Source: Candidatus Micrarchaeota archaeon (lineage in GTDB: Archaea > Micrarchaeota > Micrarchaeia > Anstonellales > J096). From it: a stretch of 41,647 nucleotides of DNA. This document shows positions 1-41,647 of this stretch, one piece after another; position 1 is the first letter of the stretch, and the number at the start of each line of letters is the position of its first letter. The notes beneath the pieces were generated by a model. It worked only from the letters and a program-made list of their open reading frames with translations. It had not been told where the DNA came from and did not search any database. The DNA lies in assembly GCA_030550115.1 (NCBI GenBank), contig JAUQPY010000015.1, positions 1-41,647 on the forward strand. The letters run 5' to 3'. The translations under genes and the position numbers were made by a program.

Positions 1-27
1 CTGTAGTTCTCTGGTAGCCTTTACCAT
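1..27 (-). CDS. 5' end of an unidentified gene running off the left edge (MVKATRELQ...)
   Basis: ATG at 27..25 lies 29-30 nt downstream of a minus-strand TATA-like box (49..56). This is the spacing seen at most first genes in the window. Only 9 codons are visible, so the product is unknowable. Confidence 0.3.
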
Positions 28-48
28 GTTAATATTAGAACAAAAGTG

Positions 49-56
49 TTTAAAAA
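49..56 (-). promoter_or_regulatory. TATA-box-like element for the partial leftward gene
   Basis: Plus-strand tttaaaaa reads tttttaaa on the minus strand, about 29 nt upstream of the ATG at 27. Confidence 0.35.
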
Positions 57-111
57 TTTACAACTTCAGGTGGATCATTAACATAAGACTGATCATATCA
101 CTGTAATGACA

Positions 112-197
112 TGCAGGGGGTGGGATTTGAACCCACGAACCCACAACGGGACAGACCCCTCAAGCCTGCGCCTTTGACCAGACTTGGCTACCCCTGC
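112..197 (-). tRNA. tRNA-Leu (anticodon GAG), class II with long variable arm
   Basis: The reverse complement folds by hand into a cloverleaf. Acceptor GCAGGGG/CCCCTGC, anticodon stem CAGGC/GTCTG, loop TTGAGGG (anticodon GAG). The variable arm is 15 nt with a CCC/GGG stem, the T arm is GTGGG-TTCAAAT-CCCAC, and the discriminator is A. No CCA is encoded. It is GC-rich against AT-rich flanks. Confidence 0.9.
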
Positions 198-224
198 TCC
201 AGTTAAATAATTATAGGTGAACAA

Positions 225-232
225 TTTAAATA
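225..232 (+). promoter_or_regulatory. TATA-box-like element upstream of mevalonate kinase; region is shared with divergent tRNA-Leu
   Basis: tttaaata lies 30 nt upstream of the ATG at 255. The same A/T block read on the minus strand lies about 33 nt from the tRNA-Leu 5' end (197). Confidence 0.45.
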
Positions 233-254
233 TATTTAAAGATCTATTTTGAGT

Positions 255-1103
255 ATGGGCTACGGTAAATCAAATGGTAAAGTTATCCTATTTGGTGAAC
301 ACTTTGTAGTATATGGATTACCAGCAATAGTCATCCCAATTGATAGATATGTGGAGATACATCTGAAGAAAGGAGACCAATCTAGGAATCCTGATTATAT
401 AAATTCAATGTTAGATATACTAAAGAGGGAATTGGATATTAAGGAATCTTTTCAAATAATAGAGATTAGATCGAATTTGCCCGTATCTGCTGGATTAGGT
501 TCTTCTGCAGCACTAAGTGTAGCTCTGACAAAGGCGGTAGCAGATGAATTGTCTCTGAATCTAAGTAATGAAAAGATATTTGAACTATCATGGAATTTAG
601 AGAATCTATTTCATAAAAACAGTTCTGGAGTAGATGTATACGTTTCCCTCTATAACAGACCTGTTTTATATAGGAAATCCCATCAGAGAACTATTATAGA
701 TAAAATATCTTTGAATATAGATGCAAAATTGGGTATAAAAATTTTAAGGAGAAATCAGAGTACTGGAGATATAGTAAATGATGTAAGAGAGTATTCAATC
801 AAATATCCAGCTATATTTGAGAATCTAAAAGCTGCCTACAGAGAATTATTTAATGAAGCAATAATTGCCCTATCTTCAGGTGATATTATGAAACTAGCTG
901 AACTCATGAACATAAATCAATCCTTACTAAGAGCTATAGGAGTATCAAATGAAGAAGTAGATAGAACAATATCAGATATGATGTCTAAAGGAGTTCTTGG
1001 AGCTAAGATAAGTGGGGCAGGTAGAGGAGGTGCTGTAATAGGATTATATGAGAGTTCTGATTATGAATTTGATATTCATATCGAGTTAAGATCTGTAAAA
1101 TAG
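255..1103 (+). CDS. mvk: mevalonate kinase (GHMP kinase family)
   Basis: GHMP kinase motifs are present: GKVILFGEHFVVYG, PVSAGLGSSAALSVAL and KISGAGRGGAV. The ORF-track start at 249 is a TTG. The ATG at 255 fits the 30-nt TATA spacing. Confidence 0.85.
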   Translation: MGYGKSNGKVILFGEHFVVYGLPAIVIPIDRYVEIHLKKGDQSRNPDYINSMLDILKRELDIKESFQIIEIRSNLPVSAGLGSSAALSVALTKAVADELSLNLSNEKIFELSWNLENLFHKNSSGVDVYVSLYNRPVLYRKSHQRTIIDKISLNIDAKLGIKILRRNQSTGDIVNDVREYSIKYPAIFENLKAAYRELFNEAIIALSSGDIMKLAELMNINQSLLRAIGVSNEEVDRTISDMMSKGVLGAKISGAGRGGAVIGLYESSDYEFDIHIELRSVK

Positions 1104-1435
1104 AACGAATCCAAAGGTAATTTAGGATATTTGCCATCAACCACTATATCTCTATATTCATAGAATCTAAAATTTCCCCGTATATATACCGCTATAATAA
1201 CCTTGAATCCTTCCTGATAGAACTGGGACATAGACCTGTACTGTTCCTCTCTAAAATAGATAGCATCTTTCTTGGTTGTTTTAACTTCTATAACTACAGC
1301 TCTACCACCTTTCATAGCAATCAGATCAGGAGTATCATATCCAGATCCCGCTGCTCTTATCACTAGAAATCCATTCTGTTTAAGAATATCTCTTAACTTT
1401 CTCTCAACCCTTATCCCCCGATAGATGTTTTTCAT
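1076..1435 (-). CDS. hjc: Holliday junction resolvase Hjc
   Basis: RGIRVERKLRDILKQNGFLVIRAAGSG...DLIAMKGGRAVVIEVKTTKKDAIYF matches the archaeal Hjc nuclease core (G-S-G, D, E-x-K). The ORF-track start at 1462 is a TTG, and the ATG at 1435 gives a typical Hjc N-terminus. The 3' end overlaps mvk convergently (1076..1103). Confidence 0.85.
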   Translation of the reverse strand: MKNIYRGIRVERKLRDILKQNGFLVIRAAGSGYDTPDLIAMKGGRAVVIEVKTTKKDAIYFREEQYRSMSQFYQEGFKVIIAVYIRGNFRFYEYRDIVVDGKYPKLPLDSFYFTDLNSI

Positions 1436-1757
1436 AGGTATTAACCCGTTTATAGATTTCAAAAAACAGATATGAGAGCAATGATTGGGCTATTCTGAAC
1501 AGAGCTAGATACAGGAATAGATTTGTTGCAAATAGGAGAGACAAGAGAAAAAGTATAATTGCTTCTATAAATCCACTCTTAGAATTCTCTGCTTGTAGAT
1601 CTAAATATCTCTGAATATTAAATAGCTGGAATATGAGAAGTATATTGTAAATCGATAGAGCTAATATGAATATAATTAGTCTATCTGAACTAGAACTAAA
1701 GAGTAATACTAGGAATAGCAATGTATATGAAGTATTATTTAGTGTGGTTACCATCAT
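1404..1757 (-). CDS. small multi-pass membrane protein, function unknown
   Basis: 117 aa with 3-4 hydrophobic segments. It sits in the radA-nmd3-hjc gene string with overlapping ends. I recognise no motif. Confidence 0.45.
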   Translation of the reverse strand: MMVTTLNNTSYTLLFLVLLFSSSSDRLIIFILALSIYNILLIFQLFNIQRYLDLQAENSKSGFIEAIILFLLSLLFATNLFLYLALFRIAQSLLSYLFFEIYKRVNTYEKHLSGDKG

Positions 1758-2340
1758 CTCTAATCAGTATTGTTAATCTATATTTCCGCTTCCCTTGGAT
1801 CTGTGTATGAAGTTTTCTAGATAATTTATATTCTAACCCCAATTCTCTAACCGTCTCTAATGCTTTCTTTGATGAGAAAAATCTTATATCTATACCTTCA
1901 CGAACAGATTTTACTGAGTATGGGTTTTCAGATTTATCAAACTTACTGGTTATTACCTTGAGCAATCTCTTAGCACCAGCTCCTCTCAGCTGAATCTCCC
2001 CTTCGTAATAACCTCCAGCTATTCTAGAACATATTGGACATAAAATCTCTTCGTAATCTATTTCTAGAGGGAATTCAAAATCAATATTATTTCTAGTAAC
2101 AATAGCCATATTCTCTTGAATATCTACTCTTGCATCATCAAAGTGTCTTATCAGCTTTTGCTCTATATAATTCTCTAGGGATTTTAAATCAGATTTCCAG
2201 TCTAATCCTATCTTGATCTTACCACAGCTAGGGCATATTTTAAAAGTATATTTGAAAAGTTCTCTATCTATCTGATCCTTATAGCAATCTCTACAATATA
2301 CATCTATTTCAGCTCTCTTTCCACATCTTATACAGAACAT
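1735..2340 (-). CDS. NMD3-family protein (compact archaeal form)
   Basis: N-terminal CxxC pairs (CIRCG...CRDCY, CPSCGK) are followed by CPICSRIAGGYYEGEIQLRG. This matches the NMD3 signature CxxCsR..gGYyeAi.Q.R. At 201 aa it is shorter than typical archaeal NMD3. Confidence 0.65.
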   Translation of the reverse strand: MFCIRCGKRAEIDVYCRDCYKDQIDRELFKYTFKICPSCGKIKIGLDWKSDLKSLENYIEQKLIRHFDDARVDIQENMAIVTRNNIDFEFPLEIDYEEILCPICSRIAGGYYEGEIQLRGAGAKRLLKVITSKFDKSENPYSVKSVREGIDIRFFSSKKALETVRELGLEYKLSRKLHTQIQGKRKYRLTILIRDDGNHTK

Positions 2341-2341
2341 T

Positions 2342-3274
2342 CTAATCGGTTACACCTGCGGAGGTAATTCTGAACACTACTTCTCGCTCTGGTAAGTTAG
2401 GAGAATCTACTAATCGTGCGATTCTTTTCTCATCTTTACCCTTTCTTACATAAACTCTGTATGTAGCTGCATGAGCGAGTACGTTCCCACCAATAGGAAT
2501 TGTTGAATCTCCGAACATCATACCTGGATTTTCCATAACCTGATTAGTGAAGTACACCGCCAAGTTGTATTTTTCTGCATATCTTTGCAGATTGTGAATG
2601 TGTCTATTCAATTTTTGCTGTCTATCACTCAAACTACCTCTACCTATAAAATCCGCTCTGAAATGTGAAGTTAGAGAATCGACCACTATCAGTTTTATAT
2701 TCTCATCCTTAAGCATATACTCCAATTTCTCCACCGCTAGAATCTGTTCTTCACTATTTTGAGGTTTTATAACAAATATATTCTTTAACACCTCATCAGG
2801 ATCCAATCCTTTACTCTTTGCCATTTCTGCAATCCTATCAGGTCTAAATGTAGATTCTGTATCTATGAAAACAACTTTTCCTTCTAATCCCCCCTTATCC
2901 TTAGGTAATTGTACGTTTACAGATAGTTGAAAACCTACTTGACTTTTACCGCTTGAGAATTTTCCATAGAATTCAACTATAGATTGCGTCTCCACACCTC
3001 CTCCCAAGAGTTCATTTAATTTCTGGGAGCCTGTAGTTATCTTCCCTATATTTTGTCTGGTTTTGTACAATTCATACCCAGATACCACATCTATCTTGAT
3101 TTCTTCTTTAGCCTGCTCTACAATACTTTTGCAGAGTTCTATAGGTAATCCTGTATTCTCTGCAATCTCATACGGAGAACTAGTAGCTATGATCTCCACA
3201 TTCTCATATCCAGCCTCTCTTAACTTCTGAGCTGTAGCTGGCCCAACCCCTTTCAGATCCTCTAATTCTTTCAT
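2342..3274 (-). CDS. radA: DNA repair and recombination protein RadA
   Basis: N-terminal HhH (LEDLKGVGPATAQKLREAGY), Walker A (GKFSSGKSQ) and Walker B (LIVVDSL). GGTGAT Shine-Dalgarno at 3280..3285 lies 5 nt upstream of the ATG. Confidence 0.95.
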   Translation of the reverse strand: MKELEDLKGVGPATAQKLREAGYENVEIIATSSPYEIAENTGLPIELCKSIVEQAKEEIKIDVVSGYELYKTRQNIGKITTGSQKLNELLGGGVETQSIVEFYGKFSSGKSQVGFQLSVNVQLPKDKGGLEGKVVFIDTESTFRPDRIAEMAKSKGLDPDEVLKNIFVIKPQNSEEQILAVEKLEYMLKDENIKLIVVDSLTSHFRADFIGRGSLSDRQQKLNRHIHNLQRYAEKYNLAVYFTNQVMENPGMMFGDSTIPIGGNVLAHAATYRVYVRKGKDEKRIARLVDSPNLPEREVVFRITSAGVTD

Positions 3275-3284
3275 TGTATATCAC

Positions 3285-3548
3285 CTAATCGTTCTTAAAC
3301 ACAAACAGTTTTAACTTACCTATCTTCATTATGTAAAAACTACCACCCTCTTTCTTTTGATGTAGCCACATAGCACCAACTTCTGCAAACTTTGATTTTC
3401 CATCCTTATCGACTATCAGTTGCAATATTCTATAGTCGGGCCTACCACGCTTTGGCTCTAATTTCTCCAGATTCTTATCTATAGATACACTCTCTTCTGG
3501 TTCGATCTCTTGTATAATGATTTCATCTTTTTCCTGATCGTCATCCAT
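3285..3548 (-). CDS. small hypothetical protein (acidic N-terminus, beta-rich C-terminus), first gene of the radA string
   Basis: ATG at 3548 is preceded by GGTGAT (3553..3558) with a 4-nt spacer. The ORF-track start at 3557 is a GTG. The C-terminal segment RPDYRIL...FAEVGAMW...GGSFY loosely resembles the DUF736 pattern, which is unverified. Confidence 0.5.
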   Translation of the reverse strand: MDDDQEKDEIIIQEIEPEESVSIDKNLEKLEPKRGRPDYRILQLIVDKDGKSKFAEVGAMWLHQKKEGGSFYIMKIGKLKLFVFKND

Positions 3549-3563
3549 ACCTATCACCTATAC

Positions 3564-3581
3564 ATTAGTGTATACACTAAT
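3564..3581. promoter_or_regulatory. perfect 18-bp palindrome ATTAGTGTATACACTAAT, candidate operator at the promoter/5' UTR of the radA gene string
   Basis: I checked self-complementarity by hand. It lies between a minus-strand TATA-like box (3600..3607) and the SD/ATG of the 3548 gene, where the transcription start is expected. Confidence 0.4.
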
Positions 3582-3696
3582 ATATATAGCCCAAAACCTT
3601 TTTAAAACATAACCAATCCAAACATTACTTTAGAATATAGTTACTATCTGAAATGTTAGAGAAAAATAAATAAGAATAGAAAATTTAATTAGAATG

Positions 3697-3936
3697 TTAT
3701 GCCTTCTTCCTTCCTCTGTTAGCCTTGGTTCTCTCTACAAATCCACTCTTACCCACATAGTAGAGGTATCCCTTTTCTCTCTTTATAACCTCTTTTGTTA
3801 CTGGTTCTGGCTTTGTGTCTTTTACCTTGCCTCTCATATACTTCATAGGTACTCTGTATACTCTCCCATCCTTACCTAGATAATACAGATATCCTTTCTC
3901 TTTCTTTACCTGTTCTGTACCTACCTTCTCTCCCAT
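3697..3936 (-). CDS. small lysine-rich protein with an internal tandem repeat (KEKGYLYYxGKxG x2), possible nucleic-acid binding
   Basis: The two repeats are VKKEKGYLYYLGKDGRVYRV and IKREKGYLYYVGKSGFVERT. The protein is basic, ending RGRKKA. The ATG at 3936 is preferred because the ORF-track start at 3960 is a GTG. The opposite-strand ORF 3694..3879 is hydrophobic junk. Confidence 0.5.
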   Translation of the reverse strand: MGEKVGTEQVKKEKGYLYYLGKDGRVYRVPMKYMRGKVKDTKPEPVTKEVIKREKGYLYYVGKSGFVERTKANRGRKKA

Positions 3937-3971
3937 TCTCTCACCAATTAATATATACACAAATTCTGTTT

Positions 3972-4589
3972 TTAAATCTTTCTATTTGGAGCCCCTGTGT
4001 ATACCATTATTACCTCATTAACTAGTTTACCATAATGAAATCTCTCCTTTTTTAGCTCAATCAGCTTTTTGAATCCTAATCTTCTATATAGTTTTATTGC
4101 ATCTCTATTCTCAGCACTCACATATAAGTATAGATTTAAATACCCTAACTTTCTTGCCTCTTTTATAGCGATTTGAAACATTTCCTTGGCTAATCCCTTA
4201 CCTCTATACTCAGGTCTAACGCTAACACTAAATTCACATCTATGCTGGAATGGGAAGTGATCAGGTATGAGCTCTAGAACTCCAGCTATTCTATCTCTTT
4301 TCATATCCATAGCAATTAATATAAATGCTCTTCCCTCTTTCAATCTCTGCAATTTAGAGTACATCCACTCTAGTTCATCCTTAGAATCTACTCTCTTTTG
4401 CACAGTTATGTAAGCCTGTTCATCTACAAATTCATTAATATACTCCGCCCAATCCTGTGGGGAGAACTTAGTTAGAACAGATCCATCTTGATCTAAATAG
4501 ATAGCTATACTATCGATAATTCTCTCAGGTTCTATACTCTCCTGTTCAAGAAGTTTAGAAATTTTTACTCCAGACATAATCACACCCAA
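3972..4589 (-). CDS. GNAT-family N-acetyltransferase
   Basis: The acetyl-CoA binding motif is RPEYRGKGLAKEMFQIAIKEARKLG...AIKLYRRLGFKK. The likely true start is the ATG at 4577, since 4589 is a TTG. Confidence 0.8.
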   Translation of the reverse strand: MGVIMSGVKISKLLEQESIEPERIIDSIAIYLDQDGSVLTKFSPQDWAEYINEFVDEQAYITVQKRVDSKDELEWMYSKLQRLKEGRAFILIAMDMKRDRIAGVLELIPDHFPFQHRCEFSVSVRPEYRGKGLAKEMFQIAIKEARKLGYLNLYLYVSAENRDAIKLYRRLGFKKLIELKKERFHYGKLVNEVIMVYTGAPNRKI

Positions 4590-4623
4590 AATATGATCTA
4601 GTTATATATAAGTAACAAAGGGT

Positions 4624-6066
4624 TTAAAAATCGATATCTTTTAAGTATCTCCTTCTACCATTCACCTCCCAGTATCTATCCACCATACTTCGTAAATCTG
4701 TATAATTCGATCTTAGCCTACTATCAGCTAGCTTGAATCTAACAAATAGGGGGTATTTCAACAATCCAGATATTATGGCTTCTCCAGGTAATAAATTTGG
4801 GATAGACGAGATATCATCTTCTGTTAATTGTTCGCTAACCGATTTGACATACTCTAAATCATATGGATTAACTATTCTCAAAAATATCTGTACATTCAGC
4901 TGAGCCATAATGGTCTGATTCAAATAATAAGGTCTTTGAGATATTATCCCCAAACACAATCCAAATTTTCTCCCCTCTCTAGCTATCCTAGTTAAGATAA
5001 GTTGGCTCAATCTACTCTCTGTGTTTGTTTCATTTGAAGCTAGTAAATGAGCTTCCTCAACAATAACCAGTACAGGAGGGATCTCGCCCCTCTTTCTGCG
5101 TTCAAATAGCTCTTTCAATAACACATAGGCTTTGGTTGATAGTATCCTATCATTAGTTGAATCTGAAAAATCTATTATCAGAGACTTACCATATTTTAAC
5201 ATCCCTATTTTTTCCTCTAAACCAATCTCTCCAAATATATCCATATTTCTGATATGCAGAATTTTCCTTATCAGAGCATTCACAGATCTTTTTTCATCAT
5301 CCTTAGATCTGAGAATACTCAGCAGATTATCTATGGATGGAGAATCTAATCTAGAGATAGCACTATCTAGGATATACAATTGTGTCTCGGATAGATCTTC
5401 TATAAGAGATGATACCACATCTGTGTTTATATATTCTCCACTTAACTTTATATCCCCAGATTTGATAGATACAAACCTATCAGGATATATCTGACTAAAG
5501 TTATAGTATTCGTTGTGTATATCAAAAACCACAACTGGCAAATCTATCCCTCTCTGTGTGAATTCCTGTAATAGTATAGATATCATATTACTCTTACCAG
5601 CTCCACTCATAGCCAACACTCCAAAATGTTTCTCAACCAATCTATACGGATCAAAATAGAATTCCTGCTCATAAGGCAAAACATATCCTATGGAGATAGA
5701 TTGATCACTCTCTTCCAATCCAAATAATCTTTTGAGTTCATTCCAATCCACTATTCTAACAGTATCGCCTGGTTTTGGTGGAGAATTCACTCTATTAATT
5801 CGATTATCTTTTACATATCCGTAGATTTTCACATGAGCAATACTATAGTTTTCTCTCTCAGGTGCAACATGTTTCAGTATTTCATCATAATATATAAGCA
5901 CATCTTGATCCATGAGCAAATTGTTCATATTAGCTATATTAACTACTCTTCCAAAAATCCCACTATCAGTAATTACAAATACATTATTATCTAGCTTGGC
6001 ATCTTTACTGACAAGAAAGGAATATCCTTGGATATCTGATTGTGATATAACAAATCCTACTTCCAT
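4624..6066 (-). CDS. herA: HerA-type (DUF87/FtsK-HerA superfamily) hexameric ATPase/helicase
   Basis: N-terminal HAS-barrel-like segment, Walker A (GVLAMSGAGKSN), the VVVFDIHNEY motif, Walker B (VLVIVEEAHLLA) and IAREGRKFGLCLGIISQRP. The start overlaps the stop of the upstream GGGP synthase by 10 nt. Confidence 0.85.
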   Translation of the reverse strand: MEVGFVISQSDIQGYSFLVSKDAKLDNNVFVITDSGIFGRVVNIANMNNLLMDQDVLIYYDEILKHVAPERENYSIAHVKIYGYVKDNRINRVNSPPKPGDTVRIVDWNELKRLFGLEESDQSISIGYVLPYEQEFYFDPYRLVEKHFGVLAMSGAGKSNMISILLQEFTQRGIDLPVVVFDIHNEYYNFSQIYPDRFVSIKSGDIKLSGEYINTDVVSSLIEDLSETQLYILDSAISRLDSPSIDNLLSILRSKDDEKRSVNALIRKILHIRNMDIFGEIGLEEKIGMLKYGKSLIIDFSDSTNDRILSTKAYVLLKELFERRKRGEIPPVLVIVEEAHLLASNETNTESRLSQLILTRIAREGRKFGLCLGIISQRPYYLNQTIMAQLNVQIFLRIVNPYDLEYVKSVSEQLTEDDISSIPNLLPGEAIISGLLKYPLFVRFKLADSRLRSNYTDLRSMVDRYWEVNGRRRYLKDIDF

Positions 6067-6797
6067 TCTTTCTTCACTGCAGCAAACCTCTCGGGCATCT
6101 CCCCTTTCTCTAACACGGTACCTATCTGTACCCCGTCAGCACCAGCTCTGTAAATCTCCCTAAGCTGCTCTGGGGATTTTACCCCTCCTGCAATTATTTT
6201 CAGTATGTTGGATGTATTTTTAGAAACTTCTGATATTCCTTCTAGTGGTACATGCCTATCTGCATTACTTCCCACATCAGCTAAAAACAGTCTAAACCCA
6301 AGTGTCTCCGCCAGAGCTGCAAATCCTCCTAGTAGCTTGGGTTTATTCTGAGGAATTAAATCCACATCACCGACCCAACCAACTGTACCTCCAGGTTCAA
6401 CGACAACATATGCTGTAGGTATGACTTGTATCTTAAGTTTCTTAACTATAGGTAGAGCTAATAGCTGAACTCTAGTTATCCAATAGGGGTTCCTGGAATT
6501 CAAGAGACTCATAAAGTATATTCCATCAGCGTATTTAGTTATAGTTGCCAGATTACCTGGAAATAGAACTACAGGGATATCTACGCTCTCTTTGATCATC
6601 TTAACTGTATAATCTAGCAATTCACCCTGTACACCTATAGAACCTCCTACCAGAATCATATCAAATCCAGCCTCATAAGCTCTAATCCCTACCCTTACAG
6701 CAGAATCTATGCTATCATAATCCAGTGGATCAATAACCGCAAACAGCATCTTCTCTCCAGAATCTCTCTTCTCATATAAATATTTAACAACATCCAT
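6057..6797 (-). CDS. geranylgeranylglyceryl phosphate synthase (PcrB/GGGPS family)
   Basis: Family pattern AVIDPLDYD...ILVGGSIGV...PVVLFPGN...FMSLLNSRNPYWI...IAGGVKSPEQ. It appears leaderless, with a TATA-like box 31 nt upstream. Confidence 0.85.
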   Translation of the reverse strand: MDVVKYLYEKRDSGEKMLFAVIDPLDYDSIDSAVRVGIRAYEAGFDMILVGGSIGVQGELLDYTVKMIKESVDIPVVLFPGNLATITKYADGIYFMSLLNSRNPYWITRVQLLALPIVKKLKIQVIPTAYVVVEPGGTVGWVGDVDLIPQNKPKLLGGFAALAETLGFRLFLADVGSNADRHVPLEGISEVSKNTSNILKIIAGGVKSPEQLREIYRAGADGVQIGTVLEKGEMPERFAAVKKEWK

Positions 6798-6820
6798 ACA
6801 GCTCTAAAATACATAAATAT

Positions 6821-6828
6821 TTTTAAAT
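6821..6828. promoter_or_regulatory. single A/T-symmetric TATA-like element serving divergent GGGPS (minus) and rpl11 (plus)
   Basis: atatttttaaatat is centred in the 53-nt intergenic region. It lies 30 nt from the ATG at 6851 and 31 nt from the ATG at 6797. Confidence 0.5.
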
Positions 6829-6850
6829 ATGTATAAGCATCTAAAAGAGC

Positions 6851-7318
6851 ATGGCTAGAAAAGAAATCAGGGCTCTTGTTGATGGAGGAGCTGCTAAACC
6901 AACACCTCCTTTAGGACCTGCATTGAGTGCTGCAAAGCTACCTGTACAGAAGATAATAGATGAGATAAATAAGAAAACTTCCTTCTTCAAAGGTATTAAA
7001 GTTCCTGTTATAATATACTATGAAGGTCAAAACTATGAAATAGAAGTAGGAATACCTCCAACTACAGAGTTGATAAAGAAAGAGGCAGGAGTGGAGAAAG
7101 GTGCTGGTAAACACGATACTCCTGTAGGTAATATATCTATGCAAAAACTAATAGAATTGGCTAAGAGTAGTATTGATAAATCTAATACAAACAGTGTGAG
7201 AAATAGGGTAAAAGAACTGGTAGGTACATGTCTGAGCATGGGGATAACTGTTGATGGGAAGAGCCCTAAAGATATTATGAAACAGATCGATCAGATGGAA
7301 GATGCTCATTTTAGCTAG
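6851..7318 (+). CDS. rpl11: 50S ribosomal protein uL11
   Basis: GGAAKPTPPLGPALSAAKLPVQKIIDEINKKT is the uL11 N-terminal domain signature. Confidence 0.95.
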   Translation: MARKEIRALVDGGAAKPTPPLGPALSAAKLPVQKIIDEINKKTSFFKGIKVPVIIYYEGQNYEIEVGIPPTTELIKKEAGVEKGAGKHDTPVGNISMQKLIELAKSSIDKSNTNSVRNRVKELVGTCLSMGITVDGKSPKDIMKQIDQMEDAHFS

Positions 7319-8864
7319 TCTAATACTCATATCAACACTATTCTCCATACCTATATCCACTATTAAAACAGATTTTGATATAATCCAGATATCTCAGGCT
7401 ATAGGTTCTCAGTTCTATATAGTAACTCCTAGTGGGATAATACTCTATGATATTAACAGCAGATCCATACTTCAGGAGTATAGATCTAATTATGGGACGA
7501 TCGTAGGAAAAGGATATTTAGATATGCCTAGAAGAGCAGTATTGCCAACTACTAATGGTATCGTTGAATACACCGTTGTGAACATGGTTATAAATCAGAG
7601 ATATATAAATGTTCCCGCTGATCAGATCTATTTCTCTAATAACCACTTCTATACAATAGTGAAAAAAGAGAGGTCAACGAGAGAAATAAACATACTAGAT
7701 AATCAGCTAAACCTTCTATCCAATCTCAAGATTAGTGGGGAGATTCTAGATGTATATGCTGGATCCAAATATTTTCTAGTACATTCTGATTCTGGAATAT
7801 ACATAATGATAGGAAACACTACTATCCAAATAACAGATCTGAAACCTAGTGCTAAATTATGGTATGGAATTGATAGAATATATATCCCATTTTATCAGCA
7901 ACTATATGTAATAGATCTATATGGTAATGTATTAGAACAGAGGTATTTCAATACATCTATATATGCCGTGTTTCAGGTTGATAGGGACTACCATGCATAT
8001 ACTATAGATGGAATATATACTAGTTCTAAGATCATAGATATCCAACCACCTCTGATAAACTCTAGATATTATTTAAATGATGAGATGGTTTTAGTGAATA
8101 GCGGTAGATCTACGTATTTAATATTGAATGGGATACCTGTGGGTAGCTATGAATTTGAGATATCTAACAATATACTCTATTTACCGAATCAGAGAGTTTT
8201 TCTAGTGGCTAATGGTAATCTGATATCAATATATTCAGCTGCGTCATGCTATTTTAACAGGAGATACTATGTAGATTATTGTAGAGATATAAAGATATCT
8301 GGGAACTTCTATATATCCCAACCTATAATAATTCTAAAAAATCAGACTTTGCAGGGGAATATTCTGGAAGGAATAAATATTAGATGGGGATCCCTACCTC
8401 CTGATACTTATGAGTTGAGATGTATATCAGATTATCAAGGAGACTATTCAATAGGTCAATCTGATAATGTGGAGTTGGTTATATTGGCGCAGGGTCTGAA
8501 GAACAATTTCATAACAAAAGCAACTTATAATGATATTCCTATAGAACAGTATTATATCGTTCCGGAAAATAGTTTGATAAGATTTGAAATAAGAGACTAT
8601 AAGAATCTATCAGCAGCTGCAAATATGGAAATAATAAGATATGATACTGGTGAGGTTGTCCAGAATTTATCAATCAGTGGGGTTAGAGCTGTAGAATTCA
8701 ATACCAGTGGAGATTATGTGGTTAGATTTGTGGCACAATGTTATAATCCTGCTGAATACTATATAAGAGTTACTAGACAGGGAAGCATCCTAGATCTGAT
8801 CCTACCTATTCTAGGAGTACTGGTTCTTGGATTGTTAGTATATGTTATAGTAGCAAGAAAGTAA
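7302..8864 (+). CDS. secreted/surface-anchored protein, function unknown
   Basis: N-terminal signal-like segment (MLILASLILISTLFSIPIS), a long Y/N/I-rich probable beta-rich ectodomain, and a C-terminal TM anchor plus basic tail (ILPILGVLVLGLLVYVIVARK). The start lies inside the last codons of rpl11. Confidence 0.6.
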   Translation: MLILASLILISTLFSIPISTIKTDFDIIQISQAIGSQFYIVTPSGIILYDINSRSILQEYRSNYGTIVGKGYLDMPRRAVLPTTNGIVEYTVVNMVINQRYINVPADQIYFSNNHFYTIVKKERSTREINILDNQLNLLSNLKISGEILDVYAGSKYFLVHSDSGIYIMIGNTTIQITDLKPSAKLWYGIDRIYIPFYQQLYVIDLYGNVLEQRYFNTSIYAVFQVDRDYHAYTIDGIYTSSKIIDIQPPLINSRYYLNDEMVLVNSGRSTYLILNGIPVGSYEFEISNNILYLPNQRVFLVANGNLISIYSAASCYFNRRYYVDYCRDIKISGNFYISQPIIILKNQTLQGNILEGINIRWGSLPPDTYELRCISDYQGDYSIGQSDNVELVILAQGLKNNFITKATYNDIPIEQYYIVPENSLIRFEIRDYKNLSAAANMEIIRYDTGEVVQNLSISGVRAVEFNTSGDYVVRFVAQCYNPAEYYIRVTRQGSILDLILPILGVLVLGLLVYVIVARK

Positions 8865-8865
8865 T

Positions 8866-8873
8866 TTTTAAAT
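8866..8873 (+). promoter_or_regulatory. TATA-box-like element
   Basis: ttttaaat lies 30 nt upstream of the ATG at 8896. Confidence 0.45.
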
Positions 8874-8895
8874 TCTTTATTCTATTAAATAAAGT

Positions 8896-9228
8896 ATGCT
8901 AGAACGAAATGTAGGAGATATAGATAGATCATTAAGATTATTAGCTGGTATTGGGATGATGATACTTGGAATATCAGTTCAAAGTTATCTGTTATTTATT
9001 CCCTCATTTCTCCTGATAGTCACCTCTCTAGTAGGGTTCTGCCCTCTGTATCATGTTCTAAGGAAAAATACAAAAACTCAAATAGATCATCCATATCTGA
9101 TTCCAGATAAACCTGAGCTTCCAGAAATCCCTACACAACAGCAGGCAGAGATGAAAGATGAGAGGGAGTCAGAAGATGAAGAACCTATTATCAGGAGAAG
9201 AGTGAAAAAGAATGGCAAGAAAAAGTAA
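8896..9228 (+). CDS. DUF2892 (YgaP-like) small membrane protein with charged C-terminal tail
   Basis: The pattern NVGDIDRSLRLLAGI...two TM segments...LVGFCPLY matches the DUF2892 signature (G..DR..R...G ... G.CP.Y). Confidence 0.6.
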   Translation: MLERNVGDIDRSLRLLAGIGMMILGISVQSYLLFIPSFLLIVTSLVGFCPLYHVLRKNTKTQIDHPYLIPDKPELPEIPTQQQAEMKDERESEDEEPIIRRRVKKNGKKK

Positions 9229-9883
9229 GAATGTACTATTAGTTACACTCTATTCTACAGGGATGATAGGTAGTTTGGCAGGACTTACTCTAATTTACTC
9301 TCCGGGGTTTGAACTCATGGAACAGAAATTCAGTAAAAAATTGCCGCCTGTAGCAGTTATACACAAATCCCAACCTCTGTCTCCTATAAGATTATACAGA
9401 AATAGATTGGATGGGATGAATTTATATCTACTAATATCTGAAATATCTCTCTCTATGGTAGTTGCACCGATGATATACTCATTAATTCTGAAGATTATAA
9501 AAACGCTCAAAATAGATTATGTTATCTTTCTGAGTAGTATCTCTGATGTTGAATATAATTATGTAACTAATATATCTCCAGTTCCGAATACGTTGATACC
9601 TATGAAACCAATAAGAGAAGGTGCATTGGGCGGTCCTTTGGCAATGATTCTACCATATATCCATGATAGGATTAATTATATTGCGCTGTTTGCTCCCAAC
9701 TCAAGTAAGAATAATCCAGATATCCCATCTACAATCTCATTGCTGAACCGATTCAGAGAGCTGTTCAGAGAATTATTCAATCAAGATATTACTATAGATA
9801 TGAACATATTAGAGAGCTACCAGAAGAATCAGATGGAGCTTCCGAAAATCGATCAGAAAGATAACAGGGATATCTATAGATGA
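9212..9883 (+). CDS. PAC2/Pba-like proteasome assembly chaperone candidate with C-terminal HbYX motif
   Basis: The layout resembles archaeal PbaA/PbaB: N-terminal NVLLVTLYSTGMIGSLAG, then LPPVAVIH...PIRLYR, then GALGGPLAMIL...IALFAP. The last three residues are I-Y-R, a hydrophobic-Tyr-X tail. This is motif-level only. Confidence 0.45.
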   Translation: MARKSKNVLLVTLYSTGMIGSLAGLTLIYSPGFELMEQKFSKKLPPVAVIHKSQPLSPIRLYRNRLDGMNLYLLISEISLSMVVAPMIYSLILKIIKTLKIDYVIFLSSISDVEYNYVTNISPVPNTLIPMKPIREGALGGPLAMILPYIHDRINYIALFAPNSSKNNPDIPSTISLLNRFRELFRELFNQDITIDMNILESYQKNQMELPKIDQKDNRDIYR

Positions 9884-10329
9884 TAGACATTCCACAGATT
9901 TTGAGAACCAAAACATTAGATGAGATAATAAAAATATCTGAGACGGTAACTGATAAGAATACAAAATACCTATTACTAGGCTCAGCTTTCCTAAAGTACA
10001 AGCGATATCAGTATGCCTATGAATTCTTGAAACATGTTAAAGATCAGTATCCTAGACTGTTCTCCTATTCAGCATTCTACTTGGGAAAATATAAAGAAGT
10101 AATAGATAATCTAAAACCTAACACAGACGTATTTGATCTCATAGTGCTTACTATATCATATATTAATGTAGATGATATGAATAATGCCAAGGAGATGTTG
10201 AACAGAGCTCTAAAGCTGGATCGGAAGAGAACTCTAGAACTGCTCAAAGAATACGTGGCAAATTCTCCTCAAACTGAATACAGTAGAGCCTTACTGATTT
10301 TCATAGATAAACTAATGAAAAGAATCTAA
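9880..10329 (+). CDS. small TPR-like helical repeat protein
   Basis: Helical repeat signatures (LGSAFLKYKRYQYAYEFL, YLGKYKEVIDNL, MNNAKEMLNRALKLD). ATGA overlap with the upstream gene. Confidence 0.45.
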   Translation: MIDIPQILRTKTLDEIIKISETVTDKNTKYLLLGSAFLKYKRYQYAYEFLKHVKDQYPRLFSYSAFYLGKYKEVIDNLKPNTDVFDLIVLTISYINVDDMNNAKEMLNRALKLDRKRTLELLKEYVANSPQTEYSRALLIFIDKLMKRI

Positions 10330-11292
10330 TCTGTAGCGATTATATAGTATATCAACAAATCTATCATACAATCTAGATACTATCAATGTATCACAGTTGA
10401 TCTCTCTATTTAGAATTGAGGAAATACAAGGGGAGGTTCTTCCCTTATCTCCATGAAAGAATTCTTTGATATACGCTCCCGCCTCTGCATAGATATAGCT
10501 AAAGTTCCTAAATGCTCTGATCCTATATATCTTCCTGTATCGAGTCTTTAGAGCCCTGCGATGTTCTACTCTGCTAGGAGTATATTGTGAAATTCGAAGA
10601 ACAGGAGAGCTAGATAGAGTGCTTATCTCCTCATCACTTAACTCCTTATGATAACATATATAGGACTTATCAAAGTGTGAATCAGAAACCAATGTTCGCA
10701 TTATTCTCCTAACCCTACCATAGATAACAGCAACAATTCCCTGTGATTGTATGATTCCTGGTGAGACATCGTATCGGACAGGTTCATGAATCTCCATTAC
10801 AAAAGGTCTACCAGCTATATTAAATGCATCAATATCCTCTCTTCCTGACGCATGCATAAAGTATTTATTTCCTCCATAGATCTTGATCAATTCTCTACCT
10901 ATAATACCTTCTATAGAAGGAATTCCTTTACCTGGCCATCTCTTCTGAGATATATTATTACGTAATTTCCAATATCTCCCAAATATAAATAATTCTGCTT
11001 TCCTTATCTTTATTCCATCTGGAGAAACATCTATGTATACATCTGGATCTGTATTGTCGATCTGTAGAGTATATTTGGATTTGAGTTCCTCCTTTATAGC
11101 CGCAGATAATGTTGACCTGGGTTGTAGTAAGTATTTACTATCATCAAACCCAATAACTCTAATGGAGACTCTCTGTGAAGGTAGATCTCTGAGTTCTAAT
11201 CTATCCCATATTCCATGGCATATCTCACAGTTCTCCCCTATATCTACCAATCCATTCAGATTATATATTGATGCACACTTATCACATAGCAT
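10312..11292 (-). CDS. pus10: tRNA pseudouridine synthase Pus10 (compact)
   Basis: N-terminal zinc-ribbon cysteines (CDKC...CEIC) and the catalytic-region motif SGREDIDAFNIAGRPFVMEI (Pus10 GREDxD...GRPF). The 3' end overlaps the convergent TPR gene by 18 nt. Confidence 0.75.
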   Translation of the reverse strand: MLCDKCASIYNLNGLVDIGENCEICHGIWDRLELRDLPSQRVSIRVIGFDDSKYLLQPRSTLSAAIKEELKSKYTLQIDNTDPDVYIDVSPDGIKIRKAELFIFGRYWKLRNNISQKRWPGKGIPSIEGIIGRELIKIYGGNKYFMHASGREDIDAFNIAGRPFVMEIHEPVRYDVSPGIIQSQGIVAVIYGRVRRIMRTLVSDSHFDKSYICYHKELSDEEISTLSSSPVLRISQYTPSRVEHRRALKTRYRKIYRIRAFRNFSYIYAEAGAYIKEFFHGDKGRTSPCISSILNREINCDTLIVSRLYDRFVDILYNRYRLDSFH

Positions 11293-11295
11293 ATG

Positions 11296-11303
11296 TTTAA
11301 ATA
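11296..11303 (+). promoter_or_regulatory. TATA-box-like element
   Basis: tttaaata lies 30 nt upstream of the ATG at 11326. Confidence 0.45.
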
Positions 11304-11325
11304 TAACTAAATCTTATTAATACAG

Positions 11326-12114
11326 ATGCCTGAACTCCAGATAGAGAAAAAAGTGGAATTTCAAAGTAATAAGGTGTTGGCAACTGAGGATATAACAAAA
11401 AGAGTTAATATGTTCAATGATAGAATCAAAGATGACGAGAGTTATATGAGAGAAGATCAATATAAAATCATAAGTGAAATTAATGAATTTAGAATAGGTA
11501 TAAGTAATCAATTGGAATCAACTCTGAGTAAGATTAGGAGATCTGATATAATAGATATGTTTCAGAGATTCACCATAACTATTGAACAGGATGTAATAGA
11601 AGAGCTAAATGATAGACTGAATGATATGCTCAGATTAGCTACCAAGCTCACAGAGATAGCAGCCTTAGGAGCTATTGCAGCCTATCTGGAATTAAAAACT
11701 AGATCAGATGAGCTAGAGTTGAGTAAAGATGCTGATGAGAAAATCCAGAATAGTAAGGTCAAGCTAGCCATTAGAATGAAATCAGAAGATAGGGATATTT
11801 TAAGAAAATACTTATGGTTTGTAAGAAGGAAGTGGAATATGTTTAAGGATGATTATGGAACAGACAACCCTGAGATTCTGAAATCGATTCTGAATAGCAG
11901 AGGGATATTAGAAGAGGGAGAGAGAATGTTTCTGGAATTGAAAATTTTCAAAGCTATTGGTAAAAATGATGAATACAGAGCTAGAGAATATCTGAAAAGA
12001 TATGCCGAAATTACTAATCTTAGAGTGATAAATGTGATGTTAGCTAAAGGTATGAAAAGTTCAGAGATTGTAAGGATGTTTAGAGGAATATTTAGAATAT
12101 TAAGAGTAAAGTGA
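11326..12114 (+). CDS. hypothetical helical protein
   Basis: 262-aa ORF with window-typical codon usage and promoter spacing. I recognise no motif. Confidence 0.5.
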   Translation: MPELQIEKKVEFQSNKVLATEDITKRVNMFNDRIKDDESYMREDQYKIISEINEFRIGISNQLESTLSKIRRSDIIDMFQRFTITIEQDVIEELNDRLNDMLRLATKLTEIAALGAIAAYLELKTRSDELELSKDADEKIQNSKVKLAIRMKSEDRDILRKYLWFVRRKWNMFKDDYGTDNPEILKSILNSRGILEEGERMFLELKIFKAIGKNDEYRAREYLKRYAEITNLRVINVMLAKGMKSSEIVRMFRGIFRILRVK

Positions 12115-12118
12115 TATA

Positions 12119-12126
12119 TTTAAAAA
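12119..12126 (+). promoter_or_regulatory. TATA-box-like element for the 23S rRNA transcript
   Basis: tttaaaaa lies about 30 nt upstream of the base of the rRNA processing stem (12152). Confidence 0.5.
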
Positions 12127-12151
12127 TGTTTCGTTAATATATATAAAATAG

Positions 12152-12194
12152 CTCTAGCCGGTTGGCTAGTGTGAGGGATATGGGTGATATAGAG
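12152..12194 (+). other. 5' strand of the 23S rRNA processing stem
   Basis: 12171..12194 pairs with 15064..15087 as 24 consecutive base pairs with one G-U. 12152..12165 pairs with 15091..15104 across an internal loop. This is the usual location of the archaeal bulge-helix-bulge cleavage site. Confidence 0.8.
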
Positions 12195-15063
12195 TTTGCT
12201 GCAATCCGCCTAGTGGATGGCTCGACTTCCAACACATCTCCCCGTGGCAAGCTGCGATAAGCCCAGGGTACCTGCATGCGAGGGTTGATCCTGGGATTGG
12301 GAGAAGTGCCTAGTCTTCGGACTAGGCCAGTTGACGCCGGGAATTGAAGCATCTTAGTACCGGCAGGAAGAGAAATCAAACGAGATGCGGGTAGTAAGGG
12401 CGACTGAACCCCGCACAGACCGTCCCGAATCCCCTACAGTAATGTAGGTGGAGAGGTGGGGGGGAGCACCCTACTCTTGACTCGAAGTTGGCTGGAATGC
12501 TACACCAAAGAGGGTGAGAGTCCCGTAGAGGTAGAGAGTAGGGGCGAACCAGAGGAGTAGCCTCCCATGATTGGGGGGTGAAGATGGGGGAACTATCCTC
12601 CAAGTCTAAACATAGTTGGAAGATCGATAGCGAATTAGTACCGCGAGGGAACGCTGAAAAGACCTCCGGGCAGGAGAGTGAAAAGATCCTGAAACTAGGC
12701 GGAGACAGGCAGTCAGGGCAGGAAAGGGTACTTGGGTGAAGCTGAGAGAGGCGACTCTCAAAGCCAACCCAAGGTCACTGTCCTGACATTCTTCTCGAAG
12801 CAAGAGCCAGGGAGTTCTGGGTAGTGGTGAGGCGAAAGCCTGAGCGAAAGCGAATGCCCGCAGTGATAAACGAGGGGCAGCCTCTTAACGGGGGTAAATC
12901 ACTATCCAGAGACCCGAAGCCCGTTGCGAACTAAGGGCGCCCAGGGTGAAGCCTATCTTACAGGTAGGTGAAGGCCCGCAACTAGTGCTGGTATATTCCG
13001 CTTAGGTGAGGTGCCCTTAGGGGTGATAGGCCAGTCGAGCCGGGCGATAGCGGGTTCCCTCCCAAATGTGTCTCAGCACAGCGTCACCGGAGAGAGCCTG
13101 AACGGTAGAGCACTGATTGAGGAAGCGGGGGAGAAATCCCTCGCCCCTCTATCAAACTCCGAATGTTCAGGCCTCGTAGATGGTGGCAGTGGGGCTCCTC
13201 GGGGTAAGCTTGAGGGCCTATTGCGGAACGACGCGACGTAGGGTTAAGGACCCTAAATGTGGGCTAAAAGTGAATCCAAAAGAGGGATTCTTTCATAGAC
13301 AGCTGGGACGTAGGCTTAGAAGCAGCCATCGTCTAAGCAACGCGTAAAAGCGGACCAGCCGAGAAAGGATCTCTCAAAAATGGACGGGGCTAAGCCCACT
13401 TCCGATACCCTACCGGTGTTCCTATGGAACACATCGAGTAGGAGGGTGTCCGGAGTGCTGAGAAGTAGGGCCGTGAGGTCCTATGGAGCGCTCTGGAATA
13501 AATATCCTGGCGACAGTAGCAGCAAACTCAGGTGAGAATCCTGAGGGGCTGATAGGGCAAGGTTTCCTTGGCAACGTTCATCAGCCAAGGGTTAGGCGGT
13601 CCTAAGGCGTATCCTAATGGGAATACGCTGAGTAGGGTAACGGGTTAATATTCCCGTCCTAGGTGGGTAGGTTTTAGCCTTCTCACTGACGCCTCGGGAT
13701 AGGAGGAGCCAGACCGGTCCAAGCACTGAAATCCCTGGAGTCTCGTAATGAGGAGAAAGGGATGAAAGTGTGATGGGGGAACTCCTTCGACTCCTAGGGC
13801 CCATGAAAAGGTGAGAAGGAACGATCCCACCTAACCGTACCGAGAACTGGTACAGGTGCCCTAGCTGAAAAGGCTCAGCCCTGCAGGGAGAACCCAGGTA
13901 AAGGAACTCGGCAAGTTAGCCCCGTAACTTCGGGAGAAGGGGTGCCTGGAATTGAGTAAATTCCAGGTCGCAGTGACAAGGGGGGAGCGACTGTTTACCA
14001 AAAACACAGGTCACTGCTAGGCCTAAAGGCTGTGTACAGTGGCCGACGCCTGCTCACTGCCAGTACCCGAAAGCTCCTTACAAGGAGAATAAGGGCTGGT
14101 AAAGAGCGGGGGTAACTCTGACCCTCTTAAGGTAGCGTAATACCTCGTCGCTTAATTGGCGACTTGCATGAATGGCGTCACGACTCCCCCACTGTCTCTA
14201 CCTGGGACCCTGTGAACTCACTTCCCGGTGAAGATGCCGGGGACTCCCAGTGGGAAACGAAGACTCCATGGAGCTTTACCGCAGCCAGATGTTTTGTCGT
14301 CGGCCTGGCTACAGAGCGTAAGTGGGAGCCGTCGAAGCTGCCTCTCCGGGGGCAGTGGAGGCAACGATGTAACACCACTTAGCTGGGCTGACGATGATTA
14401 CCTTCGGGGACAGCATCTGGTGGGCGGTTTGGCTGGGGCGGTACACCCACGAAAAGGTAACATGGGTGCCCAAAGGTCTGCTCAGACGGGTCAGAAATCC
14501 GTCGTAGAGGGATAAAGACAAATGCAGGCCTGACTTCTTCCCTAACAGCGTGGGAAGAAGAGGGGAAACCCGGGCTTAGCGAACAGTAATATCCTTGTAG
14601 TGGGGGATTACTCTGTCAGACAAGCTACCCTGGAGGTAACAGGCTCGTCGCGGGCGAGAGTACATATCGACCCCGCGGCTTGGTACATCGCTGTCGGCTT
14701 GGGTCATCCTGGCTGTGTAGGAGCAGCCAAGGGTCGGGTTGTTCATCCGTTAAAGACCCACATGAGCTGGGTTCAGTACGTCGCGAGACAGTACGGTAGT
14801 ATCTACTGGGAGTGTTGGCCTTTGAGGGGAAAGGACCACTAGTACGAGAGGAACATGGTCCTGGGGCCTCTGGTGTACCGGTTGTGAAATGCATTGCCGG
14901 GTAGCTACGCCCTAGAGGATAAGACCTGAAAGCATCTAAGGTCGAAGCCTCTCCCAAAACTAGAGGCCAAAGCCCGCCCATAGCAGATGGGTTTGATGGG
15001 GGGAAGGTGTAAGCTCCAAGGCTCTGCCGAGGAGTTCAGCCGATCCCTTCCAAAGGGCTAAAC
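12195..15063 (+). rRNA. rrl: 23S (large subunit) ribosomal RNA
   Basis: Conserved LSU blocks occur in the correct order. These include GGATGGCTCG...GCAAGCTGCGATAAGC, GAATTGAAGCATCTTAGTACCGGCAGGAAGAGAAATCAA and GACTGTTTACCAAAAACACAG. Further blocks are GACCCTCTTAAGGTAGCGTAATACCT, GGATAACAGGCT-like and AGTACGAGAGGAAC, with ...GAAAGCATCTAAG at the 3' end. It is GC-rich relative to the flanks. The ends are approximate (about +/-20 nt) and are taken as the inside of the processing stem. The length of about 2.87 kb leaves no room for a large intron. Confidence 0.95.
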
Positions 15064-15104
15064 CTCTATATCACCCATATCTCTCACAACCCAATCGGCT
15101 CGAG
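15064..15104 (+). other. 3' strand of the 23S rRNA processing stem
   Basis: Complement of 12152..12194 (see the 5' strand feature). It is followed by a T-rich tract (tatattttcacgttt). Confidence 0.8.
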
Positions 15105-15143
15105 TATATTTTCACGTTTAGAACAAAAACTTTACAAGATGTT

Positions 15144-15151
15144 TTTAAAAA
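15144..15151 (+). promoter_or_regulatory. TATA-box-like element
   Basis: tttaaaaa lies 27-29 nt upstream of the ATG at 15171. Confidence 0.45.
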
Positions 15152-15170
15152 TAGCTACTCTATAGAACTC

Positions 15171-16946
15171 ATGGCGCTATTCACTAGAGATGATCGAGTG
15201 TTAGTAATAAACAACAAACCAGACTATATCCAGAGAATTCTAGACTATGATTATATCATAGGCAGAGCACCTTCTGTTGTGGGGATAGTACATAATGATA
15301 ATGGAATGGAGAAGCTATTCTATGGTTCTAGAGAAATATTAATTCCTGTTTACAGTGATTTGAATTTAGCTCTAGATACTCTAAATCCAACAGTAGTTGT
15401 AAATCTAGCTTCATACAGATCTGCTAGAGCCCCATCTGAACTAGTACTAAAGCATCCAAGTGTTAGGGTGCTGGTGATAGTAGCCGAAGGCATACCAGAA
15501 AGAGATATGAAAGAGCTCATAAGAATTGCTAAAGATAATCAGAAGATCATCATAGGTCCTGCTACTTTTGGAGCAATTACAGTAGGAGCTCTGAGAGCAG
15601 GGGTTGTTGGAGGGGATTACAGTAATATCCTAAAGAGCAGATTATACTCTCCTGGTTCTGTTGGTGTTATTACTAGAAGTGGGGGATTGTTGAATGAGAT
15701 GTTTAGAATAATTGCTAGAAACAGTAATGGAGTGAGAGAAGGAGTTGCTATAGGAGGAGATGTATTCCCTGGCTCTACTATGTTAGAACATATTCTTAGA
15801 ATGGAACAGGATCCAGATATAAAACTGATAGTAGCTGTTAGTGAAATAGGGGGCAAGGAAGAGTATGAGATAGCTAGAATGGTTCAAGAGGGAAAGATTA
15901 GAAAACCTCTGATAATGTGGGTGGTTGGAATATCTGCAGAACTATTCCCTTGGAAAGTTCAATTTGGACATGCTGCAGCAAAAGCTAATACCAATATGGA
16001 AGGAGCTAGGGAGAAGATGAGAGTTTTAAGAGATGCGGGGGTTATTGTACCTGAAAGATTTGGAGATTTGGAGAATATAATAAGAGACATATCCGCTAAA
16101 TTAGGGTTATCTTCTCATGAATCCAAATACAACCCTTTGCCTATGGATTTCAAGAGAGCTGTGAATGAAAACATAGTTAGAAGACCTACCTCAATAGTAT
16201 CTAGCATATCTAAGGAGATTGATGGGGAAATTGCTTATAATGGTATAAAAGTATCTGATCTCATGGAGGGGGATATTACAGATGTAATAGGTTTGTTGTG
16301 GTACAAACGTAGATTATCTGATAGATTCAAGAAATTCCTTAATATGAGTATTATACTACTAGCAGATCATGGTCCAAATGTCTCTGGAGCTCATAACGCA
16401 ATAGTAGCCTCTAGAGCTGGAAAGGACATAGTAAGTTCTCTAGCTTCAGGAATCCTAACGATAGGACCTAGATTTGGGGGGGCTATAGATGATGCCATGA
16501 GGTATTTTTACGATGCAGTAAATAGAGGCATAACTCCTGTACAGTTTGTAGAGGAAATGAGAAAGAAAGGGATAAACATACCTGGAATAGGACACAGAGT
16601 CAAGTCGAAATACAACCCTGATAGGAGAGTGGAGATATTGAAAAGATTTGCTCAGGATAATTTGAAAATACGTAAGTATTTGAATTTTGCCATGGAGGTG
16701 GAGAGAGAGACTTTGAAAAAATCTGAGAGATTGATATTGAACGTAGATGGGGCTATAGCTGCTATTCTTCTGGATCTAATGGAAGAGGATGGTTTTAATG
16801 ATATTAAAGATATAGTTCAAATTGGATATGGTAATGCTATATTTATATTGGCCAGATCTATAGGTATTATAGGACATATTATCGATCAGAAACGATTGAA
16901 ACAACCGTTATATAGACATCCAGATGATGATGTATATTTAATCTAA
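15171..16946 (+). CDS. aclA: ATP-citrate lyase alpha subunit (CoA-binding/CoA-ligase domains plus citrate-synthase-like domain)
   Basis: Near-colinear motif match to the C-terminal half of eukaryotic ACLY. Shared segments include DYDY..., EILIPVY, IIAEGIPE, IIGPATFG, LYSPGSVGVITRSGGLLNE and GVAIGGDVFPGST. Also present are EIGGKEEYEI and the phosphohistidine motif VQFGHAAAKA. The citrate-synthase-like motifs ADHGPNVSGAHN and GIGHRVKS follow. Confidence 0.9.
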   Translation: MALFTRDDRVLVINNKPDYIQRILDYDYIIGRAPSVVGIVHNDNGMEKLFYGSREILIPVYSDLNLALDTLNPTVVVNLASYRSARAPSELVLKHPSVRVLVIVAEGIPERDMKELIRIAKDNQKIIIGPATFGAITVGALRAGVVGGDYSNILKSRLYSPGSVGVITRSGGLLNEMFRIIARNSNGVREGVAIGGDVFPGSTMLEHILRMEQDPDIKLIVAVSEIGGKEEYEIARMVQEGKIRKPLIMWVVGISAELFPWKVQFGHAAAKANTNMEGAREKMRVLRDAGVIVPERFGDLENIIRDISAKLGLSSHESKYNPLPMDFKRAVNENIVRRPTSIVSSISKEIDGEIAYNGIKVSDLMEGDITDVIGLLWYKRRLSDRFKKFLNMSIILLADHGPNVSGAHNAIVASRAGKDIVSSLASGILTIGPRFGGAIDDAMRYFYDAVNRGITPVQFVEEMRKKGINIPGIGHRVKSKYNPDRRVEILKRFAQDNLKIRKYLNFAMEVERETLKKSERLILNVDGAIAAILLDLMEEDGFNDIKDIVQIGYGNAIFILARSIGIIGHIIDQKRLKQPLYRHPDDDVYLI

Positions 16947-17444
16947 TCTCCTAGCTTTTCCCTCACTCACCATCCATTCAGCCTCCTCAGGTTCAATCTC
17001 AATAACCTCACCAACTTTGTAAGGACCTCTCTTATTACCAGAGATATCAAAATACTCCTGAATATCCTGTGTAATTTCCACCTTAACAGTCCTTTTCACA
17101 TCTAAGAATTTGCTCCGATACTCAGATATTAATTCCTTCATGGACTGGTAGAATCGATATTCTTCTTCCGTAAGATATTCTTTGAACAGTTCTCTATCGT
17201 TTAATACCATCATACCTATCTTAGCCATCCTAATACGAATTAATTTGGAAAAAGATTCATAGATTATCTGATATTGCCTATCATATACCACATCCATATC
17301 TCTGTATTTACTCAGCTCTTGGAGAATGTTCTGAGCTTGCTTATAAATAGTCTCATCTATTTTCTCCAAGCCCCTACTATTTTCCCTATCTATTAACTCA
17401 TGGAGCTTTATGATTAGATTCTTTATAACATTCTGATCTATCAT
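16938..17444 (-). CDS. GINS-like replication factor subunit (Gins51-type) candidate
   Basis: Helical N-terminal domain, then a C-terminal segment VKVEITQDIQEYFDISGNKRGPYKVGEVIEIEPEEAEWMVSEGKA. This fits the archaeal GINS B-domain pattern (V.vl.d.p.f.g.dg..ygp...GdVv.lp...a..Li..g.A). Motif-level only. Confidence 0.45.
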   Translation of the reverse strand: MIDQNVIKNLIIKLHELIDRENSRGLEKIDETIYKQAQNILQELSKYRDMDVVYDRQYQIIYESFSKLIRIRMAKIGMMVLNDRELFKEYLTEEEYRFYQSMKELISEYRSKFLDVKRTVKVEITQDIQEYFDISGNKRGPYKVGEVIEIEPEEAEWMVSEGKARRLD

Positions 17445-18709
17445 TTGCTTCGAGATGTATCTATTAATCTTTTCAATTCTTCCTGTAACAATCTCTTTTT
17501 ATTTTCCAACTCTTTCTGTTCCTCATCTATTTCCTTAACTCTCTGCTCTACATCTAATATATAATTCTCCAATTCACTTATATATTTATCCAAAATCTCT
17601 CTCTGAGCTTTAGATTTTATATTCTGGGCATTATTCTGCATTTCTAAGATATTTGCCTTTATAGTCTCTATCCTATTCAAGACCTCTTCCCTCTGTTGTT
17701 CCATACTAGCTATTTTCTGCTCATATTCAACACTCATCTTATGATATCCACTATATTTGTGATTGAGTTCATCCAGTTTAGAATTCAATTCATCTAACTT
17801 AGATTCAAGTTTAGAATATCTAGTATCCAATTTTGCCAGAGATGCTTCTAATGCTTCTATCTGAGCTTTCAAGCTTTCAGTTCTTGCTTCAAGATCTTTT
17901 TTCTGTTCAACTAATTTAGTTTTTTGTTCCTTCAGATCTTCAATATCCTCAAGTACAGATTCTATTTCTCTTAGATCAGATATATAAGCTTTCTTTATCT
18001 CCTTGTATAATGACTTTAGTTCTTCCAATCTAGTATTAAAATTACCAATATCGTTCTTATAGTTCTCAACCAAGCTTTTCATATTCTCCAAACTGCTAAT
18101 TACACTATCTAATTCCTGATCTATCCTGGGTACTGTGGTAGAGACATTATCAGATAGCCCAAGAAGATTTTCTTCTAAATCAATTATGAAATCACTTAGA
18201 TTGTTTATCACCTGATCACTCTCATTCTTTAGGAATTCTAATCTCTCTCTAATGATTTCTACCCTCTGCCTATCTAGATTCATAATTTCTCTCTTAAGCT
18301 GAATAATTCTCTTCAGCACATCAGAACTCTGCTCTCTTCTCACTTCTGCTTTGACCTCACTCTTTCTAGTCTCCTGTTTTGGCATTTCTTGAGGTTTATC
18401 CTGTTTACTCTCTTCCCCTTTCTGTTCAGTATCCTCCTCTTTTCGTCTCTTTCTCTTTTTCTCAGGTTCTTCTTGAGTAACCTGTTCTGGCATCTTTACA
18501 AATTTTATAAACGTACCTGATAATTTACTCTGAATCTTCACATACCCATTACTCTCCAGTATTAAAATCCACTCCTTAACCTTATCAACATTCTCATTCA
18601 AAAGATTTGCTAATTCCACTAACTCTAATGTTCCTCTATCTTTTAGTAAACTCAATAATTGATCAATTTTTGTATTTACATCAGTCATTTTACCTTTACA
18701 ACCTTCCAA
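17441..18709 (-). CDS. winged-helix plus long coiled-coil protein, function unknown
   Basis: N-terminal wHTH-like segment (LSLLKDRGTLELVELANLLNENVDKVKEWILILESNGYVKI), a K/E-rich linker, and about 280 aa of heptad-rich coiled coil including a tandem SKLDELN duplication. ATGA overlap with the GINS-like gene, and its 5' end overlaps the uL16 gene. Confidence 0.6.
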   Translation of the reverse strand: MEGCKGKMTDVNTKIDQLLSLLKDRGTLELVELANLLNENVDKVKEWILILESNGYVKIQSKLSGTFIKFVKMPEQVTQEEPEKKRKRRKEEDTEQKGEESKQDKPQEMPKQETRKSEVKAEVRREQSSDVLKRIIQLKREIMNLDRQRVEIIRERLEFLKNESDQVINNLSDFIIDLEENLLGLSDNVSTTVPRIDQELDSVISSLENMKSLVENYKNDIGNFNTRLEELKSLYKEIKKAYISDLREIESVLEDIEDLKEQKTKLVEQKKDLEARTESLKAQIEALEASLAKLDTRYSKLESKLDELNSKLDELNHKYSGYHKMSVEYEQKIASMEQQREEVLNRIETIKANILEMQNNAQNIKSKAQREILDKYISELENYILDVEQRVKEIDEEQKELENKKRLLQEELKRLIDTSRSK

Positions 18710-19209
18710 GAACCGGATAATTTTCTGGAGGCTTTTCTCAGAGCTTCATGAGCTAGCTTCATATCATCAGAAGCCAGATACAATGAAAAGATTGCTTCCC
18801 CTCTCTTTACAGATGCCCCCCTATCTACAGGCTTACCAAAAGATCTACGCATTCCCTTCTGAATTCTATCAGCTCCTGCACCTGCTAACATCCTATTTTC
18901 TCTGAGTATAACATGCGGATATTTTCTTACAATCAGTAAAAATTTCCCAGGTATTTTAGGTTCTAAATATTTGACAATAGTTTGTCTTGCAGCTTCTATT
19001 GCATTATCTCTGTGTAAATACGTCTGTTCAGCAACCAGATCGTACTGAACACTATAATTTTCCGCATTTCCTGTACCATTCAATATCTGTCTTAGATCCA
19101 TGTGGGGAAGAGCTTTAACATAACTCTTAGACATATTCTTCCTACTCCATCTGGTCCAAGCTTGTTTGTAAACTCTATTTCTAACTGTTCTAGCTGGTCT
19201 CAATCCCAT
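18685..19209 (-). CDS. rpl10e: 50S ribosomal protein uL16 (L10e)
   Basis: MGLRPARTVRN...YPHVILRENRMLAGAGADRIQKGMRRSFGKP matches the L10e family signature. Confidence 0.9.
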   Translation of the reverse strand: MGLRPARTVRNRVYKQAWTRWSRKNMSKSYVKALPHMDLRQILNGTGNAENYSVQYDLVAEQTYLHRDNAIEAARQTIVKYLEPKIPGKFLLIVRKYPHVILRENRMLAGAGADRIQKGMRRSFGKPVDRGASVKRGEAIFSLYLASDDMKLAHEALRKASRKLSGSWKVVKVK

Positions 19210-19215
19210 GATGTT

Positions 19216-19671
19216 CTATTCTTTAGAAGATTTTAAAAGTTTAATGTTTTTAGCAGGAATATCTATAGGGACTATTGTTGGGAGATCTATAGGGATTACA
19301 GTGTATAGATTTTTATCAGAACTGATTGCTGTAACCTTGGCCTTTTCTCCTGCAAAAGGCCCTCTGATTATTTCAACAATATCACCAACATTTATGACTT
19401 CTTTCTCCTCATTTAGCAGTTTATTCAAAATTTTATCCAGTTCTTGCTCAGAGATGGTCAACAGTTCTGATCTAGGTTTTACTCCCTTAACTCCAGCTAT
19501 GGCCTTTTTAATAACATCATCGTTCTTAGCCTCTATTACAAGATATCCCCGAATCTTCGGATCTAAATATATGGAGTACACTCCTTCAATTCTCTCATCT
19601 CTAATACGCTTTTCAATAAGTTTTGCAATTATATGTGCATCCCTAACAACAACAGGGATTAGGTATATCAT
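19216..19671 (-). CDS. spt5: transcription elongation factor Spt5 (archaeal NusG)
   Basis: NGN domain (GYLVIEA) plus KOW motif (VGDIVEIIRGPFAGEKAKV). Conserved position after secE. Confidence 0.9.
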   Translation of the reverse strand: MIYLIPVVVRDAHIIAKLIEKRIRDERIEGVYSIYLDPKIRGYLVIEAKNDDVIKKAIAGVKGVKPRSELLTISEQELDKILNKLLNEEKEVINVGDIVEIIRGPFAGEKAKVTAISSDKNLYTVIPIDLPTIVPIDIPAKNIKLLKSSKE

Positions 19672-19877
19672 ACCAATCTCACCACAAGATCTAATATTAT
19701 AGATAGTATTGTTATAACTATACCAAAACTCCCAACTATAAAGGTTATGAAAATTATTTGATTGAATAGGGATGTAACTTGCTGTTGCTCAGGTTTCCTA
19801 ACTTTCCTGTATATTGATATCATACTATCTACTTCACGATGGATAGTATTCTGAATATCTCTAAAGCTAAAATTCAT
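19668..19877 (-). CDS. secE: preprotein translocase subunit SecE (Sec61 gamma)
   Basis: 69 aa with a single C-terminal TM after VRKPEQQQV. It sits in the conserved ftsZ-secE-spt5 arrangement, with ATGA overlaps on both sides. Confidence 0.6.
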   Translation of the reverse strand: MNFSFRDIQNTIHREVDSMISIYRKVRKPEQQQVTSLFNQIIFITFIVGSFGIVITILSIILDLVVRLV

Positions 19878-20965
19878 ATCTTTTCTATACCCAACACGTC
19901 TTTTATGTTCTGATTCTGTTCGTCATAGAAATCATTTGGTAAAGTGACCCCTGCTAATACTACTAACACTCTTATAGATGACTTCTTCATCTCAGGCTCT
20001 ACTCTAGCTCCATATATTATATGTGCATTTGGACTTATTCTCTTCTTAGTCTCATCAACTATGTAATTAACTTCTTGTAGCATAAGATCCTCTCCTCCTA
20101 TTATGTTTATCAGAGCTCTATCTGCTGTAGATATATCTATATCCAACAGAGGATTGGATAGAGCAGTTTCTATTGCAAGCTTTGCTCTCTCCTCTTTGCT
20201 ACCTTCTAATGCAGACTCACCTATAGCTATAGCAGCATAACCACCATTCTTAAGAACAGTAGTTAGATCTGCGAAATCGACGTTTATCAATCCTGCTTTT
20301 ACGGACATCTCCGCTATGGTTTTAACAGATCTAGCTAACACTTCATCAGCTATCTTGAATGCTTTATCCAGGGGTAAATCTTTTGCAATATCTAATAATC
20401 TATCATTCTTTATTATGATCAAGGTATCTACATTCTGCTTCAATTTTTTTATACCAGAAATAGCATTATCCATTCTAACTTTCCCCTCAGATTGGAATGG
20501 TAATGTTACTACTCCGACAGTCAGAGCACCCACATCCTGTTTTGCTATTTTAGCTATTACAGGTAGAGCCCCTGTACCAGTACCACCACCCATACCACAT
20601 GTGAGAAATACAAGATCAGCTCCATTAAGAACTTCTTTGACCTTTGCAGCAGTTTCCTGTGCAGCTTTCTCCCCACACTCAGGATTGCTACCACATCCTC
20701 TCCCTTTAGTTAGCTGCTGACCTATAAGGATTTTCCTGTGAGCTTTGATCTTTATTAGATGCTTTGCATCTGTATTTGCGGCCACCAGAGTTACATTAGA
20801 TGCCGGTCTGAATTCAAATAATCTATTTATTGTGTTCGAACCCCCTCCTCCTGCACCTACCACAAAAATTCTCTCCTGTTCTTGCTCTATGAGCTTCAGA
20901 ATCTCCTCATCATCCTTTGATATTACTTCCTGATCAAGTATTAATTCCTCTTTTTCATCAGCCAT
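19874..20965 (-). CDS. ftsZ: cell division GTPase FtsZ
   Basis: GAGGGGSNTINRL and the tubulin signature GMGGGTGTGALPVIAKIAK. The ATG at 20965 is preceded by GGTGA (20971..20975) with a 5-nt spacer. The ORF-track start at 20974 is a GTG. Confidence 0.95.
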   Translation of the reverse strand: MADEKEELILDQEVISKDDEEILKLIEQEQERIFVVGAGGGGSNTINRLFEFRPASNVTLVAANTDAKHLIKIKAHRKILIGQQLTKGRGCGSNPECGEKAAQETAAKVKEVLNGADLVFLTCGMGGGTGTGALPVIAKIAKQDVGALTVGVVTLPFQSEGKVRMDNAISGIKKLKQNVDTLIIIKNDRLLDIAKDLPLDKAFKIADEVLARSVKTIAEMSVKAGLINVDFADLTTVLKNGGYAAIAIGESALEGSKEERAKLAIETALSNPLLDIDISTADRALINIIGGEDLMLQEVNYIVDETKKRISPNAHIIYGARVEPEMKKSSIRVLVVLAGVTLPNDFYDEQNQNIKDVLGIEKI

Positions 20966-21000
20966 TCTATTCACCTTCTAATAGTTATTGATGGGTTATA

Positions 21001-21008
21001 TTTTAAAA
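21001..21008 (-). promoter_or_regulatory. TATA-box-like element for the ftsZ-secE-spt5-rpl10e string
   Basis: The palindromic ttttaaaa lies upstream of the SD-led ftsZ start. Confidence 0.4.
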
Positions 21009-21046
21009 GTTAATGTATCATGATTTCTATGATAGAACAGTAAAAA

Positions 21047-21054
21047 TTTTAAAA
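21047..21054 (+). promoter_or_regulatory. TATA-box-like element for the SLT-like gene pair
   Basis: ttttaaaa lies 29 nt upstream of the ATG at 21076. Confidence 0.45.
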
Positions 21055-21075
21055 CACTTTTAGTGATATATAATT

Positions 21076-22743
21076 ATGATTGAATCCATACCATTTCTCG
21101 AACAGAATTCTGTGCTAGACAAGTTAAAACTACTTAATCCAACTGTAGAGAGAAAAGTTAGAGAAGAAATAAAAAAGGTCTTGGACGGTCAGGTAGATAG
21201 AGTTAGATTGAATTTAGGTTCCGATAGTATTAGAAGATTGAACGAATGGATTCAGCAGAATGATCTTCCACTGGAGGTTATAAGAACAGGATTTAAATAT
21301 CCGAATGGTACTGAAGATATTATAGTAAGACGAACAGGTAAGGGAAAAATTCCGACTGAATCCAAAGAGAGTACTATAGAATCAATTAATTCTCTAGTTG
21401 GATCGCTGAGCACTACACAGAATGTCAGAGAAACTGTAAGATCTGCTCTATTAAAGCTAGTTCTTGGTAGAGATGACAGTGTAACTCTCAATTTAAATGA
21501 GAGTAATGCAAGTAAGATCCAAGAATGGGCAAAGAAGAATGGTTATAATACTGCTATTGTTAGGAGATATTCAAATGGAACTGTTGATCTACTGATATCC
21601 ACAGGAGAGATTCAAACCTCTAAACATGCAGCGTCAAAGAATAAAATTCCAAAATCATCATTTGAACTACCAAGAGTTTTGAGTTCGAACTGGGATAATA
21701 TATACGCTGGTGGTCTCAGATGGGCTTATACCTATTTATCTCTATACCATTCTGATAACGATTCCTTATTAAAATTCTACAATGGACTCAGTGAAAATGA
21801 TCAGATCAAGTTCTTAGCCTATCTTTTGGGGAGATTCTATTCAAATTATCCTAAACTTGCAAGCCAATCTCCAGAATTATGGAATGAAAATGTCAGAGAA
21901 CAATTTAGAAAGTACATCTCTAATCTAGATATGGACGTAATAATAGAGCAGTTCAACACCCATTTAACCAGAGCTAGAAGGCAGGCTAACATGGTTGTAG
22001 AGCAGATACAACAAAACTTTAGAGCCAGAGGTGCCAATCTGGAAGCTCTAATAGGAGAAAAAGGCATGAGAGAGCTACAGGAATCATTAGAATACATGTT
22101 CTTTGAATTTAAGTTCAAGGACGATGATGTAGAGAGACTTGCCCAAGGAATCTCCTATTCCAACTTTAGTTATGTTTATGATAAGTTAATTGAACTTAGG
22201 GGTAAAGGATATAGACATTCCCCTAAGAAAAATATCAGTGATCAGGAATTAGCTAGAATCGCTCTTTCTGTTATAATTACAGATAAATTCTTTGGAGTGG
22301 ATTATAGATTATTATTAGCTATTATAGGACAAGAGACCAATTTTGATGAATCTGCTTACGGAAGATCGGGTGTTGGACTAACCCAGCAGACCAGAATGGG
22401 TTGGATACAGTACAGTATAAAGCTTCCTACGTATTATGAAAACTATTTAAAGAGGGTAAAGGGAATCGATGTTGATTACAATGTACCTATGATACACAGA
22501 TTGTATTTAGCTGATTTTAATACTCCTAACATTGATGAGGGTCATACGTTATTACAAGTATTAGCAGGGGCGTTAACTATAATAGGAAAAGCTACTGAGC
22601 AAGGAATATCTAATGTAAGCAACATGAAAGGTAGATCTAAGGAATTGTATATATTAGGAGTTGCATATAATGGTCATCCTGATCTTGATCTTCGACATAA
22701 TTATGGGAGAGGAATAATAAGTAGTAAGTTCTGGGAGCTGTAA
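21076..22743 (+). CDS. lytic transglycosylase (SLT/lysozyme-like) domain protein with duplicated novel N-terminal module
   Basis: The C-terminal domain has the ordered SLT motifs IIGQETNF (catalytic Glu), GVGLTQQT (GLxQ) and AYNGHP (AYNxG). The N-terminus has two copies of a module of about 70 aa. No signal peptide or TM segment. Confidence 0.7.
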   Translation: MIESIPFLEQNSVLDKLKLLNPTVERKVREEIKKVLDGQVDRVRLNLGSDSIRRLNEWIQQNDLPLEVIRTGFKYPNGTEDIIVRRTGKGKIPTESKESTIESINSLVGSLSTTQNVRETVRSALLKLVLGRDDSVTLNLNESNASKIQEWAKKNGYNTAIVRRYSNGTVDLLISTGEIQTSKHAASKNKIPKSSFELPRVLSSNWDNIYAGGLRWAYTYLSLYHSDNDSLLKFYNGLSENDQIKFLAYLLGRFYSNYPKLASQSPELWNENVREQFRKYISNLDMDVIIEQFNTHLTRARRQANMVVEQIQQNFRARGANLEALIGEKGMRELQESLEYMFFEFKFKDDDVERLAQGISYSNFSYVYDKLIELRGKGYRHSPKKNISDQELARIALSVIITDKFFGVDYRLLLAIIGQETNFDESAYGRSGVGLTQQTRMGWIQYSIKLPTYYENYLKRVKGIDVDYNVPMIHRLYLADFNTPNIDEGHTLLQVLAGALTIIGKATEQGISNVSNMKGRSKELYILGVAYNGHPDLDLRHNYGRGIISSKFWEL

Positions 22744-23700
22744 ATGATAACACAGGTAGATCTGGAGACAGTAGTTGATAATCTTCAGAAGAATGGAGAG
22801 GTTGAATTACCTTCAAATATACATCCTCAGAACATAATTGAAGTTCTAAAACAGGAGTATGGAATAGAAGCGAGAGCTGAGATTGTTGAAAATAATGGGG
22901 AACAGAGAGTAAAGATAATCGTAGATAGTTTATCCTATAATAGAGCAGAAACTCAAGAATATCTTGAATATAGAGCAAATGAATGGGATAGAGCTCCCAA
23001 ATCTTTTTCTATATATGAAGTCAGAGATAACCTAGAGAGATTAGCAAGAGGAGAATTGAATAAATATACAATCACTGTTAGGGAATTTGAATCAAATGAA
23101 TTATTACACGTATTATTCGAGAATAAGGATAGATTTGATATAAGGATAAGAAAGGAATCTGAATCAGAATTAATAACTATAACAGTCCAGCCCAAAGATA
23201 ATCGACAGTTCCCACCTCAACAGCCCTCTGACCAGAAGCCAGAATATAAAAATATGGATAGATTACCAATTGTTGAAGCTCATAGAAACATATTCTACAC
23301 ATATGCAGGTAAGAAGATATATCCGAATCTTCTATTACCTCTCACATATGACTACTTAAATCTCTATCACTCTAAGAATCAGAATTTTTTGAGGTTCTTT
23401 AATACACTCGATGATGACACCAAAATGCTATTCTTAAGCTATATTGGAGGAATGTTTATTATGGAATATGCACGGCGTAATGGAAGAATATCCCCAAAAC
23501 TTCTAAGAGTGGAAGAACAGGAACATAGATTAGCACTGGCTCAATTCGTCCAGAGGCTTAACATAGATGCTCATATTAATAGTTTCAGTAACAGACTTAA
23601 AAGAGCTCAAAATGATGTTGATATGATTTTAGAAAAAATATATTCAGTCTCAGGAGATAGTTTAGAGAGAATGGTAGGGAAAATGGAATTCAACATCTAA
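22744..23700 (+). CDS. paralogue of the N-terminal and middle regions of 21076..22743 (no catalytic domain in this reading frame)
   Basis: Same duplicated N-terminal module and the same helical middle region (YDYLNLYHSKNQNFLRFFNTL versus YTYLSLYHSDNDSLLKFYNGL). It starts directly after the stop of the upstream gene and ends where the paralogue continues into its SLT domain. Confidence 0.6.
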   Translation: MITQVDLETVVDNLQKNGEVELPSNIHPQNIIEVLKQEYGIEARAEIVENNGEQRVKIIVDSLSYNRAETQEYLEYRANEWDRAPKSFSIYEVRDNLERLARGELNKYTITVREFESNELLHVLFENKDRFDIRIRKESESELITITVQPKDNRQFPPQQPSDQKPEYKNMDRLPIVEAHRNIFYTYAGKKIYPNLLLPLTYDYLNLYHSKNQNFLRFFNTLDDDTKMLFLSYIGGMFIMEYARRNGRISPKLLRVEEQEHRLALAQFVQRLNIDAHINSFSNRLKRAQNDVDMILEKIYSVSGDSLERMVGKMEFNI

Positions 23701-23717
23701 GATTTGGACTAATTACT

Positions 23718-24359
23718 ATGTTTATGGAATTTCAGTTCAATCAATCTCACCTTATGGATTCTATTAAACATTTTAAGTGGGGTAATGTGCTAGATACTAT
23801 AGATCTTATGAAATTTCTGGCTAATCAAGGTCATAGGCATGCTCCATCTAGGGAATTAGATCAGAAGCAGATAGCATTACATGCAATATCTGCACATTTA
23901 GTTGGTAACATTATGAGAGTAAATCCTGGATTGTTACTAGCTACTATAGCCCAGGAATCCAATTTCAGAGTTCATGTTCACAGTCTATATGGTAGGGGAG
24001 CTAGTCAGCAAACAGATCAGGGAGGGATACATACCCACTTTAATCCATCATTATATAATACACATTTTAAGAAGTATGGTGTTGATGCCACTTTTCTGAC
24101 AATCATAATAAACAGTTCTATGTATGCCGATTACATCAGAAATATACCTAGTAATTTCGAGGGAAATATATTACTGCAATACTATTTTGCATCTATAACA
24201 TATATTGGTAAAGCACGTAGATTCAACGTTGATCTTTGGAATGTTTCAGATACATATACTATAAGGAAATTAGCTGAAGATTATAATGGGGGTCCTGAAA
24301 AAGTGAAATATGGCCTAGATGTCGCTAATAGCCCGTACATTAGATTTTCTAAGAAATAG
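23718..24359 (+). CDS. SLT/lysozyme-like domain protein (C-terminal part of the split paralogue)
   Basis: TIAQESNF (Glu-Ser), a degenerate GASQQT and DYNGGP occur in the same order as in 21076..22743. It lies in a different frame from 22744..23700, 17 nt downstream. It could be a separate polypeptide or a pseudogene fragment. Confidence 0.55.
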   Translation: MFMEFQFNQSHLMDSIKHFKWGNVLDTIDLMKFLANQGHRHAPSRELDQKQIALHAISAHLVGNIMRVNPGLLLATIAQESNFRVHVHSLYGRGASQQTDQGGIHTHFNPSLYNTHFKKYGVDATFLTIIINSSMYADYIRNIPSNFEGNILLQYYFASITYIGKARRFNVDLWNVSDTYTIRKLAEDYNGGPEKVKYGLDVANSPYIRFSKK

Positions 24360-25638
24360 TAACTGATAATACATTAATAGTAGGGAATAATTTGTACTTT
24401 ATTATCAGGTAGTATATAATTGTAGTGATAATTAATATAATAGTCATATTCCATAATCCGAGATATTCGACCATTATATAACCAAACTTCATTGATAGAA
24501 TCGTACCTAACCTGAGGACGAACATGTAATCAGTTGAGTTCTTATCTCTCACAGCATCGTCCTGAACATCTAAAAGCAACTTCCTTATGAACACTGGACC
24601 TATCATATTTAAACCGAAGGATAGTAGAATGATAGATATTATATACAAACCTGCCAGCCCTATGAATCCACCCAATAACATTATAAATACACCAGTACCG
24701 ACCAATCTATGATAATCTTTATCATCCAACCATTTGCTTGCTAACTTTATAGCTATAGCAGATATAAGAGTATTTATAGATATAAGTAATAATATGTGAT
24801 CGGAATCAATATTCAATTGGGTTAGTAGAATCCATCCAAACAGATTTATTGGAATGTACAATATTAATACATTTATGAATAAGAGTGTGAATAGAATTGC
24901 TTTTCTATTAGATTTCAATATTATAAGATTCTCCCATCTGAATCTATCTAGATATATTATTACATATATCACTGCTGCTAATAATATAAATATGGGTTGA
25001 AGATTCAGTACTCCATAGATTAGACTTAACAGGGTGATTACAAACAGAAAGAGATTTCTCAATTCCAACTTGCTGATCCGATATGCTTTTAGAGCCTCTT
25101 CATCAAATTTATTCATAACTATTAAAATTACCCCTAATATTGATATAATGTTGATTGCTGTAATAACAATAAATAAATCAATTGAGATATATATAATTGC
25201 TATTGGTATAAATACTGCTATCAGTATCCATATTATATCAATATTCCCTAAATTCTTCCCAAGATTTTTACCATCTATCTTTGCCATTACGGAATTCAAT
25301 AGGGGGAACAGAACCGAAAATGTAATTCCTTCCAGAACACCTCCAATCAATAATATATTAGGATCATTAGTATATATTCCATAGAAAAGTATAGCTATTG
25401 CCACTAAGAAATTGATCAAACTTAGAACAATTATCCTTTTCTTTCCAATTATATTTTTCAGATAAAATAGAATTGGTGTAAACACTAAAGCAGATGCTAA
25501 AAATAGCAGGTTAAACTCAATTATCAGATTTGGTAATCCTAATTCTTTTGATATATACAGAACATAATTATTGACCAGAGTGGAATAGAATGCGATAAAG
25601 AGATGGATTCCGAAAATAGCTATAAGAACAAGTTTCAT
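24349..25638 (-). CDS. multi-pass membrane protein, probably an MFS-type transporter
   Basis: 429 aa with about 12 hydrophobic segments in a 6+6 arrangement around a short charged loop (FDEEALKAYRISK). I cannot verify a sharp family motif. Confidence 0.5.
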   Translation of the reverse strand: MKLVLIAIFGIHLFIAFYSTLVNNYVLYISKELGLPNLIIEFNLLFLASALVFTPILFYLKNIIGKKRIIVLSLINFLVAIAILFYGIYTNDPNILLIGGVLEGITFSVLFPLLNSVMAKIDGKNLGKNLGNIDIIWILIAVFIPIAIIYISIDLFIVITAINIISILGVILIVMNKFDEEALKAYRISKLELRNLFLFVITLLSLIYGVLNLQPIFILLAAVIYVIIYLDRFRWENLIILKSNRKAILFTLLFINVLILYIPINLFGWILLTQLNIDSDHILLLISINTLISAIAIKLASKWLDDKDYHRLVGTGVFIMLLGGFIGLAGLYIISIILLSFGLNMIGPVFIRKLLLDVQDDAVRDKNSTDYMFVLRLGTILSMKFGYIMVEYLGLWNMTIILIITTIIYYLIIKYKLFPTINVLSVTIS

Positions 25639-25674
25639 AACAGGTCGCTTGTTTGTACTTATATTTGATGATAA

Positions 25675-25682
25675 TTTTAAAA
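25675..25682 (+). promoter_or_regulatory. TATA-box-like element for tRNA-Thr
   Basis: ttttaaaa lies 35 nt upstream of the tRNA 5' end. Confidence 0.45.
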
Positions 25683-25709
25683 TATTATATGATTAATCTT
25701 TATAGCGAT

Positions 25710-25783
25710 GCCTTGGTAGCTCAGATTGGTAGAGCGCACGCTTGGTAAGCGTGAGGTCGCGGGTTCAAATCCCGCCCAAGGCT
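25710..25783 (+). tRNA. tRNA-Thr (anticodon GGU)
   Basis: Hand-folded cloverleaf: acceptor GCCTTGG/CCAAGGC, D arm GCTC-AGATTGGTA-GAGC, anticodon stem CACGC/GCGTG with loop TTGGTAA. The T arm is GCGGG-TTCAAAT-CCCGC. No CCA is encoded. Confidence 0.9.
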
Positions 25784-25790
25784 CTACAAA

Positions 25791-25798
25791 TTTTAAAA
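25791..25798 (+). promoter_or_regulatory. TATA-box-like element
   Basis: ttttaaaa lies 30 nt upstream of the ATG at 25821. Confidence 0.45.
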
Positions 25799-25820
25799 AC
25801 ATATACTTGCTGAGAGTATT

Positions 25821-26981
25821 ATGGATACTTTTGTAAATGAGTTTTTAGGAGCGACAAGAGACAGATTCTGGAGAACTAAGTTTATGGAAATATACGATAG
25901 ATTAGATGAAACTTCAAAACAGAAGCTTCATAAGGTTATGAAATACTTGGTTGATAATAAAATAAAATTCGATCATATGGAACCTAATAAATTGTTAGAA
26001 TTTGCTGTTGTTGATAGTGATGGTCTGATAAAGTATCTGAGATTCTCACAATTCTATTCCAAGTTTGATCCTATTCTAGAGCGAAGCTTTTTCAGAGATG
26101 TAGTATTAAGAGAGATGATAATAAGTACTTTAGAGATTTGGGAGGCATATCTTAAGGATACTACAACTAGAGATAGTTTGGATTTGAGTTATGATTTCTC
26201 AAAGATTGTTGATAGCATCGTCTCAGGCTATGGTAAGGATCATGATCTAACTTCTGCCATGAATCTCTTTTGGTATGTTAATAGAAAAATACGAGATATA
26301 CCTCCAAACATAAATTTGAGAATATTAACATATATATTATCATACAAACCAAAGATAGAGAGTGTTATTGAAAATATATATACCACTCCGGTGGAGCTGA
26401 GACCATATATGATTAGAAAACTAATATTATGGACAGACACACCTAAGGAATACGAGACAAAAATGCAGAGACTGCAAAATTTGTTTGATCTGAACAGATA
26501 TAATAACATCAAAAGAATATATGATGTAGTGTTGAAAGGAGAGATTGATAAGCGAGTTTTAGCAAGTATAGAAGGAAAAGATACATATGTTTACGAGCTA
26601 AAAATATTGTTAAGCAAGTATACTAATGACCCTGTTGAAGCTATGCTAAATGTCCTTGATAAAACCAAGAAAGATGTAGATTTGAAAATTTTCAAAATCA
26701 AGCTGTATTATAAATTGGATTTGCGGGAATTGGAGTATAAGCTTCGAACTCTCAGTAGATCTGGGAGATATAAATTAGATCCAGAGGTACTTCTAGATGA
26801 GACTTTACTGTTTGATAAAATTCACAGTTTCAGTAGAATATTCAAGATGCTGTTCAAAAAGAGTAGAAAAGACATAGAAGATGTGATTAATAGAAAAATC
26901 ACATATGGGGAACTGATATCAAGATCTGGTGGAAATCTAAATAATAATATGAATAAATTTCAACTATTATATAGATTTTAA
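25821..26981 (+). CDS. hypothetical all-helical protein (orphan)
   Basis: 386-aa ORF with canonical promoter spacing. I recognise no motif. Confidence 0.5.
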   Translation: MDTFVNEFLGATRDRFWRTKFMEIYDRLDETSKQKLHKVMKYLVDNKIKFDHMEPNKLLEFAVVDSDGLIKYLRFSQFYSKFDPILERSFFRDVVLREMIISTLEIWEAYLKDTTTRDSLDLSYDFSKIVDSIVSGYGKDHDLTSAMNLFWYVNRKIRDIPPNINLRILTYILSYKPKIESVIENIYTTPVELRPYMIRKLILWTDTPKEYETKMQRLQNLFDLNRYNNIKRIYDVVLKGEIDKRVLASIEGKDTYVYELKILLSKYTNDPVEAMLNVLDKTKKDVDLKIFKIKLYYKLDLRELEYKLRTLSRSGRYKLDPEVLLDETLLFDKIHSFSRIFKMLFKKSRKDIEDVINRKITYGELISRSGGNLNNNMNKFQLLYRF

Positions 26982-26983
26982 AA
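26976..26983 (+). promoter_or_regulatory. TATA-box-like element overlapping the upstream stop codon
   Basis: ttttaaaa lies 31 nt upstream of the ATG at 27007. Confidence 0.4.
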
Positions 26984-27006
26984 ACTAATTGAATAATATT
27001 TAAAAA

Positions 27007-27714
27007 ATGATAGTATTCTGGGATTTAGATGGAACGATTAGGAAGAATGCCGAGCTTAGCTATGAAGCAGCTAGAGTAACTCTAAACAAATACTTTCCAG
27101 ATCTGAGGCTCAAATCTAATGATGCTGAAGAGATATATACCTATTGGAATCTAGCGACATTTTTAGCTATTAGAAATAATAGGAATGTATTTCAGGAATT
27201 TCTAAGGATGATAACTGATAAGAGTGATTACGACATGAATCTCTTAAGATTAGCTGCTGACTATGCAAAGAGTTATGTACATCAGAGGATAGAAAATCTC
27301 CCTCCGTATGAATTTACCGAACATGCCCTACAATTAACATCTGATTTTAGAAATGGTATAATAAGTCATGCCAAAGCTGGCTCTACCAAAATCTGGTTGA
27401 GAAATTATGGGTTGGATCGCTATTTTGATAGTAATCTGATATTTGATGGTGTGCATGAGAAGGCTGATTATATGAGAGGTAATTTCATATATATAGGGGA
27501 TTCAATTGCAGATTTATATTCATTCCTCCTATCGCTATCTAGAGGAAATAACGGGTTACTCTATATGATCAGGGGTTACCGATATGGAAAATACAGAGAT
27601 GAGCTCATAGAAGAATTCGATAGAACAGGTAACATAAGTTCAAGAATAGTTGATGTAGAGAATGCATTAGAGGCGGCCAAAATGATTTCTAATTATGAAA
27701 GTCTGAGGCTATAA
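27007..27714 (+). CDS. HAD-superfamily hydrolase/phosphatase
   Basis: Motif I (VFWDLDGTI) at the N-terminus and motif IV-like (YIGDSIADL). Confidence 0.7.
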   Translation: MIVFWDLDGTIRKNAELSYEAARVTLNKYFPDLRLKSNDAEEIYTYWNLATFLAIRNNRNVFQEFLRMITDKSDYDMNLLRLAADYAKSYVHQRIENLPPYEFTEHALQLTSDFRNGIISHAKAGSTKIWLRNYGLDRYFDSNLIFDGVHEKADYMRGNFIYIGDSIADLYSFLLSLSRGNNGLLYMIRGYRYGKYRDELIEEFDRTGNISSRIVDVENALEAAKMISNYESLRL

Positions 27715-27759
27715 ACTATTTAAAAACTATTATATTTTAAACAAAACAGGTGTATATGT

Positions 27760-29955
27760 ATGGCTAGGAAAGAGTATGTTGTTGAAGAAGTAGTAAAGAT
27801 TATGAGCAATATAGAGAATGTTAGGAATATCGCTATTATAGCTCATGTGGATCATGGAAAGTCAACATTGACAGATAGTCTGGTGGCTAGAGCAGGACTG
27901 ATAAGTAAGGAATTAGCTGGAGAGCAAAGAATATTAGATTTTGAAGAGTTAGAACAGAAGAGAGGAATCACCATAAAAGCTGCTAACATAAGTCTTGGAT
28001 TCAATTTCAGAGGCAAAGATTATGTGATAAATCTTATCGATACTCCTGGTCATGTAGATTTTGGAGGCCATGTTACAAGAGCACTTAGAGCAGTAGATGG
28101 GGTTATTTTGGTCGTAGACTCTGTAGAGGGGGTTATGCCACAGACTGAGACAGTATTGAGACAGGCTCTAAAAGAACGGGCAAAACCAGTAGTATTCATA
28201 AATAAGGTGGATAGGCTAATAAATGAATTAAAACTAGATTCTAAACAGATGATGGAAAGAATTGGGAAGATAATAAACAATATAAATAAGATCATAGATA
28301 GTGCCGCTCCACCAGAGTTTAAGAGCAGTTGGAAAGTTAGTGTAGAGGCTGGAACAGTAGCAATAGGATCTGCATTCAACAAATGGGCCTTGAGTCTACC
28401 TTACTTAAAGGAGAAGGGGATATCTTTCCAGAAGCTCTATGAACTGGTACAACAGGAGAAGAAAAAAGAGGCAATTGAATTAGCTCCACTCGATGAGGTA
28501 ATTTTAGGAATGGTAATACAACATCTACCTAATCCTAGAAAAGCTCAGGAGTATAGAATAAAACACTTATGGCACGGAGATTATGAATCACCTGTAGGCA
28601 AGAGTATGTTGAACTGTGATCCTAATGGTCCATTAGTAGGTGTTGTTATTGGTGTAGTTCATGATAAGAACGCTGGGGAGATTTCTGTACTCAGGCTATT
28701 TTCTGGAAAAGTTCAGAAAGGTCAGGATGTTTATGTAATATCCAGAAATGAGCTAACGAAAATACAACAGGTAGCAATATACATGGGTCCTGATAGAGTG
28801 AATGTCGATAGTGTAATAGCAGGTAATATAGCTGCAGTAATCGGGGTTAAGGATGTGTTTATAGGTGAAACAGTATCTTCCCAGGTTATAGAACCTTTTG
28901 AACAGATCAAGCACTATTCAGAGCCTGTAGTTACTAAATCGGTAGAGCCAAGGAATAGCAAGGATCTGGCAAAGTTAATAGATGTGCTAAAACAACTATC
29001 CAGAGAAGACCCTACTCTTAAAGTAGAAATAAATCATGAAACTGGAGAGTACTTAATATCTGGAATGGGAGAGTTACATCTAGAGATAGTAGAACACAAA
29101 ATAAAGAATGAACAGGGTGTAGATATAGTTGTATCTCCTCCGATAGTTGTTTACAGAGAGACTATAAAGAATGATCTTAAGGAACCTATTGAAAGCAAGA
29201 GTCCTAATAAACACAACAGATTCTATATAGTGGTGGAGAAACTACCTGATGAGGTGAGAAAGTGGATAGTCGAACAGGGTTTCATGGGTGGAAAAATCAA
29301 GAATGTGGACTATGTTGTTAAGAAACTGATTGAATTGGGGATGGATAGAGATGAGGCAAAGAACTTCTGGAGTATATATGATGGGAATATTCTAATAAAT
29401 GCTACTAAAGGAATACAGTATTTGAATGAGACGCAGGAATTGATTATACAAGGATTTATAGAGGCTATGCAGAAAGGACCTCTTGCTCAGGAGAAAGTGG
29501 TTGGAGTAAAAGTCAAGCTCGTAGATGCCATGCTTCACGAAGATCATGTTCACAGAGGACCTGCTCAAGTTATACCTGCTGTAAAGAGGGGAATATATGC
29601 AGCTATGATCAAAGCAGGTACTACATTATTAGAGCCTAAACAGAAAGTGCTATTCCAGATTCCTCATGAATACGCTGGAGCGATATTAAATATAGTGAAT
29701 GGAAAGAGAGGGCAACTGTTAGATATGCAACAGGATGAGGAGAGTACTACTATCATAGCGATATTCCCTGTTGCAGAGATGTTCGGATTTAGTAATGAAG
29801 TTCGAGGTGCATCACAGGGAAGAGCACTCTGGTATCCTGAATATTGGGGTTTTGAGGAGATACCTAGAGATCTTCTAGATAGAACCGTGAGACAAATTAG
29901 AGAGAGAAAAGGATTACCTCCAGAACCACCTACAGTAGAAGTATTTTTAGAGTAA
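27760..29955 (+). CDS. fusA: translation elongation factor 2 (aEF-2)
   Basis: G1 (AHVDHGKSTL), G3 (DTPGHVDF), G4 (NKVDR) and the diphthamide-region motif HEDHVHRGPAQ. AGGTG Shine-Dalgarno at 27748..27752 lies 7 nt upstream of the ATG. Confidence 0.95.
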   Translation: MARKEYVVEEVVKIMSNIENVRNIAIIAHVDHGKSTLTDSLVARAGLISKELAGEQRILDFEELEQKRGITIKAANISLGFNFRGKDYVINLIDTPGHVDFGGHVTRALRAVDGVILVVDSVEGVMPQTETVLRQALKERAKPVVFINKVDRLINELKLDSKQMMERIGKIINNINKIIDSAAPPEFKSSWKVSVEAGTVAIGSAFNKWALSLPYLKEKGISFQKLYELVQQEKKKEAIELAPLDEVILGMVIQHLPNPRKAQEYRIKHLWHGDYESPVGKSMLNCDPNGPLVGVVIGVVHDKNAGEISVLRLFSGKVQKGQDVYVISRNELTKIQQVAIYMGPDRVNVDSVIAGNIAAVIGVKDVFIGETVSSQVIEPFEQIKHYSEPVVTKSVEPRNSKDLAKLIDVLKQLSREDPTLKVEINHETGEYLISGMGELHLEIVEHKIKNEQGVDIVVSPPIVVYRETIKNDLKEPIESKSPNKHNRFYIVVEKLPDEVRKWIVEQGFMGGKIKNVDYVVKKLIELGMDRDEAKNFWSIYDGNILINATKGIQYLNETQELIIQGFIEAMQKGPLAQEKVVGVKVKLVDAMLHEDHVHRGPAQVIPAVKRGIYAAMIKAGTTLLEPKQKVLFQIPHEYAGAILNIVNGKRGQLLDMQQDEESTTIIAIFPVAEMFGFSNEVRGASQGRALWYPEYWGFEEIPRDLLDRTVRQIRERKGLPPEPPTVEVFLE

Positions 29956-29957
29956 TC

Positions 29958-31091
29958 ATGGATCCAAAAGAATATGAGTTCCAGAAGATTATAAAGCGAA
30001 TTAAGCAACTCAAGGGTACTGGAACTCAGTTGGTTAGTGTCTATATACCTGCAGAGTATCCAATATCGGAAATAGCCAATAGATTAAGATCTGAAATCAG
30101 TCAAGCAGAGAATATAAAATCCAAACAGACCAGAACCAAAGTTATAGGAGCGCTTGAGAGAATTCTAAACGCTCTTAAGGGATTCAAACAGACTCCTCCG
30201 AATGGATTGGTGATCTTTGCAGGCGACGTGTCTGAAGATCCATCTAGAGAAAATATAATAACGATAACTCTAGAACCGATTAAGAAATTGAATCAGAGCG
30301 TGTATAGATGTGATTCCACATTCTATACCGAACCTCTAGAGAGCATGTTACAGCAGAGAGATAAATACGGGGTAGTTGTATTAGATGGTAGAGAAGCTAC
30401 ACTAGCTCTGTTAGATGGATCAAACTTCTATATACTTGATGAGATAGAAAGTCATGCACACGCAAAAGTGAGAAAAGGAGGACAGTCTGCTAGAAGATAT
30501 GAGAGATTAATTGAAGAGCAAACTGAATACTACTACAAGAAAGTGGCAGAAGCTATGGATACACACTATCTAAATAAGGTTAAAGGGATAATCATAGGTG
30601 GACCTGGACCAACAAAAGAGTATTTTGTAGATGCCAAATACTACAACTATCAGCACAAGATTCTCGGGATTGTTGATACAGGTTATACTGGAATTGAAGG
30701 TGTGAGAGAAGCTATTGAAAAAGGAAAGGATCTGATCCAAGAGCAGGAAATGATAGTAGAAATAAGAGAAATAAATAGATTTATAAAAGAAGTTGTGAAT
30801 GGTGGTAAAGCTGTGTATGGTTTAGATGAGACTATTCAAATGATAAATAATAGAAGAGCTGAGCTAGTATTGGTATCATCCAAGTTAGATATAAAAGTTT
30901 ATAAGGATGAGTTTGGACAGATAAGTTTCAATCCAATTGATAATCCAAAGGAAGTTTTGGATATACAGGATTATATATATGAATTATGTGTAGAAAACGG
31001 AGTAAATGTGCTAATCATATCTAGTAACTCACATGAAGCAGATATATTCCTAAATACATTTGGGGGTATAGGTGCTATATTAAGATATTAA
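29958..31091 (+). CDS. prf1: peptide chain release factor aRF1
   Basis: NIKS motif (ENIKSKQTR) and GGQ motif (KGGQSARRYERL). It starts 2 nt after the EF-2 stop. Confidence 0.9.
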   Translation: MDPKEYEFQKIIKRIKQLKGTGTQLVSVYIPAEYPISEIANRLRSEISQAENIKSKQTRTKVIGALERILNALKGFKQTPPNGLVIFAGDVSEDPSRENIITITLEPIKKLNQSVYRCDSTFYTEPLESMLQQRDKYGVVVLDGREATLALLDGSNFYILDEIESHAHAKVRKGGQSARRYERLIEEQTEYYYKKVAEAMDTHYLNKVKGIIIGGPGPTKEYFVDAKYYNYQHKILGIVDTGYTGIEGVREAIEKGKDLIQEQEMIVEIREINRFIKEVVNGGKAVYGLDETIQMINNRRAELVLVSSKLDIKVYKDEFGQISFNPIDNPKEVLDIQDYIYELCVENGVNVLIISSNSHEADIFLNTFGGIGAILRY

Positions 31092-31100
31092 TAGGAAAAA

Positions 31101-32387
31101 CTATTCCCCACCTCCTCCATCACTATCTGCATCTCCGCTATCTCCCACATCAGATACTTCTCCATCCCCAATTTCATGATGTTCAGATGAAATCATATTT
31201 GTTTGAATATTATTTATCATTTCTATCAATTTCTTACGATCAATTTTACCATAATTTTTCTCATGAGGTATCTGGAGCTTGGTTAAATCTTCTAAAATAC
31301 GTTTTAGAGTTTCCTTCAAAGTACTCAGGTCAGTAACTAATAAATACACATTTGGAATAACATATGGTGCATACTGGATATTAGGTATAAATACATAATA
31401 TGGATTAATTTCCAATATTCCCTTATTCCTCATATCAGATACTATCAATCCTATAGCTGGTAGTCTCCTGAATTGCTTAAACATATCCATATATTCTTCT
31501 AGAGCTTCCCTCCAACCTCTAATATATACAATAGAATCAAGTTTATCGTCATCATTCGATTCCTTACGTAATCCTGGATATGATCTTATAGTTATCCTAT
31601 CTTCAGAATCAGAATAACTCATATTCTGTATTTTAATGAGATGGTCAAGATATTCCAGAAATGCACCATTTATATGATTATGAATGCCTCCGACCCTATC
31701 CTTATCCAATACTCTTGTCCTGTATTCCTCTTTAAATTTTGATAATTCACCAGCAGAACTTGCCTCTACCAGTTCGTGAATAGTATCTACATCAAAAATG
31801 CCTAGTGTATGTCTTTTAGGTCGCTCCTTTCTAATTTGCTTCCTTCTCTTACCAGTAACTACCCTATTAACTCTATATAGCTCAAAATCCTCCGAGCCAT
31901 ACTCTTGCATAGAGAGAATATGGTAATGAGTATTCCCTGTAAGATCGGGCTCTCGGTGTTCTAATCTAAATCCAAGTATAATAAAGGCTCTACTTAGCTC
32001 ATGCATGAGACCCATCCTACCAGATATAAATCTATCATTAGTAGCAAAATCAATGCATTCTAACAGTCCTGGTACATTTTCTAATCTAATTCCCGACATA
32101 GGATCAGGTAATTCTGCGGATAATAAATAGAATCTAGGGTAGACATGTCTAGGTCCGGAGATCGTTCTAAGCTGACCTATTGGTTTAAGAGAAACTGCAT
32201 AATCTAGTCGGGTGCTCAAACCATATCTCATCTGTATCTGAAGTTTGTACCTTCTCTTACCCACTCTAAGAGCATCTCCACCCAGATCTATAGAGGTGGA
32301 TCTAGTAACGATACTTCTGCTATTATTATATAACACTACATTATCATCCGCATATATATCTGGAAATCTTTTTTGAATCTGAACCAT
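31101..32387 (-). CDS. hypothetical protein with acidic Gly/Asp/Ser-rich C-terminal tail (orphan)
   Basis: 428-aa ORF lying 21 nt downstream of rpoD on the same strand. It has an internal basic patch (GKRRKQIRKERPKRH) and the tail GDGEVSDVGDSGDADSDGGGGE. I recognise no catalytic or family motif. Confidence 0.55.
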   Translation of the reverse strand: MVQIQKRFPDIYADDNVVLYNNSRSIVTRSTSIDLGGDALRVGKRRYKLQIQMRYGLSTRLDYAVSLKPIGQLRTISGPRHVYPRFYLLSAELPDPMSGIRLENVPGLLECIDFATNDRFISGRMGLMHELSRAFIILGFRLEHREPDLTGNTHYHILSMQEYGSEDFELYRVNRVVTGKRRKQIRKERPKRHTLGIFDVDTIHELVEASSAGELSKFKEEYRTRVLDKDRVGGIHNHINGAFLEYLDHLIKIQNMSYSDSEDRITIRSYPGLRKESNDDDKLDSIVYIRGWREALEEYMDMFKQFRRLPAIGLIVSDMRNKGILEINPYYVFIPNIQYAPYVIPNVYLLVTDLSTLKETLKRILEDLTKLQIPHEKNYGKIDRKKLIEMINNIQTNMISSEHHEIGDGEVSDVGDSGDADSDGGGGE

Positions 32388-32408
32388 TAATTTATATTTA
32401 ATAAAAAT

Positions 32409-33005
32409 CTATAAAAATGTTTTGAATGTATCTATATCCTTTTTCATGTATTCTAATGCTCTTTCTAACAATTCTCTGGCTGAGTAGTGGTATAATGTTT
32501 CCACAAACATCTTGTACGTATTTGAATCTATCTGTTCATAAGAAGCTATTGCAGTCTGGAATTTAGCATGTTTAAATCCTATTCCAGGCCTAATGATCAG
32601 CTCCACATCGATCTCCTGTCCTGGTAATAGATCAATTATTTCATAACCTCTCCTAATCTTTGTACCATTAGGATAGTACTCTACAATACTTACTTCTGAA
32701 CTTTCAAATAGAATATCCTTGTGGGTTAATTCTAATATTGATTTGGTAGCTGAATGGTTTAAATACCCTCTATATTCTGGAGAAGGATTTCTTGAGACTA
32801 TTCTTATAGGCAACATTCCTAATCTATGTGCTATGTATTCTATAGGATACGCAGTAGTATTCTTTCTAACTAGTATCGAATCGATAGCATATACTGGCAC
32901 CCTCCCCATCAAATACTTTCTGAGTAGGTTAGCCTCTTTGAAATCCCCCTCTAATATAAACTCAGCATAGAATTCATCTCTATAATGTATATCCCTGATT
33001 TTCAT
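32409..33005 (-). CDS. rpoD: DNA-directed RNA polymerase subunit D (Rpo3), short cysteine-free form
   Basis: [27 protein letters not shown]...[12 protein letters not shown] matches the subunit D dimerisation domain. It sits in the conserved position after rps11. At 198 aa it contains no cysteine, so there is no Fe-S domain. Confidence 0.85.
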
Positions 33006-33388
33006 ACTCTTCTTCCTCTCCTTCCCCCTTTTCTTCGTATACTATCAGTAGGAATTGGTGTTACATCTTCTATTCTAAGTATTCTAAGACCTGATCTGGA
33101 GAATACTCTAACTGCTGCATTTGCACCAGGACCTGGAATCTTTGATCTATTACCTCCAGGGGCTCTTATTTTTATAATAATCTCCTCCACTCCAAGATTC
33201 TTCAGATCATTCACAACTTTAGATGCTGCTTGCATAGCTGCATATGGTTTTCCCTCTTCTCTATCAGCATCTACGATTCTTCCTCCACTACTCCAACTCA
33301 ATGTCTCCGCTCCACTAATATCCGTAGCTGTAATAATAGTATCGTTCTTTGATGAATATATACGAATAACTGCTACCTTTTTAACCAT
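33002..33388 (-). CDS. rps11: 30S ribosomal protein uS11
   Basis: [27 protein letters not shown]...[10 protein letters not shown], and conserved uS13-uS4-uS11-rpoD order. Confidence 0.9.
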
Positions 33389-33893
33389 TATTCTTCACCT
33401 CCTGTTTAGACTCTTGAGTGCCAGGATTGTAAGGTTTATACCAATTTATCATCTTCTCCTTTTCCCTATCAATAAGTGCAGAAGGAGAAGTTACTCTATT
33501 ATTTCCTACAGCTATATATCCATGAACAATCAATTGTCTAGCATGTTTGATAGACTTTGCAAATCCCTTCCTATAAACTATAGTTTGCAACCTTCGTTCT
33601 AGAACAGACTCTACTTTCAAAGACAGAATATCATCGATTTTACTATTTTCAGCTAATATATTATACTTCACCAATTTGTCGATTAATATCTTTTCCTTTG
33701 CAGCTCTAATTTCAGGAGGAAGTGCTAATAGTTTTCTAGCCTGTGCTCTTGCATTTCTTAAGAATGCTCTAGCTATCCAGAGCTCTCTCATATTTTTCAA
33801 TCCATACTTGTTTTTCAATCTACTCTCTTCTCTAATCCTATACAAATCAAACAGCCTCTTTGGTTTCTGATATTTCTTATGTAATTTTCTCAT
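33381..33893 (-). CDS. rps4: 30S ribosomal protein uS4
   Basis: [10 protein letters not shown]...[41 protein letters not shown] (S4 domain). Confidence 0.9.
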
Positions 33894-33906
33894 CCATTAA
33901 CCACCC

Positions 33907-34455
33907 CTATTTAGTATTCTGCTGTTGAGCTTGTTGCTGTTGCTTGTTTCGCATCACTCCCACACTCATTCCCTTTCTACCAGTATTCTTAGTTCTCTGT
34001 CCTCTAACCTTCTTACCTCTAAGATGTCGATATCCTTGCCAGTTATACATCTTCTTCTTCCTCTCAATAGACATTCTGGTTGCAAATGCGAGATCATTCA
34101 TGATAAGATGGTATGATTTACCATCCCATACATCCGATCTTCGATTCATCAGGTAAGTGGGCATCACAGTACTATCAAGATTACTGAGCAAATTATCAAT
34201 CTTCTGGATCTGATCATCATCCAGATTACCTACGAGAGTATCTTTGGTTATCCCTAACTTATCAGAAATTAATTTGACAATAAATTTACCTGTTGCAAAC
34301 GAAATTCCCCTAATTTTCCAGAGTGCTCTGTATAACTTGGTATTACCTAGAACATCCACACCAGCAATTCTAACAATACCCCTTTTCACATCTTGAGTTT
34401 TCTCTGCAGCTTTCTTAGGAGTCTCCTGCTTCTCTCTTTTTTCTTTCTTAGCCAT
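33907..34455 (-). CDS. rps13: 30S ribosomal protein uS13 (with Gln-rich C-terminal tail)
   Basis: RIAGVDVLGNTKLYRALWKIRGI...RGQRTKNTGRKG. GGTGAT Shine-Dalgarno at 34461..34466 lies 5 nt upstream of the ATG. Unusual QQQQAQQQ tail. Confidence 0.9.
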   Translation of the reverse strand: MAKKEKREKQETPKKAAEKTQDVKRGIVRIAGVDVLGNTKLYRALWKIRGISFATGKFIVKLISDKLGITKDTLVGNLDDDQIQKIDNLLSNLDSTVMPTYLMNRRSDVWDGKSYHLIMNDLAFATRMSIERKKKMYNWQGYRHLRGKKVRGQRTKNTGRKGMSVGVMRNKQQQQAQQQNTK

Positions 34456-34500
34456 CCAGTATCACCATCAGTTATGATAATGAAGTTAGATTTAAATACA

Positions 34501-35571
34501 TTATATATTCAATCCTCCAAACAGAGAATTGATAAGATTGATGAAGATATATAGGAGCAAATATCCAATTCCTAGTGTAATCACAAGATTCTTATAGAAT
34601 TCACTCTTGCGACTTTCAGAATTAGATATTATCTTTGATGTGAATAGAGATGTGACAAAAATCGATAATACTGCAAAATATAGAAATGCATCCTTGCTTA
34701 TCGATGGAACTGAGAGTTGTATGTTCAATGGTAGTAATCCAGGACTAATATTCATATCACCTATCTGTGCAAAGGTTTTGTATAAAACCTCTATCAACTT
34801 TAGTGATATTGCATATAGGAGCGGCATTCCAAAAACAGATGCTATGAATATGAAAGATCGGTAGGTTGTCAGACTTGTTGAGATCTCATCCTTATAATTC
34901 TGAATCTCTCTTATGTCTAGAGCTAATTTCTCTATTATATCCGCTAATCTTGCTCCTGTTTTGATACCTTCTACTATAATAATAAAACTCCTCCTAACAA
35001 TCACAGAGTCAAAATCCTCACTCAGTTTCAGTATCGCCTGATCTATGGGAACACCTGAATAGTATTCTTTGACTCTTGCACGAACTAGTTTGGAGAAATA
35101 TCCATACTCCTCTTTTGCTGCATCTAGCATGGCCTGATCAATTATATTTCCGCTTCTGATACTAGCTGCCAGATTCATTAGAAATTCGGGTAATACCCTT
35201 TCAGATTCCCGACGTACCATATCCCCTTTCAAATCTACATAACCAGATATTATTAGATAGAATAATATATATAAGAGTACTCCGTATATAAGAGTTCCTG
35301 AGAAAATAATTATAGTATCTCTAGTTATAACAAATCTATCTTCATTAAACTGAATAGTTATATCTTTAATCCCAAGTTTTCTGAAAACTTCCCCCACATC
35401 ATTACTAGCCAATATAAACCCTATTATAAGTGATAGAAATGCTAGTAATACTAAAGATCCTGCAATAAATTCTCCGGACAGAGATATGTTAGCGTATTTT
35501 AATTTCCTATCCCATTCATATACATATGGCCTGGGCAAGATCTTACTAAACAGTTCCATTACCATATTCAT
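34501..35571 (-). CDS. type II secretion system F-domain membrane protein (TadC/FlaJ-like, second half)
   Basis: T2SS-F cytoplasmic helical domain (LPEFLMNLAASIRSGNIIDQAMLDAAKEE...IVEGIKTGARLADIIEKLA) flanked by TM segments. Confidence 0.7.
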   Translation of the reverse strand: MNMVMELFSKILPRPYVYEWDRKLKYANISLSGEFIAGSLVLLAFLSLIIGFILASNDVGEVFRKLGIKDITIQFNEDRFVITRDTIIIFSGTLIYGVLLYILFYLIISGYVDLKGDMVRRESERVLPEFLMNLAASIRSGNIIDQAMLDAAKEEYGYFSKLVRARVKEYYSGVPIDQAILKLSEDFDSVIVRRSFIIIVEGIKTGARLADIIEKLALDIREIQNYKDEISTSLTTYRSFIFIASVFGMPLLYAISLKLIEVLYKTFAQIGDMNISPGLLPLNIQLSVPSISKDAFLYFAVLSIFVTSLFTSKIISNSESRKSEFYKNLVITLGIGYLLLYIFINLINSLFGGLNI

Positions 35572-35576
35572 CTCAC

Positions 35577-36380
35577 CTACTCAAAAAGACTATACCTTGG
35601 TTTTGAGAATGATATATATTTATAGAAAAGATATTGCACCATTCCGACCACCATAAGTAATAGTACCAAATGGATTACATTCAAATCTGAAGCCCTACCT
35701 GTAAAAGAGAGGATTATGATCATAATAGGTAACATAAGGGTAGGGATTATTATTGCGACCAACATGTACATTAGCATTAGGGGATTCAATCTATAACCAA
35801 ATCTCCTGTATTCATTTACTTTCTCGTTTGTTATCTGCTTCTCCAATTCCTCAAGGATCTTAGCTAGATCAGCTCCAGAATCAATAGCACTAGCTATTTG
35901 GAGAAGTACGAATTTCATATAATTACTAGGTACATCTTCTGCCTCTTCTCTTAGAGCTTTACTCACAGGGACTCCTGCAGCTATCTTCCTGGCAATTCTC
36001 TCCATTATTTCACTACTTTTACCATAACCTCTAGATGTAAGTAGGAATATGTTGTATGGTGGGATGCCAGCTCTAAGTAAAACTACCATATGCTTGAGTA
36101 AGAACCCAATTTCATAATCCACAGCTTTCCTATACAATTCCATCTTAACATCCACCTCCTTGATGTTTACAAGATACCATAACAGAAACGTTAGTAAAGC
36201 TATTAATACAAATAGGGGGATTAGCATTTCAACCATTGTTACTCCGGAGAGGAAGATAACAGCGATTAAAACAATCGTTGTCATTATAGAGTAGACAAAA
36301 GATAGGAACAGAGCTCTATTAATATATGCTTTAGAATTCATTCCATAATCCAAAATCTGCAGCTTTTTCTCCAAATCCAT
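35577..36380 (-). CDS. type II secretion system F-domain membrane protein (TadB/FlaJ-like, first half)
   Basis: T2SS-F domain (EIGFLLKHMVVLLRAGIPPYNIFL...AAGVPVSKALREEAEDVPSNYMKFVLLQIASAIDSGADLAKILEEL) with TM segments. It is in a different frame from the downstream half, separated by TAGGTGAGATG. Confidence 0.7.
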   Translation of the reverse strand: MDLEKKLQILDYGMNSKAYINRALFLSFVYSIMTTIVLIAVIFLSGVTMVEMLIPLFVLIALLTFLLWYLVNIKEVDVKMELYRKAVDYEIGFLLKHMVVLLRAGIPPYNIFLLTSRGYGKSSEIMERIARKIAAGVPVSKALREEAEDVPSNYMKFVLLQIASAIDSGADLAKILEELEKQITNEKVNEYRRFGYRLNPLMLMYMLVAIIIPTLMLPIMIIILSFTGRASDLNVIHLVLLLMVVGMVQYLFYKYISFSKPRYSLFE

Positions 36381-36415
36381 ATTTTAATTGTAGATATAGA
36401 TATTTAATATTTTAC

Positions 36416-37219
36416 TCATTTATTCTGCAAGTATTTCTGAATTATGTTATCCGGAACCCCTTTCTGCTTTAGATAGTAATATTTAGCTCTCTGGATAGCT
36501 TCCTCTTCAGAAATCTGTTTGAGAGAATATTTCTTGAACATCTCTGGCTCGAATTTAGCTAAATACAACATAAGGGATGAATTACTCATTCTTTCTAAAG
36601 TATCAAATATAGGACGGTATGGTTCAAAATTCATTGTTGATAGGGTATGTTGCTCTTTCGGTTGTTCAGGCTTCTGATCAACAGCTCTAGCCTTCAATAT
36701 CTTCTGTACCACATCTCCATCTCCCCCAAGCTTCATCACAACATATTCTGCCAGATCTCTAGGGTCCATATTGCTCTTATAATTTTTCAGTTTTTTAATC
36801 CTCTCTACTATCTGTTGCTTCTTAGAACTTAGATTTTCAATCCTATAGAGATTAGATAGTTTTATGAGCTCACTATCCACATCATTTTTCAACCTATCAT
36901 ATTCTTGGAGGTATATATCTATATCCATCTGTTGTTCCTGAACTTTAGGTGATGGAGTATCTACTATTTTTTGCTCCAACTTTTCCCATTCTCGTTCCAC
37001 GTTTGCCTTATCTTTAACCTCACTATCCTTGGGTTCGTCTTTTATCTCATCAGTTTTGATAGGCTCTTTTACAACAATCACAGAACCTGATAGGGATACT
37101 AATTTCCAGAAAGACTTTAGATCAGCGTCATATAAGTCTTGCTCAGTTATTCTGGTATTCGATCCAACTATTTTAGCATATCGATCTACATATACTGCAG
37201 TCTTGAAAAAATCACTCAT
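36416..37219 (-). CDS. hypothetical K/E-rich helical protein embedded in the pilus-like operon
   Basis: The ATG at 37219 (MSDFFKT...) overlaps the ATPase stop by 8 nt. It has no TM segment, no Walker motifs and no resemblance to FlaH that I can see. Confidence 0.5.
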   Translation of the reverse strand: MSDFFKTAVYVDRYAKIVGSNTRITEQDLYDADLKSFWKLVSLSGSVIVVKEPIKTDEIKDEPKDSEVKDKANVEREWEKLEQKIVDTPSPKVQEQQMDIDIYLQEYDRLKNDVDSELIKLSNLYRIENLSSKKQQIVERIKKLKNYKSNMDPRDLAEYVVMKLGGDGDVVQKILKARAVDQKPEQPKEQHTLSTMNFEPYRPIFDTLERMSNSSLMLYLAKFEPEMFKKYSLKQISEEEAIQRAKYYYLKQKGVPDNIIQKYLQNK

Positions 37220-38690
37220 CGAACTCCCACCTTCTATTATTAGCTGCAAATTCAATTATCTCCTCTGGATTCTTGTAATACCTAGATACCAAATAACCAA
37301 CCCTATCCACATCGAAATATTCGTTGTTCACCATCCAATTTAAGATGTGCTCTTTCTCCTTGAGATCTATCATTACCTCCTCCTCTTTCCATCCCAAATA
37401 CATCTCGAATAGTTCAAAGGTCTTCTTCATTCTCTTTTTCTCATAAGCAGATCTCTTGAAATTCCAGCGATATATTATATTAACCTCCCCATTATCCAAT
37501 ACTTCAGCTATCTCAAAAGTTTTTCTTACATTATTTCTTCTATTCCTTACCTGCACCATTATAACACCAAGACTATCTAACATCTCCTTAGGTAAATTAA
37601 TTGGAGGAGTAGTTAATCTGTTTACAGCTTGTGCTGCACTATCTGCGTGTATCGTTGAATAGACACTGTGCCCAGTTCTCATAGCCTCAAACATAATCTC
37701 CGCTTCTCTCTGTCTTCTTACCTCTCCTACAAGTATTCTATCTGGTCTCATTCTCAAACTGTTTACTAGTAAATCCAACATACTAACCTCCCCTTTTCCT
37801 TCGGGATTTGGTTGCCTAACAAGCATTGGAACCCACTGTAAATACTTCGGCAGAGTCAATTCTCTTGTATCTTCTATAGATATTACTCTCTGATTTGCTG
37901 GAATGAATTCAGAGATACTATTCAATACTGATGTCTTTCCAGATCCAGTTCCCCCAGCTATCAGCACAGATATCTCGTTTTGAACATAGCTCCATATCAG
38001 AGCAGCTATCTCTGAACTAATTGTACCATTCTTTATCAATCTGGTTATAGACCATGGATTCTTAGAGAATTTTCTTATAGTTATTGTATTACCTGTGTTT
38101 GAGATAGGAAATAGTGTTGCATTAACTCTACTACCATCTGGCAAGGTAGCATCCAATAGTGGGTTTAGAGTATTTATTTGCCTACCAACTCTTCTAGCTA
38201 TGGTAGAAGAATAGTTGTATATATCCTCTTCCTTTTTTAATATCAGATTAGTCTTACACCAACCTGCTCTCTTGTGATATACCCAAATAGGTTGATTGGA
38301 CCCATTAACACATATTTCTTCTATGTTTTCATCGTAGCTCAAGATCTCCAATTCTCCCAATCCTACTGTAGTTAATAATAGATACTCTGTGAGAATTGTT
38401 AGTGATTTTTCATCAATATCTTTGAAATTTTCCTTGAGAATTTTCTGAGCTACATCTCTGTATATCTCTCTAACATATTCATATTTATTTGGATCTAGAA
38501 GGTCTCGTATATCAACGTTAGCCCTCTTTATTAGATCATATTTTATCTTATTATCTATTATAACTCTTGTAGCATCGCTTAGTGATGGTATTCTAATCTC
38601 ATATATCGGTACAAAATCATCCTCCGGTTGAGATATGCTTACGTTTATAGGGAATCCTGTTTGACTGACAATAGAATAATCTAATTTCAT
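37212..38690 (-). CDS. type II/IV secretion system ATPase (FlaI/PilB/VirB11 family)
   Basis: Walker A (AGGTGSGKTS), Walker B region (RPDRILVGEVR) and His box (TGHSVYSTIHA). The N-terminal archaeal-type segment is PIYEIRIPSLSD. Confidence 0.9.
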   Translation of the reverse strand: MKLDYSIVSQTGFPINVSISQPEDDFVPIYEIRIPSLSDATRVIIDNKIKYDLIKRANVDIRDLLDPNKYEYVREIYRDVAQKILKENFKDIDEKSLTILTEYLLLTTVGLGELEILSYDENIEEICVNGSNQPIWVYHKRAGWCKTNLILKKEEDIYNYSSTIARRVGRQINTLNPLLDATLPDGSRVNATLFPISNTGNTITIRKFSKNPWSITRLIKNGTISSEIAALIWSYVQNEISVLIAGGTGSGKTSVLNSISEFIPANQRVISIEDTRELTLPKYLQWVPMLVRQPNPEGKGEVSMLDLLVNSLRMRPDRILVGEVRRQREAEIMFEAMRTGHSVYSTIHADSAAQAVNRLTTPPINLPKEMLDSLGVIMVQVRNRRNNVRKTFEIAEVLDNGEVNIIYRWNFKRSAYEKKRMKKTFELFEMYLGWKEEEVMIDLKEKEHILNWMVNNEYFDVDRVGYLVSRYYKNPEEIIEFAANNRRWEFDE

Positions 38691-39160
38691 CGTTCTAGTA
38701 TTACATTTAATATTCCATTTTTGATGCTCTTGTCAACAATCTTGGCCTTATGAAAATCTTCATGAAGAGGGATCTTAACATTCATATCATCTGAAACTAT
38801 ATTTAACTTTCCTCTGACAATCTCCATATGTAGATCATTGATATCATAATTTTTATTCAACAATACTGTAATGTTCATTCTATTTCCCTCTCTGGACACT
38901 TCAAATAGAGGCATGTTGATGTTCTCTTCTTCAGCAAGCTCTATGTTTCTCATATCAAACGATATCCCAAATCCTCTGAACATCCTCTCAATCATCTTAT
39001 TGAACATCTCCATCTCCCTATTAAACCTCTCCATTTCCTCTTTATCAAAATTATTACTAATCTCTATTTTGGGCGGATTATCACCTTCTCGTATGATCCT
39101 AATGCTGAATCTTCTAACTTTAAAATTGTCCTTGTCCTCATCCATAATATTCTCACCCAT
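38687..39160 (-). CDS. Hsp20/alpha-crystallin-domain-like protein, first gene of the pilus-like operon
   Basis: The C-terminal pattern PLFEVSREGNRMNITVLL...DLHMEIVRGKLNIVSD...VKIPLHEDFHKAKIVDKSIKNGILNVIL fits the ACD consensus (P.vDv.e..., L.I.g, A.y.NGvL.i). ATGA overlap with the ATPase gene. The ATG at 39160 fits the 28-nt TATA spacing better than the ORF-track start at 39175. Confidence 0.5.
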   Translation of the reverse strand: MGENIMDEDKDNFKVRRFSIRIIREGDNPPKIEISNNFDKEEMERFNREMEMFNKMIERMFRGFGISFDMRNIELAEEENINMPLFEVSREGNRMNITVLLNKNYDINDLHMEIVRGKLNIVSDDMNVKIPLHEDFHKAKIVDKSIKNGILNVILER

Positions 39161-39181
39161 TAATATAATACTCATATACGC

Positions 39182-39189
39182 TTTAAAAG
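39182..39189 (-). promoter_or_regulatory. TATA-box-like element for the pilus-like operon
   Basis: Minus-strand cttttaaa lies about 28 nt upstream of the ATG at 39160. Confidence 0.4.
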
Positions 39190-39302
39190 CTTATCAAAAC
39201 ATAAACACACCGGAAAGCGTCTCTAAAATCTAAAGAAACCTATTATTTCTTCTTCTCTTTAGGCATTTTATGCCCACCTAAATATTATATAAGTTTGAAA
39301 CA

Positions 39303-39310
39303 TTTAAAAA
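39303..39310 (+). promoter_or_regulatory. TATA-box-like element for fibrillarin
   Basis: tttaaaaa lies 29 nt upstream of the ATG at 39332. Confidence 0.45.
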
Positions 39311-39331
39311 CATTATGTTCTCAAATATAGC

Positions 39332-39961
39332 ATGCTACTCAGAATGAATGGGAAAATATATACAAGAAATTTAACCCCCGGCAAATCAGTTTATGGGGAA
39401 AAACTGGTCAGATTCAATGACGTTGAATATAGAGAATGGGATCCATATCGTAGTAAATTGGCCGGTGCTATCGCCAAAGGCCTAAAAACATTCGAGTTCA
39501 ATTCGGAATCAAAAGTTCTGTATCTAGGGGCATCTACAGGCACTACAGTATCACACATATCAGATATATGCGTAGATGGATCTATATATGCAGTAGAGAT
39601 ATCTAAGCGTATGATGATAGAGCTATTAAAACTAGCTGATGTGAGAGATAACATAATTCCTATACTGGAAGATGCAAATCATCCAGAGAGATATAAAGAG
39701 ATAGGTGAAGTGGATATAATATATCAGGATGTTGCTCAACCCAATCAATCTGAGATATTTGTAAAGAATATTAAACAATTCAGGCCTAAAATAGCCTATT
39801 TATGTCTAAAAACACAGAGCATTGATGTATCTGCAGATCCTAAAGAGATATTGGATGAGGAACTGAATAGAATCGGTTATAAGCCCCTGGAGATAATTGA
39901 TCTGAACCCATACGATAAACACCATTATTTTCTAGTTTTTAGGATCTCTCTTGAACACTAA
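39332..39961 (+). CDS. flpA: fibrillarin-like rRNA/tRNA 2'-O-methyltransferase
   Basis: YGEKLV...YREWDPYRSKLAGAI, SAM motif VLYLGASTGTTVSHISDI, and YQDVAQPNQ. Confidence 0.9.
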   Translation: MLLRMNGKIYTRNLTPGKSVYGEKLVRFNDVEYREWDPYRSKLAGAIAKGLKTFEFNSESKVLYLGASTGTTVSHISDICVDGSIYAVEISKRMMIELLKLADVRDNIIPILEDANHPERYKEIGEVDIIYQDVAQPNQSEIFVKNIKQFRPKIAYLCLKTQSIDVSADPKEILDEELNRIGYKPLEIIDLNPYDKHHYFLVFRISLEH

Positions 39962-41095
39962 TAACATAGATTTTGTCTGTTCATTTAGAAGAGCCTCTAT
40001 AAGAGCTGATTTTGGAACGAGAGAGCTATCAATACTCTTCCCCTTACTTACATATATAAATATATCCTCATCACTCTCCAAAACATCCAATTCAGAATGA
40101 TTTTCTGGGTCAATCTGTTTATAAATATCTAATCTCCTATTCATAATATCTAATGCCCACGTTCTAATTTTTCTATCCTCAGCTCTAGACAATTTCCATA
40201 GGACCACATCATCCCCAGAATTTATAATATCCTCTAAAGTTAGTACATTATGCTTTAGAGCTCTATATATAAGCTTTCTCAATATAGCGGCTGCCTTCAG
40301 AACCTTATTATGATTGTATACATTTTGAAACATCATGTATCTACCTATCAACATAGCTTCTATGCTCTTAGAACCTTCGATATGAATTTTCCAACTATTC
40401 TGTTCTCTCCAGTTAGGATTTACCAATAGTATGTTTTTCAATATAAAATCTGTTTCTATAACCCCGTAGGAAGTTCCTGTATAGTATGCATCTCTAACAA
40501 GATAATCCAATCTATCTAGACCTGCATCAAAACTGATTAGAGGAACCTCTAACAGCTCAAAATCCGAAGGTAATTTCAAATTTTTACCAATATCATCTAT
40601 AATAAGTTGACTCAGAGCCATGCCCAGCTGTTCATGAAATTTGTGATTTGGTTTGCCATTATTATCCTTGGAATCTTCCACTTTAACATATTGCTTTTCG
40701 CGTTCAAAATAAACCTTAATCTCACCATACATTAACCCAAGTACGTGTTCTGCATCATGTGAAAAAGCTACATGACCAACATCATGGAGTAACGCATAGT
40801 ATCTAGATTGTTGAATCAAGGTTCTTCTCTCATTTTCAGATAGTTTCTGATAATATGTTCTTTTTATTCTATCTCTGGCTCTCATGATGTTCTGAATGTG
40901 AAAATACTTCTCTACTAGACCATAAACTCCTAAGGAATGTTCGTATCTTGTATGAGTAGCTCCGGGATAGATAAGATATGCTAAAGACAACTGTTTTATC
41001 CTTCTGAGTCTATTCATGATAGGATGATTTAGTAGGTATTTAAACTCTTGTGGAAAATATATCATACCATGTATTGGATCTTTTATACTGATCAT
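39932..41095 (-). CDS. HD-domain phosphohydrolase (COG1078/SAMHD1-like family)
   Basis: THTRYEHSLGV, ALLHDVGHVAFSHDAEH and LDRLDYLVRDAYYTGTSYG are the family hallmarks. The 3' end overlaps fibrillarin convergently by 30 nt. Confidence 0.8.
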   Translation of the reverse strand: MISIKDPIHGMIYFPQEFKYLLNHPIMNRLRRIKQLSLAYLIYPGATHTRYEHSLGVYGLVEKYFHIQNIMRARDRIKRTYYQKLSENERRTLIQQSRYYALLHDVGHVAFSHDAEHVLGLMYGEIKVYFEREKQYVKVEDSKDNNGKPNHKFHEQLGMALSQLIIDDIGKNLKLPSDFELLEVPLISFDAGLDRLDYLVRDAYYTGTSYGVIETDFILKNILLVNPNWREQNSWKIHIEGSKSIEAMLIGRYMMFQNVYNHNKVLKAAAILRKLIYRALKHNVLTLEDIINSGDDVVLWKLSRAEDRKIRTWALDIMNRRLDIYKQIDPENHSELDVLESDEDIFIYVSKGKSIDSSLVPKSALIEALLNEQTKSMLLVFKRDPKN

Positions 41096-41647
41096 ATTCT
41101 CTTAAACACATCAGGTTGCTCTTCCATACATTCCCCTTGATCAGCTAGAATTACTAATATTATCCTTACCATTTGGCTAGGGAGACCTGTTTTTTCAGAG
41201 ATCTTATTGACATGAGTTGGGTATTTTATTAATCTAACTATTCTATCTCGATTCTTTTCAAACAGCTCTCTTCTTATTAAGTATAATTGATTATCAATAG
41301 GATTCAAAAAAATTATAAACCTATCTATATCATCTCTCTTCTTTATTATTTCCATATCTGATGCAGAAAATATTCCATACTCTAACTTAGGATCTGTCAG
41401 ATTCTTAGTATGAGATACATTCTTCATAGCTTCATAAATATCCTTGGGTATACTAATATTTCCATTTGGCAATAGTTTTATCAAATTCTTATCTAGAAGA
41501 CTTTTCAAAATCTTTAGTTCATTCTGTGATAATTCCTTCCTTAGATTGTCTAGATTTCTATTTTTATAGAATATCAAAGAGACCTTCCATAGAAGATCTA
41601 ACTGTTCTGGAGACAATTCTTTGAGTAATTTCTCAGAATTAAGACTA
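41092..41647 (-). CDS. hypothetical protein with C-terminal winged-helix-like segment; 5' end probably beyond the window
   Basis: The reading frame stays open from 41616 (a TTG, not an ATG) to the right edge, so the ORF-track start is probably not the true start. ATGA overlap with the HD gene. The C-terminal segment is PTHVNKISEKTGLPSQMVRIILVILADQGE. Confidence 0.5.
   Translation of the reverse strand, partial: SLNSEKLLKELSPEQLDLLWKVSLIFYKNRNLDNLRKELSQNELKILKSLLDKNLIKLLPNGNISIPKDIYEAMKNVSHTKNLTDPKLEYGIFSASDMEIIKKRDDIDRFIIFLNPIDNQLYLIRRELFEKNRDRIVRLIKYPTHVNKISEKTGLPSQMVRIILVILADQGECMEEQPDVFKRI

Follow-up and report, generated by a model that had tools for sequence, protein, structure and literature searches.

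Proteins with SLT domains have been reported in DPANN archaea, the Woese- and Pacearchaeota, as very large extracellular proteins (PMC8204110, PMC10936187). Bacteria are killed by archaeal peptidoglycan hydrolases, and a signal peptide is present in only 32% of those enzymes (PMC12352652). Since SLT-domain proteins were already on record in DPANN, the family described here is not new in kind but is a new variant. Little is understood of the way in which DPANN archaea attach to their partners and breach the envelopes of these, and there are very few candidate enzymes from Micrarchaeota. The locus comes from a tiny hot-spring archaeon of the Micrarchaeota and lies in a stretch of 41,647 nucleotides, the whole of which is called the window below. 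The best explanation, which taken as a whole we consider reasonably probable, is that two genes for paralogous multidomain proteins specific to Micrarchaeota form an operon here, and that both paralogues are probably sugar-chain cutters.

Three open reading frames (ORF1, 21076..22743; ORF2, 22744..23700; ORF3, 23718..24359) were found exactly where the sequence-only reading had placed them. ORF1 (copy 1) and ORF2 plus ORF3 (copy 2) are tandem paralogues: ORF2 matched amino acids 214-328 of ORF1 (31% identity, E 1e-15) and ORF3 matched amino acids 341-536 (31% identity, E 1e-21), both far beyond chance. The features of the locus are the following.

19874..20974, minus strand: ftsZ, divergent from copy 1
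20975..21075, no strand: intergenic spacer of 101 nt between ftsZ and copy 1; divergent layout kept in L001-L008
21043..21054, plus strand: putative A/T-rich TATA-like element, AAAATTTTAAAA, about 22-33 nt before the ORF1 ATG
21076..22743, plus strand: copy 1, 555 aa, with two N-modules, a helical middle domain and a GH23/SLT-like domain
21115..21333, plus strand: N-module 1, aa 14-86, modelled as a HEAT/ARM-like helix followed by beta-alpha-beta-beta (internal repeat, module alignment, AF2 model)
21367..21600, plus strand: N-module 2, aa 98-175, signature LNLN..NA..i.eW (internal repeat, module alignment, model)
21688..22227, plus strand: helical middle domain, aa 205-384, signatures F..FN.L and GLxYFFxE, conserved in 22 family members
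22228..22740, plus strand: predicted GH23/SLT lysozyme-like catalytic domain of copy 1, aa 385-555 (MltC profile match, hhalign with MltE, AF2, Foldseek)
22333..22335, plus strand: putative catalytic Glu420 codon (GAG, in QETNF) of copy 1, aligned with the catalytic Glu of MltC, MltE and Slt70
22744..24359, plus strand: copy 2, ORF2 plus ORF3 (ORF3 frame open from 23661), 538 aa in relatives
23680..23683, plus strand: A4 run, A5 in all six related assemblies by DNA comparison; the 1-nt deletion splits copy 2
23847..24356, plus strand: predicted GH23/SLT-like domain of copy 2 (aa ~369-538 of the relative P0006), aligned to the ORF1 domain with E 1e-21, motifs kept
23955..23957, plus strand: putative catalytic Glu codon (GAA, in QESNF) of copy 2, invariant in the family alignment

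The sequence-only reading had treated ORF2 and ORF3 as a pair. They are a single gene, broken solely in the assembly of the window by the loss of one A from an A5 run. At 23677..23686 the window reads GGGAAAATGG, whereas six other assemblies (99.7-99.9% DNA identity) read GGGAAAAATGG, and in these near-identical assemblies copy 2 is uninterrupted (538 aa). The fused reconstruction of copy 2 matched P0006 with ~100% identity and 100% coverage, the junction being ME versus NG in P0006.

The TAA stop codon of ORF1 abuts the ATG of ORF2, and GGGAG sits 8 nt upstream. The proposed divergence from ftsZ was borne out by the spacer common to ftsZ and copy 1, in which the TATA-like element lies. The tandem pair was retained in three lineages at identities as low as 50%, in all of them divergent from ftsZ across a spacer of 98-111 nt; the ftsZ adjacency is gone in the genome carrying P0009 and in more distant relatives. 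The downstream neighbour is an MFS transporter gene, convergent and with an 11-nt overlap, which is kept even next to a single-copy relative (33% identity); its product matched no specific NCBIfam family. The genes past it (HAD, EF-2 and eRF1) are as conserved in synteny as the MFS gene itself, so that the MFS linkage probably reflects plain conserved gene order. SecD and SecF are the upstream neighbours in the single-copy relative. A type-IV-pilus-like assembly pair (T2SSF, T2SSE) was found 10-14 kb from the locus, a linkage that the loci read in relatives do not share. No secretion, injection, holin or phage gene flanks the locus, and no genes for the synthesis of murein or of a beta-1,4 HexNAc polymer wall were found within the window. 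Both genes are embedded in conserved chromosomal synteny amid housekeeping genes; the genomic contexts of the relatives are heterogeneous.

Sequence profiles and structure models support the assignment of the C-terminal ~170 aa to a very divergent GH23/SLT (goose-lysozyme / family-1 lytic-transglycosylase) domain with a lysozyme-like fold. When the profile of the family C-domain was compared with the PDB, the first 13 of 15 matches were all GH23 (MltC, MltE, a GH23 chitinolytic enzyme and EtgA), with E-values of 5.1e-6 and 9.2e-5 for MltC and 5e-3 for MltE and with the E-S, GLMQ and AYNG motifs in register. Alignment by hhalign with E.coli MltE placed the Glu in register and gave a probability of 85.9% (E 5.3e-6); the match to Slt70 was weak (14.7%). 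The AF2 model of the C-domain (pLDDT 88.2, pTM 0.87) retrieved in Foldseek 50 top PDB matches that were all GH23 (among them MltE, MltC, MltF, Slt70, the Ralstonia GH23 chitinase and ostrich g-lysozyme); the probability was mostly 0.97-1.00, but the TM-scores (0.44-0.57), E-values (0.009-0.2) and rmsd (5-8 A) were modest. No lysozyme appeared among the top 50 PDB matches of the full-length model, and phmmer of ORF1 and a 6-sequence profile against the PDB returned nothing. With the Pfam SLT model (PF01464, gathering threshold 21.3 bits) ORF1 scored 13.9 bits (E 0.04) and copy 2 gave no match. Seven of the 29 family members matched SLT at E<0.01, P0022 scoring 21.2 bits and P0029 34.0 bits, and it is only transitively, via P0029, that the family reaches the threshold. 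The profile and structure searches suggested with the sequence-only reading thus place the C-domain inside the fold that had been proposed for it.

The peptides quoted in that reading and both Glu codons were all found in place. Conservation of the Glu, another of the checks suggested with that reading, was upheld: E420, Q437, K505, Y531 and N532 proved invariant across all 29 aligned relatives, at a mean column identity of 18%, and G434, G533 and Y543 were at least 90% conserved. Both copies carry the first motif as QE(T/S)NF, in which a hydrophobic helix ends, at its C-terminus, with Glu and then Ser/Thr. The second reads GVGLTQQT in copy 1 and GRGASQQT in copy 2, and takes the canonical form GLMQ or G.MQ in several relatives. 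In copy 2 it had been called degenerate; it is less so than stated, the invariant Gln and the near-invariant Gly both being retained. The third, A-Y-N-x-G with a downstream Tyr, was also found, AYNG aligning with AYNGG of MltC and Y543 presumably corresponding to Tyr192 of MltE. At such low overall identity, the invariant positions coincide exactly with the residues that matter for catalysis and for sugar binding, which is the signature of a maintained active site.

Upstream of the catalytic domain the proposed three-part architecture held in part. The N-module is duplicated in ORF1 (aa 1-84 versus ~104-178, 31% identity, E 3e-10) and the middle and C-terminal parts of the two copies are paralogous, but a two-module N-terminus could not be demonstrated in copy 2 by hhalign with the N-module profile (E 0.044, probability 1%). 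The only solved structure matched by the N-module was a designed armadillo repeat, on the leading helix (E 8.8e-5). The middle domain was modelled with pLDDT 85-97 across aa 280-384 (77 for full-length copy 1); it had no match among solved structures and no relation to the U and L domains of Slt70.

The family comprises 27 cluster representatives among 1.84 billion, and every member checked comes from Micrarchaeota or from an archaeal gene context. It had been called undescribed, and fairly so: no member of Pfam, NCBIfam, PHROG or PADLOC matched at threshold, and the NCBI names are 'hypothetical protein'. Copy 1 has orthologues at 99%, 88% and 50% identity. Both paralogues are under purifying selection, with omega values of 0.127 (copy 1) and 0.160 (copy 2), ten times that of ftsZ, and of 0.11 and 0.09 for the respective C-domains.

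The reported absence of a signal peptide or TM segment was confirmed: the highest Kyte-Doolittle mean over 19 residues was 1.44 in ORF1 and 1.07 in copy 2, in both cases within the catalytic helix (by comparison, 2.92 in the adjacent MFS protein), and an in-frame N-terminal extension is impossible. Judged by hydropathy, the window proteins have none of the marks (signal peptide, lipobox, anchor) of an extracytoplasmic lytic transglycosylase, and the ~13 family members with N-modules lack a signal peptide, TM segment, lipobox and Tat motif alike. Given the absent export signals, a cytoplasmic location is the default reading. However, six distant relatives (P0015, P0016, P0018, P0019, P0023 and P0025) have a TM anchor (KD19 1.9-2.8) directly upstream of the same middle plus SLT module, in some of them following cytoplasmic HEAT repeats, which, as the one indirect line of support, argues for action outside the cell. 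For the proteins of the window we regard extracellular action as an evenly balanced question.

A glycan-cleaving activity is likely. Within GH23, sequence cannot tell a lytic transglycosylase, whose non-hydrolytic cleavage of MurNAc-beta-1,4-GlcNAc gives 1,6-anhydroMurNAc, from a hydrolytic lysozyme or a chitinase. If the proteins work as all characterised GH23 enzymes do, the conserved Glu that ends the LAIIxQE(S/T)NF helix would serve as general acid, an N-acetylated sugar would be bound in the groove by the conserved G-x-x-Q, the conserved Y-N-G and the conserved Tyr downstream, and the cut would fall on beta-1,4 bonds in a glycan strand of the MurNAc/GlcNAc type. The middle domain, always found with the catalytic domain, probably belongs to the working unit, and the N-terminal modules of a HEAT-like helix and beta-alpha-beta-beta are probably for binding or targeting. 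The site of action would most likely lie outside the cytoplasm and be reached by a non-Sec, non-Tat route. The best-precedented substrate would be the murein of neighbouring bacteria, with a chitin-like or host-envelope glycan as the alternative; we hold murein only tentatively, at somewhat less than an even chance. The hosts known for Micrarchaeota are archaea without murein (PMC12892359), and the partner may therefore lack the canonical substrate. Because there is one mutable Glu and a compact, expressible C-domain of 170 aa, the glycan target and the place of cutting are directly testable.

The sequence-only reading had preferred effectors that could act on a host or prey envelope and would be exported by a non-Sec route. 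As a role in symbiosis, this would mean that the pair is delivered at the contact site with an archaeal host, where the glycan cut would contain GlcNAc but not be murein (S-layer glycan, chitobiose-type core or glycocalyx), opening the envelope for attachment or for a cytoplasmic bridge. We consider this rather unlikely; several points speak for it. Purifying selection preserves two paralogues of ~550 aa in a region where the genome is compact, and the family members checked all came from Micrarchaeota or archaeal contexts. A hyperthermophilic genus of the Anstonellales is ultra-reduced (0.33-0.77 Mbp, GC ~34%; PMC12892359), and if the organism belongs to it, a placement suggested by the names of close homologues and by GC, there would be little room for dispensable genes. 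GH23 includes a chitinase, the Ralstonia enzyme, which the model fits at least as well as it fits murein enzymes (target-normalised TM-score 0.55-0.57, rmsd 5.1); the TM-anchored relatives imply an outward-facing module; and the T2SSF/T2SSE pair lies 10-14 kb away. Against these points, the organism has no known host, archaeal envelope glycans are not a known substrate of any GH23 enzyme, the proteins have neither an export signal nor a linked delivery apparatus, and the pilus genes are not adjacent to the pair, nor is their linkage kept in the relatives' loci read. A more specific form is less probable still, namely that two co-translated GH23-like enzymes, possibly a heterodimer, are exported without Sec or Tat via the N-modules and cut a non-murein GlcNAc-containing glycan of the archaeal host envelope at 80 °C or above, opening the way for a cell-cell bridge. 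If so, an archaeal envelope would for the first time be the substrate of a GH23 enzyme, and there would be a first molecular handle on host breaching by Micrarchaeota.

The absent export signals, consistent in all members of the N-module type, would suit a salvage function in the cytoplasm, where the proteins would degrade imported sugars resembling muropeptides or chito-oligosaccharides, for which the MFS permease encoded next door might be the importer, much as in recycling of the AmpG type. The MFS gene is indeed conserved downstream even of the 33%-identity relative, but it is convergent rather than operonic and its product has no specific NCBIfam match; moreover, all characterised GH23 enzymes work on polymers outside the cytoplasm and the TM-anchored relatives point outward, which makes salvage a decidedly improbable reading. 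Very improbable is a part in FtsZ-driven division, with the enzymes trimming the Micrarchaeon's own glycan layer like bacterial septal lytic transglycosylases. It would account for the divergence from ftsZ in all three tandem-pair lineages and for the envelope-related SecD/SecF upstream of the single-copy relative. However, no murein or beta-1,4 HexNAc polymer wall is known from archaea of this group, the window holds no wall-glycan synthesis genes, the adjacency to ftsZ is lost in the genome of P0009 and in more distant relatives, an export signal is absent, and a core division gene would not be expected to have an omega ten times that of ftsZ. That the SLT-like motifs arose by chance, or mark a degenerate glycan-binding or structural module, is the least probable reading: the window proteins do score below the SLT threshold and the Foldseek E-values are marginal, but four independent lines converge on GH23, and the invariant residues are those needed for catalysis and sugar binding.

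We therefore return to the proposed operon of two GH23-like, probably glycan-cleaving paralogues. If their substrate is ordinary bacterial murein, they would be a modest extension of the known archaeal anti-bacterial hydrolases. The locus is a small gene pair that is conserved, is maintained by selection and has a recognisable catalytic centre; two new accessory modules are defined by it, and surveys of archaeal cell-wall hydrolases by Pfam thresholds miss at least one whole family.

The large SLT proteins of DPANN (fam00969, PMC8204110) resemble the present family in that an SLT-type domain occurs in archaea, which do not make murein, and they have been interpreted as tools for interacting with other cells. 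By description they are set apart: fam00969 proteins of Woese- and Pacearchaeota reach ~3000 aa, are predicted to be extracellular and are seen by standard annotation, whereas the present family is ~450-560 aa long (538-555 aa in the window), has no export signals, is annotated 'hypothetical' and, where checked, occurs only in Micrarchaeota or archaeal contexts. The archaeal peptidoglycan hydrolases (PMC12352652) are likewise aimed at a polymer that their producer lacks. They were found, mostly in Halobacteria and methanogens, by pairs of Pfam catalytic and PG-binding domains; the window proteins have no known PG-binding domain, and their catalytic domain goes undetected at Pfam thresholds.

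Phage phiKZ gp144 and the T3SS-associated EtgA, both weak profile matches, are SLT enzymes that have no signal peptide and are delivered by a machine; the present locus differs in having no flanking phage, injection or secretion genes. The two set a precedent for SLT domains that get to their substrate without a classical signal peptide. With the GH23 chitinase of Ralstonia sp. A-471 and the goose-type lysozymes the modelled C-domain has its fold in common, and the Ralstonia enzyme gave the best target-normalised TM-score, with an rmsd (5.1 A) that was among the lowest. The sequence similarity is weaker (E 0.17-0.2), and hydrolytic GH23 enzymes use additional acidic residues; the existence of a GH23 chitinase nevertheless means that the substrates of GH23 are not confined to murein. 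The best sequence and fold matches are the family-1 lytic transglycosylases (PF01464, GH23) MltE/EmtA, MltC and Slt70 of E.coli, which have the lysozyme-like all-helical fold predicted for the C-domain and the same motifs in the same order and spacing: Glu-Ser/Thr ending a hydrophobic helix, G-L-x-Q, A-Y-N-G and a downstream Tyr. The window proteins differ from them in scoring below the Pfam threshold, in having no signal peptide or lipobox, in their archaeal origin and in their accessory domains, a helical middle domain unrelated to U and L of Slt70 and novel N-modules. Marks of their own are the extra invariant Lys, K505, and a second motif of the form G-x-G-(L/A)-(T/S)-Q-Q-T.

All three open reading frames of the sequence-only reading were found on the plus strand, at 21076..22743 (ORF1, copy 1, 555 aa), 22744..23700 (ORF2, 318 aa) and 23718..24359 (ORF3, 213 aa), and the peptides quoted there and both Glu codons were present in the sequence. 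The window proteins alone gave a sub-threshold Pfam SLT match (13.9 bits, cut-off 21.3), and PDB sequence searches with a single sequence and with a shallow profile returned nothing. When a profile of the C-terminal 171 residues was used, the PDB search matched MltC (E 5.1e-6 and 9.2e-5), MltE (E 5e-3) and, more weakly, a GH23 chitinolytic enzyme, EtgA and phiKZ gp144, with the E-S/T, G-L-x-Q and A-Y-N-G motifs all in register with the solved structures. With hhalign the domain was aligned to E. coli MltE (85.9% probability, E 5.3e-6); the match to Slt70 was weak (14.7%), the Glu being nonetheless in register. Seven of the 29 aligned relatives matched Pfam SLT at E < 0.01, and the two relatives P0029 and P0022 scored 34 bits, over the cut-off, and 21.2 bits, respectively. 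In a Foldseek comparison of an AlphaFold2 model of the domain (pLDDT 88.2, pTM 0.87) with the PDB, the top 50 matches were all GH23 structures, among them MltE, MltC, MltF, Slt70, Ralstonia GH23 chitinase and ostrich goose-type lysozyme; probabilities were mostly 0.97-1.00, TM-scores modest (0.44-0.57) and E-values marginal (0.009-0.2). Profile and structure searches both placed the domain within GH23/SLT, in agreement with the lysozyme-like fold proposed for it, and it is very probably a highly divergent member of this superfamily.

The Glu proposed to be catalytic (E420, ORF1 numbering) was invariant in 29 of 29 relatives, as were Q437, K505, Y531 and N532. G434, G533 and Y543 were at least 90% conserved, in an alignment whose mean column identity was 18%. 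The conserved columns are those that make up the signature of family-1 lytic transglycosylases (E-S/T, G-L-x-Q and A-Y-N-G(+Y)). Lys505 (window 22588..22590), in the helix that lies between motif II and motif III, is the exception, a feature of this family outside the canonical SLT signature.

ORF2 and ORF3 had been described as a pair that is jointly paralogous to ORF1. The paralogy was borne out: ORF2 aligned with ORF1 residues 214-328 (31% identity, E 1e-15) and ORF3 with residues 341-536 (31% identity, E 1e-21), so that the two jointly make up a second copy of ORF1. The division into two genes did not hold, since six near-identical assemblies have one gene. Restoring one base near 23680-23690 joined the frames in register with ORF1, and the fused reconstruction corresponded over its full length to the 538-aa database protein P0006 (~100% identity, two junction residues differing). 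The six independent assemblies, which match the window at 99.7-99.9% identity over 5.6-17.6 kb, each encode an intact copy 2; they carry GGGAAAAATGG where the window has GGGAAAATGG (23677..23686), the A4 run of the window (23680..23683) being A5 in all of them. The split is therefore a 1-nt loss peculiar to the assembly of the window. It could have arisen by error, in sequencing or in assembly, or be a strain variant, perhaps a genuine strain-level inactivation of copy 2, and is no feature of the system itself. A programmed frameshift and two separate genes were ruled out by the six assemblies with A5 and one intact ORF. No zero-frame X-XXY-YYZ heptamer is present at the junction, as read from the sequence. 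ORF1 ends with TAA (22741..22743), which is immediately followed by the ATG of copy 2, with GGGAG 8 nt upstream; this arrangement fits co-transcription and coupled translation.

The window is a low-GC (~34%) piece of archaeal chromosome carrying a stand-alone, GC-rich 23S rRNA gene, two tRNA genes and ftsZ, which is divergent from ORF1. Other features are:

7302..8864, plus strand, 520-aa ORF without Pfam match
12186..15072, plus strand, 23S rRNA gene, in a region of ~47-52% GC versus ~34% around it
15171..16946, plus strand, 591-aa CoA-ligase and citrate-synthase protein, Pfam matches obtained on the identical gene in the related locus L001
17441..18709, minus strand, 422-aa coiled-coil protein, weak SMC/Rad50/EzrA-like matches
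24349..25638, minus strand, MFS transporter gene, convergent with copy 2, 3' ends overlapping by 11 nt
25821..26981, plus strand, 386-aa ORF without Pfam, NCBIfam or PADLOC match
31101..32387, minus strand, 428-aa ORF without Pfam or NCBIfam match
34501..35571, minus strand, T2SSF-like membrane protein, a type-IV-pilus/archaellum-type assembly gene
37212..38690, minus strand, T2SSE-family ATPase, a type-IV-pilus/archaellum-type assembly gene

No match to 16S or 5S rRNA was found anywhere in the window. An rRNA richer in GC than the genome by such a contrast is typical of thermophiles; to judge from its GC content, the composition of its rRNA and its close homologues, the organism may be a hyperthermophilic, ultra-reduced member of the Anstonellales. 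The 591-aa protein is an ATP-citrate-lyase/citryl-CoA-type fusion, which is notable in an apparently strongly reduced genome. The 422-aa coiled-coil gene is flanked by a GINS-like gene (16938..17444) and that of ribosomal protein L10e/L16, in a conserved block with ftsZ, and its product may be a division or segregation factor. The distance from the pair to the T2SSF and T2SSE genes, located downstream, is 10-14 kb; P0017, a distant member of the family (652..2385 of its locus, L010), likewise has a T2SSE ATPase gene ~5 kb away. A link of these genes to export or host contact is possible. A promoter and terminator scan of the window gave counts equal to those of shuffled sequence, the models being bacterial and uninformative for an archaeon.

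The nearest proteins, from Candidatus Anstonellales and Micrarchaeota MAGs, are all named 'hypothetical protein'. In two further lineages the tandem pair is kept divergent from ftsZ, and their copy 1 shares 88% and 50% identity with ORF1. Only one copy of the gene is present in a Micrarchaeon that is less closely related (33% identity); there the downstream order MFS, HAD, EF-2, eRF1 is as in the window, SecDF replaces ftsZ upstream, and the 386-aa ORF, kept in close relatives, is absent. Among 1.84 billion cluster representatives, searched exhaustively with a profile, only 27 proteins reached E <= 1e-3; when GTDB was scanned with a 6-sequence alignment, one genome per species, three loci emerged, all from Micrarchaeota. 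The gene contexts of four further relatives were archaeal, one further member was named Micrarchaeota, and a further alignment-based protein search added no relatives. Among the members whose name or context was read, the family is very small and lineage-restricted. In a rough NJ tree the copy-2 clade fell outside the group of copy 1 and the single-copy relatives, reflecting either a duplication that predates those lineages or an accelerated copy 2. An origin from a mobile element, phage or defence system was rejected (no PHROGs or PADLOC match, GC like the surroundings, chromosomal synteny kept); NCBIfam gave no match to the window proteins either.

Between the window species and the 88%-identity lineage, omega was 0.127 for copy 1 and 0.160 for copy 2 (catalytic domains 0.11 and 0.09), as compared with 0.13 for the MFS gene, 0.17 for the 386-aa ORF, 0.010 for ftsZ and 0.015 for EF-2. 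The two paralogues are functional, and their rate of evolution is that usually seen in accessory genes. These values for copy 2, and its intactness in three lineages, rule out a decaying pseudogene.

The three-part architecture claimed for both copies was confirmed for the middle and C-terminal domains. The N-modules could not be demonstrated in copy 2, whose first ~180 residues gave no significant hhalign match to the N-module profile (E 0.044, probability 1%). In ORF1 the duplication is clear (residues 1-84 versus ~104-178, 31% identity, E 3e-10), each unit consisting of a helix followed by beta-alpha-beta-beta in a full-length model (pLDDT 77). About a dozen members of the family have one or two occurrences of the signature 'LNLN..NA..i.eW...G'. 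Against PDB and BFVD the full-length model had no significant match (one phage SLT at rank 18), and for the N-modules only generic alpha/beta matches were obtained (TusA/SirA-like 3hz7, LAGLIDADG; E > 0.06). Weak matches to POTRA2_Toc75 (Pfam, E 0.04) and, in one member, TusA (E 0.009) were judged to be noise. Among solved structures the sole signal came from a designed armadillo-repeat protein, which aligned with the leading helix (E 8.8e-5 as a sum over repeats). A HEAT/armadillo-like helix precedes the beta-alpha-beta-beta part of each N-module (window 21115..21190 and 21367..21470; ORF1 aa 14-38 and 98-132). Differently built relatives, including the TM-anchored P0015, P0018, P0023 and P0025, carry true HEAT repeats in the corresponding N-terminal place, and a HEAT-like N-terminus may be ancestral to both architectures. 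The helical middle domain (residues 205-384) is conserved in 22 members, with the motifs F..FN.L and GLxYFFxE; sequence searches of the PDB gave no relative of it, and it does not resemble the U and L domains of Slt70.

As noted from the sequence, neither protein has a hydrophobic N-terminus or TM-grade segment: the maximal 19-residue hydropathy was 1.44 for ORF1 and 1.07 for copy 2, inside the catalytic helix, as against 2.9 for the neighbouring MFS protein. An upstream in-frame extension is impossible, and by hydropathy an export signal is likewise absent from all family members with N-modules. In six distant members (P0015, P0016, P0018, P0019, P0023, P0025) the same middle plus SLT unit is directly preceded by a segment of high hydrophobicity (1.9-2.8), which in several of them follows N-terminal HEAT repeats and in P0019 forms an N-terminal anchor whose leader is positively charged. 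In the simplest topology their catalytic unit would lie outside the membrane. The topology of these six relatives is the one indication, an indirect one, that the family may work extracytoplasmically, which we rate as an even chance.

By homology, the conserved Glu would serve as general acid, and Gln, Tyr-Asn and Tyr would line the sugar-binding groove; the predicted reaction is cleavage of the beta-1,4 bond adjoining an N-acetylated hexosamine. This activity is probably real, and a non-enzymatic domain is the most improbable of the readings considered. To our knowledge, all characterised GH23 enzymes act on murein or chitin, so that the substrate with the best precedent is murein from neighbouring bacteria. 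We tentatively favour it, at somewhat under an even chance. The partners of Micrarchaeota known so far are murein-less archaea (PMC12892359). Archaeal peptidoglycan hydrolases have recent precedent, the majority of them without a recognised signal peptide (PMC12352652).

A glycan of the host is a rather unlikely target. That a lineage which may be ultra-reduced retains 3.3 kb for the pair points to a function at the heart of its way of life, and this keeps the host-envelope reading in play. The fuller proposal, a non-Sec-exported enzyme pair cutting an archaeal host glycan, is unlikely and, if true, would be of high interest. Cytoplasmic salvage, for which AmpG-like sugar import is conceivable, would agree with the MFS gene adjoining copy 2 and kept in place even in the single-copy relative (locus L009); that neighbour, however, matches no specific NCBIfam family and its adjacency is probably plain synteny. 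Salvage is less likely still than a host glycan. That the pair acts on the organism's own envelope or in its division is highly improbable.

The SLT/GH23 catalytic domain is already known, and SLT domains have been described in other DPANN (PMC8204110, PMC10936187). New are a family found, where origin was read, in Micrarchaeota or archaeal contexts only and below curated thresholds, its consistent lack of export signals, the conserved tandem duplication adjoining ftsZ, and an architecture of two accessory modules without known relatives, together with alternative HEAT-TM variants.
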